DNA of 64,000 nt, from NCBI GenBank assembly GCA_002269645.1, contig NIVC01000460.1, forward strand, positions 62,001-126,000, in the 5' to 3' direction. Origin of the DNA: Macrostomum lignano (taxonomy: Eukaryota). The translations under genes and the position numbers were made by a program. How positions within the stretch are numbered: position 1 is the stretch's first letter; each line of letters starts with the position of its first letter. Of the stretch, positions 1-64,000 are shown in pieces. Under the pieces are notes generated by a model, which worked only from the letters and a program-made list of their open reading frames with translations, was not told the origin of the DNA and searched no databases.

Positions 1-2487
1 GAGAGAAACAATGTCTAGAATTTGTTATTGCATACTAAGGCATAGAAATGTACAGATGAATGAATATTTACCATAGACAGGGCTGGATCACCAATTTGGC
101 GTTCATCATTTCGCATGCCAACAACAACAGGTGTTTTCCTTTGTGACTCCCTGCAAACATCATTGTGTTATTATGGAATTAGTTTTCATTATTTTACAAG
201 CCAACTAAAAATATAAGGCTTTTAAATCATTTATTAACATATTTTCAACATACCTGTTTAGTGCAATCTCCATTGGAACACCAGGCTAAAAAATAGTGTA
301 AGAATATAACTTGTGGACTTATGAACAGAATGAATTTTTAAACAATAGATTGAATTCACAAGTTTACTTACCTTCACAATAGCAATTTTCATGAACTCAG
401 AACCCAAATCAATTGCCATAGTGGCAATTGCATCTATAATATTGATAGTTAAAAACTTAGGTAAATAATTAAATTCTTCTATATTAATACTAGAAATTTA
501 TTTCAGTAACAGAACTTACCACTTCTATAAATAACTGAAGCAAGTAGTAATATTGTGATGATGATTTTCATTTTGCTGCAATCTGAAGCAATATATAGAT
601 AGAATTTAGGAATTGTAAAATAAAAGGCTATGATTAAATTGTCTAATATTTATAGCAAACATATAATTAATAAATTTTATAAATTTTCTTTTGCTTATAA
701 AAAGTTCTATATAAATCTATATATATATATGGGCAATTACTGGCTGACCTGGCTAATCTAGCCACTATAATTTGTAGTAGACCAGGGTATGTTGCACTTT
801 TGCACTTTTAATATATACACAGGTCCTATAATTATAAATAACTTAGTAGATTCTTAATTATTAGATTTTATACTTTGCATTGCACACTAATATTATTTAC
901 TATCATATTATTTATTATAAAATATAAAATGTTACAGAGATATAGCATAATAAGTTATATAACTAGGAATAATTCTTTATCTAATAGAAATAGATATTTT
1001 GCCTACTGGCAAATAAAAGGTGACAAACAAAACCATTGTATATCAAATTCTAATAATTAAATAATTGACAAAAATCTAGACTAAAATATTAATAATATAA
1101 ACAAATACAAATTGTGGGTATAATTTCTCATTATTTTTTAGCTTATTTGATCTTAGAAGAAAAATACAACTTCCCTTGGCTCTGTAATATTTGAACTATT
1201 TCAATGATTAAAAATCAAATAGATTACCAAATAATAATATTTATAATTCATAAAAAAAAATATATATTACATTACAACAAAGACAATAATAGAGAATTTA
1301 GGGAATTTCTATATTGTCTAAAAATCTAAATATTTATGTCTATATTATTTATAGAACAAAATTAAAACTCAAAGTATTTGTTTGAATTATACATTATTGG
1401 ACCACTTTCATTTGATATAGATTAGAATACTGAACATGTACTACTGTAGTTTTTGTGTTTAATACCTAGAAATATATTAGAAATTACACTAAAACTTTAG
1501 CTAGGTCATGCTAGATAGATAAAAGGTACACAAGCCTGCCTGTTCAGAAGTGGTTGCATAAAAATTTATAAGCTAAACTTTGACAATTCGGCATTTTAAA
1601 ATACAAAAAAGCTGTAGAATCTGTTATGTTGCACGTGCAATCTACTTATGAACTAGGCAAGTTCGACATACTAATGTAATGGGACCGATTAATAGCAATC
1701 GGGTGTAGGGTATGTCGGGTGTTGGGTGTAGGGTATTTTATACATGGGCTGCAAATCTGTAAAGAACAGATTAATAATTTGCTAAGACGTGTAACAGATT
1801 ACGTTAAATCAGTGCCATTTGTGTTATTAAACGTGTAAGTACGTATAAACAAATCATACTGCTTTATAACTGCAAAGGTGGAAATATATTCTCAAATGTA
1901 AAAAAATGGGCATCAAAAAAGATATTACTGATGCTTGAAAAAACCTTTCTATTATCTGCTTAGAAAACCCGTTTGCTTGTGTTATGAAACGTGGCCTTTT
2001 GATGTAGTAAGCACGTTAATATCGGTAACAGGCTCTTCCACCGGTAAGATCTTCCACATAATATCTCAGTAAGCTATACGACATGTGACCTTGGTACGAA
2101 TGAACTAATACTGATAGATATGTCCGCATTTTATGCTTTACTTTGAATTTGATAAATTAACTGGGAAGAGTCCATACATGTGCATGTAAAAAGCTATACT
2201 ACTACATGTATAAATACCACTACATACATGTAAGTAGCTACATGTGCATTTTAATGACTGCTTAAGTAGAAGGACGGGAAACCTCGTTTCTTAAAAAATT
2301 AGGGTGCACGTTTTTTAGAAAAAATACTTGACGGAAATGGAGGCTTTCATTTTTTAGCACAAATATTGTATTTCTATTGATAGGAGGCGGATCCTATGTA
2401 CATGTAAGCTAAAGTTCTAGTGTTTCTCAATCGTAAAACTGGAACATATACTTTGCAGCATTTCATTATTGAAGCTTCAATAGAACT

Positions 2488-2738
2488 TGTGACAGTGACA
2501 CTATGAACTTTGCAATAGGTTGCGTGCACTTAATTGTTGACTCACTAGCATGTGAACGAGAATGGTATTAACTATTATAACAACCCCCACCCCATGCGCG
2601 CTTGTATCTGTCTGCACCCACCACCTCATTGCTAAACTAATAAAATAAGATCAGCCAAGTAGTTCTCAGAGAGCACTTTTCTCAGTCCTACTCGTACAAT
2701 TCAACACTTAACTGCCTCGCAGTTATTAAGATATCACA
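2488..2738 (+). repeat. 5' LTR
   Basis: TGTGACAGTGACAC...ATATCACA. Shares long blocks with 4466-4724 (e.g. ccccaccccatgcgcgcttgtatctgtctgcacccaccacctcattgctaaactaataaaataagatcagccaagtag). Confidence 0.85.
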
Positions 2739-4443
2739 ATGGCGACGAGTCCGCCCACGCTGGGCCAACTGTTACCATCTACAAGCATCGAGATATTCCT
2801 TGAGCGTCTCGAGCAGTACTTTACTACGGAGTCTGTCCCATCGGACAAAGTTGCGCGAAGTCTTGCGCTGATATGAGGAAGCTACTGACAACGCACTTTG
2901 CACCCAATCCTTCGGAGCTAGCTGCGAGGTTCCGTTTCCAAGAGCTTCACGGCATTCATCGCGGGGCTCCAGGCTCTGTCAGCTGACTGCAACTTCGGTT
3001 CTGCAGTCACCCTGATGCCGGAGCAGCTGCAGCAAAAGTTTCTCCCTCAGCTACAACTGGCTCCATCAGCTTCAGTTCTGCGAACTTTCACCAACGAACG
3101 CTTTCATCCGCGAGGCCAAGCCACAGTTTGCGTCCAGCACAACTCCCAGCAGCTACAGCTACCGCTGCTTGTAGTCGACAAGGGAGACATGGCGCTGCTG
3201 AGACGAGACTGGCTGGCTCACCTTCGACTATTTTGGCCCAGGTGCACGCGGTGTCCACCGATAACGACATCAGCGACCTGCATGAGAGATTCGCTGCGGT
3301 GTCCAGGGACTGACTTGGCGAATATCGACACAGTTCGAGGAGGATACACCGATTAAAACTCGTTGCTGATCGATGAGGTCGCAGGTTTGGCCGCCACTGC
3401 AGCGACGGTGGCGCGGCTCACCAGGACGGATGCGGTGCTAGGTCGCGTGCTGCACTGCCTGCAGACGGGTTCGACCATCTGCGCCGACCTGACCGACTTC
3501 GCCAGGCGCCAGAGCGAGCTGTCCATTGACCAGGGCTGTGTGCTGTGGGGCGCTCGAGTTGTGGTGCCAGCCGCCCTACAACAACAAGTGTTGAACGAGC
3601 TGCACCAAGCCCACCCTGGCATCAGCCGCATGCGCGCCCTCGCGAGAAGCTACGTCTGGTGACCAAGTATCGACAAAGACCTGAAGGCCGCAGTAAAAGC
3701 CTGACGCACCTGCCAGCTCAATCAGGCGGATCCATCCAAGGCCCGGTGCAGCCGTGGCCATTCCCGACTGAGCCATTGGAGCGGTTGCACATCGACTTCG
3801 CGGACCTGTGGACGGCTGCACTGTCCTGGTCCTGGTCGACGCGCACAGCAAGTGGCCAGAGGTGCACAAGATGAGCAGCACCACTGCAACTGCGACGAGC
3901 AACTGCCTGCGAGAAATCTTCGCTCGTCTCGGCCTAGTACCGAAGACTTTGGTGCCGGACAACGGGCCTCAATTCGCTTTAGCCGAGTTCGCTGAGTTCG
4001 TCAGTTCCAACGACATCCGACACATCTTCTCGGCGCCATTCCAACCAGCGACCAACGACCAGGCCGAGCGCTTCGTCCAGGTGCTGGATCTCCTGACCCC
4101 GTCGTTCAGCAGCAGCGGCCAGCACGCCAGTTCCAGCCTGGAGATCGTGTGCTCTACCGCGATTTCAGCACTGCTGCTTGTACTGGAGAAAGCAGCCGCT
4201 GGGCCGAAGGTGTCATCGTCAATGCCGGCACTCGCAACTGCACAGTCGATTCCGGACGCGGCGTAGTATAAGCGCGACACGCTGACCAGCTGGCCGAATC
4301 GAACGAGGACTGGCATGCCGGCACCTGACGCTAGCGGAACGTCGGCCTCGCCGCAGGCAGACACGGCTGACTCTGCTGACGAGACATCCCGGCGCTACCC
4401 GACTCGAGTTCGAGCACCACCTGACAGATTAATGCTGCAGTGA
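2739..4443 (+). pseudogene. Degenerate gag-protease-integrase remnant (RT/RNase H absent)
   Basis: Gag-like FLERLEQYF and FIAGLQALSADCNFG; protease C-half LPLLVV..ALLRRDWL; integrase zinc finger ELHQAHPGISRMRALARSYVW...C..C; integrase core LERLHIDFA / LVLVDAHSKWPEV / PDNGPQF / ERFVQ. Frameshifts and stops throughout. Confidence 0.85.
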
Positions 4444-4465
4444 GGGCGTTATCTAAGGGCGGAGG

Positions 4466-4724
4466 TGTGACACAGTGACACGATGGACTTTGCAATAGGT
4501 TGCATGCACTGAATTTTTTACTCACCAGCATGTGGCGATTGTTGTTAACCGGCTTAGTAATTTTTGAATGGTATTATATCAACCCCCACCCCATGCGCGC
4601 TTGTATCTGTCTGCACCCACCACCTCATTGCTAAACTAATAAAATAAGATCAGCCAAGTAGCTCTCAAGCGAGCACCTTTCTCTCTCCTACCGTACAATT
4701 CAACACTACTGCCTCACCCAGACA
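4466..4724 (+). repeat. 3' LTR (3' end approximate)
   Basis: Starts TGTGACAC right after the PPT. Homologous to the 5' LTR with several substitutions and indels; the last ~20 bp diverge. Confidence 0.8.
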
Positions 4725-5371
4725 GAAATTAATCACTAAAAATGTCGATTGTACCGATTCCTATTGCTCGTAAATTACCTTTTTATGAAAAGCAAGATAA
4801 ATATCGATTTCGTTCAAGCCAGGAACTTGCAAATCTGTAATTGCTCTTAATAAAAATACAATGGGCATCGTGGGCTATGTATGTGAACAGGGGTTATTGG
4901 CAAGTATTCCGTATAGGTCAGTGCATAAATAAAATAGTTATAATAAATGGACAAACGTGACCATGCAAATAATGCGCAAGACACACTGAAACAACAACTT
5001 TAATTACTTACGTTGAATATGCCCAAGTTTATTCCGTTCTGGTGCATAAACGTAAAGATAAGTCCAGTCCAACTCAGGATATTGAGTATAACAATAACAA
5101 GTAAATGCAATATTGTAAACAATATTTTTTAAGGAGCAATAAAACAGGTGCGTATTACAGTTTAAAAAAGGAAAGAATGTAGAGAATGGTGCGGTTTTTC
5201 TTATCTGTATTTAAAGCCCAAATTTGGTGTGCGTGTAATGCTGGCTCCACTTCTTGGTACGCGGGTAGATAATATTAGTAAGTTCACAAAAAGTGACAAC
5301 TGCGCGCGCATTATTACTGAAACCAAATCGATTCTGCCTGTCTTACCTGGCATGCCTGGCCTCGCTCTCAG

Positions 5372-6405
5372 TCACGGTCGCCTGTGCTTCCCGTGCTTGC
5401 TTCTCCGCGAAAACCAATCGCCTACCCACAGCGGCACAAACTTTTCCTCGTCGTCTAACAATGAAGTCCTCGACGGTTCGTCAATGTCTGGCAGGGCTGG
5501 CAGCTCAGCGAAGTCCAGTCCCGCCGTGCTGCCATCGTCCGCAGTAGTAGGCAAGCTGCTGCTGTTGTAGCTGCTGCCGCAGCCGCCGCCAAAGCTGACG
5601 GCATTGCTGCAGAAGTTGTTAAAATTCCTCCTTCGACCCACAACCAGCTTGGCTCGTGCGTGTGACGAATAATACTGATTATCCTTTGCTGGCACAGGCG
5701 GGCCCAAGCTGGGCTGAAGCATCGGAAGTTGCTGCTGATGAAGCAGTTGCGGTTGTTGTTGCTGTTGCAAAAGTTCCACAGGCTGCTGCTCCCATAGTTC
5801 GCTCGCTGGCTGGGGCGGCGGCCAGTTCGGCTGTTGTTGCTGCATCTGCTGTTGCCATTCCTGTTGCCGCTGTTGCCACCTCTGCCACAGCTCCTGCTGC
5901 TGTTGCTGCATCAAAATTGCCGGCGGCACTTGATAGGCTGGCTGGGCGAAATTGTTCGACACCAATTGCAATGAGTTCGACTTGTTTCGATTCCCGCCGC
6001 CCGCCTTGCCACCCGCTTTGCCGCCCGCTTTGCCGCCCGCTTTGCCGCCCGCTTTGCCGCCCGCTTTGCCACCCGCTTTGCCGCCAGTCGCTTTGCCGCC
6101 GCCTGTCTTGCCACCGCCCGTCTGGCCGCCGCCCGCTTTGCCACCAGTCACTTTGCCGCCGCCCGCTTTGCCGCCACCCGCTTTGCTGCCGCCCGCTTTG
6201 CTGCCGCCCGCTTTGCCGCCACCCGCTTTGCCGCCACCCGCTTTGCCGCCGCCAGCTTTGCCGCCGCCAGCTTTGCCACCGACCACTTTGCCGCCGCCCA
6301 TTTTGCCGGTTGAAGCTGGGGTTTTGCCCTGTCTTGCCTCACCGCCACCTTCGCCTGCCTCATCGCCACTTTCTCCTTCCTCGGTTTCGCCTCCGCCATC
6401 CTCTG

Positions 6406-6436
<31 letters not shown>

Positions 6437-6751
6437 CCCTTCGCCGCTTTCACCTCCTTCGCCTCCTTCGCCTCCTTCGCCGCTTTCGCCGCTTTTGCCT
6501 CCTTCGCCGCTTTCGCCGCTTTCGCCAGCTTCTTCGTCTCCATCTTCGTCGCGCTTCGTCCAGCCGATGGAGTTGCCGCCCTGCATGCCCAGCTCGCAGA
6601 TGATCTGCCAAATCTCTCGATGGTAGCGCAGTTTGCATTCGCGAATTTTGTTGCGCAATGGCGCCAAGTCCAAGCCTAAGTCCACCATAGTTCCAAAGAG
6701 GCCGAAGCCTGGGGTGCAGAAGACCTTCTTGTCCACAGCATGGTTTGCCAT
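5372..6751 (-). CDS. Unknown 459-aa protein: conserved ~65-aa N-terminal block, acidic (GE) and basic (GGK) repeat blocks, Gln-rich region; paralog A
   Basis: Uninterrupted ATG-to-stop ORF. The non-repetitive blocks are conserved at amino-acid level with the ORF at 7735-8787 while the low-complexity spacers differ, which is the pattern of a coding duplicate. Confidence 0.7.
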
Positions 6752-7195
6752 AGTGTGATAAGCTAGGCGCTGGTTTATACGATTAAGTACTAGCTGGTAC
6801 GTATGATTCCACTGTTACGGATTTATAATGACTTGCTGCTTCGCGTTAATTTGTGCACTTCAATTAACTAACAATATTGGTATAAAGATATAAATTATAT
6901 AATAAATACTATTTGCCATAGACAAACCCGTACCGATCAGCTCTGACTCGGTGCTCAATAATATTTCCATATCTTGTCTGTTAGAATGAGCGATCAAATT
7001 CAAAAATAGTCTCACTTCCTTGGGATAGTTGTGGTCTACTTTACAACGCACAAGTTTAAGCAGTTGATTCATTGCTGCGGAAGAGAAAGAGGTCGCCTAG
7101 TACGATACAGTACGACGTCATGATGTCGTTAATGCGTTAGTGTAATTCAGGACATATTGTAACATTGGACATTACTAGTGGACATTAGGGGACAT

Positions 7196-7257
7196 TACTA
7201 CTACTGCTATTACTACTACTACTACTACTACTACTATTACTACTACTACTACTACTA

Positions 7258-7308
<51 letters not shown>

Positions 7309-7325
7309 TTACTACTACTACTACT
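7196..7325. repeat. (TAC)n microsatellite
   Basis: Direct reading, occasional TAT/CAC variants. Confidence 0.95.
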
Positions 7326-7734
7326 TTTAGAATTTCAGGAAATAAGTATATTCAGAAGGTGTTTATTGAAGTACTTGTAATGTAAAATTTTGTAATAAAA
7401 ATGTTCAAGTTGTCTATAAACAAATGCTACAAAGTTAAGACAACAATTTAAGGTACTTATGCTGCACAAGTTTATTTTTATCAGGTGCATAAACATAAAT
7501 ATAAGTCCAACTCAGTGTTAAGAGTAACAATTGCAATTGCAATCTTGCAAAGAATACTTTTTAAAGAGACAATAGAAACAGTGCATTACAGTTTTAAGAG
7601 AAAATGAGTTGAGAGTCGAGTGCGGTTCTTTGATAATACATTTTTTTACCGGTGCAACTTCGGGTTGGAGGGGGGAACTTGGTTCACTTTGAAAATAGAA
7701 ATAGGGCGCAATGTCATCTGCAAGCCTGGTTGCG

Positions 7735-8787
7735 TCACAACCGCCTGTGCCTCTCTTGCTTACCGTGCCTGCGCTTCGATGGCTCCGGTCGATCATCGGC
7801 TCCGGTCTTCGTCGCAGCCGGTTTTCGAGAAGACCAATCGCCGCAGCGGAGCGGCACAAACCTTGTCTCATCCAGCAACGAAGCTCTTGGCGGAACATCA
7901 ATGTCTGGCAGGGCTGGCAGCTCAGCGAAGTCCAGTCCGGCCGTGGTCACGTCGTCTGCCGTGGTTGGCAAGCTGCTGTTGCTGCAGCTGCTGCCGCAGT
8001 TGCCACCATAGGGAACTCCTCTGCTGCCAATGTTGCTGGAATTCTTCCGGCTCACGGCCAGCTTGGCTCGTGCGTGTGATGAATAATACTGAGGATCCTT
8101 TGCTGGAACAGGCGGGCCCAAGCTGGGCTGAAGCAGCGGAAGTTGCTGCTGATGGAGCAGTTGCGGTTGTAGCTGCTGAAGCAGCAGTTGCTGCTGCTGC
8201 TGCTGAAGCAGCAGTTGCTGCTGTTGCTGCCCCCATAGTGCTGCTGACTGCTGCGGCCATTGCGGCGGCTGCTGCTTCCATGCCTGCTGCTGATGCTTCT
8301 GACGCTGCTGCTGTTTTTGTTGTTGCTTCAAAATTGACGGGGTCATTGGATTTGCTAGCTGGGCAAAACTTTTTGACGCAGCCAACTGGGACGCATTGGA
8401 CTTGTTTCGGTTGCCTGCCGAGCGACCGCCGCCTCGACGCACCGCAAGAGTGTTACTCTGGTTGGCCTCCTCGCCGCCACCTTCTTCGCCACCGCCGCCT
8501 TCACCGCCGCCTCCTTCGCCACCGCCGCCATCTTCACCGCCGCCATCGTCACCGCCGCCATCGTCACCGCCGCCGCCTCCATCCTCGCCGGCTTCGTCGC
8601 GCTTCTTCCAGCCGGAGGAGTTGCCGCCCTGCATGCCCAGCTCGCAGATCACTTTCCAAACTTCGCGATGGTAGCGCAGTTTGCATTCGCGAATTTTACT
8701 GCGCAACGGCGCCAAGTCCAAGCCTAAGTCGATCATTGACCCGAAGAGGCCGAAGCCTGGGGTGCAGAAGACTTTCTTGTCTGACAT
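7735..8787 (-). CDS. Unknown 350-aa protein; paralog B of 5372-6751
   Basis: ATG in AAAAATG context. Shares DKKVFCTPGFGLFG.M.DLGLDLAPLR.KIRECKLRYHRE.W..ICELGMQGGNS.GW.KRDE, LQPSLGPPVPAKD.QYYSSHARAKL and NSSLPTTADD..TAGLDFAELPALPDID with paralog A. Confidence 0.7.
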   Translation of the reverse strand: MSDKKVFCTPGFGLFGSMIDLGLDLAPLRSKIRECKLRYHREVWKVICELGMQGGNSSGWKKRDEAGEDGGGGGDDGGGDDGGGEDGGGGEGGGGEGGGGEEGGGEEANQSNTLAVRRGGGRSAGNRNKSNASQLAASKSFAQLANPMTPSILKQQQKQQQRQKHQQQAWKQQPPQWPQQSAALWGQQQQQLLLQQQQQQLLLQQLQPQLLHQQQLPLLQPSLGPPVPAKDPQYYSSHARAKLAVSRKNSSNIGSRGVPYGGNCGSSCSNSSLPTTADDVTTAGLDFAELPALPDIDVPPRASLLDETRFVPLRCGDWSSRKPAATKTGADDRPEPSKRRHGKQERHRRL

Positions 8788-9008
8788 TTTTATTGTATGC
8801 TCTGATTTTAGTAGGTATATATATGCTATATTATATTCAATTCACAAGCTGCTATGGTACGAGAGTACGTCTCATGCATTATGCATTACAAATAGCTGTT
8901 ATCTTGTGTTCTCTTCTGCATCCACTTCAATACGCGTTGTAAATTCTGGCCATATACAGGCCCCGTACCCAGCGGCTGCTGAAGCAGATTCTTTGAACTG
9001 CTGTAGGC

Positions 9009-9268
9009 TAACTGACTGACTGACTGACTGACTAACTAACTAACTAACTAACTAACTGACTGACTGACTGACTGACTGACTGACTGACTGACTGACTGAC
9101 TGACTGACTGACTGACTGACTGACTGACTGACTGACTGACTGACTGACTGACTGACTAACTGACTGACTGACTGACTGACTGACTGACTGACTGACTGAC
9201 TGACTGACTAACTAGCTAACTAACTGACTGACTGACTGAATGATTAACTGACGAACTAACTAACTAAT
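9009..9268. repeat. (GACT)n/(AACT)n tetranucleotide microsatellite
   Basis: Direct reading. Confidence 0.95.
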
Positions 9269-9685
9269 AAAGCCAGGATCACTACTGCATGAAGTGTGTT
9301 TGATTTTAGTGAATTACGAGCGTATAATTACACTTTAGCATAAAAGTGCAATTTTACTTCGATCTCGAATGTAGATGCAGAGCTTCATAAGCAGCATATT
9401 CAGTCGCATAGCAGAGCTTTAATACACATGGATAGCTCATGCTGGGCACATTATTTATTCACGATGTCGTCTTAAGCTAAGACCAGCTATATATTATATC
9501 GTTCTAGTGAAAGCTTTTCAGTCGGTCACGGATGTGTGCATACTGTATGGGGCTAGTGGCAGACTTTTATGGATCCGTAGCCTGCTGCCCAGCTAATGTC
9601 CTTACTAATTTAATATAGAGATAATGATTTATAATTGGCTACAAAGTACACGCCTGAGCCGAGTGGCAGACGAGAGCAGAGTGAC

Positions 9686-10155
9686 TCAATGAGTTCATGA
9701 GTGAGTTCATGAGTGAGTTCATGAGTGAGTTCACGAGTGAGTTCATGAGTGAGTTCATGAGTGAGTTCATGAGTGAGTCTATGAGTGAGTTCATGAGTGA
9801 GTTCATGAGTGAGTTCATGAGTGAGTTCACGAGTGAGTTCATGAGTGAGTTCATGAGTGAGTCTATGAGTGAGTTCACGAGTGAGTTCATGAGTGATTTC
9901 ATGAGTGAGTTCATGAGTGAGTTCATAAGTGAGTTCATGAGTGAGTTCATGAGTGAGTTCATGAGTGAGTTCATGAGTGAGTTCATGAGTGAGTTCATGA
10001 GTGAGTTCATGAGTGAGTTCATGAGTGAGTTCATTAGTGAGTTCATGAGTGAGTTCATTAGTGAGTTCATGAGTGAGTTCATGAGTGAGTTCATGAGTGA
10101 GTTCATGAGCGAGTTCATGAGTGAGTTCATGAGTGAGTTCATGAATTCATGAGTT
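9686..10155. repeat. 12-bp minisatellite GAGTGAGTTCAT, left half
   Basis: Direct reading. The array resumes at 12063 after an insertion. Confidence 0.95.
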
Positions 10156-12062
10156 TGATGTAACCATGCTCTGGTCGCGGGATCTGGTGGGGGGAAATTT
10201 TTCGGAATCTCCCAGATCTCCCTTGACTCACCGGGCACAGCTGTCGAGACTGGGCCGGGTACCTGACCACCTGACTCCCGCTCTGTTGCATTCCCCTGCC
10301 GGCTCGGTTCCGTCTCCCACTCAGCCACACGTGCCTTTCCGAAGCCCCTTTTCTACTGCACCTCGTCTGCCTCCCCCATTTTTCACGCGTTTCACCCCAT
10401 GTATCATGAACTTATCATGTTCCTCATCTTCTTCACCATGTTTTAGCCCATTTTTCTTGCGCTGTCCCCTTCTCATGCGACACCCACCCCACCTCCGCTT
10501 CTATTGTTCTCGTTTTTGATTCTTTTGTTCTCGTTTTCGCACCCGATTAGCACCTTTTCTCCAATGTTTACTTTTCTATTGTTCTCGGCTCTCCGCCAAT
10601 TATCTCCGATTTCCATTTCCTTTGTTCTCGGTCTGATTCCCATTGTTCTCAGTGTTTGCTTGCGCAACACTATCTCGACCCCCCGCTGTGCTCATTATCC
10701 ACCCACCCTACCTCCAGATTGCGCAGTTTTCCCATTTCTTATGTTGCTATGCCGTTCTCATGCTTCTCATCATGACTCATTCTGACGTCATTCTGCCGGC
10801 AGCCAATCAGAGAGAGGGAGTCATGGAAACGACCTTGGAGCAGCGGCCGTGAGGACTATTTAAGGGAGTGATTTTCGGCGTGAGAACACTACTTGCCGTG
10901 AATAGTACTTTCCGCCAGACGTTGATCTGACCCCCCATTCGTCTATAGGACGAATCTCTGCCGGCCCGCGATCTGATACCGCCCAGCATCCTCAGCATCG
11001 CCTGAGCTACATCAGCGCCTCGTCGCTCCAGCGCATCGCCGCTTCACTACCTGCCTGTCCGCAGCCAACGGCCGCCCTCGGTCACTCCATCGCTCTCTCT
11101 CTCTCTCTGTGCAGCCGCCGGTAAGTTCCTGTACTAATTTGTGCTCTAATTGCCTTTGCTTATCTGGGGTTTGCTTATTTCTCATTGCTTGATTAGAGAG
11201 CTGAGCCAATTGTGTTACCGTATCTTTGCTGTATCTTACTCAATAGTGAAGCCGCCTAATTGCCTGTTGTTTTTGCCTAAGGGCCTAATTATTAAAAACC
11301 ATTACTAAACTCCTCATTATTCACACATTCACCATCATTTCACCCATGGCTCGCTAAGCCTTTCTGCCTGGGTGGCAAAGCATAAGGAAGTTTGAGTAAG
11401 CTAATGGCCTCTCCCCATGCAAAGCCCGCCTGTGAGTGCGTGCTGCGGGTCCGTGTGTGCGTGCAATAGAGGGAATTAGCGGGTCTTGGCACAGAATGGC
11501 GGCAGGAAGGTTGCAACCCCATGCTTACGCGTCCCTTCGCCCGGAGCAATCTAAACTATAGACAGTACATGTTCGCCTCACCCTACTCTTAGTAATTGAA
11601 ACCGCAAGTCCGCCTCGTTCACAGCCACAAAGGATCCCCTGCTGAGAAATCCTCCAGATTGAGCCCAGAGTTCCCGAATAGAGCAGAGTCCCTGTACACG
11701 GCTGCATGTGTCACCCCTGTTAGCCTAAATTCCCTGGTAACCAATCCAGGCGGGGCTCTAGCCTCGAGAGGTCTGGTAGTGAGATCTAGGTGCGCCAGGT
11801 CACATAGAGTGGTGGCAGCCACTCGGTCATGCTATGACCGAGTGACCAATATTGCACCTTGGCTACAGGTGGGGTCCATGTGGGTCCTTGGCCCTCTGGT
11901 CACGAAAGCGCTACCAAAGCTATCAATCATATGGGCGGGACAGTCTGGTGCTGAAGGTCCGTCAGGTCATTGCCCGGTCATAGGCAGCCTACGGTCATTG
12001 CCCCCTATGGTCATACGCCCTCCTCCCCGCTGAGCAGACGGTCATCAAGGGCGGTTACATCA
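10156..12062. mobile_element. 1.9-kb non-coding insertion with TG...CA ends; solo LTR or non-autonomous TIR element
   Basis: Perfect 10-bp terminal inverted repeat TGATGTAACC (10156-10165) / GGTTACATCA (12053-12062). Interrupts one minisatellite with a 4-bp target duplication AGTT/GGTT (1 mismatch). No transposase or RT motif seen. Confidence 0.75.
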
Positions 12063-12525
12063 GGTTCATAAGTTCATGAGTTCATGAGTGAATTCATGAG
12101 TTCATGAGTGAGTTCATGAGTTCATGAGTTCATGAGTGAGTTCATGAGTGAGTTCATGAGTGAGTTCATGAGTGAGTTCATGAGTTCATGAGTGAGTTCA
12201 TGAGTTCATGAGTGAGTTCATGAGTGAGTTCATAAGTTCATGAGTTCATGAGTGAGTTCATGAGTGAGTTCATAAGTTCATGAGTTCATGAGTGAGTTCA
12301 TGAGTGAGTTCATGAGTGAGTTCATGAGTGAGTTCATGAGTTCATGAGTGAGTTCATGAGTTCATGAGTGAGTTCATGAGTGAGTTCATGAGTTCATGAG
12401 TGAGTTCATGAGTTCATGAGTGAGTTCATGAGTTCATGAGTGAGTTCATAAGTGAGTGAGTTCATGAGTGAGTTCATGAGTGAGTGAGTTCATGAGTGAG
12501 TTCATGAGTGAGTGAGTGAGTGAGT
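12063..12525. repeat. GAGTGAGTTCAT / GAGTTCAT minisatellite, right half
   Basis: Direct reading; mix of 8- and 12-bp units. Confidence 0.95.
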
Positions 12526-12763
12526 AAGGCAAACATCCAGCTCAGCTCTTTCCTCATACTCTTACAGCCAATAGAAGAAGAGCGGCAGTGCAGGCGCCCC
12601 CGTATTGGCAGTGCTCAAATCGTTAGTTGGGATAAATGCTCCCTTCATACAGCCTTCTTAACCGCTGATTTGCCTTTTCCTCAATCATTAACGCAGATAT
12701 ATCTGTAGATAGTAAAAAGCTATCATAAATCTGAGCAGTCGGTTCGGCATTTCTGCTGGCGTC

Positions 12764-15700
12764 ATGTTCTCAACATTGGCCGGAGGTCGCAGGTATCCGG
12801 GATCAATCGCGCACAGGCACAAGAATGTCACATTTGGCAAAGTTGCCGTCGGAGTGGCCAAGGGAACCGCGATGATTGGTGAGTTGCGGTTGTGGGGAGC
12901 AATGGCTCATGAGATGCAGGGTGTGAGAGTGGAGGGAGAGATGCAGGGTGTGAGAGTGCAGGGAGCTAAATGCAGGGTGTGAGAGTGCAGGGAGCTAAAT
13001 GCAGGGTGTGAAAGTGTAGGGAGCTAAATGCAGGGTGTGAGAGTGCAGGGAGCTAAATTCAGGGTGTGAGAGGGTAGGGAGCTAATTGCAGGGTGTGAGT
13101 GTGCAGGGAGCTAAATGCAGGGCGTGAGAGTGCAGGAAGCTAGATGCAGGGTGTGAGTGTGCAGGGAGTTAGATGCAGGGTGTGAGTGTGCAGGGAGTTA
13201 GATGCAGGGCGTGAGAGTGCAGGGAGCTAATTGCAGGGTGTGAGAGTGCAGGGAGCTAAATGCAGGGCGTGAGAGTGCAGGAAGCTAGATGCAGGGTGTG
13301 AGTGTGCAGGGAGTTAGATGCAGGGCGTGAGAGTGCAGGGAGTTAGATGCATGGTGTGAGAGTGAAGGGAGCTAAATGCAGGGTGTGAGAGTGCAGGGAG
13401 CTAAATGCAGGGTGTGAGAGTGCAGGGAGCTAAATGCAGGGTGTGAGAGTGAAGGGAGCTAAATGCAGGGTGTGAGAGAGTGCAGGGAGCTAAATGCAGG
13501 GTGTGAGAGAGTGCAGGGAGCTAAATGCAGGGTGAGAGTGCAGGGAGTTAGATGCAGGGTGCGAGAGTGCAGGGAGCTAAATGCAGGGTGTGAGAGAGTG
13601 CAGGGAGCTAAATGCAGGGTGAGAGAGTGCAGGGAGTTAGATGCAGGTTGTGAGAGTGCAGGGAGCTAAATGCAGGGTGTGAGAGTGAAGGGAGCTAAAT
13701 GCAGGGTGTGAGAGAGTGCAGGGAGCTAAATGCAGGGTGTGAGAGAGTGCAGGGAGCTAAATGCAGGGTGAGAGTGCAGGGAGTTAGATGCAGGGTGCGA
13801 GAGTGCAGGGAGCTAAATGCAGGGTGTGAGAGAGTGAAGGGAGCTAAATGCAGGGTGTGAGAGTGCAGGGAGCTAAATGCAGGGTGTGAGAGAGCAGGGA
13901 GCTAAATGCAGGGTGTGAGAGTGCAGGGAGCTAAATGCAGGGTGAGAGAGTGCAGGGAGCTAAATGCAGGGTGAGAGAGTGCAGGGAGTTAGATGCAGGT
14001 TGTGAGAGTGCAGGGAGCTAAATGCAGGGTGTGAGAGTGAAGGGAGCTAAATGCAGGGTGTGAGAGAGTGCAGGGAGCTAAATGCAGGGTGTGAGAGAGT
14101 GCAGGGAGCTAAATGCAGGGTGAGAGTGCAGGGAGTTAGATGCAGGGTGCGAGAGTGCAGGGAGCTAAATGCAGGGTGTGAGAGAGTGAAGGGAGCTAAA
14201 TGCAGGGTGTGAGAGTGCAGGGAGCTAAATGCAGGGTGTGAGAGAGCAGGGAGCTAAATGCAGGGTGTGAGAGTGCAGGGAGCTAAATGCAGGGTGAGAG
14301 AGTGCAGGGAGCTAAATGCAGGGTGTGAGAGTGCAGGGAGCTAAATGCAGGGTGTGAGAGTGCAGGGAGCTAAATGCAGGGTGAGAGAGTGCAGGGAGCT
14401 AAATGCAGGGTGTGAGAGTGCAGGGAGCTAAATGCAGGGTGTGAGAGTGCAGGGAGCTAAATGCAGGGTGTGAGAGTGCAGGGAGCTAAATGCAGGGTGA
14501 GAGAGTGCAGGGAGCTAAATGCAGGGTGTGAGAGTGCAGGGAGCTAAATGCAGGGTGTGAGAGTGCAGGGAGCTAAATGCAGGGTGAGAGAGTGCAGGGA
14601 GCTAAATGCAGGGTGTGAGAGTGCAGGGAGAAATCAAATTTGCTGGTGAATAGGCAGGACAAAAACCGAAAGCCAGTCACCACTTAGGTACTGGTGGGAT
14701 TAAATAATCTATGAAAAAGCTTTCCTAAATTTTTATCTAACCCTTTTGCTGCCCCCGCAAGCAGGAGGCGCCTTGCAATATCGAAAATCAATCAATCCCC
14801 AGTAATTGCGGAGCAAATTTGATCCCACAACATTTTTGTAGAGTACCTATCTTGCGATTAAGATGCATGAGCGTTATTGCTTTGACGTTATTTGAAACAG
14901 TTTTTTTGAGAAAACAGAAATTATTTTTTTTGAAAAATTATTATTGACTCAGTAATCCATTCTTTAAAAAATTCATAATGGCCATTGAAGATTTAAAAAA
15001 ACATTTCTTTGAAAAATATTTTTGCATAGTTTATGAAAATTTCTCCTCCAAACAGACGCCTCTTTCAGCCACTTTTTCTCTCTCTCTTTGCCCTCTCTTT
15101 TCCCTCCTTTCTCCCTCTCTTTGCCCTCTCTTTGCCCTCCTTTCCCCCACTCTTTGCCCTCCTTTCTCCCTCTCCTTCCTACCCCAACCCTACCCCAACC
15201 CTACCCCAACCCTACCCCAACCCTACCCCAACCCTACCCAACCCTATTCTAACCCTTCCTAATCCTACCCTAAGCTTACCCCAACTCTACCCTAAGCTTA
15301 CCCCAACTCTACCCCAACTCTACCCCAACTCTACCCCAACTCTACCCCAACTCTACCCCAACTCTACCCCAACTCTACCCCAACTCTACCCCAACTCTAC
15401 CCCAACTCTACCCCAACTCTACCCCAACTCTACCCCAACTCTACCCCAACTCTACCCCAACCCGCAGTGATCGGGGTGCCAGTCTGCACGATCGCTGCTG
15501 GCCTGGGCGCCACCGCTATTGTTGCCTACGGCCTCGCCAGCCCGTTCTATTATGGCGGCCGGAAACTGGTGCGGAAAATCCGCAGAAATCGCCTACACCG
15601 CCGGGATGAGCTGCTGGGGGCCGCCGGGGACAACGCGGATGCCACAGCCGCCGCAGCTGCTGACCGACTCACCCGCGAGGACATTCTCATCTGGTTGGAG

Positions 15701-18700
15701 AACTGCGACGATGCCGAATTCTGTAGGTGTCGATGGCTCTTATTGTCTCAAATCCCACACTCTCAGATCCCACACTCTCAGATCCCACACTCTCAGATCA
15801 CACACTCTCAGATCCCACACTCTCAAATCCCACACTCTCAGATCCCACACTCTCAGATCCCACACTCTCAGATCCCACACTCTCAGATCCCACACTCTCA
15901 GATCCCACACTCTCAGATCCCACACTCTCAGATCCCACACTCTCAAATCCCACACTGTCAGATCCCACACTCTCAGATCCCACACTCTCAGATCCCACAC
16001 TCTCAGATCCCACACTCTCAGATCCCACACTCTCAGATCCCACACTCTCAGATCCCACACTCTCAGATCCCACACTCTCAGATCCCACACTCTCAGATTC
16101 CACACTATCAGATCCCACACTATCAGATCCCACACTCTCAGATCCCACACTCTCAGATCCACCACCTCATATTTCTAGGTTAGAGTCTAAATATGGTCAG
16201 ATCCCCTGTCTTCAAGTGTAATTTCACACTGATATTGTACTCAAAGCAGCTCAGCAGTTGGAATCGCATGCTCAAGCACGACTGAATATTTGATGTGAAA
16301 ATTTATTCTTTCCAAGACGATGCTGCTATGTACCGCCAGCTTCACATCAAAGAAGCCGCGAGAATTAAACAATGTGTTGCTATGCGTCGGTTGGGTCAGA
16401 AGTAGGAAATTCAGGGTTTAACTTCGGTCAGACCGTCCATATTTGGTGCCTTACTTCCATTGCAAAAACAAGATAGGATACAGTGCTATGAAATTCATTC
16501 TACTTTTTCAAAATTTGAATTTTCAACGCCTATCCCAATTTCTAAATCCCAAATCCCCATTTCCCTATTCCGAATCCTCATTTCCGCATTCCGAATCCCC
16601 ATTTCCCCATTCCGAATCCCCATTTCCCCATTCCGAATCTTCATTTCCCATCCCGAATCCCAATTTCACTATTCCGAATCCCAATTTCCCATTCCGAATC
16701 CCTATTTCCCCATCCCGAATCCCCATTTCCCTATTCCGAATCCCAATTTCCCCATTCCGAATCATCATTTCCCCATTCCGAATCCCCATTCCCCCATTCC
16801 GAATCCTCATTCCCCCATTCCGAATCCTCATTTCCCCATTCCGAATCCCAATTTCCCTATTCCGAATCCTCATTTCCCCATTCCGAATCCTCATTCCCCC
16901 ATTTCGAATCCTCATTTCCCATTCCGAATCCTCATTCCCCCATTCCGAATCCTCATTTCCCATTCCGAATCCCAATTTCCCTATTCCGAATCCTTATTTC
17001 CCCATTCCGAATCCTCATTCCCCCATTCCGAATCCTCATTTCCCCATTTCGAATCCCCATTTCCCCATTCTGAATCCTCATTTCCCCATTCCGAATCCTC
17101 ATTCCCCCATTCCGAATCCCCATTCCCCCATTCCGAATCCTCATTTCACTATTCCGAATCCTCATTCCCCCATTCCGAATCCTCATTTCCCATTCCGAAT
17201 CCTCATTCCCCCATTCCGAATCCTCATTTCCCCATTCCGAATCCCAATTTCCCTATTCCGAATCCTTATTTCCCCATTCCGAATCCTCATTCCCCCATTC
17301 CGAATCCTCATTTCCCCATTTCGAATCCCCATTTCCCCATTCTGAATCCTCATTTCCCCATTCCGAATCCTCATTCCCCCATTCCGAATCCTCATTCCCC
17401 CATTTCGAATCCCCATTCCCCCATTCCGAATCCTCATTTCACTATTCCGAATCCTCATTCCCCCATTCCGAATCCTCATTTCCCCATCCTGAATCCCCAT
17501 TTCTACACTTTGAACCCCAATTTCCAAGTTTCACTTGTGCATCCCAAATTTCATAAATGGTTCAGACTCGGCTCAGCAAGACGACATACCGCTCACATGT
17601 ACATCGCACGCCTCCGAGTCCACCTCCTCGTCATCTGAGGTGGCAGCAGCGGGGGCAGCAGCGGTGCGCAAGAAGCCAGCTCTGAGGCGGCTCTTCAGCC
17701 GAGAGAGTCGCAGTTTTGTGCTGCAGAAGGAGCAGCAATTGCAGCAGCAGCAGCAGCAGCCGCAGCAACAGCAGTTGCAGAAGCATCGCACCAAGCGACT
17801 GCAGTACAGTGAACTGGTTAGCGAGGAGGCCGAATCTGGGGACGAGTCAGGTGAGACAGACTGACTGTATGCTGTTTACTGTATGCTGTATGCTGTTGGC
17901 TGTTTACTGTATGCTGCATGCTGTTTGCTGTATGCTGTTGACTGTATGCTGTTTACTGTATGCTGTATGCTGTTGACTGTATGCTGTTTGCTGTATGCTG
18001 TATGCTGTTTGCTGTTTACTGTATGCTGCATGCTGTTTGCTGTATGCTGTTTACTGTATTCTGTTTGCTGTATGCTGTATGCTGTTTGCTGTATGCTGTT
18101 TACTGTATTCTGTTTGCTGTATGCTGTATGCTGTTTGCTGTATGCTGCGTACTGTATGCTTTTTACTGCGTGCTGTTTACTGAATGCTGTATTCTGTATA
18201 CTACTATACATCATAGTCACTTTGATGTATAGTACATAGTGTACTTTTTATCATATGAACTATAAGTTTCGGAATTCTGAACACTTTAATCCCAACAGAG
18301 CTAGGACAGATCATACTACACCATTACTAGCCACACTAAATTGTAAAAGCAGCCAGGCAAACCACTCGCTTATAAACTTCTTTTACGATGTCGCGGTTGA
18401 TCAATAAATTATTCACACGCAAGCCTACCCGATCTAAGTAACTCTGCAAGCTGAGGGTGGCTTTTTCCTAATAGAGATTTTCCTATAAATACATGTATCA
18501 CAATGGCGTGTAAGTCCCCCAGTCTTTGCAATAATCCTCGCATATCAAAACAAATTTTTTGATAATCTGAAAGCGCAGAAAAGAGGTTTTCGCGAAAAGG
18601 CTTCTAATCCTGATGGAACAGGGGCTTCCCGAAGCTTGCTTGGCTCTCTTTGGCATTGAATCGGAATTTTTAGAGAAGTTCTGCATGAGAGAAATATTTG

Positions 18701-21700
18701 AGTGGCTATTTTTGTAAGAGAATACAAGAGCTTATCATACAGTGAAATCCAACAACAGATCAATGCAGTGTAGGGACATTTATTGGAAATAATTGAAGCC
18801 TAAGATTTCGCGGGGAGACGGGAAATGGAAACGTAGATGGGTTTGAAAATTATAGAGATTTCAAATCTGCAGGAGGATTAGGCGATGGGGCAGGGTAAAA
18901 AAGGAAAAGGAGAGGGGTAGGGTAAGCAGGGAGGGGTAGATAGAGAAGAGTAGATAGGGAAGAGTAGATAGGCAAGGGTAGATAGGCAAGGGTAGATAGG
19001 GAAGGGTAGATACGGAAGGGTAGATAGGCAAGGGTAGATAGGCAAGGGTAGATAGGGAAGGGTAGATAGGGAAGGATAGATAGGCAAGGGTAGATAGGGA
19101 AGGGTAGATAGGGAAGGGTAGGGAAGGTTAGACAGGAACGGGTAGATAGGGAAGGGTAGATAGGGAAGGGTAGGTAGGGAAGGGTAGATAGGGAAGGGTA
19201 GATAGGGAAGGGTAGATAGGGAAGGTTAGACAGGAACGGGTAGATAGGGAAGGGTAGATAGGGAACGTTAGACAGGAACGGGTAGATAGGGAAGGGTAGA
19301 TAGGGAAGGGTAGATAGGGAAGGGTAGATAGGGAAGGTTAGACAGGAACGGGTAGATAGGGAAGGGTAGATAGGGAAGGGTAGATAGGGAAGGGTAGATA
19401 GGGAAGGTTAGACAGGAACGGGTAGATAGGGAAGGGTAGATAGGGAAGGGTAGATAGGCAAGGGTAGATATGGAAGGGAGGGGGCTCATATTGATTGAGA
19501 TTGAAAGGAAAGAGGCGAGGAAGGGAAGGAGCGAAGGGGAATATGGGAAAAGGCTTAGAGAGAAAGAAGATGGAGAGGAATAGAGAGAGAAGTTACATGT
19601 AGGCATTGCCCGAGAAAGAGCCATCGCGGGTTCAAGCATGATGGCATTTGTTGGAATGAGTCCATCAAAAAGAATTTTCTTGCTAGCCACAGACATGGAC
19701 AGCTGCTGCAGCAGAATCAACATCAAATTCTCCCCAACTGGGAATTCGCAACCCGATGTCGCTTGGTGCGGAAAAAATAATTCTTTATTAGCCAGTATCG
19801 TCTCATAAATCAATATTTTGATGTGAATTATAAGATGCAGACGGACCGGACGATTCTGCAATGGGAAAAAATTCACAAGCGCGAAAATTTAAAGGCTCTG
19901 TATAATGCAGGTTCGTTAAAGTAGCTAGAAATTTTGATTTGAGAAATAGAGATAGAGAAGGGGAGGGAGAGAGAAAGCAGAAAGGGGGAGAAAATGGCTG
20001 AGTGGGAGGGGTAGAGAGGGAGGGGAGAGCAAGGGGAAGAAAGGAGATGAGAGAGAGGAGATGAGTAGAGAGGGAGGGGGAGAGAGGGAGAGGAAGAGAG
20101 GGAGGGGGGAGAATAAAGATGGGAGAGAGGAGATGAGTAGAGAGGGAGGGGAAGAGAGGGAGAGGGAGAGAGGGAGGGGGAGAGAGGGAGGGGAGAGACG
20201 GAGGGGAGGGGAGAGAGGGAGGGGAGAGGGAGGGGAGAGAGGGAGGGTGGAGAGGGAGGGGAGAGGGAGAGGGGGAGAGAGAGGGGGAGAGGGAGGGGAG
20301 AGAGGTAAGCAAGCGGCCAGTATCAGGGATATTCTAGAAAAATCGAATTACGCAGGAGCAGCGCAGCACTTCTCCGCCAGCTCACATCCGAGTCTCCATA
20401 TCCGATCGAATGCAGGAATAACCAGGCTGTATCCTTCGCCTCTGCCTCACATTTGTGTACACTGTGACATTACGATGGCGAAGTGGCTGGGGCCCAGCTG
20501 CAGCAGCAGCAGCTCCTTCAGACTAAGTGGCCCTTACCTCGTGCGAAACTGTTAGTCAGTAATTATGCCTTAGAATATGAGGGCAGCCAGATGCAGTAGG
20601 CTTTCATTATTCATTTTTAATTATTTTTAAAATAGGCTTCCTCTAAGCGCACTCGAAAAAAATCGAAATATCCAAATTAATACCCGTTCGCTCGTACTTG
20701 AACACTTCTGAAAAGACTTACTAAACACAAATTAAACATAAAAAGTGAATATTTTATCGATGAAAATACCCAGTCATAAATAAAATACACTACTAAGTAG
20801 CACCGCGTCAACAAAATACCCCGATGTATTATCATAGTCTTATAATAAAATACCCCGATGAATTATCATATTATTATAGAAAATACCCCGATGAATTATC
20901 ATATTATTATAGAAAATACCCCGATGAATTATCATATTAATATAGAAAATACCCCGATGAATTATCATATTAATATAGAAAATACCCCAATGAATTATCA
21001 TATTATTATAGAAAATACCCCGATGAATTATCATATTATTATAGAAAATACCCCGATGAATTATCATATTATTATAGAAAATACCCCGATGAATTATCAT
21101 ATTATTATAGAAAATACCCCGATGAATTATCATATTATTATAGAAAATACCCCGATGAATTATCATATTATTATAGAAAATACCCCGATGAATTATCATA
21201 TTATTATAGAAAATACCCCGATGAATTATCATATTATTATAGAAAATACCCCGATGAATTATCATATTATTATAGAAAATACCCCGATGAATTATCATAT
21301 TATTATAGAAAATACCCCGACGAATTATCATATTATTATAGAAAATACCCCGATGAATTATCATATTATTATAGAAAATACCCCGATGAATTATCATATT
21401 AATATAGAAAATACCCCGATGAATTATCATATTATTATAGAAAATACCCCGATGAATTATCATATTATTATAGAAAATACCCCGATGAATTATCATATTA
21501 ATATAGAAAATACCCCGATGAATTATCATATTATTATAGAAAATACCCCGACGAATTATCATATTATTATAGAAAATACCCCGATGAATTATCATATTAT
21601 TATAGAAAATACCCCGATGAATTATCATATTAATATAGAAAATACCCCGATGAATTATCATATTATTATAGAAAATACCCCGATGAATTATCATATTATT

Positions 21701-23558
21701 ATAGAAAATACCCCGATGAATTATCATATTATTATAGAAAATACCCCGATGAATTATCATATTAATATAGAAAATACCCCGATGAATTATCATATTAATA
21801 TAGAAAATACCCCGATGAATTATCATATTATTATAGAAAATACCCCGATGAATTATCATATTAATATAGAAAATACCCCGATGAATTATCATATTATTAT
21901 AGAAAATACCCCGATGAATTATCATATTATTATAGAAAATACCCCGATGAATTATCATATTATTATAGAAAATACCCCGATGAATTATCATATTAATATA
22001 GAAAATACACCGATGAATTATAATATTAATATAGAAAATACCCCGATGAATTATCATATTAATATAGAAAATACCCCGATGAATTATCATATTATTATAG
22101 AAAATACCCCGATGAATTATCATATTAATATAGAAAATACCCCGATGAATTATAATATTAATATAGAAAATACCCCGACGAATTATCATATTATTATAGA
22201 AAATACCCCGATGAATTATCATATTATTATAGAAAATACCCCGATGAATTATCATATTATTATAGAAAATACCCCAAAGTTTTTATATTCTCATAGGAAA
22301 ATACTCTAAACAATTTTCATATTCCCTTATAAAAAATACCACAAGATGTCCTCTCCAGGATGTGCCAGTCATTGCAAATCACATTATTCTCAAACATCTA
22401 GGACTGGGTGCAATGGAATACATTGACAGGCCGTGTTTTACAATTACAGTTCAGCGCATAAATAGATGATGAAGTGATAAAGCTGAGCAACCGTTTCAAT
22501 CGCAGGCTCATCGCGCTCTTTAACTTGATCTCCATTGCAACTGCAGCCACGATTTTACATGCACGTGAGCGGAGATCAATAAAATTGAAAATAAGCCACC
22601 AAATTCGCTCAAAGTCTGAAAGTTCTCAAAAATTACGCCCACACATTAACTGATTTCTTAAGAGACTACTGAAAATCACCTAGATACCCGACTCTTCCAG
22701 CCGTTTGATCTGTCGCACGCACTTCTCTTTTTTTACTTTTGATCTTACCGCCTCACTATCGATCCTTATCTTTGATCTAACCGCCCCACTCTCGATCCTT
22801 ATCTTTAGATCTGATCGCCTCACTCTCGATCATTTTCTTTTGATCTGATCGCCTCACTCTCGATCCTTTTCTTTTGATCTGACCGCCTCACTCTCGATCC
22901 TTTTGATCTGACCGCCTCACTCTCGATCCTTTTGATCTGACCGCCTCACTCTCGATCCTTTTGATCTGACCGCCTCACTCTCGATCCATTTGATTTGACC
23001 GCCTCATTCTCGATCCTTGTCTTTTGATCTGAGACCGCCTCACTCTCCCGTCTCCCTATCCTTTGATCTGACCGACTTTAACTCTCATTATCTTTTGATC
23101 TAACCGGCACTGCTAACCCCCCCCCCCCAGACCACTCGGACCTGTGGAAGGAGATGCAGTCAGCCGTGAGTCGCCTACGCGAGGACCGGCACTCGATCTG
23201 TCCGGAGACCGTGGTCGCCATGGACCAGCCGCTGCTGCTCACGGACGGCCAGGACGTCCTGCGATTCGTCCGCCAACTGCAGCTGGACGGCCATCTCGGC
23301 CAGATGATGCGGGCCAACTCGATGCCGACTTTGAGCAGCGTAGAGTCCTCCGAGCTCACGGGCATGTTGGACTCGGGCGAGCCACCTGCGGGATCGGCAG
23401 AGGGGAAGGACGACCTGCCGCTGCAGTCAACTGAGGACCAGGTGGGCTGCCTGCAGCAGCAGCGGGCCAGCAACCGGACGAAACAGCAGCGCAGGTACAA
23501 GCGGACAGTGTCCGAGGGCTGCGGCATGGCGGCACAGGCGACTCTGCTGAAGGGCTAG
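12764..23558 (+). CDS. Unknown spliced gene, ~386 aa, with a long hydrophobic segment followed by a basic stretch. Exons 12764-12878, 15468-15722, 16317-16394 (tentative), 17566-17850, 23131-23558
   Basis: All junctions are GT-AG and phase 1 throughout. The last acceptor has TGCTAAC + poly-C + AG. The joined frame reads ...KVAVGVAKGTAMIVIGVPVCTIAAGLGATAIVAYGLASPFYYGGRKLVRKIRRNR... through to TAG at 23558. The 5' end is uncertain. Confidence 0.6.
12909..14630. repeat. ~29-bp intronic minisatellite GTGCAGGGAGCTAAATGCAGGGTGTGAGA
   Basis: Direct reading; 27-31-bp variants with higher-order repeated blocks. Confidence 0.95.
15176..15462. repeat. 11-bp minisatellite CTCTACCCCAA running up to the splice acceptor
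   Basis: Direct reading. Confidence 0.95.
15746..16162. repeat. 15-bp minisatellite CAGATCCCACACTCT
   Basis: Direct reading. Confidence 0.95.
16545..17505. repeat. ~21-bp minisatellite CCCCATTCCGAATCCTCATTT
   Basis: Direct reading. Confidence 0.95.
17866..18200. repeat. Degenerate TGTATGCTGTT(TAC/TGC) repeat
   Basis: Direct reading; starts just after the exon donor at 17851. Confidence 0.9.
18915..19478. repeat. 15-bp minisatellite GGTAGATAGGGAAGG
   Basis: Direct reading. Confidence 0.9.
19950..20302. repeat. Purine-rich (GA) low-complexity tract
   Basis: Direct reading. Confidence 0.9.
20808..22277. repeat. 33-bp AT-rich minisatellite TACCCCGATGAATTATCATATTATTATAGAAAA, about 44 copies
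   Basis: Direct reading; explains the MNYHIIIENTP and MIIHRGIFYNN pseudo-ORFs. Confidence 0.95.
22725..23100. repeat. ~29-bp minisatellite GATCTGACCGCCTCACTCTCGATCCTTTT
   Basis: Direct reading; ends just before the branch point of the last exon. Confidence 0.9.
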
Positions 23559-23789
23559 CCGAAGGGATTAAGGATTAATGGATCGTGTTTTGGAGATTAG
23601 AGAGCCGGCGGTAATTAATCAGCGAATGAGAGACTTTGTCCCCCCCTGATTCTGTGCATGCCAGTAATTAATAACAATTTACCGAGTGGAGGAAGCAATA
23701 GACTCATATTGCTAATGGGATCTCAGCTCATATAGCTGATTCTGTCCTAATACACAATGGGATTTAACTTTCCTCAACCCCAACAATAG

Positions 23790-24722
23790 ATGGTATGGGA
23801 TCTCACTTCCCCACCCGATTCTCCCAATACACTATGGTATGGGATCTCACTTCCGTATCTGATTCTCCCAATACACTATGGTATAGGATCTCACTTCCCC
23901 ATCCCATTCTCCCAATACACTATGAGATGGGATCTCAACTTCCCCATCCCATTCTCCCAATACACTGTGGGATGGGATCTCACTTCCCCATCCCATTCTC
24001 CCAATACACTGTGGGATGGGATCTCACTTCCCCATCCCATTCTCCCAATACACTATGAGATGGGATCTCAACTTCCCCATCCCATTCTCCCAATACACTA
24101 TGAGATGGGATCTCAACTTCCCCATCCCATTCTCCCAATACACTATGAGATGGGATCTCAACTTCCCCATCCCATTCTCCCAATACACTATGAGATGGGA
24201 TCTCAACTTCCCCATCCCATTCTCCCAATACACTATGAGATGGGATCTCAACTTCCCCATCCCATTCTCCCAATACACTGTGGGATGGGATCTCACTTCC
24301 CCATCCCATTCTCCCAATACACTGTGGGATGGGATCTCACTTCCCCATCCCATTCTCCCAATACACTATGAGATGGGATCTCAACTTCCCCATCCCATTC
24401 TCCCAATACACTATGAGATGGGATCTCAACTTCCCCATCCCATTCTCCCAATACACTATGAGATGGGATCTCAACTTCCCCATCCCATTCTCCCAATACA
24501 CTATGAGATGGGATCTCAACTTCCCCATCCCATTCTCCCAATACACTATGAGATGGGATCTCAACTTCCCCATCCCATTCTCCCAATACACTATGAGATG
24601 GGATCTCAACTTCCCCATCCCATTCTCCCAATACACTATGAGATGGGATCTCAACTTCCCCATCCCATTCTCCCAATACACTATGAGATGGGATCTCAAC
24701 TTCCCCATCCCATTCGCCCAAT
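23790..24722. repeat. 44/45-bp hairpin-containing minisatellite CCCCATCCCATTCTCCCAATACACTATGAGATGGGATCTCAACTT
   Basis: Direct reading; internal inverted segments TGAGAT-GGG-ATCTCA. Confidence 0.95.
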
Positions 24723-25435
24723 ACAATTGCGCATATCTCAGACAAAACTGCAACACACTAATAAAATGGAATGTACCTAAATAGTTTTTAAACAAACTTG
24801 AAGATTAAGCCGTTAAACAGACAATAACTGCATATTTCATTGCAAAATATACGCATAAAAATACAATGTATTACAATTGTTGCTTCGGCTTATGGATTAT
24901 TTCGATACAGCTAGGCTCACGAAATTCAAGAACACAGGTTAAATTTTGTTGCGCACCTTGTCAAACCAGAATCAAGTAACCAGTCCGTCGAGATATTCAA
25001 CGGTTCTGCCAGAAGGTCAGATTTTTTCCCATAAGCGCCAGTGTATTCAATACACCCCTCAGTGCGGTCTTGCCAATTAAAGCCTCCAAATTTTATCAGC
25101 GTTGACCACCTGTCTGCATCAGCTCTGATTTCTGCTTCTGGACCTTCGAAAGGTGGCACCATGCAAGTAACTATGGACACCAGGGAAAATCCCCTTTCTT
25201 GGTAGTTCTACTGTTAAAAAGACAATCAAGTAGAGAATTTCAAAGCCTGTATTCTGACCGCAGACTTTATTGGCTGTTGTCGAATGCAGTTCCGTGGCAG
25301 TGGGTGAACTTGGAGCTTTGACGATTGCTCACGAAATGGCTGACTTGAGGGGGGCTGCGTAAGTGATGTACTAACCGCGGCCACCTCTGCTTAACTTTTA
25401 CAGGCGCTGACCTTCTTTGTACCTACATGTATGCC

Positions 25436-25735
25436 AATAATAATAATAATATCTGATTACACCTGCCCTAATGTGCAGATGTGCAACCGACAGCTCAGCC
25501 GCAGCTATTGCGCGGCGCATCTGAAGGCTGCGTACGGCTGTTCAGTCCAGGGACTGGGGGGTCGCCACACACCCTCAATTACCCCAGCTAATGCTGGCAC
25601 CCATTTTACAGCTGGGTGAACTGAAGCAATGCAGAGTTAAGTGTCTTGCTCAAGGACACAAACTGTTCCGAGTAGGTTGAGAATCGAACCCCCGACCTTT
25701 CAGTCGTGAGTCCAATGCTCTGACCCACTGGAACA
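25436..25735 (-). mobile_element. tRNA-derived SINE with CORE-like central domain and (ATT)n tail
   Basis: On the minus strand: A-box-like TGGGTCAGAGC and B-box GGTTCGATTC (25681-25690); then TGTGTCCTTGAGCAAGACACTTAAC...CAGTTCACCCAGCTGTAAAATGGG, matching the MIR/CORE-SINE core pattern; tail (ATT)n at 25436-25451. Confidence 0.75.
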
Positions 25736-26144
25736 ATTTGTGTACTTGAGCAAACATGTATTATTTCAAAGAAATTAAGAAATAATTAACACAAAAATAC
25801 GGATAATAAGGCAAGTTTTTTCAATTCTTTATGCGAAAAATGCAGTTTCCCGAATCAGTCATAATAATTAGTATACTTTTTACTGTCAAATGCTTTCTAC
25901 AGAACAACAACTTGGAGCAGTGCATTTTAAAGGACAAACATTTTTTCCAAATCATTAAATTGTCTTGATAGGAGTCACCCGTCAACTGAGGCTGCGAATC
26001 CTAAACTTATCAATGAAAATACCTAAATTTTCTTAAAATCGCGGATCAAGGAATCCCAAATTATGTGAGAATCTCAACTTATTTTGGCATCCATGCTGAT
26101 TATAAATCCCTACTGCTGAAATCCATATTTACTTAACATCCCAA

Positions 26145-26480
26145 GAAAAGAAATCATATAAGATCCCAAATCCCTATAAGATCCGAAATCCCTATAAGAT
26201 CCCAAATCCCTAAAAGATCCGAAATCCCTATAAGATCCCAAGTCGCTATAAGATCCCAAATCCCTTAAAAATCCCAAATCGATATAATGAGTCCTATACA
26301 TGTAGGATCCAAATCCAAATCCGTATAAAATCCCAAATCTGAATAGGATCCCAAATCCCTGAAAGATTCCAAATCCTAATAAGATCCCGAATCCCTATAA
26401 GATCCCAAAATCCCTTAAAGATCCAGAAATCTTATAAAATCCCAAATCCCTATAAAATCCAAATCCCTAAAAGATCCAAA
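26145..26480. repeat. 18-bp minisatellite AGATCCCAAATCCCTATA
   Basis: Direct reading; downstream of the UTP25 stop. Confidence 0.9.
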
Positions 26481-26567
26481 TTTGCTGCTAGAAATCCCAA
26501 AACACTCCAATGCTAAACAAATCCTATAGAGTCAAGGAAGTCCCAGCAGATCAGTAGGACAGGCGGG

Positions 26568-29500
26568 TCACACGGGACCGGCCCTGGCCAGCTCCCCCGC
26601 CCGCCTCGGGCCGCACAGAGGAGCCACCGAGTGCCAATCGGTGGCGCTGTCGACCAGAATGGCGCAGGCGGGGGCGGCAGGCGCGGCGTCGGCGAGAGCC
26701 AGGCGGCAGAGCTCCTCAAAGAAGGCCGGGTGAGTCGGGGGCCCGTAGAAGAGCAGGTTGCGGATGCCTCTCAGCCGCTGCCGGTGGTAGAAATGGTAGC
26801 GCTCAGAGTAGAGCAGGATTCGAACCTGGCCTTCGCGGAACAGGCCTTGGTAGCTGCGGAGAGCAGGTCGGGGTTGACTACTCTTAACTAATATTGTTTG
26901 GAGTCGAATTAAACAATTTTAAGAGAAAATCTCACCCAAAGACTTTCAAATCTTATTCTAGAGACTTTCAAATCTCATTCTAGAGACTTTCAAACTCACC
27001 CTATAACAGATTTTCAAACCTCATCCTAGAGACTTTCAAATTTCACCCCATATATTTTTAAATCTCACCCCATATATTTTCAAATCTCACCCAGAGATTT
27101 TCAAATCTCACCCGATAGATTTTCAAATCTCACCCTATAACAGATTTTCAAATCTCACCCCATATATTTTTAAATCTCACCCCATATATTTACAAATCTC
27201 ACCCAGAGACTTTCAAATCTCACCCCGATAGATTTTCAAATCTCACCCTATAGACTTTCAAATCTCACCCGATAGATTTTCAAATCTCACCCTATAGACT
27301 TTCAAATCTCACCCTATAGATCTTCAAGACTCACCTTAGACTTTCAAATCTCACCCTAGGGAATTTCAAATCTCAGTTAAAGATTTTCTAATCTCATCCC
27401 ATATATATTTTCAAATCTCACACAGAGACTTTCGAATCTCACCCTATAGATTCTAGAATCTCACTCTATAACAAATTTTCAAATCTCACCCAAAGATTTA
27501 TAAATCTCACCCCAAGATCAAGTAATCCCAAATTATGTGAGAATCTTAAGCTGTTTGGCATCCTTATTGATTATAAATCCTTAATCCTGAAAAATCTCAA
27601 ATTACTTTAATAAAAATGCCAGATTAAAATCCCTCTTAATAAAAATTCAAAATTCTTAAAATTCCCAACCCGAAAAATTCAGACCTCACTTTTAGATAAA
27701 AACATCTTTACTCTTAAGACAGAAAAAAACACTTCTAAATTGAAAATATCCATCCTGCTAAAAATCTTGCCCTCAACATTTAAAATCTAATCCCTAGATA
27801 GAAAATCACTCTAAATCAACACCTGATCTCACCCTGAGGTTTAAAATCTCACACTAGGATTTGTTATCTTTCCTTGAGATTTGAAATCTCACCCTGAGAT
27901 TTGAATCCCACACTTAGAATTGAAATATCTCATTGAGATTTGCAATCTCTCCCTGAGATTTGTAATCCCACCCTGAAATTTGAAATCTCATCCTGATATT
28001 TGAAATCTCACCCTGAGATTTGAAATCTCACCCTGGGATTTAAATCCCACACTTAGATTTGAAATATCTCATTGAGATTTGCAATCTTTCTCTGAGATTT
28101 TATCTCACCCTGAGATTTGAAATATCTCCCTGAGATTTGTAATCTCACCTTGAGATTTGTAATCTCACCCTGAGATTTGTAATCTCACCCTGAGATTTGT
28201 AATCTCACCCTGAGATTTGAAATATCTTCATTCAAGATTGAAATCTCAACCTCTATCTAGCCTGCCGGACACTGGAAAAGCATTCACCCTCCTTCCTTCC
28301 CCAGCCCGAACCTGGCAGCCTTATTCGCGGGCGTGTACTCGCTGATCGCGCAAAAGTCCAAGCTCTCCTTGCGCAGCTCCGCCCTCAGGTCCGCCCAGTC
28401 CAGGTAGCTGGGCGCGTACACCAGCACCCGGATCAGGCGCTGGCCCTCGCGTAGCCATGGCAACAGGCGCCGACGGAAAGCGGCCAGACGAGCCGTCGAA
28501 GCCTCGGCCGGGCCGGACGAAGCGAACTGGACGAACCGGACGGCCAGGGGCCCGGCGCCGACGGACGCCAGCGGGCCGCCAAGCAGACCGGCTTCGCCGT
28601 ACAGACCGGCGTAGTACGGCCTCAGAGCCAGCTTGCCGCGCCAGTTGCGCATGTGGCCGCCAAACAGGCCGCTCAGCTCTGGGAAGCGGACGCCAGACAG
28701 GCAGACTGTCTGCCGGTACAGGCTGGCTCGGCCTTCCAGGTACCTGAGAGGTGGTACGTGGGATTAGTTAGTTAGGCCAGTCTGTCTGTCTTAGTGTCTA
28801 TCAGATCAGGTCAGATGAGGTGAGGTCAGGTGAGGTAAGGTGAGGTCAGGTCAGGTGAGGTCAGGTGAGGTCAGGTCAGGTCAGGTCAGGTGAAGTCAGG
28901 TGAGGTGAGGTGAGGTGAGGTGAGGTCAGTCAGTCAGTCAGTCAGTCAGTCAGTCAGCAAGCAAACGCACCAGAGCCGACACCGGAACAGATCAGCCTCG
29001 CCAGTGTCCTCCGGTATCCGGTTGGCAGCCTCAACAATGTCGAGCACTCGGCACCAGTTCTGAGCAGCAATCGAGTCAGCCTGATCGATGATCAGCAGCT
29101 CCAGAGAGCTCAGCAGGCGCGGCTGTTCAGCCACAATATCCGCCAGGCCCAGAGGCGAGGCAACAATAAGATCCGAAGCCAGAAACGGCGTGTACAACTT
29201 CAATGTCCGCTTGGCAACGGCGATACCCAATCGGAAATCGTCATCAGAGTTGGCGCCGAACAGTTCCTCAAAATCTGGCGGCTTCTTGCCGCGTCGCCTG
29301 TCCGAGTCTGATGAAGCCGAACTGCAGCGAAACTCGCGAAGGAACCGAGCCCGATGACTGACCAGAGCTCCGGCCGGCAGCAGGGAGATTAAAGTTTCCA
29401 CGGCTTTCAATGCCGACTCCCTGACTGGAAGCAGCAAGAGAACCCTGGGCCTGGCGAAGCCTTGATCGCGCAGACTCTCAGGATCCGCAGCTGATGATGA

Positions 29501-30091
29501 AGAGTTATTCCTAAGCACCAGACGCCGTGTCTGATACAGGTGGTTGAGCAGGTGCAGACAGTAGCACAGGCGGATCCTGTCGGCACTCTCTGGCCCAGGC
29601 CGCCGGTCGCACAGTGTCAAATCTCTGTAGCCAGTGAGCAGCCTCAGCAAACTGCTCCATCTGTCACCCAGGCCAGCCGCCGCCTCAGCTGCTGGCCTGA
29701 GAAAGCTGACAAAATCAGCTGACAAACTGTCAGAGTCGGAGGCTAGTCGGGTTTTCAGTTCGTCAAGACACCGGGGCAGCTTGTAGAGATAGGCCTGCTC
29801 GCCGACAAAGCCGGGCAGTTCAAGGCTGGCTGAGAGGCACTGGCCATCGCGCAGAGTGCTGGTCTCCGAGTCGGTGAGCACAGCAGATAAGTGCCGGTGA
29901 AAACTGCTATTGGCAAAGGAACTCTTTGCCGTTGAAGAGGACCGACTGTCTACAGGACGAGATCGTTTCGCTTTTGAAGCAGAAGTTTCGCTGTCGGTTT
30001 CGCTGTCGGTGCTGCTTTCGTCTTTGAGAGCTTCGGCTGGTCGCTTCGGCGGCAGCTTTGCCAAGGAGTTCGGCTGGGCGGCGGTGGCCAT
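26568..30091 (-). CDS. UTP25: U3 snoRNA-associated protein 25 (DIEXF/Def), ~612 aa. Exons 30091-28971, 28743-28312, 26853-26568
   Basis: Family motifs RDQGFARPRVLLLLP, DDFRLGIAV, LYTPFLASDLIVASPLGL, LSSLELLIIDQAD, QNW, RQT, SEYT, LLYSERYHFY.R.R.RGI..L.FYGPP. Both junctions GT-AG in phase 2. Confidence 0.92.
26940..28250. repeat. Two intronic arrays: ~23-bp AGACTTTCAAATCTCACCCTAT (26940-27520) and ~20-bp palindromic CCCTGAGATTTGAAATCTCA (27820-28250)
   Basis: Direct reading within UTP25 intron 2. Confidence 0.85.
28805..28957. repeat. (GGTGA/GGTCA)n then (GTCA)n filling UTP25 intron 1
   Basis: Direct reading. Confidence 0.9.
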
Positions 30092-30299
30092 GAAATATGA
30101 AACATTATGTACTTTAGTAATGATAACTGTTGGGATTAGAAACTGGGAGGGGTGGAAAGAGTGGGAGAAAGGAAGGGAAGGGGGGAGGAGGGAATGGACA
30201 GAGGATGAGAGGAGGGGAAGAGGGGAGATGGAAGAGAAGAGGGGAAGGAAAGGGAAGAGGGGAAGAGGGGAAGAAGGAAAGGGAAGAGGGGAAGAGGGA

Positions 30300-30930
30300 C
30301 CCAGGAAGGTAATAAAGGAAGGGGAAGAGGGAAGGGGGAAGGTAATAAAGGAAGGGGAAGAGGGAAAGGAGGAAGGTAATAAAGGAAGGGGAAGAGGGAA
30401 GGGGGGAAGGTAATAAAGGAAGGGGAAGAGGGAAGGGGGGAAGGTAATAAAGGAAGGGGAAGAGGGAAGGGGGGAAGGTAATAAAGGAAGGGGAAGAGGG
30501 AAGGGGGGAAGGTAATAAAGGAAGGGGAAGAGGGAAGGGGGAAGGTAATAAAGGAAGGGGAAGAGGGAAGGGGGAAGGTAATAAAGGAAGGGGAAGAGGG
30601 AAGGGGGGAAGGTAATAAAGGAAGGGGAAGAGGGAAGGGGGAAGGTAATAAAGGAAGGGGAAGAGGGAAGGGGGAAGGTAATAAAGGAAGGGGAAGAGGG
30701 AAGGGGGGAAGGTAATAAAGGAAGGGGAAGAGGGAAGGGGGGAAGGTAATAAAGGAAGGGGAAGAGGGAAGGGGGGAAGGTAATAAAGGAAGGGGAAGAG
30801 GGAAGGGGGGAAGGTAATAAAGGAAGGGGAAGAGGGAAGGGGGAAGGTAATAAAGGAAGGGGAAGAGGGAAGGGAGGAAGGTAATAAAGGAAGGGGAAGA
30901 GGGAAGGGGGGAAGGTAATAAAGGAAGAGG
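30300..30930. repeat. 33-34-bp purine-rich minisatellite GAAGGTAATAAAGGAAGGGGAAGAGGGAAGGGG
   Basis: Direct reading, between TCEANC2 and UTP25. Confidence 0.95.
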
Positions 30931-31116
30931 AAATGTCCAGTTGAAAAATTGACACAAATCCAGACAGCATAATGAAAAAAATGAAAGCAAGCAAGTTCGT
31001 ATTAAATTGTATTATTTGTATTGTATTTCAATTTAAATGCACTGCAATAAACAGACGAATGATAAAAGTAACATTGGATTTCGGAGCGCAATATAATTAA
31101 AGCATTAGCAAACTTG

Positions 31117-31797
31117 TCAACCAGTCAGAGCAGCCAGAAGCCCCTTATAGTCGGCGTCAGCAGCAGTGGCAGCCGCCCGCAGGCTGGCATCCGACCTCAG
31201 TCTAGCCGTCACCCGCCTGGCCGCTTGCCAATAATTATGACCAACTAAGCTGCGGTAATTAAAGAACAGCTGTCGCTCAATGCCGACAGCGGCTGGCGAG
31301 TCCTCCGAGCAGCTCAACGCAGCAGCCAGCAGCTGTCGGGTCCGCCTTCGCTGCTCTGTACAGGCGGCGTCGCAGGCCACGTCCAGCTGCTGACGGCTCT
31401 GAACTTCGATAAAATGAGCCAGCCAGGAGTCGCAGATCGCGCTAGCCGCCCTGGCAACTTCAGCATCCGGATGGTTGGTCAATCGTTTCACGTGAGCGCC
31501 AATCTTGGTGAGTTTGAGCAGCTCCCTGCTAGGCTGCTTGGCTGCCAGCTTATTCAGAGTGTCCAGCAGCTGACCCGAGCTGCATCTCTCCGGAGCTCTC
31601 AGTACCTCCTTGTAGCGGTACAGGTCTTCCACCACGACAACGCCGCGCATGTCGGTGATGCGCACCTGCCGGCTGGAGCCCGAGGAGACGCCGAGGCCGC
31701 CGCCTGTGTCCGGCTGTCGCTTTAGAAAATTGTCGATTCGAATTTGACGCAGCCGGCCGTCGCCTTGCGGCCGTCTGGATGAAGCTCGGGGCGGAGA
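31117..31797 (-). CDS. TCEANC2: Transcription elongation factor A N-terminal and central domain-containing protein 2; main exon, start codon not in this exon
   Basis: RQVRITDMRGVVVVEDLYRYKEVL...PSRELLKLTKIGAHVKRLTNHPDAEVARAASAICDSW...IERQLF...Y..AARRVTARLR matches the TCEANC2 layout including the TFIIS N-terminal (LW) domain. Acceptor CCCCCAG at 31798-31804. Confidence 0.85.
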   Translation of the reverse strand, partial: SPPRASSRRPQGDGRLRQIRIDNFLKRQPDTGGGLGVSSGSSRQVRITDMRGVVVVEDLYRYKEVLRAPERCSSGQLLDTLNKLAAKQPSRELLKLTKIGAHVKRLTNHPDAEVARAASAICDSWLAHFIEVQSRQQLDVACDAACTEQRRRTRQLLAAALSCSEDSPAAVGIERQLFFNYRSLVGHNYWQAARRVTARLRSDASLRAAATAADADYKGLLAALTG

Positions 31798-32079
31798 CTG
31801 GGGGGATGTGGGAGTTTTGTTTATAGTAGCAATCGACAATTAAAAAATTTTCTAAGGACATCTATAAGACGATTGGGACCTATAAATGGATCTATAAGAC
31901 AGCCTACAGGATCTATAGAGATAGATAGATCCAAAGATCACTGTAGTATAACAGGACGTAAAACTCAAGGATCGTGTAATTTTTAGGGGGCCGATTTTCT
32001 GGAAATACACTGCAGTGATTTAGAATTAGAATTAGATTTAGACAATAGACAATAGACCTCAATAAGACAGTAGAAATCT

Positions 32080-34140
32080 ACAGAGATCTTTAAGACAGTA
32101 GAAATCTACAGAGATCTATAAAACAGCATAAATCTACAGATATCTATAAAACAGCATAAATCTACAGAGATCTATAAGACAGTAGAAATCTACAGAGATC
32201 TATAAGACAGTAGAAATCTACAGAGATCTATAAGACAGCATAAATCTACAGAGATCTATAAGACAGTAGAAACCTACAGAGATCTATAAGACAGCATAAA
32301 TCTACAGAGATCTATAAGACAGTAGAAACCTACAGAGATCTATAAGACAGCATAAACCTACAGAGATCTATAAGACAGTAGAAACCTACAGAGATCTATA
32401 AGACAGCATAAACCTACAGAGATCTATAAGACAGCATAAATCTACAGAGATCTATAAGACAGTAGAAATCTACAGAGATCTATAAAACAGCATAAATCTA
32501 CAGAGATCTATAAGACAGTTGAAATCTACAGAGGTCTATAAGACAGTAGAAATCTACAGAGATCTATAAAACAGCATAAATCTACAGAGATCTATAAGAC
32601 AGTAGAAATCTACAGAGATCTATAAGACAGTAGAAATCTGCAGAGATCTAGAAGACAGTAGAAATCTGCAGAGATCTATAAGACAGTAGAAATCTACAGA
32701 GATCTATAAGACAGTAGAAATCTACAGAGGTCTATAAGACAGTAGAAATCTACAGAGATCTATAAGACAGTAGAAATCTACAGGTCTATAAGACAGTAGA
32801 AATCTGCAGAGATCTATAAGACAGTAGAAACCTACAGAGATCTATAAGACAGCATAAACCTACAGAGATCTATAAGACAGTAGAAATCTACAGAGGTCTA
32901 TAAGACAGTAGAAATCTGCAGAGATCTATAAGACAGTAGAAATCTACAGAGATCTATAAGACAGTAGAAATCTACAGAGATCTATAAGACAGTAGAAATC
33001 TGCAGAGATCTATAAGACAGTAGAAATCTACAGAGATCTATAAAACAGCATAAATCTACACAGATCTATAAGACAGTAGAAATCTGCAGAGATCTATAAG
33101 ACAGTAGAAATCTACAGAGATCTATAAAACAGTATAAATCTACACAGATCTATAAGACAGTAGAAATCTACAGAGATCTATAAGACAGTAGAAATCTACA
33201 GAGATCTATAAGACAGTAGAAATCTGCAGAGATCTAGAAGACAGTAGAAATCTACAGAGATCTAGAAGACAGTAGAAATCTACAGAGATCTATAAGACAG
33301 TAGAAATCTGCAGAGATCTAGAAGACAGTAGAAATCTACAGAGATCTAGAAGACAGTAGAAATCTACAGAGGTCTATAAGACAGTAGAAATCTACAGAGG
33401 TCTATAAGACAGTAGAAATCTACAGAGATCTATAAGACAGTAGAAATCTGCAGAGATCTAGAAGACAGCATAAATCTACAGAGATCTATAAGACAGTAGA
33501 AATCTGCAGAGATCTAGAAGACAGCATAAATCTACAGAGATCTAGAACATAGTAGAAATCTACAGAGATCTATAAGACAGTAGAAATCTACAGAGATCTA
33601 GAAGAAAGCATAAATCTACAGAGATCTAGAAGACAGTAGAAATCTGCAGAGATCTAGAAGACAGTAGAAATCTACAGAGATCTATAAAACAGCATAAATC
33701 TACAGAGGTCTATAAGACAGTAGAAATCTACAGAGGTCTATAAGACAGTAGAAATCTACAGAGATCTATAAGACAGTAGAAATCTGCAGAGATCTAGAAG
33801 ACAGCATAAATCTACAGAGATCTATAAGACAGTAGAAATCTGCAGAGATCTAGAAGACAGCATAAATCTACAGAGATCTATAAGACAGTAGAAATCTGCA
33901 GAGATCTAGAAGACAGCATAAATCTACAGAGATCTAGAACATAGTAGAAATCTACAGAGATCTATAAGACAGTAGAAATCTACAGAGATCTAGAAGAAAG
34001 CATAAATCTACAGAGATCTAGAAGACAGTAGAAATCTACAGAGGTCTATAAGACAGTAGAAATCTAAAGAGGTCTATAAGGCAGTAGAAATCTACAGAGA
34101 TCTATAAGACAGCATAAATCTACAGAGATCTATAAGACAG
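32080..34140. repeat. 28-bp minisatellite CTATAAGACAGTAGAAATCTACAGAGAT, about 70 copies
   Basis: Direct reading. Confidence 0.95.
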
Positions 34141-35129
34141 CCTTCATTCCTAGAGAGCTTTACTGGCAGTCAGAATCGTCAAAGATAGCATTAAGCAAAC
34201 AGGTCTGACCCATTTAGCTTAGCACAGTGAAGCCAGACGTGGCAGAAAAGCTATTTCCAGCATAAATACAAATTTAGCATCACCGAAGACTTATCTCAAA
34301 TTTGAGAAATTTCGCCTAGAATCCCTCTCACCCCCACCCATCTCAAATGGCGAATATATAGCTAGCAAAAGGTCTAAAGTACTTCTGAATAGAAACTCGG
34401 CTATAAAGCAAACAGGCAGAGAGCCCCGGGCCTGTCACACACAGAAACAGCTCGAGCGGATTAACGATAGGCCGACCCTTCCAGAGAGCGGCTGAGCGTG
34501 AGGCGGTGTACGATGGCGCGCACACAACAGCCATGGCATAAACGAAATGAGTCTGGATAGGGGGATCAGGGATCAGGGAGAAACGAGAGCGACCCTGTTG
34601 TAGCAATTCGCAACTAATAAAAAAATATGCTCAGCCATCGCCATTGAAGCCATCTCTATAGTGTAGCATGCGCTGAGCATTGCAGCTCTTATTATCTCAA
34701 ATAGCAACATTTCACAAGCCTGAGTTAGAAACAAAAATAATTAAGATAGATCTTTACAAATAAATGGTTTAACAGTAAGATAGAAGCGAAGTCATTTCTC
34801 AATTTATTTACTTAATTATTTATAAGAAGTAACAAGAGTGACTATGCCAATTAGGTGTTCTAAAAAAGATTACTGAAAACAATATTACCTGTAATAATCG
34901 CATTGACATTATTATTAACTACAGTATTAAATTATTTTGAAACTTTCAGAAACATTTACGTAATTTCGTAGAACGTGAATTCATTTAAAAATTGCCTGAC
35001 AGGATTTCCCCTCCCCCGAAAATTTCCTACAAAATGGAATTCCCAAACGTCGGTAACTGCCACTGATTCACCTTGACGGGAATTCCCCAGGATAGCCCGG
35101 TATGGGAATCCCCACAATTTCTACGACGG

Positions 35130-35760
35130 GAATTCCCAATAATTTTTCATAACGGGAATTCCTCAGATTTTCCATGACAAGAATTCCCCAGGATTTCCGA
35201 GTACGGGAATTCCCTAGGGGTTTCCCACGACGGTATTTTTCCAGGGTTTTCCAGTACGGAATTCCTCAGGATTTCCCACAATTTCCCACGAAGGGAATTC
35301 CTCAGGATTTCCCACGAAAGGAATTCCTCAGGATTTCTCACGAAAGGAATTCCTCAGGATTTTGATCGAAGGGGATTCCTCAGGATTTCTCACGAAAGGA
35401 ATTCCTCAGGATTTTGATCGAAGGGGATTCCTCAGGATTTTGATCGAAGGGGATTCCTCAGGATTTCCCACGATTTCCCACGAAGGGAATTCCTCAGGAT
35501 TTCTCACGAAAGGAATTCCTCAGGATATCTCACGAAAGGAATTCCTCAGGATTTCGATCGAAGGGGATTCCTCAGGATTTCGATCGAAGGGGATTCCTCA
35601 GGATTTCCCACGAAGGGGATTCCTCAGGATTCCCCAAAAAGGGAATTCCTAGGATTTCCATCGAAGGGAATTCCTCAGGATCTCCCACGAAGGGAATTTC
35701 TCGGGATTTCCCACGAATTGAATTCCTCAGCATTTCCTACGAAAGGATTTCCCCAGATAT
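35130..35760. repeat. ~26-bp minisatellite GGAATTCCTCAGGATTTCCCACGAAA
   Basis: Direct reading; downstream of the acyl-CoA oxidase stop. Confidence 0.9.
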
Positions 35761-35872
35761 CTTAGAAAAACCGGAAGTAGAGTTGAATATTTACTTCTGA
35801 TGGAAACTATATAAGTGATGATATTAGCAAAAAATTATGGTGAAGTTCAAAGAAATCGGTATCGAAGGCTTC

Positions 35873-39868
<3,996 letters not shown>

Positions 39869-39944
39869 TGCTGCTTGATGCCGGCTTTTTTAAAGCTGAG
39901 GAACATTTAGACAAGCGGACAGTAAGGGAGAAATATCCTTAGCG

Positions 39945-40410
39945 TTTGAGGATCTGGGATGCAGGCCCAGCAACTGGGGATCCGAGAGGCTGGCCCAGCA
40001 GCTGGGGATCTGAGAGGCTGGCCCAGCAACTGAGGATCTGGGAGGCTGGCCCAGCAACTGAGGATCTTGGAGGCTGGCCCAGCAACTGAGGATCTGAGAG
40101 GCTGGCCCAGCAACTGAGGATCTGAGAGGCTGGCCAAGCAACTGAGGATCTGGGAGGCTGGCCCAGCAACTGAGGATCTGAGAGGCTGGCCCAGCAACTG
40201 AGGATCTGAGAGGCTGGCCAAGCAACTGAGGATCTGGGAGGCTGGCCCAGCAACTGAGGATCTGAGAGGCTGGCCAAGCAACTGAGGATCTGGGAGGCTG
40301 GCCGAGCAACTGAGGATCTGGGAGGCTGGCCCAGCAACTGAGGATCTGGGAGGCTGGCCGAGCAACTGAGGATCTGGGAGGCTGGCTCAGCAACTGAGGA
40401 TCTGGGAGGG
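39945..40410. repeat. 28-bp minisatellite GGCTGGCCCAGCAACTGAGGATCTGGGA
   Basis: Direct reading. Confidence 0.95.
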
Positions 40411-40795
40411 CATGCTATAATATTTCCTGTTTTACAACAATAAATATTTGAAATTATTTCACAACGATGACAAATAATCGCTTTGGAAAAATCGATAAAA
40501 GAATCAATCATGTATTTAAAGTGAATGAATACCGTAGAGAAAGCAAAAATATTGGCAAACGTCTGAATAATATAACAATAAATTTTATCAAAAAAACCAA
40601 ATCTTAGGTCGAATGAATTAGAAGTTTTTTCGAAAATTGTTTTTATTAAAAACCAACAGAAAAAAAAATCAGACAGATATCAGAGAATAATTTAGATATA
40701 CGCGCAAACTATGCTACTGATTTTAGTAAAGTCAGTAGACAAAATAGGACATAACAACCGAAAGTTAATTGTTTAGAATGGAAAAACTGGATCGC

Positions 40796-43700
40796 TCACT
40801 CCACTCTGCTGTTGGCCTGCTGCTTCGCCCACTGCATTCTCCGCCCGGCCGAATCACATCCGGACACGGACGAGCCGTTGCCATTGTTTCCTAGCAATCG
40901 GAGTCTGGCCGCCTCATCTTCGGCCTTATGCAACGGATCGAGCATTTGAAGCCGAGTAAGGAGGCTGGATAGCTGCATCGGGGCCTGGCTTGAGTGAACC
41001 TGGATCCAGGGGGTGCGTTTAGGAAAGCAAACTGAAACTGATCTCGCCAATACTGAAAATGTGGTAGCCTTCCCGTCTCTCACTTCACATTCTTACCCTG
41101 GTTCCTTCCCTCTTTTTCCTCTTCCGCTTTACCCCCCACTTCCGCTCTCGACCCCTCACTTCCGCTCTCTACTCCTCACTTCCGCTCTCTACTCCTCACT
41201 TCCGCTCTCTACTCCTCACTTCCGCTCTCTACTCCTCACTTCCGCTCTTTAACCCTCAGTTCCGCTCTCTGCCCCTCACTTCCGCTCTCTACTCCTCACT
41301 TCCGCTCTCTACTCCTCACTTCCGCTCTCTACCCCTCACTCCCGCTCTCTACTCCTAATTTACTCTTCCCTTCCCTACCCTCTCATCCTCTCTCTACCTC
41401 TCATCCTCTCTCTACCTCTCATCCTCTCTCTACCTCTCATCCTCTCTCTACCTCTCATCCTCTCTCTACCTCTCATCCTCCTTTCTCCTCTTTCCTCTTG
41501 TTTCCTCTTTGCTCATCTTCCTTGCTATTTCCAGCATGCCTACCTTAGCCCATCTTCTCCTGGGCTCCAAATCTCCAAACTGTCGATAATTAGCCAACGT
41601 CTCGGCAACCTCGGCGTCTAGAGAGTTGCCACCAATAGCCGTGAGATTTCTCAGCTCGGCGTGGCAGACAACCAGCAGCCAGAGAGGCGAGCTGGCCAAC
41701 AGGCCCGCACTGCGGCTGCCGACAATCACTGGCACAAGGCAGCGCAGTTGAGTCAGACGAGAATTGCACTGCCGTTCAATCAGGCAGCGGCATAGATGGG
41801 CAACCCATTCGTTTCGATCGAATATGGCCACCGGCTCGTCTACGGGATAGTCAGAGCCTGCCAGAGACACGCGTGAGCATTTGTATTGATGAGTGCTGTG
41901 CCAACAAGTCTTATTGAATGTGTCTACCAATCGGAATTCGTGTCTGAAAGTACTTATATTTCTGACTGTTTTCTCACTCTCTTAGAAATAGAGCAGAGCA
42001 CCTTGCCAGTTCTTTTTGAGTGTCTGCTATAGTCTTGTTGAGCATCTCTTACATACATGCGCAACACCCGGCCGACCCGAAAAAATACAGACGTAATACT
42101 AATTAGATGACGAGGCATTTAGCCTTAATAAGACAGTTATAGTTACTCCTGTCATTTACCCAAAATTGCGTTAATTTTTGCTTTAGGGTTTCTTTCACAG
42201 GTAAATCGCATTTTTGGTCAAAAAGTAAGTCGCGCAGCCAGTGTAAATCAGGGAGGGGGGGGTTGCTCATGTATGATCTCTGTCAGTTTCTGAGTATCTA
42301 TAAGTCTTACCAACCTTACTTACCAGCCCTATTAAATGTCCATTAGAATGTCCACTAGGTGTATTTATCTTTAATTGTCTGTCAGTCTTTTTCTACCGCA
42401 CACAAGCTCCCGGCCCTAACCTTACCGAATTCTAAGTCATTTCTGTTTGCTCTTGTATTCTATTTGCATCTTAAAATTCTACATGCAAATCGTCCCAAAG
42501 TGCTCCGTTCCAAAACAGCGTGCTAGATTGTGTTAACTGAATTTTTTGCCGTCAAACTTCGTCCAAGAAATCTAGCTACTAGTCCAAGAAAGTTCTAGAT
42601 ATCCATGGCTCGGTTTGGCGGGTATGGTCGTCCCTCTATGCCCCGGTCCTTGCGCTGAGCTCCCTCATCTACTTAGTAACGACCCTCTCTAATTGGTCTG
42701 CCAACATAACACCCCTCTCAATGCACCTCTTAACATTTCAGCCTGTTTTCTACATTTAAAAATGCCTTTTCAACACTTTCAACACAAATTAGGAATGTTG
42801 TTTCACAGGTTGGATTGGCCGCCTTAGTGAAGGAGTCCCTCACAAGTCTCACAGCCAGTCAAGCGACTCTACAACTCTACAACTTAGCCAAAGCTTTCAC
42901 TATTTGGCTACAACAATTGACCATGCGACCTCCTATGCCGAATTGCTCAATCCTCTGGGACCGCCGCCCACTCCGGAGCCACCAGACCCCTTTGTGAACT
43001 ATAGGAGACAAATGCTTTGTGCCCGGCCAGGACCAGCCGCGTCCACGACGGCTCATCTTGCTCATGAACTACGCATCGACAAGCATACATCCAGTGTGCC
43101 AGTCATTCTGAGAGGTGGCATCAACTGCTCAGCTACGATCACAACTACAACCCCTGAGTCTGAGGAACTCAGCAACGGGAGCTTGCTTTATTTCAGATAC
43201 AACATAACGGGTGTCCCAAAAAAGGTCGAAAAAGGTTTAATCCAATACTGAAAAAAACTGTCTGCTCCTGTTTTCTAGCAACTGATAGTTGTGCTACATG
43301 ACTGATAGTCAACATTTAGAAGTTTTGTTCACTGCAGTTCTTAATTCGATTGGTGCAAGGCTATGGGTTAATGTGTTAATGCCACAGACCAGAGAATGCA
43401 GCGAGCAGTGAGAGAGTGACAGAGCAGTAGCAGCATCAGCAGCAGTTGCCTCGTGAAGCATTCACCCATTCTTACGATGGCGATTTCAGCCAGTTCTGAA
43501 TGCTGTTGCTCATGAACAGAAGCACCAATCGAAATGAGAACTGCAGGAAACAAAACTCCTGAGTGTTGACATCTAGTCAACTAGTGTTGACTAGACATCT
43601 TGTGTTGACATCTAGTGTTGACAAGCCAGTAAGTATAGCAACTATAGTTGCTATAGTTGCCAGGAAACAGGAGCAGAGAGTTTTGTACAGTATTGAATTA

Positions 43701-46575
43701 AAATTCGGCCTTTTTTGGGGCACCCGATATACAACTGGCGAAGAATAAAGCCAGTAAGTCGATTATATAATTGTACATGTAGTTCGAATTGAAGTGTTTA
43801 CTATGCAGGACAATTAGTCTATGGGCCAGGTCGCGAAATAGCACTATAAGTAAAAGAAAGTACTTTATCACTTCAGCTTAGCCATTCGCGCACTCCCTCT
43901 GCTGGTGTAAATTATCTATTAGGGCTCAAGCAAGGAGAAATCATGACGTCCGTTGCGTACCACAGCCTCAACTACACAATCGACAAGGTTGCCAAGTGGA
44001 TGGCCGCCTCTGACTCGCAGGTGTGCCTATTTGCAGACGACACCTCCGCTTCCACTCTGTCATCGCCGTCCATGACAACGAACACAACCGTCGAACAGGG
44101 CCGTCAGATGCTAATCGACCGGCTAAAATTTGACGCAGTGACTCGCATGAAGTCGCTGCTACGGAGCACAACTAATCAAGAGAATAATCACAACGAGTTC
44201 AAGAAAAAATACAGCGACAGGCGCGCCGCCGCCGTAGACGCGTGCTCTGACGACTCGCTGAACTGCAACCAGAACAACCGAGGCCGCGGCACTGAGGCAG
44301 AGCACCGGCGCAAGACGCACACGGACAGTCGGCACAGGCGCCAGTCGCAACCGTCCAACAGTCACTCGGTTGTCAAGCAGCGCCAGGACAGCGGCGACGG
44401 TAGCGGCGAGTTTAAAGAGGACAAGTACCTCGAGAGAATAATCGAACGGGCCACTCAAGAGATTCGGTCCGCAATTTACAAGCTCAGCGCCGAGAACAAG
44501 CTGCCAGAGAAGTGTCACCTGAAGATGAAGCTGTCAATCAAACCGCAGCAGACAGTCGGTGAGGTAAACAGCCCAATAGAAGAGACCGGACGACATCAAG
44601 GCGGCGGCCAGCCGGACAGTCGAGGCCACAGGGTCTCGAACTCTGGACGTCATCACAGGACATCGCAGAAAGACGACAGCGGCAGGCCACACCGGGAGAA
44701 GCGAGCTGCCTCGACGTCAAACAAGCGCGACCATCGAGAACAGAGGAAGGACAAACGGAAGCATTGAGTAGAAGGACCTTGTGGAGCTTTTATTAAACTA
44801 CTACCTTTGCATTGCTTTCATTCTTTGACACTAAAGCTATCTAAGCTATATAGCATTTTAATTGCTAAGCGCTACTTTACATTGAAGATCGGAACTTGGA
44901 CGGACGCCAGAGATACGTGCCCCAACAAACTGTTGTCAGTCGGCAACATGTCAATGGTAGCCTATTTTTAGTAACGCCATTTCGCAGCATGGCAACAAAG
45001 CTGAGAACAGTTTTTAGTTAATTCGGTTATTTAGTTAATAAATACACAATATTATATTAAAAGTGTCTTTTTGTTACAATTGACCAATGACGAATAGCAT
45101 AAATGAAAAATCAATGCATTAAGATTGTTCGTTACGTGAGTAGACTAAAATCCATCGTGCCGCTTCCCCTCAAGGCTGGTGTCGTCTATCAGTTCCGTTG
45201 CTGGTCAGAGTATTTCCTACTTGTGTATTGCGAGAACGAACAAATATGCAGCCGTATGCGTTTTACTTTTATGGCCGTATTGCCTTGAAAAGCCAGATTG
45301 CCCAGACTTGGGATATGGCATGCAGAAAGGCGACGCCAGCTCAGTCTAGGGTACCCGATGAAAACGGTACCCAGGCCAAGAAGCGTCCCGGAGTCACTAG
45401 CGTCGCTCCAGAGTCGTTTCAGATGCGTTGTAGATGACACAAGCAAATAGGAAAGAAGTGCTTCTAAACGACTCTAAAAGGACGACATGTCACGGTACAA
45501 GTCGCCAAAAAGTCCTCAGAGTCGCGCGACTCTAGTGACCCTGGGGCGACCGTATAACGACCCTAAGGCCGTAGAGTCCTATTTGATGCGTTCTAGAGTC
45601 GCATTAGAGTCGCTTTATGAAGCAGAGTCACATTTCCGGCGTTTCAGCGGCTTTCTGCAGTCGCTAAAAAGTCGCAGAAGAAGCGCTTTAGCGTCACTGT
45701 AGAATCGTTAGTGCATTACTTCTGAGGCGTTTTGGACTCGTTACAGTCTAATACCGGCCTTAAAAAGACTGCTGGAAATGCATGCTCAGTGGATGCATGC
45801 TCAAATGGAAATGCGACTCAGAAGTGATGCACTAACGATTCTATAGCGACGCTAAAAGAGCTTCTTCTGCGACTTTTTGGCGACTTGTATCGTGACATGT
45901 CGTCATTTTAGAGTCGTTTTAAAATCACTTCGCAAAGGGCGACGCAAGTGCTCACGTGGGGATTGTTGAGATGTCAAGGCTCACGTAGGGGGGGGGGGGG
46001 GTAGCTGAGATGTTAGGGCTTACGGGGGAATTCGCCGATATGTCAATTCTTACAAGGGTAATTGCTGAGGTTTTTGCAAGGAGAAGCTACATGTAGTTTA
46101 TTCAAAAATCTGTATTCCATTCATTGTTGGCTCCCCAACGGGGGGCGCTGATTGCCAGTATGGAAACTCGCATATCAGAGAAGTGCTTCCCGGAAGCCAA
46201 GCCTCGGGAAAAGGTGAGTTAGAGAAAACAATTAAATATTGGGGTCCAGGGTCCAAGCAAGCCATCAATGAATTAATAAGTGTCTAGCCCATCCTATTGA
46301 AAACATTGAAAGTTCAACTGACATGTGCGAATATCTGTGCAAACCTTACCCTCCACTCAGAAAATTAGAAAACCTTGCCTGTACGTCTGTCCTTCTCTGT
46401 CGGTCTGTCTGTTTGTCTGTCTCAGTGTCTGTCTACTGTCTGTCTGTCTGTCTGTCTGCCTGTCCTTCTGTCTGCCTGTCCGTCTATCCTTCTCTGTCGG
46501 TCTGTCTGTTTGTCTGTCTATCTGCCTGTCCTTCTGTCTGTCTGTCTGCCTGTCTGTCTGTCTGTCTGTCTTTCG

Positions 46576-46631
<56 letters not shown>

Positions 46632-49600
46632 GCCTGTCCTTCTGTCTGTCTGTCTGCCTGTCTTTCGGTCTGCCTGTCCTTTTGTCTGTCTGTCTGCCTG
46701 TCCTTCTGTCTGTCTGTCTGCCTGTCCTTCTGTCTGCCTGTCCTTCTGTCTGTCTGTCCTTCTGTCTGCCTGTCTGCCTGCCCGCCACGCCAAACCTACC
46801 CAGTTCAACGGCGCGCCGGCCGCAGGCCACAGACTGGGGATCCCAGTAGCCCCAGCACCAGGCGGGGGTGTCAGCAGACAGGCGCGTGAGCTGCAGGCTG
46901 CAGTCGGCAGCCCGACTAAAAAGCGCCAGGTTGCCGCGAAGGCCGCTGGTTGGTAGATCCGACGGGTCAATTTCGACCACCTAAAATCAGAAAGTTTAAT
47001 AAAAGGCAACTCATAAGAAGCAAAATTCTAGAAAAATTCCAGATTAAATACTCGTTAATTTCTTAGAAGCCTCCCTTAAGCCATATCTTAACCTCAACGT
47101 TCTCTACATGTATAATGTTTGGCCTACCAACAACTCCCAACGACCTTTGGTATCTGAGCAACCAAAATGAGCCACAGCATTTCAGCAATTCCCCTCGTGA
47201 ACATCAAACTCTCAGCAATCCCCCCGATGAGCCTTGACATCTCAGCAATTCCCCTCGTGAACATCAAACTCTCAGCAATCCCCCCGATGAGCCTTGACAT
47301 CTCAGCAATTCCTCATTGAGCCTTGACATCTCAGCAATTCCTCATTGAGCCTTGACATCTCAGCAATTTCCTATTGAGCCTTGACATCTCAGCAATTCCC
47401 CATTGAGCCTTGACATCTCAGCAATTCCCCATTGAGCCTTGACATCTCAGCAATTCCTCATTGAGCCTTGACATCTCAGCAATTCCCCATTGAGCCTTGA
47501 CTTGACATCTCAGCAATTCCTCATTGAGCCTTGACATCTCAGCAATTCCCATTGAGCCTTGACATCTCAGCAATTCCCCATTGAGCCTTGACATCTCAGC
47601 AATTCCTCATTTAGCCTTGACATCTCAGCAATTCCCCATTGAGCCTTGACATCTCAGCAATTCCCCATTGAGCCTTGACATCTCAGCAATTCCTCATTGA
47701 GCCTTGACATCTCAGCAATTCCCATTGAGCCTTGACATCTCAGCAATTCCCCACTGAGCCTTGACATCTCAGCAATGCCTCCATGAGTTGCTAAACTTGC
47801 AATTGTGATCACCTACCTGATCAAAGTCGGGTCCTTCGACCACATCCTCGCTATCGTTCTCGGCGACTCCAGCATCTGCACTGGCGCACCTGAGCAGCAC
47901 GGCCTGCCCAGACAGAGGCACTTTGGTTAGCAGGCGGCCCCCAGGCCCAAAGGCCAGCAGCTCAGCCCAGTAGGCCTGTGGCAGCAGAGAGGCGCCATCG
48001 CCAACAGCTGGCGGCAGGTGCGATTCAATTAGCGACCAATTTTCTCGCCACACTTCCGCAGTTAGCGAGCTGCAATTATCCAATTATTGATTACTAGACT
48101 GGGCAAATATACACTTACACTACTTTTCATATTCAGTAGTATAAATTCTTATTAAATTTAAATTTCTTTTGTTGAAACACTGCACCCAGTGATGTGTGAT
48201 TCTGTACTCTAAGTTAGAGATGAGAAGAGACAAGAGAAAACAGGTAAGATGGGAGATGATAGAAGAGAAGAGATCAGAGCAGATCAGAGGATAAAAGGCA
48301 AAGAGAAAAGAAGCGAGGGGATGAGAACAAAGATAAGAGGAGAGGAGAGAGAGAGAGAAGACGATGGGAAAGAGTGCGAGTGGAAGGGACCAGAAAAGAG
48401 ATGGAAACGGAATATAGAAAGGAAGGAAGCAGGTCAAGTGACAATCAGACAATAGAGGCAAACCAAGCTGCCTTACCCAAGCACAGCTTTGTAGAAATCT
48501 TCCTGACTTCCATCATGCAGCGGAGCCCGAAACGCCTCCCTCAGGCGTCGGGAATAATCGGCAGCCAAGCTGCTCAGACCATTAAACAGGCGCCTAGCAG
48601 CCAGCCGTCTGACATGAGATTGCAGCAGAACGGCGCAGGATTGCAATTTGGCTTGAGTTTGGTACAGGCCTAGCAGATGGCGATAGTGACAGAATACGAG
48701 CTTGGGGCCAAGCAGCAATGGCCCGTCTGAAAAATAGAAAGACGGAAAGACGACTTTGCGCGCTGCCTTCTTAGACCGCGAATCGTAGGACAAACTGCCA
48801 GGCCAAGTTTTGTGTGTGCTTCCTAATAATGATGGCCAATCCAGCTACCTGGGTGCGTTGGCACTGAGCAACACACTCTTATCCTACTCTGAGATTGATC
48901 TAAATTAATGGAAGTCTCACCATAAGATCGCTTGGCAATCCGTTTAACATAGGGGCCAGCCTTGACACAGGCCTGGCTACACTTCTCATCGGCACTAGCC
49001 TGACAGGCGCTCAACTGATCAGCCTTGGTGTACGGCAGAACAGCCTCCGAGAACGTGTTCAAAAGTCTATGCCTAGAGGTTGAACACTGGAACAAGCCGC
49101 AAGCTTTTACGGCGGCCAGTTGGCAAGCTCGAAGACGCAGCAACGCCTGCGAAGACGGCACCGAAAGTGACGGCAAGCGATCAACAAATAGCAGCTTGAC
49201 GCTGACGGACGCTGGCAAAGACGAGTCAGCGGTCAGGTTCAGCTGATCAGGATCTGTCAGCAGTGAAGTCAACAAAGTTAAACTGTGCGTAGCTAAGGTT
49301 GACGTTGCTTTCAACAGCTGTTGCTGTCTCAACAGCTGAGATGATTGTATGAGAAACACGCTGGCCGCTTCAGCCTCGTGTGGTGCCAGAGATGCCAGGC
49401 TGGCAAGACGATAAGTTCGAGTCCCCAGCCAGTGACGCACCTCGAGCAGCATCTGGGGAGATTAAGATGCAGAATCAAAATGTTAGATTTAGTTAAATCA
49501 ACTATTTGCGCAATCTGGCAGTAGCAACATCAACTACTGCCTCGCCTCAGTGCTCAGGCAATTCAGTCCGTTCCGCTGGCTCCTGAGCACATACAAGCGC

Positions 49601-51691
49601 GCCAATATTGTACACAGGCACGCACTCTCACAGCGGTGTACAGCGGCCCTGAAAATCTAATCGTCAGACATGTACACTCTGTGCCTTGGGGGTTGGCCCT
49701 CATGGCTGTTAATTGCAAAACCCCTGGCACAAGCCCCAAATAAATGTGAGCGCGCACGGATATCCTCTGGCCCCAACATCAACCATTCTCACTGACAATT
49801 TCATCAATCACAGTTTAATAACCTCCGAGAAAGTAATGCTCATCCGCTTCGAGCAAGAAACCCACCTGGTCAACACCGCCACCCTTGACCTTGGACAACC
49901 GAAACACATTCGAATCGGCCGAGCCAGCAGTCGCACTGGCGGACAATTTCTTAGCAGCCGCGACGGGATCGCCGCGTCCAAATGCCACACCCAAAAGCGT
50001 GGGAGCTTTGACGCTGCCCAACGATCGATAGGAGTCTATTAGAGCAGCGGATGGCGAGGCCGCCTCCGACGCTTCAGCGAAGCCCCTCGGAGCGAGCACC
50101 TCCGGCGCCAGCTTAACATAAGCCTCGCCTAGCAGAAGCAACGGAGTGGAAGATATCAGACGAGAACGAAGGCTGGCCAAGAGATCGCACAGATAATTGT
50201 ACTCGAAATTCAACGCATCCCGAGCAGCAGTTGAGGAAAAAGAGTCTGTTGCATCAGTCTGGCCTAGTAGTAGGTGAGTTGGCCCAATTAAAAATGTCAT
50301 TCGACCGCCATCTCCCGGACCAGCAACAACGTTTTCGCACAGCCGTCCACCAGCCAGTCTCTGATTTAGCCGGCCGACAACAAACTGCACTAATCGGCGA
50401 TAGATGGCTCGAACCATGCCGGCCAGTGCGGCGTTGCACTCTTCGGCTGTGCGATTGCGCAACGCTTTTCTGTGACCATCGCGCAGGACTTCGTATCTGC
50501 GTAGTGAGTTGGTTGATTGAAAGGAGAGGATATACAAGCGGAGCAAGAGGCTTAGTGTTTTTGTTTTCTAAACATTTAATACTTTTCTCCAAGGAAGAAC
50601 AGATTGATATGCTTAAAAAACACTATGCAGACGTTACAACCTAGAACATCCTATCCGGAGGCATGGACAAAGAATAATTGACCAAGAAACTAGATTTTAA
50701 TTACCGCAACACACCTGACAGTGACCTCGCGCATAAGCGACTCCAATTCTAAGCCGAGCATTTGAGCGACGCGTTCCAAATTTTCGTGCCGTTCAAACTG
50801 AACGCATTTTTTCGGCTTGCGTGGATCCGGAACCACGCGGACCAGACGTAGATGCAGGACGGCCGCGGCGCATCGATGAATAAAATCTAGATTCTCATCC
50901 GAGAATTCGAACAGTTTGGCAAGGCATCGGGCTACATTGATTTGCTTGAGACGATCGTCCGACATCAGCTCCGCGTAGGCGGGAGGACAAGCCATGGACA
51001 AAGCAATCTCGCTATCGTCAAGGTAGTAAGCAGCTCTGACAGACTCAGTAGCGTTCTCCATCAGCGAGTAGAAAAAGCAAAACGCAGTTAAATTTTCAGC
51101 TTCCAAGTCGTCGCGACCAAGCAAGCCGTAGCCCATCAGCCAGAGAACATCGTACTTAATGCTAATCAAATCGCCGTTCTCGTTGAAGTCAGCGTGCAGC
51201 ATTGTTACCGAATGGTTATCCAGCTCAACTCGATCACCTAGCTTTCGATAGACACAGGTGAACATGCGTACTAAGTCTAGGCTAGACTGAACTAGCGGAC
51301 GAGCAGACAGCATCGGAGCGTCCTTAGCAACCATATGAACCAGCTGCTGCAAGGCATCGGAATCGTTTATGGCTATCAATAAGGGCCGCGTGCCTAGCAA
51401 CAGATTCGGGTCCGACTTGCTGTACAATTGGCTCTTAGCGCAGGTGTAAAAGTTCACTAGCGTAGGCGCGTTGCAGCACGGATACCAGGTGCAATTAGAC
51501 GGTGTAGTTGCATCGAAGTCACCATCATCAACGCTATCATCAGCTGGCTGGTCGCCTAGCAACAGAGACTCTCCGCACCATTTTGAACGAACGGCTTCAT
51601 CGTCTGAAGCCAGCATTAAGTCGAGCAGCTGCTGTTCGGAGCGCCAATCGCCCAGTTCAAGGATATCCTTAGCCACTCTAGCAGTTGCCAT
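40796..51691 (-). CDS. Highly divergent myosin-like protein (degenerate motor, IQ motif, tail). Exons 51691-50715, 50496-49866, 49452-48849, 48726-48477, 48069-47817, 46980-46800; tentative tail exons ~43.5 kb, 41943-41544, 40999-40796
   Basis: Ordered myosin-head landmarks: MLHADFNENGDLISIKYDV (..QF...G.L.GA.I..Y), FCFFYSLM (HIFYQL), IHRCAAAVLHL (IFRILAAILHL), VAQMLGL..ESL...VT.R, EECNAALAGMVRAIYRRLVQFVVGRLNQRL (QA..ARDAL.K.+Y.RLF.W+V..IN..L), EVRHWLGTRTY (..HYAG.V.Y), LRACQL, LLGPKLVF (.GKTK+F), then IQ motif LQSHVRRLAARRLF. The first six exons join in phase. The link into the last exons is not fully resolved. Confidence 0.7.
41130..41480. repeat. 20-bp CTCACTTCCGCTCTCTACTC and 18-bp CTCTCATCCTCTCTCTAC arrays
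   Basis: Direct reading; fill the last intron of the myosin-like gene. Confidence 0.9.
42099..42225 (-). pseudogene. Degraded 28S (LSU) rRNA fragment
   Basis: Minus strand GGGTAAATGACAGGAGTAACTATAACTGTCTTATTAAGGCTAAATGCCTCGTCATCTAATTAG versus conserved eukaryotic 28S GGGTAAACGGCGGGAGTAACTATGACTCTCTTAAGGTAGCCAAATGCCTCGTCATCTAATTAG. Strong for 42099-42161, weak beyond. Confidence 0.75.
43943..44767 (+). CDS. Intronless 274-aa charged hypothetical protein nested antisense in an intron of the myosin-like gene
   Basis: Non-repetitive GC-rich 825-bp ORF with AAATCATG start context, an AG acceptor just upstream, and ATTAAA (~44792) / AATAAA (~45037) downstream. No recognised domain. Confidence 0.55.
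   Translation: MTSVAYHSLNYTIDKVAKWMAASDSQVCLFADDTSASTLSSPSMTTNTTVEQGRQMLIDRLKFDAVTRMKSLLRSTTNQENNHNEFKKKYSDRRAAAVDACSDDSLNCNQNNRGRGTEAEHRRKTHTDSRHRRQSQPSNSHSVVKQRQDSGDGSGEFKEDKYLERIIERATQEIRSAIYKLSAENKLPEKCHLKMKLSIKPQQTVGEVNSPIEETGRHQGGGQPDSRGHRVSNSGRHHRTSQKDDSGRPHREKRAASTSNKRDHREQRKDKRKH
45455..45931. repeat. Composite long inverted repeat (MITE/foldback-like remnant)
   Basis: 45818-45885 is the reverse complement of 45660-45727, and 45871-45931 is the reverse complement of 45455-45514. Confidence 0.8.
46385..46780. repeat. (CTGT)n degenerate microsatellite
   Basis: Direct reading. Confidence 0.95.
47180..47776. repeat. ~29-bp minisatellite GAGCCTTGACATCTCAGCAATTCCCCATT
   Basis: Direct reading. 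Confidence 0.95.
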
Positions 51692-52375
51692 GCTGTTGGT
51701 TTGTTAGCTGTGCGTATATCTAAGCGCACCTGCGTGGTTTTTCTTCTTTGGCTTCTAATTTTCCAAGAATACTTGAAGGCTTGGTCTTTAGCCAAGGAAC
51801 AAATGCATTTCTTTATATAAGCGTTCATGGCCAGCAAGTCTACCTCGCACCTCTCTCTTGTCCACAAGGTTGCTTTAAAAAAGACAGATAAGAAATCGTA
51901 ACTAAAAGTTTAACTAACTGCCTAAAAGTTTGAGCAAGAGCAAATGAAATATTTGAAAAAATTCAGCCCGACGTTATCGTACCTAATAATAAAGCTAAGC
52001 CTAACCTAAAACTAAACCTAAAATTTCGTTCTACACACTAAACACTAATGCCTACTTTAATTACGCACTCATTACTTGTTGAAAATGACAATAGAACGCA
52101 AATAAATTAACTTTAAGCATTAGTTCTCAACGCATCAAATAAGAAAAGTTGAAACATCAGTTATTATTGTATTTTTCAACACTTGAAATCTAGCAATAAA
52201 CAGCATATTCTACAAACATTTGGCAGCAAACACACAACAAGCATCGAACAGTACGCACGCAGTAACCTCCCATTTCCAAGTAAACTACATACCGAATATA
52301 ATAAAGGCCGCATCCAATCAAACAGTACTAGAACAATAAATGAAATAGATTATTTAATTAAAATTCAACTGCAAA

Positions 52376-55300
52376 TTAGAACCCCTCTCCGGCAGACACC
52401 TCAGTTTCAACGTTTGCTTCTTCATCGGTTGAGGAGGCAGCGTTAAGATGAGCATTAACCAGAGTGAGCAGCACCGGATACACCGCAGCGTATTCACGGA
52501 CACCTCTGGCCTGAGCAGACTTGGCGTAGGCAACCAGGGTGCCCTGGATGAAGCGGAGCCGGTCAGACTCTTCGGGATAATCCAACAGCCAGGATACGTA
52601 CCGGCTTACCTGGAGTTGGATGGTGGGTAGGGGATTAGAGATATGAGATAATATGGGGTCTCTGTGACATACTTGTAGATAAGGGCGATTCTAGATGGGA
52701 TTAAAGGGCGATTCTGGTGGGCGGTTCTAGATGGGAGTAAAGGGCGGTTCTAGTGGATTAAAGGGCGGTTCTAGATGGGAGTAAAGGGCGGTTCTAGTGG
52801 GGATTAAAGGGCAATTCTAGTGGGGATTAAAGGGCGGTTCTAGATAGGATTAAGGAGAACTCTAGATTTTAGTGGGGATTAAAGGGCGATTAAAGATGGG
52901 ATGAGGGCGGTTCTAGATGAGATTAAAGGGCGATTCTAGGTTGGATTAAAGGGCGATTCTAGATTGGATTAAAGGGCGGTTCTAGATGGGATTAAGGAGA
53001 ACTCTAGATTCTAGATGGGATGAGGGCGGTTCTAGATGAGATTAAAGGGCGATTCTAGGTTGGATTAAATGGCGATTCTAGATTGGATTAAAGGGCGATT
53101 AAAGATGGGATGAGGGAGGTTCTAGGTTGGATTACAGGGCGATTCTAGGTTGGATTACAGGGCGATTCTAGATTGGATTAAAGGGCGATTATAGATGGTA
53201 TCTTGGCGGATCTAGTGGGGATTAAAAGGCAATTCTAGCGATCCTGGATTGCGATTAAAGGAAAATTCTAGCAGCATATTCCCAGAGAAAATTCCCTCAA
53301 AACTACTCACCGACCAGCCAGCCGCAGTGTGAGGCGATTGCATATCAACCGGGGCCCTAGAGAACAGGAGGTGAGCCACCAGGCTGGCGGGCAGGGCCTC
53401 CCCAATAGAGGGATTATTGGCCACGTGATGAGCCGATTGAAACAGCAGCGGCCTAAACGCCCTCAATCGTCTGTAGTGCTGGCCAAGGTCGGACATCCTC
53501 CGGCACAGAGGCGACAGGGCCAGCTCTAATTGGGCGCAATCGGCGGCCAATCGGAGTCGGCCAGACTCGGCCAGAGGCCGCACCAGGCTGGCCAATAGGA
53601 GGAAGACTTCGATACACTGGCACGCGATTGGCTGCAGGCTGGTGTACAGGAAATCGCGCTGGCGATAGCTGGCCAAGTATAGCTGGGCTACGCGGCTGAC
53701 AAAGTCCTGCTCGAAGTAAGGGGTCAACCGGTTTAAGAATAAGCCTTTTTTTGCCGACCGTCCTTCGTCATCCTAGTCTCTCCCACTCTACCCTGTCTCC
53801 CTCTCTACCCTGTCTCCCTCTCTACCCTGTCTCTCCCACTCTACCCTGTCTCTCCCACTCTACCCTGTCTCCCAACTCTACCCTGTCTCTCCCACTCTAC
53901 CCTGTCTCCCTCTCTACCCTGTCTCCCTCTCTACCCTGTCTCTCCCACTCTACCCTGTCTCTCCCACTCTACCCTGTCTCTCCCACTCTACCCTGTCTCC
54001 CAACTCTACCCTGTCTCTCCCACTCTACCCTGTCTCCCTCTGTACCGTCTTCCACTCTACCCTGCCTCCCACTCTACCCTGTCTCCCCACTCTACCCTGT
54101 CTCCCCACTCTACCCTGTCTCTCCCACTCTACCCTGTCTCTCCCACTCTACCCTGTCTCCCCCACTCTACCCTGTCTCTCCCACTCTACCCTGTCTCCCC
54201 ACTCTACCCTGCCTCCCACTCTACCCTGTCTCTCCCACTCTACCCTGTCTCCCCCACTCTACCCTGTCTCCCCACTCTACCCTGCCTCCCACTCTACCCT
54301 GTCTCTCCCACTCTACCCTGTCTCCCCCACTCTACCCTGTCTCCCCACTCTACCCTGTCTCCCCACTCTACCCTGTCTCCCCACTCTACCCTGTCTCCCC
54401 ACTCTACCCTGTCTCCCCACTCTACCCTGTCTCCCACTCTACCCTGTCTCTCCCACTCTACCCTGTCTCTCCCACTCTACTCTGTCTCTCCCACTCTACC
54501 CTGCCTCCCACTCTACCCTGTCTCCCCACTCTACCCTGTCTCCCCACTCTACCCTGTCTCTCCCACTCTACCCTGTCTCCCCCTGTACCGTCTCCCACTC
54601 TACCCTGTCTCTCCCACTCTATCCTGTCTCTCCCACTCTACCCTGTCTCCCCCACTCTACCCTGTCTCCCCCACTCTACCCTGTCTCCCCCACTCTACCC
54701 TGTCTCTCCCACTCTACCCTGTCTCTCCCACTCTACCCTGTCTCTCCCACTCTACCCTGTCTCCCCCACTCTACCCTGTCTCTCCCTCTCTACCCTGTCT
54801 CCCCACTCTACCCTGTCTCTCCCACTCTACCCTGTCTCCCACTCTACCCTGTCTCCCACTCTACCCTGTCTCTCCCACTCTACCCTGTCTCCCCCACTCT
54901 ACCCTGTCTCTCCCTCTCTACCCTGTCTCCCCACTCTACCCTGTCTCTCCCACTCTACCCTGTCTCCCACTCTACCCTGTCTCTCCCACTCTACCCTGTC
55001 TCTCCCACTCTACTCTGTCTCTCCCACTCTACCCTGTCTCCCCACTCTACCCTGCCTCCCCACTTTACCCTGCTCCCCACTCTACCCTGTCTCCCCAACT
55101 CTACCTATGTCTAAAGTCTACCCTCTCCCCAATTAATATTTGAGCTTTCAGACCAACAGACCTGCAATTCTCTCATATAGAGTGAGCACTGCTGCTGCTG
55201 CTGCTGTTGCTGCTGCGCTTGTTGCGAAGGCTGATCAAATCGTTCCTGATGCATTGTCAGAAGAATCGCTTCCAAACTATCTTGAACGGAACCTAGCAAC

Positions 55301-58300
55301 GGTTCCAAAGTTTGAGTCATTAATTGGCGCAATTCGGCCAAACTTCCGTCCAACAGGGAGACGGCGTTGTCCGGCAAATCAGCGGATAGCAGGGCCGATC
55401 GAAGATCCTGGCTCAGATGGCCAAGCATGTTTACTAGACTAGCGTTTGTCTGCAAGTTAAGTGTTGGGTAAACGGCTGGGGTAACTATGTATTTTATTGG
55501 ATAACAAAATACCTCGGCATCGTTTTAGTCGATAAAGTATAATCGGAAACAAAAAGTACAGATTTATAAGTCACCTGTTGCCCTTCAGTAGGCGGCCCCA
55601 GCACCTGACTCGCAGTGGCATCCGCCACTCTGGTAGCTTCAGCTTTGCGGCAGACAAACTGCACAGTTTTCACCACATTCTTGGCAATCTTCAGCAGCAG
55701 ATCTTGGTCAACCTGGGTGAATGTCAACTCTGACGTCATGGCTTCGACTATTCGGCGAATTTCGATTTCACTGTTCAATGATTTCTGGCCGCCGCTGAAC
55801 ATGGCGTCCACTGGGTCGAACAGGCGGCTGAGGGATCTGGGAGAAAGTTTATCGAAGGGACATTTTTAGTGACTCGATGGCGCAAACAAACAAAACTCTA
55901 AAACTAGGTGTCACAAACTCCCCCCTCACAGAATGTCAGGAAAAGACCAAGACAATAATGCGAACAAAAGACTTAAGTATGAGCCAATGTGTTCCAATGA
56001 ATCTTGTCTTGTTGGTATCGTGACAATTAAGAGTCAATTTTCAACGGGTGCGACACTAAGTCACAATGGTGCAATCAGTGTAACAAACCCTGTCACAAGC
56101 GTGCAATCAGTGTGACACATCCTGTCACAAGCGTGCAATCAGTGTGACACGTCCTGTCACAATGGTGCAATCAGTGTAACAAACCCTGTCACAAGCGTGC
56201 AATCAGTGTAACAAACCCTGTCACAAGCGTGCAATCAGTGTGACACATCCTGTCACAAGCGTGCAATCAGTGTGACACATCCTGTCACAAGCGTGCAATC
56301 AGTGTGACAAACCCTGTCACAAGCGTGCAATCAGTGTGATACATCCTGTCCCAAGCGTGCAATGTTGCAGGTTTTCCAAGAGACCAAGAAACACCATTGA
56401 CTCAATAAAAAACTAGTTAATGCATAAAGTAAAGAGCAAACCTGGACAGGTAGGCGGCCTCAAAGCTAGCCAGATGAGCCCGACCCAACAGCGGCAATTC
56501 TTCGTCAACAGCCGCTAATCTAGTTGACAAATCATTGGCCGATTTCAACAATCGCGGATATTCGCCTTCGAATGCGTGCTTTAAAAATGCGGACGCGCTG
56601 GCAGCGTTGGCCAGGCTGTCGCGCAGACAGTCGGACAACCAGTCGGCAAATCCGGCCGGGCTGATGGCTTCGGACGCGGCCGGTGACAGCAGGTCGGACA
56701 GGGGTCGCTGAGTGTTTGGGTCGCGTTTTTTAGCCAAAATGCGACGCAGACTGGCCAGAAACTGGGCGCCAGAAATGGCCTCCTCGTTGAGGGCGTCCAG
56801 GCCGGACCAGAGGGCCTGGGAGTAGGCGGCCGACTGGCCCGCTGGCAGGTTGGCGCGGCCGGGCGGGCCTCCGCCGCCACCGGAGCCGCTGCGGGTTGCG
56901 AGATTGGGTTGTAGGGGGGGGGGAGGTGAGATCAGCTACCGTGGAGAGATTCAACTATATGAGAATGCATGAGATTTCAATACAAGGGGTGATATTCGGT
57001 TATAAAGGGATGAGATTCTGTTATAAGAGGACGAGATTCTGTCATTAGGGGATGAGATTCTGTTACAGGGAGATGAGACTCTAAGGGGATGAGGTTCTGT
57101 TATAAGGGGATGAGTTTCGGTTATAAGGGGATGAGTTTCGGTTATAAGGGGATGAGTTTCGGTTATAAGGGGATGAGTTTCGGTTATAAGGGGATGAGTT
57201 TCGGTTATAAGGGGATGAGTTTCGGTTATAAGGGGATGAGTTTCGGTTATAAGGGGATGAGTTTCGGTTATAAGGGGATATTCTGTTACAAGGAGATGAG
57301 ATTCTGTTAAAAGGGGTGAGGTTCTGATATAAGGGGTGAGGTTCTGATATAAGGGGTGAGGTTCTGATATAAGGGGTGAGATTCAGTTATAAGGGGTGAG
57401 GTTCTGATATAAGGGGTGAGATTCTGTTATAAAGGGTGAGGTTCTGATATAAGGGGTGAGATTCTGTTATAAAGGGTGAGGTTCTGATATAAGGGGGTGA
57501 GATTCTGATATAAGGGGATGAGATTCAGTTATAAGGGGATGAGATTCAGTTATAAGGGATGAGATTCGGTTATAAGGGATGAGATTCTGTTAAAAGGGGT
57601 GAAGTTCTGATATCAGGGATCTGTTAAAAGTTGCGCCACGAGGCAGATTTGGTTTCAAGGATGGTAAGATTGAAAATCTCACTCTAACTACTTGCTAACC
57701 TTGCTTCTCACCTTCCATAAGCAGCCTGTCCGGACCCGCTCACAAACGGAGTCTTCTGCATGAGCGAGGACATGTCCAGAGCCGAGCGGATGCGGGTTCG
57801 CAGGTCGGATCTGACCCGGCCGGCCAGGTCAACAATGCAATCGTCCAGCCGGCCAAGGCAGAATACGGCGTGTAGGCAGGTCGCCAGTTGGGGATGCGGA
57901 GCGCCGGACGCAGCGACCGAGCCAACCTGAAATCGTTTTTAGACAGCCACTGAACGTAAATGCCAGATTAACCTAGCAGAGGAAAAAGTAATAATTTTTT
58001 ACCCTAGCAACGGGAGACATTATCTCTGCAGTTAAATCTCACCCCCTCATAACCGAATCTCACCCCTCATAACCGAATCTCACCCCCTTATTAATAACCG
58101 AATCTCATCCCCTTATAACAGAATCTCACCCCTCATAACCGAATCTCACCCCTCATAGCCGAACCTCACCCCTCATAATCGAATCTCACCCCTCATAACC
58201 GAATCTCACCCCTCATAACCGAATCTCACCCCTCATAACCGAATCTCACCTCCCTCATAACCGAATCTCACCTCCCTCATAACCGAATCTCACCCCTCAT

Positions 58301-60276
58301 AACCGAATCTAACCCCCCTTATTAATAACCGAATCTCATCCCCTTATAACAGAATCTCACCCCTCATAATCGAATCTCACCCCTCATAACCGAATCTCAC
58401 CTCCCTCATAACCGAATCTCACCTCCCTCATAACCGAATCTCACCCCTCATAACCGAATCTAACCCCCCTTATTAATAACCGAATCTTATCCCCTTATAA
58501 CAGAATCTCACCCCTCATAACCGAATCTCACCCCCTCATAACCGAATCTCACCACTCATAACCCAATCTCCGCCCTAAACAGAATCTCACCCCTTATAAC
58601 AGAATCCCACCCCTTAACAGAATCTCACCCCCTCATGACCAAATCTTACCCCATAATTATTGAATCTCACCCCTCAAAACCGAATCTCGTATACTCATAA
58701 CTGAATGTCACCACCCTTATTAATCTCACACCATATGATTGAAAATTTACTGCCTAATTTACCCTAGCAACGGGAGACATGGTTGCTTGTTTACCCTTGC
58801 GACTGGAAAATCATTGATTATGTATCCTAGCAACAGGAAATATATACTGATTACCCTAGCAACGCGAATGAGATTGTTTATTAATTTACCCTGGCCACAC
58901 AATTGAAGCTTTCTGTTTACATTAGCAACAGCAACTCACTGCGCTTGAAGAGCCGATTCCGCGAGCATCTACCAGCAGGGCGGTGGCCCGCGTCTCCGCC
59001 GCCTCGCGCCAACGGGCAAAGCGCCGATGCTCCCTCTCTAGCGCGTGCACTCCGCGCCAATCCAAGCCGGAGAATTGGTGGCCCAGATCGCCCAGAGTCT
59101 GCGCCACTTTGCCCAGCTGATCCTCCGGCAAGGTGGCAGCCTCTTCAACCCCGGCCGCCGGCTGCGGCGGCAGCTTCTTGGCCAGAGCGAAAATTCGACC
59201 CGACCGGCGCAGGAAATCACAGGCCGATTGAACCCGGCGCAGATGGAGAACCCGCTGCTCAAGCCTGGCGTACGGCTCCCCGATCCTGGCTCGAATCTTT
59301 TTTAATCCCTGCAGCAGGGCGTCTGTTCGAGACTGGACTACGGAGAGCACGGATTCCAATGTGTCAATGCCGCTGGCTCGGGACAGAAGGTCTTTGTGAT
59401 GACGGACCACGTGACGCTCGATGTCGCTTTCGAGCCTGCTCAATGAGTAGGGACAGGCTCTTTCACTCTCACTGAAGCTTCCCATACCCTCAGTGAAGCT
59501 CTTTCACTCTCACTGAAGCTTCCCATACCCTCAGTGAAGCTCTTTCACTCTCCCCGAAGCTCTCGATACTCTCCCTGAAGCTTCATTACTCTCCCTGAGC
59601 TCCATTACTCTCACTGAAGCTCCCCATACTCTCACTGAAGCTCCTCATACTCTCACTGAAGCTCCCCATACTCTCACTGAAGCTCCCCATACTCTCACTG
59701 AAGCTCCCCATACTCTCACTGAAGCTCCCCATACTCTCACTGAAGCTCCTCATACTCTCACTGAAGCTCCCCATACTCTCACTGAAGCTCCCCATACTCT
59801 CACTGAAGCTCCCCATACTCTCCCTGAAGCTCCTCATACCCTCATTGAAACTCACTACTCATTTCAAAGATTTTCTACTCTCCCTGAAGTTCCAAAAATC
59901 TTCCTGAAGCCCTTCAATCATCCTGAAGCCCTTCAATTATCCTGAAGCCCTTCAATCATCCTGAAGCCCTTCAATCATCCTGAAGCCATCATTCTTCTTG
60001 AATCCCTTTTACTTTCCTTGAATCCAAGTTTCCCTTAGTCCAGTACCCATAAATAATACTTCTTCTTGTACTCTACTATATTAAATGAAATAGTCAGACT
60101 ATTTTTGTTAGTAACAATAAAACTAATCAAGCAACTCACTTTCCAATGCAGGCGTCAATCTTTTCAATAACCTCGCTAACAACTTGGGTTTGCAGCACAT
60201 TGATAGCGAATGATTTCTCATCGAAACTGTCACCTTCAAACACTGCCAAAAAATTGTCTGCTTCTTCGCCGTTCAT
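52376..60276 (-). CDS. COG5: Conserved oligomeric Golgi complex subunit 5, 821 aa. Exons 60276-60140, 59435-58940, 57926-57712, 56888-56442, 55827-55575, 55449-55162, 53706-53311, 52609-52376
   Basis: Motifs HVVRHHKDLLSRASGIDTLESVL..VQ.R, L.RVQSACDFLRR..RI..LAKKL, GPPGRA.LP, LAKKRDP, FEGEYPRLL, FEAAYLSRLFDPV..MF, ASQVLGPPTEGQ, CSLYMRELQDFVSRV, LVRPLAESGRLRLAADCAQLELALSPLCRR.SDLG..YR.LRAFRPLLFQ, SPH...GWS.SRYVSWL..Y.EE.DRL.FI.GTL..Y. All seven GT-AG junctions are phase-consistent (total 2466 nt). Confidence 0.93.
52680..53240. repeat. ~23-bp minisatellite TTCTAGATGGGATTAAAGGGCGA (COG5 intron 7)
   Basis: Direct reading. Confidence 0.9.
53765..55130. repeat. 17-20-bp minisatellite CTCTACCCTGTCTCCCCA (COG5 intron 6)
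   Basis: Direct reading. Confidence 0.95.
56085..56362. repeat. 32-bp hairpin-containing minisatellite GTCACAAGCGTGCAATCAGTGTGACACATCCT (COG5 intron 4)
   Basis: Direct reading; TGTCACA...TGTGACA inverted pair inside each unit; no unique spacers. Confidence 0.9.
56990..57610. repeat. 20-21-bp minisatellite AAGGGGATGAGATTCTGTTAT (COG5 intron 3)
   Basis: Direct reading. Confidence 0.95.
58030..58700. repeat. 20-21-bp minisatellite ATAACCGAATCTCACCCCTC (COG5 intron 2); reverse complement of the 56990-57610 family
   Basis: Direct reading and manual reverse complement. Confidence 0.95.
59460..59990. repeat. 21-bp ACTCTCACTGAAGCTCCCCAT and 19-bp CCTGAAGCCCTTCAATCAT arrays (COG5 intron 1)
   Basis: Direct reading. 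Confidence 0.9.
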
Positions 60277-61457
60277 TTGTATTAGTATTGATCTGAATTA
60301 GCAATTTATGAGTAGTTTATCAATTACACTCATTTGACTAAGATCTTTTCAACAGAAGTAAAAATAATAAAAAAACATGTGTTATTTAATGTTATTTACT
60401 CTCATCTGAAAGTTTACATGGTAGTGGCAGCAAACTACTACTTTTAGTAACCAAACAAAAAAGTTACAAAATTTATGGGATTTCATTTATAATTCTTTAA
60501 GCTTATTTAATCTGATATACTCAGTAAGTATATGTAGCCTTCTTAGAAATATTGATAGTTTATTAAATAAATTTGTTTGCTACTTTAGGAACTAAAAAAA
60601 TCAAATTTTGAATTGGTATTGATATTGAATATCCCTACAACCAATTTGAGCAGCTTCACTTTATAGAGCAAAGCATCTTGAATCTGGCAAAAAAAAGCCT
60701 GAAACAAAGTAGATCCTTTAGAAATGAGACTATATTGCTGCATAAAAATATTTGTTAGTTCCCTTGTATAGACTACTTGGCTATGAATCTAAATATACTT
60801 CTATCTCAGAAAGGGAAACTTGACAAACAATTCTAATCAAGTGGCACATTTGTTAAAATTGATAGTTTAAAGAAACTAAATAGCAAATTTAAATTTAGCC
60901 AGAGTCAAATTCATTATGCTACTTCTCAATCCAAGCCATACATAACCTCTAAAACTAAACTATACTAGCTATAACTTATTTATGATTGAAAATATGAATT
61001 CATTTGCAACTCAAAAAAACAAAATAAAAATATCTAATTCATTGTTTAAAAACTGTCAAAAAACCCACTATATAGAAATTAAACATTTGAAGATTCAAAT
61101 TGGGTTTTTAGTATTTTATAACAAATTCACCAAAACAATTTATATGTTGCACATATTAGAGAAATAAAATATAGGTCCTAGCATAGCTAAGCATATGAGT
61201 AACAAATCTACTAAATTCAAGACCCAAATAAATGTTCCAAAAAGATGACCAGTACAGCTAAAATATCTATAAGTATATATCTTAGCCAATTGCCATACTT
61301 GAAAATTTATTCTAATAAGACCTTTAACCATTTTGCTAAAATCTATTATATATTTACCTTTTCAAAGCCAACTCATTTTTCAAAATTCAAAATTCAAATC
61401 CAAATATCTTAACATGTTTCCAAATGTAAGCAAAAAGTAAAAAGTAAATGGCAAGAG

Positions 61458-63352
61458 ATGTATTCAGTAAATGTTTAACAAAACTGTCTATTTAGTACGC
61501 AAGACAGTGTAAATTTTTAGACTTTTTTATGCATGTCTCTGCTTTAAAAAGACACATCAGACACACACAAAGACACTATACAAGCTGAGATATTCCCTAG
61601 CAACGGTTGTTATGACATTTCCCAATATACCAAATACTGTATATGGTCATTTTTAGAGGAGCCGCTACATTGTTGCACTTTGCTCTTTCTGAATGAAAAT
61701 TGCACAGCTGCTTTATGCATGTCTCTACTTTAAAAATATACCCAGACACACTCAAAGACATCTTACAAGCTGAGATATTCCCTGGCAACAGTTGTTACAA
61801 TGTTTCCCAATATACCAAATACCATATTTGGTCATTTTTTGAGGAGCCATTACATTGTGGCACTTTGCTCTTTCTGAATGAACAGAATGAATGCACAGCT
61901 GCTTCACACATGTCTCTGCTTTAAAAAGACACCCCAGACACACCACAAATATGTTTCACAAGCTGAGATATTCTTTAGCAATAGTTGTTACGACATTTTC
62001 TAGATATACCCAATGCTGTTTGATGTTGCTGTTTGAATCATATAACCTTTTTTTCAGAAGCTGTGCTCTTTCTGCATGAAAATTGCACTGCTACTTTACA
62101 CATGCCTTGCTGTAAAAAGACACATTAAAGACCAACAAAGATGCTTCACAAGCTAAGATAATCTTTAGCAATGGTTATTACTATGTTTTCTAAATACTTA
62201 GTACACTGAATGCCTGTCTTTGGCATTTGCACATTCTCCAGTTGTTCGGTAGGCGATTTTGCTTACCCTTGTCAGAACTGTCAATTGCGAATTGCTTCGA
62301 GACTGGGTCAATTTTGCCCAACAACCTGGCCCAACAATAACAAATTTTTTTGTTTATGACAGAAAGTTCTAAACTCACAAAGGACACAGACATACATCTA
62401 CATATATGTATAAAATCTTTCACTCTGTGGTCTTTCCGACTGGAATGGGAATGCAATGTTTGAGCAGAAAGAAAGTGTCTATGGCCCAATTTTGACCCAT
62501 CTGACTGAAATGGAGAGTGACAAATATCTTCACTGTCTTGAAGAAGTTAAATACTACCTAACATTTTTTACATATGCTCTCAATAATCTTACCTTAATAA
62601 TAATAATAGTAGTACAGTATATAATCATAGTAGTATTGGTAATAATAACAGGACAGTAACATTAATAGTAACAATATTAATATTAATAATAATAAAAAAA
62701 TAATAAATCCAAAAAGCATTTATTATTATTATAAAAAAATAATATTAATTTTAATAGTATTCAGTGTACTTAGTATTTAGAAAACATCGTAACAACCATT
62801 GCTAAAGAATATCTCAGCTTGTGAAACATATTTGTGGTGTGTCTGGGGTGTCTTTTTAAAGAAGAGACATGCGTAAAGCAGCTGTGCAATTTTTATTCAG
62901 AAAGAGCAAAGTGTAACAATGTAGTTGGCTTCCCAAAAAATGACCATATATGGTATTTGGTAATATTGGGAAATGTTGTAACAACCATTGCTAAGGAATA
63001 TCTCAGCTTGTGAAGTATTTTTGTGTATGTCTGGGATGTATTTTTAAGGTAGAGACATGCATAAAGCAGCTGTGCATTTTTTATTCAGAAAGAGCAAAGT
63101 GCGACAATGTAGCAGCTCCTCAAAAATGACCATATATGGTATTCAGTATATTGGGAAACTTTATAACAACCATTGCTAGGGAATATCTCAGCTTCTGAAG
63201 CATCTTTGTGTGTGTCTGATGTGTTAAAATAGACACATGCGTAAAAAGTTAAAAATGTACACTATCTTGCATACTAAATAGACAATTTTGTTAACCATTT
63301 ACTGAACAATTTCTAAATGTCTATCTGAATGTCTGTTGGGAAACCAATACAT
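61458..63352. mobile_element. Foldback/Mutator-like non-autonomous DNA transposon with long, internally repetitive TIRs
   Basis: Perfect 9-bp TSD TGGCAAGAG (61449-61457 and 63353-63361). Ends ATGTATT...AATACAT. Left arm ~61458-62200 is ~3.5 tandem ~190-bp units; right arm ~62760-63352 is their reverse complement; ~560-bp spacer. Confidence 0.88.
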
Positions 63353-64000
63353 TGGCAAGAGTAACAATAACACTTTTAAGTTATGATTAGGCCCAATACT
63401 TAAACAATGATTACCTTAAAATATTATTGCAACTTTAGGTTTAATGCCCTAAAGGTCCCAAAGTAAATAACTTTATTTAATAAAACTTTTTAACTATATG
63501 TTACTTTAAAACTTACAATTGTAAAATGAAAAAAAAACACTAAATTTTACCTTTTTAATTCTTAATTTACTAGCCTAATTAATTTCCTATTTCAAAAGTT
63601 TTATTTCTTAAATGTTTGCATTTGTTTTGGTTTCTTGATTTTTTTAGATTTGGAAGCACATTAAAAATATTTGGAAAGAGTTTTTGAATCCAAAACATTT
63701 ATATTTTTAAAAATAAAACATTTTTTCATTTTAGTCATAGATTTCAAATTCAAATCCAATATTGGATCCATCACTATTTATTGAATATTAATACTAGTAA
63801 GGAGTCTAATAAAAACTTATTTTTTGGAGCAGTTAGAAAGTGGTCTGATAACTGATATATTATGGTTAAAATATAATTGGTCTAAGATATGATAATGAGC
63901 TTAGGCCTTTATTTATTGAAAAAGGAAAAAATCATTTTTAAATCATGTAGGCCTACACAAGGCATCAGGCTTTGGCAAGCACTTGGTAATTTCTTAGCAG

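What the first reader, a model, noticed from the sequence alone, without database searches (positions are those of the whole stretch)
31770..31840. TCEANC2 has no ATG of its own, and the acceptor is in exactly the phase needed for a spliced-leader-supplied AUG
Seen: the frame is open from the acceptor (ACATCCCCCAG|TCT CCG CCC...) with no ATG until DMRG, well inside the conserved region. The residue that corresponds to the homologs' initiating MDKF reads ATC-GAC-AAT-TTT (IDNF). The acceptor is phase 0. Established: flatworm spliced leaders end in AUG, which can act as the initiator codon. Inference: SL-AUG + TCTCCG... gives a full-length MSPPRASS... protein, so translation would depend on trans-splicing. 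Alternative: a weak cis exon at 34539-34477 (ATG CCA TGG...GGA AGG|GTCGGC) is also phase 0.
Basis: partly seen in the sequence, partly recalled or inferred. Interest (0 to 1): 0.7.

Follow-up and report, generated by a model that had tools for sequence, protein, structure and literature searches.

The report
Flatworm gene borrowing its start codon
The TCEANC2 gene of the flatworm Macrostomum lignano has lost the start codon that its relatives have, and most likely gets one from the AUG at the end of the spliced leader RNA added to its mRNA; this mechanism is already documented in other flatworms, so this is one more example.

Summary
The window is Macrostomum lignano scaffold NIVC01000460.1. 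On the minus strand, a single-exon TCEANC2 orthologue runs from a canonical acceptor (CCCCCCAG|TCT, first exon base 31797) to a TGA at 31119-31117.

- No ATG occurs in any frame between 31797 and 31650 (codon 50).
- An in-frame TAA at 31842-31840 closes the frame upstream.
- Codon 21 (ATC, 31737) sits where homologues have the M of their conserved MDKF start.
- 111 of 152 homologue alignments extend upstream of codon 50, so codon 50 is not the ancestral start.
- The published M. lignano spliced leader ends in ATG. Joined at 31797 it reads ATG|TCT CCG..., in frame, giving MSPPRASS...
- Two independent database gene models of sister copies begin exactly at this AG and are 5'-partial.
- The proposed cis exon (34539-34477) is real sequence but unremarkable: it is one of 38 chance ATG...|GT phase-0 candidates and has a poor donor.

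I found no read showing the SL junction, so trans-splicing at this site remains inferred. SL-AUG initiation is established in Schistosoma and Echinococcus and has been noted for Macrostomum. This is a new member of a known kind, of modest interest.

The parts
31798..31812 (-). 3' splice acceptor: C-rich polypyrimidine tract plus AG (CCCACATCCCCCCAG). Proposed site of SL addition; AG at 31799-31798.
   Evidence: sequence. Identical in homeologues except for a 1-nt deletion in the C-run in L002. The published M. lignano trans-acceptor motif is [T/C]TNCAG (PMC8629364); this site has CCCCAG, a near match.
31840..31842 (-). In-frame TAA, 15 codons upstream of the acceptor. It closes the frame, so no genomic start is possible further upstream without splicing.
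31117..31797 (-). Single coding exon of the TCEANC2 orthologue: 226 codons from the acceptor plus TGA at 31119-31117. With the SL AUG it gives a 227-aa protein, MSPPRASS...LTG.
   Evidence: It is 98% identical to PAA74661.1 and PAA53293.1, and the window's own model P0003 starts at 31779. Homeologue pN/pS is 0.24.
31738..31797 (-). Codons 1-20 (SPPRASSRRPQGDGRLRQIR): an Arg-rich N-terminal extension with no counterpart in homologues. It is translated only if initiation is at the SL AUG.
   Evidence: Homologues start at MDKF. No ATG occurs here in any frame. There is no codon-usage signal here.
31711..31737 (-). IDNFLKRQP, the counterpart of the family's N-terminal MDKFV(I/V)(K/R)xP. ATC (31737-31735) occupies the position of the ancestral initiator ATG.
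   Evidence: phmmer offsets: D22 aligns with D2 in 11 homologues. The PSSM's best hit in the protein is here, p about 0.01.
31648..31650 (-). First genomic ATG, in frame at codon 50 (context GACATGC). It lies inside the conserved KQATIESLKGVVVVED-type block (here RQVRITDMRGVVVVED). It is a possible secondary start by leaky scanning.
   Evidence: 111 of 152 homologue alignments begin upstream of it.
31423..31560 (-). TFIIS N-terminal helical-bundle domain (Pfam Med26, PF08711), residues 80-125.
   Evidence: E = 1.6e-8, 34.6 bits against a cut-off of 20.6.
34477..34539 (-). Judged to be a chance ORF, not part of the gene.
   Evidence: It is one of 38 ATG...|GT phase-0 candidates in the 4,073 nt upstream. 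Its donor matches the consensus at 5 of 9 positions and has C at +3, against the species consensus GT[G/A]AG. Homeologues differ here by a non-synonymous CCG to TTG change.
32062..34140 (.). A 28-nt tandem array (74 copies) filling most of the upstream spacer (the presumed outron or intercistronic region).

Best explanation
This is the M. lignano orthologue of TCEANC2, encoded by one exon whose 5' end is a splice acceptor at 31798/31797.

The pre-mRNA may start in the repeat-rich spacer, or may be a polycistronic ACOX-TCEANC2-UTP25 transcript. I propose it is trans-spliced to the 35-nt spliced leader. The last three bases of the leader are AUG and they abut TCT at 31797 in phase 0. The mature mRNA then has a 32-nt leader followed by AUG UCU CCG CCC..., and encodes a 227-aa protein, MSPPRASSRRPQGDGRLRQIR-IDNFLKRQP....

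The ancestral initiator (the M of the family's MDKF start) has mutated to ATC (Ile21). The conserved N-terminus can therefore only be made from the SL AUG. Because the SL AUG has U at -3 and U at +4, some ribosomes probably scan past it and start at the next AUG, the in-frame codon 50. That would give a shorter protein lacking the MDKF and KQATI blocks but keeping the TFIIS N-domain.

Shown: gene identity, acceptor sequence and phase, absence of any other ATG, the position of the lost start, the SL sequence (from the literature), and gene models that start at the AG.

Inferred: SL addition at this site and use of the SL AUG.
For: - The organism and locus are M. lignano Mlig_3_7; L003 is 100% identical to window 37779-25117.
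- The SL ends in ATG, and 30-39% of M. lignano genes are SL trans-spliced, with enrichment among conserved genes (PMC8629364; PMC5730564).
- The acceptor is canonical, the phase is 0, and no ATG occurs in any frame for 147 nt after it.
- The TCEANC2 assignment rests on 155 HMMER hits, the best of them 205-216 aa and named TCEANC2 by NCBI, plus the Pfam Med26 domain.
- I21 sits at the homologues' M1, and 111 of 152 alignments extend upstream of M50.
- PAA53293.1 (L002) and UniProt A0A1I8JCQ3 begin at SPPRASS, exactly after the AG. PAA74661.1 begins one codon later. All are 5'-partial, single-range CDSs with no upstream exon.
- The annotation pipeline cuts transcripts at peaks of SL-trimmed reads and then calls ORFs on SL-less transcripts. 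That explains the 'partial' flags (PMC5730564).
- L002 has a 1-nt deletion in the C-run just 5' of the AG. This would break the frame if the region were read through, and it is harmless if this is a splice boundary.
- Homeologue differences in codons 1-49 are 2 synonymous and 0 non-synonymous; for the whole gene pN/pS is 0.24.
- Same-strand neighbours lie at short repeat-adjusted spacing. The gap from TCEANC2 to the candidate UTP25 acceptor is about 970 nt, of which 688 nt is tandem repeat. This fits the operon criterion of PMC8629364.
- SL-AUG initiation is established. In S. mansoni the SL AUG is in frame in 28% of trans-spliced mRNAs and more than 40 cDNAs need it (Cheng 2006, via PMC9851317). 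It is also reported in E. granulosus (PMC3510090), and the SL ATG is called a translation start codon in Macrostomum (PMC10468722).
Against: - No SL-exon junction read or cDNA was seen. The junction 24-mer is absent from the one collection I could scan, and the gene is not listed in any held supplement.
- The model annotated in this very window (P0003) starts at 31779, 18 nt inside the exon, not at the AG.
- Annotated 5' ends in this assembly are not always acceptors. The UTP25 models start right after their ATG/CTG, next to a 9-mer resembling the SL tail.
- The acceptor is CCCCAG rather than the commonest [T/C]TNCAG.
- An open 49-codon frame is not unusual: 32% of shuffles stay open. A crude codon-usage score does not favour frame 0 in codons 1-49.
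- The match of the N-terminal motif is weak, 4 bits against a homologue median of 25.
- The SL AUG context is poor by vertebrate rules.
Confidence: 0.7

Rival explanations
1. Translation starts only at the genomic ATG of codon 50 (31650). The 147 nt before it are a 5' UTR that still carries the relic of the old N-terminus. The mRNA may be unspliced, cis-spliced to a non-coding leader exon, or trans-spliced with the SL AUG skipped.
For: - It is the only genomic in-frame ATG near the 5' end, and its context (G at -3) is better than that of the SL AUG.
- The TFIIS N-domain (residues 80-125) would be intact.
- The open frame is not statistically unusual and shows no codon-usage signal.
- The MDKF relic is weak.
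- The window's own model starts at 31779, not at an AG.
Against: - 111 of 152 homologue alignments extend upstream of residue 50, and M50 sits inside the family's most conserved block...KQATIESLKGVVVVED.
- The differences in codons 1-49 between homeologues are both synonymous.
- If the mRNA is trans-spliced, the SL AUG is the first AUG and is in frame, so at least part of initiation should occur there.
Confidence: 0.15
2. An upstream ATG-bearing exon (34539-34477 or another) is cis-spliced to the acceptor at 31797 and supplies the start codon.
For: The candidate exon exists, is phase 0, and is retained in the homeologues (97.5% identity over 241 nt).
Against: - It is one of 38 such ATG...|GT candidates in 4,073 nt.
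- Its donor, AGG|GTCGGC, has C at +3, against the species consensus GT[G/A]AG.
- Homeologues differ within it by a two-base, non-synonymous change.
- A 2.1-kb tandem array would lie in the intron.
- The database CDSs are single-range and start at the acceptor, with no upstream exon.
- Homologues have nothing conserved upstream of MDKF.
Confidence: 0.07
3. Initiation is at a near-cognate codon in the genomic sequence: CTG at codon 16 (31752), ATT at codon 19, ATC at codon 21, or TTG at 31839 in an unspliced transcript.
For: These codons are in frame. Non-AUG starts are known in eukaryotes.
Against: - The contexts are poor (CGGCTGC, with C at -3).
- The TTG at 31839 lies upstream of the acceptor, and its frame is broken in L002 by the 1-nt deletion.
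- This reading is unnecessary if the SL supplies an AUG.
Confidence: 0.04
4. The locus is a decaying, non-functional copy whose start codon loss is simply a disabling mutation.
For: The gene is intronless, has lost its ATG, and M. lignano is a recent polyploid with redundant copies (PMC10468722).
Against: - All three sequenced copies keep the full 226-codon frame and share the ATC.
- pN/pS is 0.24, and there are no indels in the CDS although indels occur in the flanks.
- No ATG-bearing copy was found in the protein collections.
Confidence: 0.04

Closest known systems
Schistosoma mansoni / S. japonicum mRNAs that use the SL 3'-terminal AUG as initiator methionine (Cheng, Cohen, Ndegwa & Davis 2006, J Biol Chem 281:733; read only second-hand through PMC9851317, PMC3510090, PMC12582326)
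   Same: A flatworm SL ending in ...UUGCAUG. The SL AUG is in frame with the main ORF, and no genomic AUG lies upstream of the phylogenetically conserved N-terminus. The AUG has been shown able to initiate translation in vivo.
   Different: The species is a free-living macrostomorph and the gene is different. Here the trans-spliced cDNA has not been seen and translation has not been tested. TCEANC2 does not appear in the lists I could search.
Echinococcus granulosus SL-bearing cDNAs needing the SL ATG (Parkinson et al. 2012, PMC3510090)
   Same: The argument is the same: the SL AUG is required if the N-terminus is to match conserved orthologues. That study found 4 of 8 highlighted cDNAs of this kind, and conservation of SL-AUG use across Neodermata.
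   Different: Those cases rest on sequenced SL-cDNAs. This one rests on genome sequence plus gene-model boundaries.
slORFs: ORFs created by SL addition in nematodes, Oikopleura and trypanosomes (slORFfinder, PMC9851317)
   Same: The start codon is supplied by the leader rather than by the gene.
   Different: Those mostly use near-cognate NUG codons inside the SL and often create new or alternative ORFs. Here a true AUG at the SL 3' end would restore the canonical ORF of a conserved protein. No flatworm ribosome-profiling data were available to that study.
TCEANC2 of other animals (e.g. XP_014666864.1, XP_045595469.1)
   Same: Length of about 205-216 aa, collinear alignment, the TFIIS N-terminal helical bundle, the VVVVED block and the D-x-F-[VIL]-x-[KR]-x-P N-terminal motif.
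   Different: Those proteins start with their own ATG at MDKF. The M. lignano protein has Ile there and 20 extra codons up to a splice acceptor. Identity is 28-39%.
Macrostomum genome annotation practice (Wiberg et al. 2023, PMC10468722; Wudarski et al. 2017, PMC5730564)
   Same: These papers recognise that the Macrostomum SL carries a terminal ATG 'translation start codon', and that trimming it affects ORF annotation.
   Different: They give no gene-level catalogue of SL-AUG-dependent genes. In Mlig_3_7 such genes simply appear as 5'-partial CDSs.

Membership tests
TCEANC2 (transcription elongation factor A N-terminal and central domain-containing protein 2) | TFIIS N-terminal helical-bundle domain (Pfam PF08711, Med26) | tested here: met
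   residues 80-125, E = 1.6e-8, 34.6 bits (cut-off 20.6).
TCEANC2 (transcription elongation factor A N-terminal and central domain-containing protein 2) | Full-length collinear similarity to proteins named TCEANC2, with similar size (about 205-216 aa) | tested here: met
   155 hits, 56 of them at E <= 1e-10, with the best covering query residues 22-205/215. NCBI names XP_014666864.1, XP_074661676.1, XP_077005681.1 and XP_045595469.1 as TCEANC2 or TCEANC2-like.
TCEANC2 (transcription elongation factor A N-terminal and central domain-containing protein 2) | N-terminus M-[DE]-[KRA]-[FY]-[VIL]-[VI]-[KR] at residue 1 | tested here: not met
   The motif is recognisable as IDNFLKR at residues 21-27, but the M is Ile and the motif is internal to the open frame. 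This is the point of the finding. It does not argue against orthology.
Flatworm mRNAs initiated at the spliced-leader AUG (Cheng et al. 2006 class) | The species' SL ends in AUG | tested here: met
   Literature only: the 35-nt SL ...TTATTGCATG (PMC8629364; PMC10468722). No SL RNA gene lies in the window.
Flatworm mRNAs initiated at the spliced-leader AUG (Cheng et al. 2006 class) | The mRNA is SL trans-spliced at the acceptor in question | not testable with these tools
   Indirect evidence only: a canonical AG with a pyrimidine tract, and two gene models that start exactly at it with no upstream exon. No reads or cDNAs were reachable.
Flatworm mRNAs initiated at the spliced-leader AUG (Cheng et al. 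2006 class) | The SL AUG is in frame with the main ORF, with no intervening stop | tested here: met
   ATG|TCT CCG..., 226 open codons to the TGA.
Flatworm mRNAs initiated at the spliced-leader AUG (Cheng et al. 2006 class) | No genomic AUG is able to encode the conserved N-terminus | tested here: met
   no ATG in any frame from 31797 to 31651; conservation extends upstream of M50.
Flatworm mRNAs initiated at the spliced-leader AUG (Cheng et al. 2006 class) | Translation actually begins at the SL AUG | not testable with these tools
   This needs ribosome profiling, N-terminal proteomics or a reporter assay.
M. lignano operon (Ustyantsev & Berezikov 2021 criterion) | Adjacent same-strand genes, the downstream one trans-spliced, with a repeat-adjusted distance under 1 kb | tested here: inconclusive
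   TCEANC2 stop (31117) to the candidate UTP25 acceptor (30143) is about 970 nt, minus a 688-nt tandem array, leaving about 285 nt: met on distance. ACOX stop (about 35873) to 31797 is 4,076 nt, minus about 2,760 nt of arrays, leaving about 1.3 kb including the ACOX 3' UTR: borderline. The trans-splicing status of the genes was not seen directly.

The most novel reading that the evidence does not exclude
M. lignano shows start-codon loss under cover of an in-frame SL AUG as an ongoing process.

TCEANC2 has fixed the loss: ATG became ATC in all three sequenced copies, so the full-length protein is now obligately dependent on trans-splicing.

The adjacent gene UTP25 appears to be caught mid-transition. 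Two homeologues (this window and L002) keep their ATG. The third (L001) has CTG and no in-frame ATG in its whole first exon. All three share an in-phase candidate acceptor 17 codons upstream.

If confirmed genome-wide, the many 5'-partial CDSs of Mlig_3_7 would be a catalogue of SL-AUG-dependent genes. The polyploid homeologues would give a natural time series for this ratchet.
Probability: 0.3. Interest if true: 0.45.

Novelty: new member of a known kind. Interest (0 to 1): 0.27.

Why it matters
If correct, the deposited M. lignano TCEANC2 models (PAA53293.1, PAA74661.1 and the model in this window) are not truncated. They are complete once the SL AUG is added.

The same is probably true of many other 5'-partial CDSs in this model organism, and this can be fixed simply by prepending the SL ATG before ORF calling.

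Biologically, it is a clean case in which trans-splicing has become necessary to make a conserved N-terminus. That bears on the debate over what SL trans-splicing is for in monocistronic or conserved genes, and on how dependence on it evolves.

It does not reveal a new mechanism.

Tried and rejected
- **SL RNA gene or SL copy in the window.** None at up to 3 mismatches. Rfam found nothing in the window.
- **Direct transcript evidence.** Exact look-up of the codon-50-started protein found nothing on record. The protein clusters hold only three GenBank models and one UniProt model, with no RNA-seq-derived member. The junction 24-mer TTATTGCATGTCTCCGCCCCGAGC is absent from JGI metagenome contigs.
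- **Held supplements.** I searched those of PMC8629364, PMC5816591, PMC5730564, PMC12582326 and PMC5832876 for Mlig015510 and TCEANC2 and found no occurrence.
- **Primary papers.** Cheng et al. 2006 and Wasik et al. 2015 are not held.
- **HMM of homologue N-termini against codons 1-49.** The real sequence outscored all 2,000 shuffles (9.7 bits against a maximum of 9.0), but the reported alignment was to the low-complexity and KQATI part, not to MDKF. I replaced this with an ungapped PSSM.
- **Codon-usage log-odds and GC by codon position for codons 1-49.** Uninformative, or slightly against frame 0.
- **SL relic upstream of the UTP25 ATG.** Only an 8/9 match (TATTTCATG), not significant: 667 of 2,000 shuffles did as well.
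- **Protein search for the M. lignano UTP25 models.** It returned nothing, probably because low-complexity words swamped the candidate list.
- **Bacterial promoter/terminator scan.** Run once; irrelevant to a eukaryote.
Full report
**What the window is.** The stretch 37779-25117 of the window is 100% identical, on the minus strand, to Macrostomum lignano scaffold NIVC01000460.1 of assembly Mlig_3_7 (GCA_002269645.1). Three same-strand genes lie here: an acyl-CoA oxidase (CDS end about 35873), the gene in question, and UTP25. Two sister copies (homeologues or alleles) were fetched as L001 (NIVC01000930.1) and L002 (NIVC01003105.1).

**The observation.** All coordinates below are on the minus strand.
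- The sequence reads ...CCCACATCCCCCCAG|TCT CCG CCC CGA GCT TCA TCC AGA CGG..., with AG at 31799-31798 and the first exon base at 31797.
- The frame is closed upstream by TAA at 31842-31840. It runs open for 226 codons from 31797 to TGA at 31119-31117.
- Between 31797 and 31651 there is no ATG in any of the three frames. The first ATG is at 31650-31648, codon 50, in frame.
- Codons 21-24 are ATC GAC AAT TTT (IDNF).
The only slip is the C-run, which has six Cs here and five in L002.

**Identity of the gene.**
- Pfam finds the TFIIS N-terminal helical bundle (PF08711) at residues 80-125.
- An exhaustive HMMER search gives 155 relatives, 56 of them at E <= 1e-10. The best are 205-216 aa and collinear. 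Those that carry names are called TCEANC2 by NCBI.
- 47 full-length relatives begin M-[DE]-[KRAS]-[FY], and most of them read MDKFV(I/V)(K/R).
- In local phmmer alignments, 11 relatives pair their D2 with D22 of the flatworm protein. In P0153 the M of MDKF pairs with I21. 111 of 152 alignments begin upstream of residue 50.
- An ungapped matrix of homologue residues 2-10 has its best match in the whole 226-aa protein at residue 22 (DNFLKRQPD). Only 200 of 20,000 shuffles of the N-terminal 49 residues score as well. The distance to the VVVVED block is 31 residues, against 32-35 in relatives.

So Ile21 (ATC, 31737) occupies the position of the ancestral initiator. Codon 50 lies inside the family's most conserved block (RQVRITD-M-RGVVVVED against KQATIES-L-KGVVVVED), so it is not the ancestral start.

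**The spliced leader.**
- The published M. lignano SL is a single 35-nt sequence, CGGTCTCTTACTGCGAAGACTCAATTTATTGCATG, found on 30-39% of genes and preferentially on conserved ones (PMC8629364; PMC5730564).
- It ends in ATG. Joined to 31797 it reads ...TTGC ATG|TCT CCG CCC, in phase 0. This gives MSPPRASSRRPQGDGRLRQIR followed by the IDNF... body.
- No SL gene or copy is in the window.

**Is the site really trans-spliced?** I could not reach any read or cDNA, and supplements do not list the gene. The evidence is indirect:
1. The site is a canonical AG behind a C-rich pyrimidine tract. It is close to, but not identical with, the commonest trans-acceptor motif [T/C]TNCAG.
2. GenBank PAA53293.1 (L002) and UniProt A0A1I8JCQ3 (from an earlier assembly) both begin at SPPRASS, the first codon after the AG. 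PAA74661.1 (L001) begins one codon later. All are 5'-partial, and the GenBank CDSs are single ranges with no upstream exon. The Mlig_3_7 pipeline cut transcripts at peaks of SL-trimmed reads and then ran TransDecoder on the SL-less transcripts. That procedure would turn an SL-AUG-initiated gene into a 'partial' CDS beginning at the acceptor.
3. L002 has a 1-nt deletion in the C-run immediately 5' of the AG. This is harmless at a splice boundary, but it would break the frame if the region were read through.
4. The gene sits in a same-strand cluster whose spacers are mostly tandem repeats. After subtracting the 688-nt array, the distance from TCEANC2 to the candidate UTP25 acceptor is about 285 nt. 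That is within the repeat-adjusted operon criterion of PMC8629364.

Two cautions apply:
- The model deposited for this very window (P0003) starts at 31779, 18 nt inside the exon.
- The UTP25 models start directly after their ATG/CTG rather than at an AG, next to a 9-mer (TATTTCATG) that resembles the SL tail. Annotated 5' ends in this assembly are therefore not infallible markers of acceptors. The sequence before 31797 (CCCCCCAG) does not resemble the SL tail, so that particular artefact does not apply here.

**Is the gene alive?** All three copies keep the 226-codon frame and all have ATC at codon 21. The window copy differs from L001/L002 by 6 synonymous and 4 non-synonymous changes (pN/pS 0.24). 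Both changes in codons 1-49 are synonymous. The 230 nt of outron differ at 15 positions. The numbers are small but point to a functional gene whose first 49 codons are not decaying.

**The cis-exon alternative.** The exon 34539-34477 exists as described.
- An enumeration of the 4,073 nt between the ACOX stop and the acceptor finds 38 ATG-started, stop-free segments ending in phase 0 at a GT.
- This one scores 5 of 9 against the donor consensus, and two others score 6.
- It has C at intron position +3, where the species consensus is GT[G/A]AG.
- The homeologues differ in it by a two-base, non-synonymous change.
- A 2.1-kb 28-nt tandem array would lie in the intron.
- Nothing upstream of MDKF is conserved in relatives.

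I reject it as the likely start, though only spliced reads can exclude it.

**Other alternatives.**
- **Start at codon 50 only.** This is possible, especially as a second product by leaky scanning, because the SL AUG has U at -3 and +4 while codon 50 has G at -3. It would remove conserved sequence.
- **Near-cognate starts** (CTG at codon 16, ATT at 19, ATC at 21) have poor contexts.
- **A dead gene** is unlikely given the frame conservation across copies.

**Weak or negative results.** An open 49-codon frame occurs in 32% of shuffles. A crude codon-usage score does not favour frame 0 there, as expected if codons 1-20 were recruited from a former 5' UTR. The case rests on homology and position, not on coding statistics.

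**Comparison with what is known.**
- All reported flatworm SLs end in AUG (PMC12582326).
- Cheng et al. 2006 showed that this AUG can initiate translation. In S. mansoni it is in frame in 28% of trans-spliced mRNAs, and more than 40 cDNAs need it (as summarised in PMC9851317).
- E. granulosus shows the same, with conservation of SL-AUG use across Neodermata (PMC3510090).
- Wiberg et al. 2023 explicitly call the terminal ATG of the Macrostomum SL a translation start codon (PMC10468722).

The present case works like these and very probably belongs with them. Two defining features, the SL junction and actual initiation at the SL AUG, could not be tested here.

**Verdict.** Novelty is a new member of a known kind, and interest is modest. 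The most useful consequence is practical: the 5'-partial M. lignano CDSs that begin at trans-splice acceptors in phase 0 should be read as complete proteins starting with the SL methionine.

Noticed in passing
window 30089-30144 (minus strand); L001 about 7600-7660; L002 about 7230-7290: UTP25, the next gene downstream, has its own ATG at 30091-30089. A candidate acceptor CCTCCCAG| (AG at 30144-30143) lies exactly 17 stop-free codons upstream in phase 0, so an SL AUG there would also be in frame. In homeologue L001 the ATG is CTG, and the first exon holds no in-frame ATG at all. That copy would need the SL AUG, which would make it a possible second case caught in transition.
   Followed up: partly
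window 30085-30100; L002 7286; L001 7656: The database CDS starts for UTP25 lie immediately after the ATG/CTG (6 nt after it in this window), not at an AG. The preceding 9-mer TATTTCATG matches the SL tail TATTGCATG at 8 of 9 positions. This may be an SL-trimming artefact in the Mlig_3_7 annotation, and it is a warning about reading annotated 5' ends as acceptors.
   Followed up: partly
window 32062-34140: A 28-nt tandem array (74 copies, 91% matches; unit ATAAGACAGTAGAAATCTACAGAGATCT on the + strand) fills the spacer upstream of TCEANC2. It is also present, with a different copy number, in L001 and L002.
   Followed up: no
window 30245-30932: A 34-nt tandem array (20 copies), CT-rich on the sense strand, lies between TCEANC2 and UTP25. 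It is stop-free in two frames, so it creates spurious ORFs of 284 and 682 aa in a mechanical ORF list.
   Followed up: no
window 35075-35756: A 26-nt (also 52- and 78-nt) tandem array (GGAATTCCTCAGGATTTCCCACGAAG) lies just downstream of the ACOX stop.
   Followed up: no
window 34400-34640: A non-repetitive block between the two arrays is 97.5% identical to both homeologues, while neighbouring spacer segments are about 89-93.5% identical. It could be a promoter or TSS region, or part of the ACOX 3' UTR.
   Followed up: no
P0004 (UniProt A0A1I8JCQ3, M. lignano): This 526-aa model joins the first 63 residues or so of TCEANC2 (starting SPPRASS) to frame-shifted UTP25 sequence, and is named 'PCIF1_WW domain-containing protein'. 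It is a chimeric model from an older assembly and is consistent with read-through or polycistronic transcripts across the two genes.
   Followed up: no
L002 about 5990 (equivalent to window about 31801-31806): A 1-nt deletion in the C-run directly upstream of the acceptor AG in one homeologue.
   Followed up: yes

Follow-up and report, generated by a model that had tools for sequence, protein, structure and literature searches.

In the flatworm Macrostomum lignano we describe an expressed, protein-coding gene whose product, PAA82636.1, is a myosin-derived protein in which about a quarter of the motor fold survives and all ATP-binding motifs have been lost. We consider it probable that a whole myosin head and neck decayed in place to give this 8-exon pseudo-motor.

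The gene lies in a window of 64,000 nucleotides, the whole stretch of DNA that was analysed (contig NIVC01000460.1, positions 62,001 to 126,000), where a multi-exon open reading frame runs on the minus strand from 51691 to 40796 (Table 1). Its eight exons have canonical GT-AG sites and consistent phases, and their translation is an exact match to the 1113 aa of GenBank PAA82636.1 (P0001), named 'hypothetical protein' in GenBank and 'Myosin motor domain-containing protein' in UniRef. The intact, phase-consistent and stop-free exon chain reported in a preliminary description of this DNA is thereby reproduced, but the range given there, 46800-51691, holds only exons 1-6 of a gene that runs on to 40796 and leaves out exons 7 and 8.

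Table 1 Features of the PAA82636.1 gene (window coordinates, all on the minus strand)
Feature	Position	Strand	Description
Exon 1	50715..51691	-	aa 1-325 + 2 nt; ATG at 51691; donor CAG/gtgtgt; identical to P0001
Candidate P-loop-equivalent region	51284..51397	-	LGTRPLLIAINDSDAL (aa 99-114) and PMLSARPLVQS (aa 126-136)
Putative switch I-equivalent region	51170..51235	-	DRVELDNHSVTMLHADFNENGD (aa 153-174)
Sole statistically proven myosin-homologous segment	50349..51085	-	aa 203-375, upper-50K subdomain
Intron 1	50497..50714	-	interrupts the myosin-homologous segment
Exon 2	49866..50496	-	aa 326-536; acceptor cgcag/A; donor CAG/gtgggt
Putative switch II-equivalent region	50268..50300	-	MTFLIGPTHLL (aa 392-402); aligned hexamer extends to aa 405
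Exon 3	48921..49452	-	aa 537-713
HYAG-like hairpin	49408..49449	-	LLEVRHWLGTRTYR (aa 538-551), at the position of the myosin 'FxIxHYAGxVxY' hairpin
Exon 4	48477..48726	-	aa 714-796; includes GPKLVF... and the IQ-like motif
IQ-like motif	48593..48625	-	LQSHVRRLAAR (aa 748-758), pattern [ILVF]Qxxx[RK]xxxx[RK]
Exon 5	47817..48069	-	aa 797-881
Exon 6	46800..46980	-	aa 882-941; final exon within 46800-51691; donor CTGG/gtaggt, phase 1
Exon 7	41543..41857	-	aa 942-1046; beyond 46800-51691; 99.7% identity to L001, the duplicate locus
Exon 8	40796..40998	-	aa 1047-1113 + stop

One subdomain of the myosin head is recognisable

The myosin descent proposed earlier is confirmed by Pfam Myosin_head (PF00063), which scores 43.3 bits against a gathering score of 33.3 (E = 2e-11) over profile positions 190-357 of 679, roughly 25% of the profile. 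With hhalign, aa 203-375 match myosins at E values of 1e-11 to 6e-15, and PDB myosins II, VI, Ic and XV all align to this segment. At the level of sequence, myosin ancestry is proven for aa 203-375 only. When the flanks were compared with a 52-myosin profile by hhalign with a shuffle control, z was 0.28 for aa 1-200 (37 of 100 shuffles scored as well or better) and 0.89 for aa 376-745 (17 of 100); Pfam gave zero matches to either at E <= 10, and an ungapped block PSSM scan of the flanks for myosin motifs was non-significant, most blocks missing their expected position. Roughly 60% of the 'head', together with the entire tail, scores no better than shuffled sequence. The order and spacing of myosin-head motifs, previously claimed for the head at large, have statistical support in aa 203-375 but are shuffle-like in aa 1-200 and 376-745.

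Predicted structure follows the same division. AlphaFold is confident across aa 203-375 (pLDDT 80-97); with 88 sequences, pLDDT reaches 61-97 across aa 174-377 and 54-77 across 500-560, and confidence is limited to aa ~174-377 and 503-556, with the remaining head regions below 50. Since the input alignments were of ordinary myosins, they partly drive the myosin-like regions of the models. The top Foldseek matches are all myosin motors (E ~1e-10), with TM scores normalised to the myosin targets of 0.24-0.27 and rmsd of 15-17 A. Structure prediction, proposed earlier as a check, thus returns a myosin-like fold for aa ~174-377 and the hairpin at 503-556 and low confidence elsewhere, and the 'fold landmarks' said to remain do so for only about a quarter of the head. 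Because the three alignments differ in register, we claim no conservation of cardiomyopathy loop residues.

Beyond the core, two further elements stand where a myosin would have them. The HYAG-like hairpin LLEVRHWLGTRTYR is placed identically in all three alignments and is the top PSSM match for the HYAG block, with a non-significant score; beta-strands are predicted there at pLDDT 75-77. The IQ-like motif follows GPKLVFCHYRHLLGL (compare GxTKVFFRAGxLAxL), and its pattern arises within aa 700-790 in just 1.1% of shuffles. Of the IQ motif noted earlier, an IQ-like pattern stands, although Pfam IQ gives it 12.2 bits, under the cut-off of 20.3; Myosin_head and this weak IQ are the only Pfam families found in the protein. 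Outside aa ~174-377 and 503-556, sequence and structure support for a myosin head is not significant.

The tail had been likened to a myosin-I TH1 end. Its motif, AIFDRNEWVAHLCRCL, lies in exon 7 (41828-41781), 5 kb beyond the range of 46800-51691 in which it had been placed. Neither Myosin_TH1 nor PH matches aa 746-1113 in Pfam even at E <= 10, and both AlphaFold models show low-confidence coil and helices, with no beta-rich domain and no folded tail domain; we reject a TH1 or PH identity.

A decayed head or a captured fragment

Could a myosin-head piece of ~200-250 aa have been captured within unrelated or new coding sequence, so that there never was a whole eroded head and the motif equivalences are meaningless? 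The flanks, which fare against myosin profiles as shuffled sequence does, are what such a capture predicts; so are the motif blocks that miss their expected positions, the disagreement of the aligners over the P-loop site and the C-terminal half, and the pLDDT below 50 in the flank regions. Against it, the core, the HYAG-like hairpin and the IQ-like motif are co-linear and at myosin-like spacing, the hairpin falling about 170 aa past the core and the IQ-like motif having p ~0.01. Flank lengths also agree with a full head: 202 aa precede the core (189 profile positions), and 370 aa separate it from the IQ-like motif (322 profile positions). Moreover, the core boundaries fall within exons 1 and 2, away from exon borders. 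We regard capture as rather unlikely.

The in-place decay that we favour would have begun from a complete myosin head plus neck. Still recognisable, in myosin order, would be the upper-50K subdomain with two preceding beta-strands (~174-377), the HYAG hairpin (~503-556) and the IQ-like helix (748-758), whereas the N-terminal subdomain, the lower-50K/relay and converter-equivalent stretches and the 350-aa tail would have lost resemblance to anything.

Gene model and transcript

The annotation of M. lignano behind the gene model derives from RNA-seq transcript assemblies only (PMC5730564). In the searchable main texts and some article supplements, where expression data were sought, the identifiers Mlig023546 and Mlig034240 are not mentioned. 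For exon 2 an alternative donor at 49823 was discarded, as it would break the phase with exon 3; donor 49866 agrees with the GenBank protein.

The 3' end of the model invites a different interpretation, which we hold to be improbable: exons 7 and 8, and with them the quoted tail, might belong to a precursor, read-through or polycistronic, that also includes an acyl-CoA oxidase gene, the mature protein ending differently. Another transcript model (P0003) does splice exon 8 to coding exons of this acyl-CoA oxidase gene, which lies downstream, intron 6 spans 4.9 kb and contains a nested gene, and the locus tag suffix 'g3' denotes a gene cut from a multi-gene transcriptional unit (PMC5730564), such precursors making up about 7% of M. 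lignano transcripts (PMC5730564). However, exon 6 is joined to exon 7 by a canonical donor and acceptor of matching phase, the duplicate locus carries the same 8-exon structure, independently annotated, and identity between the copies is 99.5-99.7% in exons 7 and 8, compared to 84-96% in the flanking intron sequence.

Selection on two recent copies

The duplicate locus encodes a protein 99% identical to PAA82636.1 and differs from it by 8 mismatches and no indels in the 977 nt of exon 1. Exons diverge by 0.87%, against 3.5% in introns 1-4 (Fisher, P = 6e-9) and 2.2% in intron 6 (Fisher, P = 6e-6), and contain a single indel (3 nt, in frame, exon 6) where 19 or 14 would be expected (P = 8e-8 and 1e-5). 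Selection has been shown by this comparison to have kept both recent copies intact, which upholds the earlier view of an intact gene and not a pseudogene.

At the amino-acid level the picture is less even. Taken against the duplicate copy, no orthologue having been found, dN/dS is 0.47 overall (p 0.04), a noisy estimate because just 29 substitutions separate the copies. Nonsynonymous and synonymous counts are 4:6 in aa 1-375 and 8:3 in aa 376-745; the latter region, with dN/dS of about 0.9, looks neutral at the amino-acid level. The overall ratio and the 4:6 count speak, if noisily, for a gene under selection.

A transcribed, decaying myosin pseudogene, its frame open only through the recency of decay, would account for the loss of every catalytic motif, the dN/dS of 0.47 overall and about 0.9 in aa 376-745, the nearly even spread of substitutions across codon positions (12, 7 and 10) and the lack of an orthologue found in other species. 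Yet a frame of 1113 codons in 8 exons is intact in both copies while their introns differ by 2-3.5% with many indels, exon substitutions are 2.5-4 times fewer than those in introns, the lone exon indel is in frame, and the divergence exceeds, by our reckoning, what an unselected open frame would survive. We consider this explanation very improbable.

The nucleotide-site motifs have been lost

The patterns G....GK[ST], N.N.SR and D..G.E are absent from the protein and from every minus-strand frame of 40000-53000, as are the looser Walker A pattern [AG]xxxx[AG]K[ST] and even GK[ST]; the switch I sub-patterns SSR and SRFG are absent from the protein. The P-loop is present in every control myosin. 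Because the patterns are missing from all three minus-strand frames of 40000-53000, no hidden exon there restores the P-loop or the switches, and we reject that candidate. The loss of all three nucleotide-site motifs, as asserted in the preliminary description, is therefore borne out.

Where each motif once stood is less certain, since the equivalences are unstable between alignments. The strings quoted in that description are present in the protein (PLLIAINDSDAL at aa 103-114, DRVELDNHSV at 153-162 and LIGPTHL at 394-400), but by the alignments its sites for the P-loop and switch I were probably misplaced, by some 10-25 residues. In two of the three (hhalign and MAFFT-88) PLLIAINDSDAL aligns to the 'PHIFAIADxAY' helix, and a partly deleted P-loop site falls near MLS-ARP (aa 127-132); in MAFFT-22 that site is GTRPLLIA (aa 100-107). 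Neither candidate site has a glycine-rich loop or a Lys-Thr pair, and G100 of the candidate region is Cys in the duplicate copy. For switch I, all three alignments favour HADFNENGD (aa 166-174) over DRVELDNHSV as the counterpart of NxNSSRFGK, with Gly alone retained. For switch II, the region proposed earlier at LIGPTHL is adjacent to the aligned site but just precedes it: all three alignments set HLLLGQ (aa 400-405) against DIxGFE, with Asp, Gly and Glu all replaced.

Since all three patterns are missing from protein and locus alike, PAA82636.1 cannot be a motor ATPase and would be incapable of ATP binding and hydrolysis in the myosin manner. That it is nonetheless an active motor or ATPase using non-canonical nucleotide-binding residues has next to no probability: our analyses yielded no point in its favour, even the loosest Walker A-like pattern and any GK[ST] are missing, and the Ser and Arg of switch I and the Asp, Gly and Glu of switch II are replaced in every alignment.

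Possible role and significance

If the pseudo-motor works as a binding or scaffold module independent of nucleotide, its preserved upper-50K face, which in myosins bears the cardiomyopathy-loop hairpin and loop 4, may touch actin or a different partner, a calmodulin-type light chain may sit on the IQ-like helix, and specificity may come from the orphan tail. An actin-binding or scaffold role is plausible.

A bolder version, which we offer as possible but doubtful, is that PAA82636.1 represents a new myosin-derived family of the Macrostomum lineage: a stand-alone animal 'minimal pseudo-myosin' that tethers actin or another filament independently of nucleotide. All that selection would then have retained is the upper-50K subdomain that faces actin, a portion of the transducer sheet and the light-chain-binding helix, with the head otherwise rebuilt into new sequence. 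Were the protein functional, it would show to what extent the dismantling of a P-loop motor can go with one subdomain still under selection, and would offer a natural minimal construct for probing the upper-50K subdomain free of nucleotide control. The wider weight of the case is limited by its single species and by pseudo-enzyme evolution in motors being already recognised.

Relatives and comparison with known myosins

A word-indexed search of 5.8 billion proteins returned only PAA82636.1 itself and its 99% duplicate, and an exhaustive HMMER search of 1.84 billion representative proteins found no orthologue outside M. lignano, which is compatible with what is possibly a lineage-specific class. 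Besides the read-through model, the HMMER search gave weak matches (aa ~200-385, E values of 1e-5 to 6e-4) to assorted ordinary myosins, the best core matches being to unrelated algal, insect and ichthyosporean myosins. Because the best matches are spread over many classes, by sequence (II, VI, Ic and XV) and by fold (II, X, XV, XI, I and PfMyoA), and give no discrimination, we dropped the assignment of a parent class.

No likeness to the myosin-I TH1 tail is demonstrable. Dachs (Drosophila, class XX) is similar in having a head, a neck and a short tail unlike other proteins, and in being lineage-restricted (PMC3696060); it is regarded as a myosin that produces force and has a full head (PMC3696060), and the best matches of the PAA82636.1 core include no specific sequence affinity to it. 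A survey of myosins notes that its dataset contains members in which ATP hydrolysis, the relay, actin binding or the converter is disrupted, a description that PAA82636.1 fits, and names no flatworm example in its main text (PMC5583752).

Fully dead myosin motor domains were known before PAA82636.1. Fungal class VII chitin synthases (also called VI; CHS-7/CsmB; myosin class-17B) have a motor-like domain without the P-loop and both switches (PMC7389182), and Kollmar and Muehlhausen put class-17B apart as 'divergent' (PMC5583752). The class-17B domain occurs in fungi as a fusion to a chitin synthase and lacks an IQ motif. PAA82636.1 is stand-alone, has an orphan tail as well as an IQ-like motif, and contains no chitin synthase family in Pfam scans; the two are independent losses and share no family.

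The class XVIII myosins (Drosophila myosin-18, MYO18A/B) are alike in that their head does not work as an ATPase motor, serving instead as an actin tether or scaffold (PMC3122231). Myosin-18 has, however, a near-consensus P-loop (GRSGAGKS in Drosophila), recognisable switches, a full-length head, a PDZ/KE N-terminal extension and a coiled-coil tail (PMC3122231), its P-loop being in keeping with the preliminary description, in which class XVIII retains more of these motifs; PAA82636.1 has no nucleotide motif, a profile match of ~25% and no PDZ or other domain by Pfam. With it, the dead myosin domains of fungal chitin synthases and class XVIII myosins are joined by an animal case.

Gene model and surroundings

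We consider it very probable that PAA82636.1 (P0001, 1,113 residues) is at once derived from a myosin, catalytically dead and the product of a maintained gene. Of the preliminary description, the observation is in part confirmed and the interpretation in part upheld. The gene is encoded on the window's minus strand; the sequence is eukaryotic, close to 50% in G+C, dense in tandem repeats and AT-rich at its ends (G+C 0.27–0.30 in 1–2000 and 60001–64000, about 0.50 elsewhere). Translation of the three minus-strand frames with a splice-site check gave six GT-AG exons of consistent phase, whose 941-residue product is 100% identical to residues 1–941 of the GenBank entry ('hypothetical protein BOX15_Mlig023546g3', Macrostomum lignano; UniRef name 'Myosin motor domain-containing protein'), and with exons 7 and 8 the translated coding sequence is exactly the 1,113-residue protein. 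The range given in the preliminary description, 46800–51691, covers exons 1–6 and leaves exons 7 and 8 outside; the tail motif that it quoted, AIFDRNEWVAHLCRCL, is present at 41828–41781, beyond a 4.9-kb intron and outside that range. As the GenBank gene models of this assembly derive solely from genome-guided RNA-seq transcript assemblies and TransDecoder open reading frames (ORFs) (PMC5730564), the exon chain is a transcript model and not an ab initio guess. Another model, P0003, begins in exon 8 (about 40796–40998, minus strand), moves to the +1 frame and, through a GTGAG donor on the stop codon, splices into the downstream acyl-CoA oxidase gene (about 39900, minus strand); it looks like a read-through product or polycistronic precursor, comparable to M. 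lignano transcriptional units.

Features of the myosin-like gene and its surroundings (positions in the window)
Feature	Position	Strand	Remark
Exons 1–6	51691–46800	−	first 941 residues
Exon 7	41857–41543	−	completes P0001 after exon 6
Exon 8	40998–40796	−	last exon completing P0001
Nested ORF, 274 residues	43943–44767	+	intron 6; basic, Ser-rich
(GTCT)n-type microsatellite	46396–46780		directly after exon 6 donor; gives long artefactual ORFs in several frames
29-bp tandem repeat, ~20 copies	47210–47784		intron 5
19-bp tandem repeat, ~73 copies	53776–55105		apparently in an intron of the COG5-like gene; gives a spurious 461-residue plus-strand ORF
COG5-like gene exons	about 53212–59485	−	upstream
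Acyl-CoA oxidase exons	38001–39900	−	downstream; broken up by the next two features
(AGAC)n	39352–39494		
24/36/60-bp repeat array	38001–38770		

Myosin homology and predicted structure

Pfam Myosin_head matched the protein with 43.3 bits (curated threshold 33.3, E = 2e-11), but over only part of the profile: the match is restricted to residues 203–375, the upper-50K subdomain, at profile positions 190–357 of 679. The same stretch was weakly matched by solved myosin structures (classes II, VI, Ic and XV), the IQ motif seen earlier stayed below threshold (12.2 bits), and residues 1–205, 376–745 and 746–1113, scanned separately, gave no Pfam family at E ≤ 10. The whole protein aligned co-linearly with 15 myosins in hhalign (residues 9–751 to columns 18–784, probability 96.6%, E = 5.5e-10), a signal that comes entirely from the core: against a 52-myosin profile, residues 1–200 and 376–760 on their own gave E values of 0.8 and 0.17; the core (residues 201–375) gave 1e-11 to 6e-15. 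Against the matching profile halves, the flanks scored like their own shuffles (z = 0.28, reached by 37 of 100 shuffles; z = 0.89, by 17 of 100). An ungapped block scan found the expected places inside the core (FHIFY at residue 200, LHLGN at 271, RDALAKA at 349), a 'HYAG' block at its expected residue 538 with a non-significant score, and residue 166 as the second-best place for switch I. The myosin-like motif order and spacing first reported for the ORF thus has statistical support at residues 203–375 only, with the flanks indistinguishable from shuffled sequence.

AlphaFold2 was confident at residues 204–375 alone with 22 input sequences (mean pLDDT 44.7). With 88 sequences (mean 48.7), pLDDT was 61–97 at residues 174–377, including two β-strands preceding the core, and 54–77 at residues 500–560, where a three-stranded sheet occupies the HYAG position; all other regions, tail included, fell below 50, which is no proof of a different fold since the input alignments were of ordinary myosins. 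All Foldseek matches in the PDB were myosin motor domains (E = 1e-8 to 1e-10; target-normalised TM 0.18–0.27, r.m.s.d. 15–30 Å). The models therefore show about a quarter to a third of a motor domain as myosin-like, although, given those inputs, they are not independent proof of the fold.

That the flanks reach no significance at all counts against descent from a whole myosin head and in favour of a captured fragment. The dimensions point the other way: 202 residues precede the core (189 profile positions), 370 separate it from an IQ-like motif (322 positions), and a HYAG-like hairpin lies about 170 residues past its end, at roughly myosin spacing and placed identically in all three alignments (hhalign and MAFFT with 22 and 88 sequences). 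The IQ-like pattern, LQSHVRRLAAR at residues 748–758, is preceded by 'GPKLVFCHYRHLLGL', resembling GxTKVFFRAGxLAxL, and such a pattern fell within residues 700–790 in just 1.1% of shuffles; moreover, the core limits are internal to exons 1 and 2 and not at exon borders. We regard an entire head with its neck as the more probable ancestor, with fragment capture keeping a substantial minority share.

Loss of the catalytic motifs

None of the patterns G....GK[ST], a loosened Walker A, GK[ST], N.N.SR, SSR, SRFG and D..G.E occurs in the protein, whereas control myosins contained them all. Nor do they occur in any minus-strand frame of 40000–53000, so an overlooked exon restoring the P-loop or switches is ruled out. 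The reported loss of the P-loop and of switches I and II is thus borne out, with their sites less certain than had been implied. The string proposed as P-loop, PLLIAINDSDAL, falls on the conserved 'PHIFAIADxAY' helix in hhalign and the 88-sequence alignment, which place the site, with a deletion, near MLS-ARP (residues 127–132); the 22-sequence alignment puts GESGAGKT on GTRPLLIA (residues 100–107). Switch I had been read at DRVELDNHSV, but all three alignments place it on HADFNENGD (residues 166–174), and all align the switch II DIxGFE with HLLLGQ (residues 400–405). Under every alignment the Walker Lys/Thr, switch I Ser/Arg and switch II Asp/Gly/Glu are replaced, so loss of myosin-type ATPase chemistry is well supported at the level of the aligned residues. 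Gly100 (codon at 51392–51394), equated with the first P-loop Gly in one alignment, is Cys in the duplicate copy and hence varies even though the copies are 99% identical.

Selection between duplicate copies

The DV1 line carries large recent duplications (PMC5730564), and a duplicate locus (L001, contig NIVC01000930.1) encodes a 1,114-residue copy, P0002, in the same order of COG5, myosin-like gene and acyl-CoA oxidase. Exons are 97.3–99.7% identical, with 29 substitutions in 3,342 nt (12 synonymous, 17 nonsynonymous; dN/dS 0.47, binomial P = 0.04). Introns 1–4 diverge by 3.5% with seven indel events in 1,209 nt, and the non-repeat part of intron 6 by 2.2% with 16 in 3,830 nt; by these two yardsticks exons carry 2.5–4 times fewer substitutions (Fisher 6e-9 and 6e-6) and one indel, of 3 nt, against 19 or 14 expected (Poisson 8e-8 and 1e-5). 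The reading frame has clearly been preserved, and these same counts argue against a pseudogene. Constraint on the amino-acid sequence seems moderate, perhaps with most of it in the N-terminal third: nonsynonymous to synonymous changes number 4:6 in residues 1–375 (P = 0.02), 8:3, neutral-like, in 376–745 and 5:3 in neck and tail, counts too low to tell one region from another (Fisher 0.2).

Intron 5 measures 836 nt in the window and 1,356 nt at the duplicate locus, so the copy number of its 29-bp repeat differs. The nested ORF in intron 6 matches no Pfam family; a called gene of equal size occupies the equivalent place in the duplicate (17404–18228), and the stretch of intron that holds it is unusually conserved between copies (0.6–1.6% divergence, 0–1 indel per 500 nt).

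Possible role and known dead motors

Lacking the nucleotide-site residues, the protein would be unable to cycle as a motor. The upper-50K subdomain, apparently the part singled out by selection and modelling, bears in myosins parts of the actin interface, namely the hairpin of the cardiomyopathy loop and loop 4, and a hairpin is predicted with high confidence at residues 325–340. The likeliest role, itself a doubtful one, would be that of a module for binding or tethering, perhaps to actin, without control by nucleotide, whose IQ-like helix may hold a calmodulin-type light chain.

A word-indexed search returned the protein alone. HMMER, run exhaustively over 1.84 billion cluster representatives, recovered P0003 and otherwise only ordinary myosins, from a stick insect, an ichthyosporean, a chrysophyte and metagenomes, that matched the core weakly (E = 1e-5 to 6e-4). 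These searches name no parent myosin class, and a literature search found no published expression or functional data on the gene. Drosophila myosin-18 has no ATPase activity, yet its P-loop survives as GRSGAGKS and its switches can still be recognised (PMC3122231), in line with the earlier statement on class XVIII; the flatworm protein retains no such motif. Complete loss is shared with class VII chitin synthases of fungi (CHS-7), whose myosin motor-like domain is shorter and has neither P-loop nor switch sites (PMC7389182), so the flatworm protein introduces no new principle. Rather, it adds a new example that goes further and has another architecture: a stand-alone animal protein whose neck is IQ-like and whose tail is an orphan.
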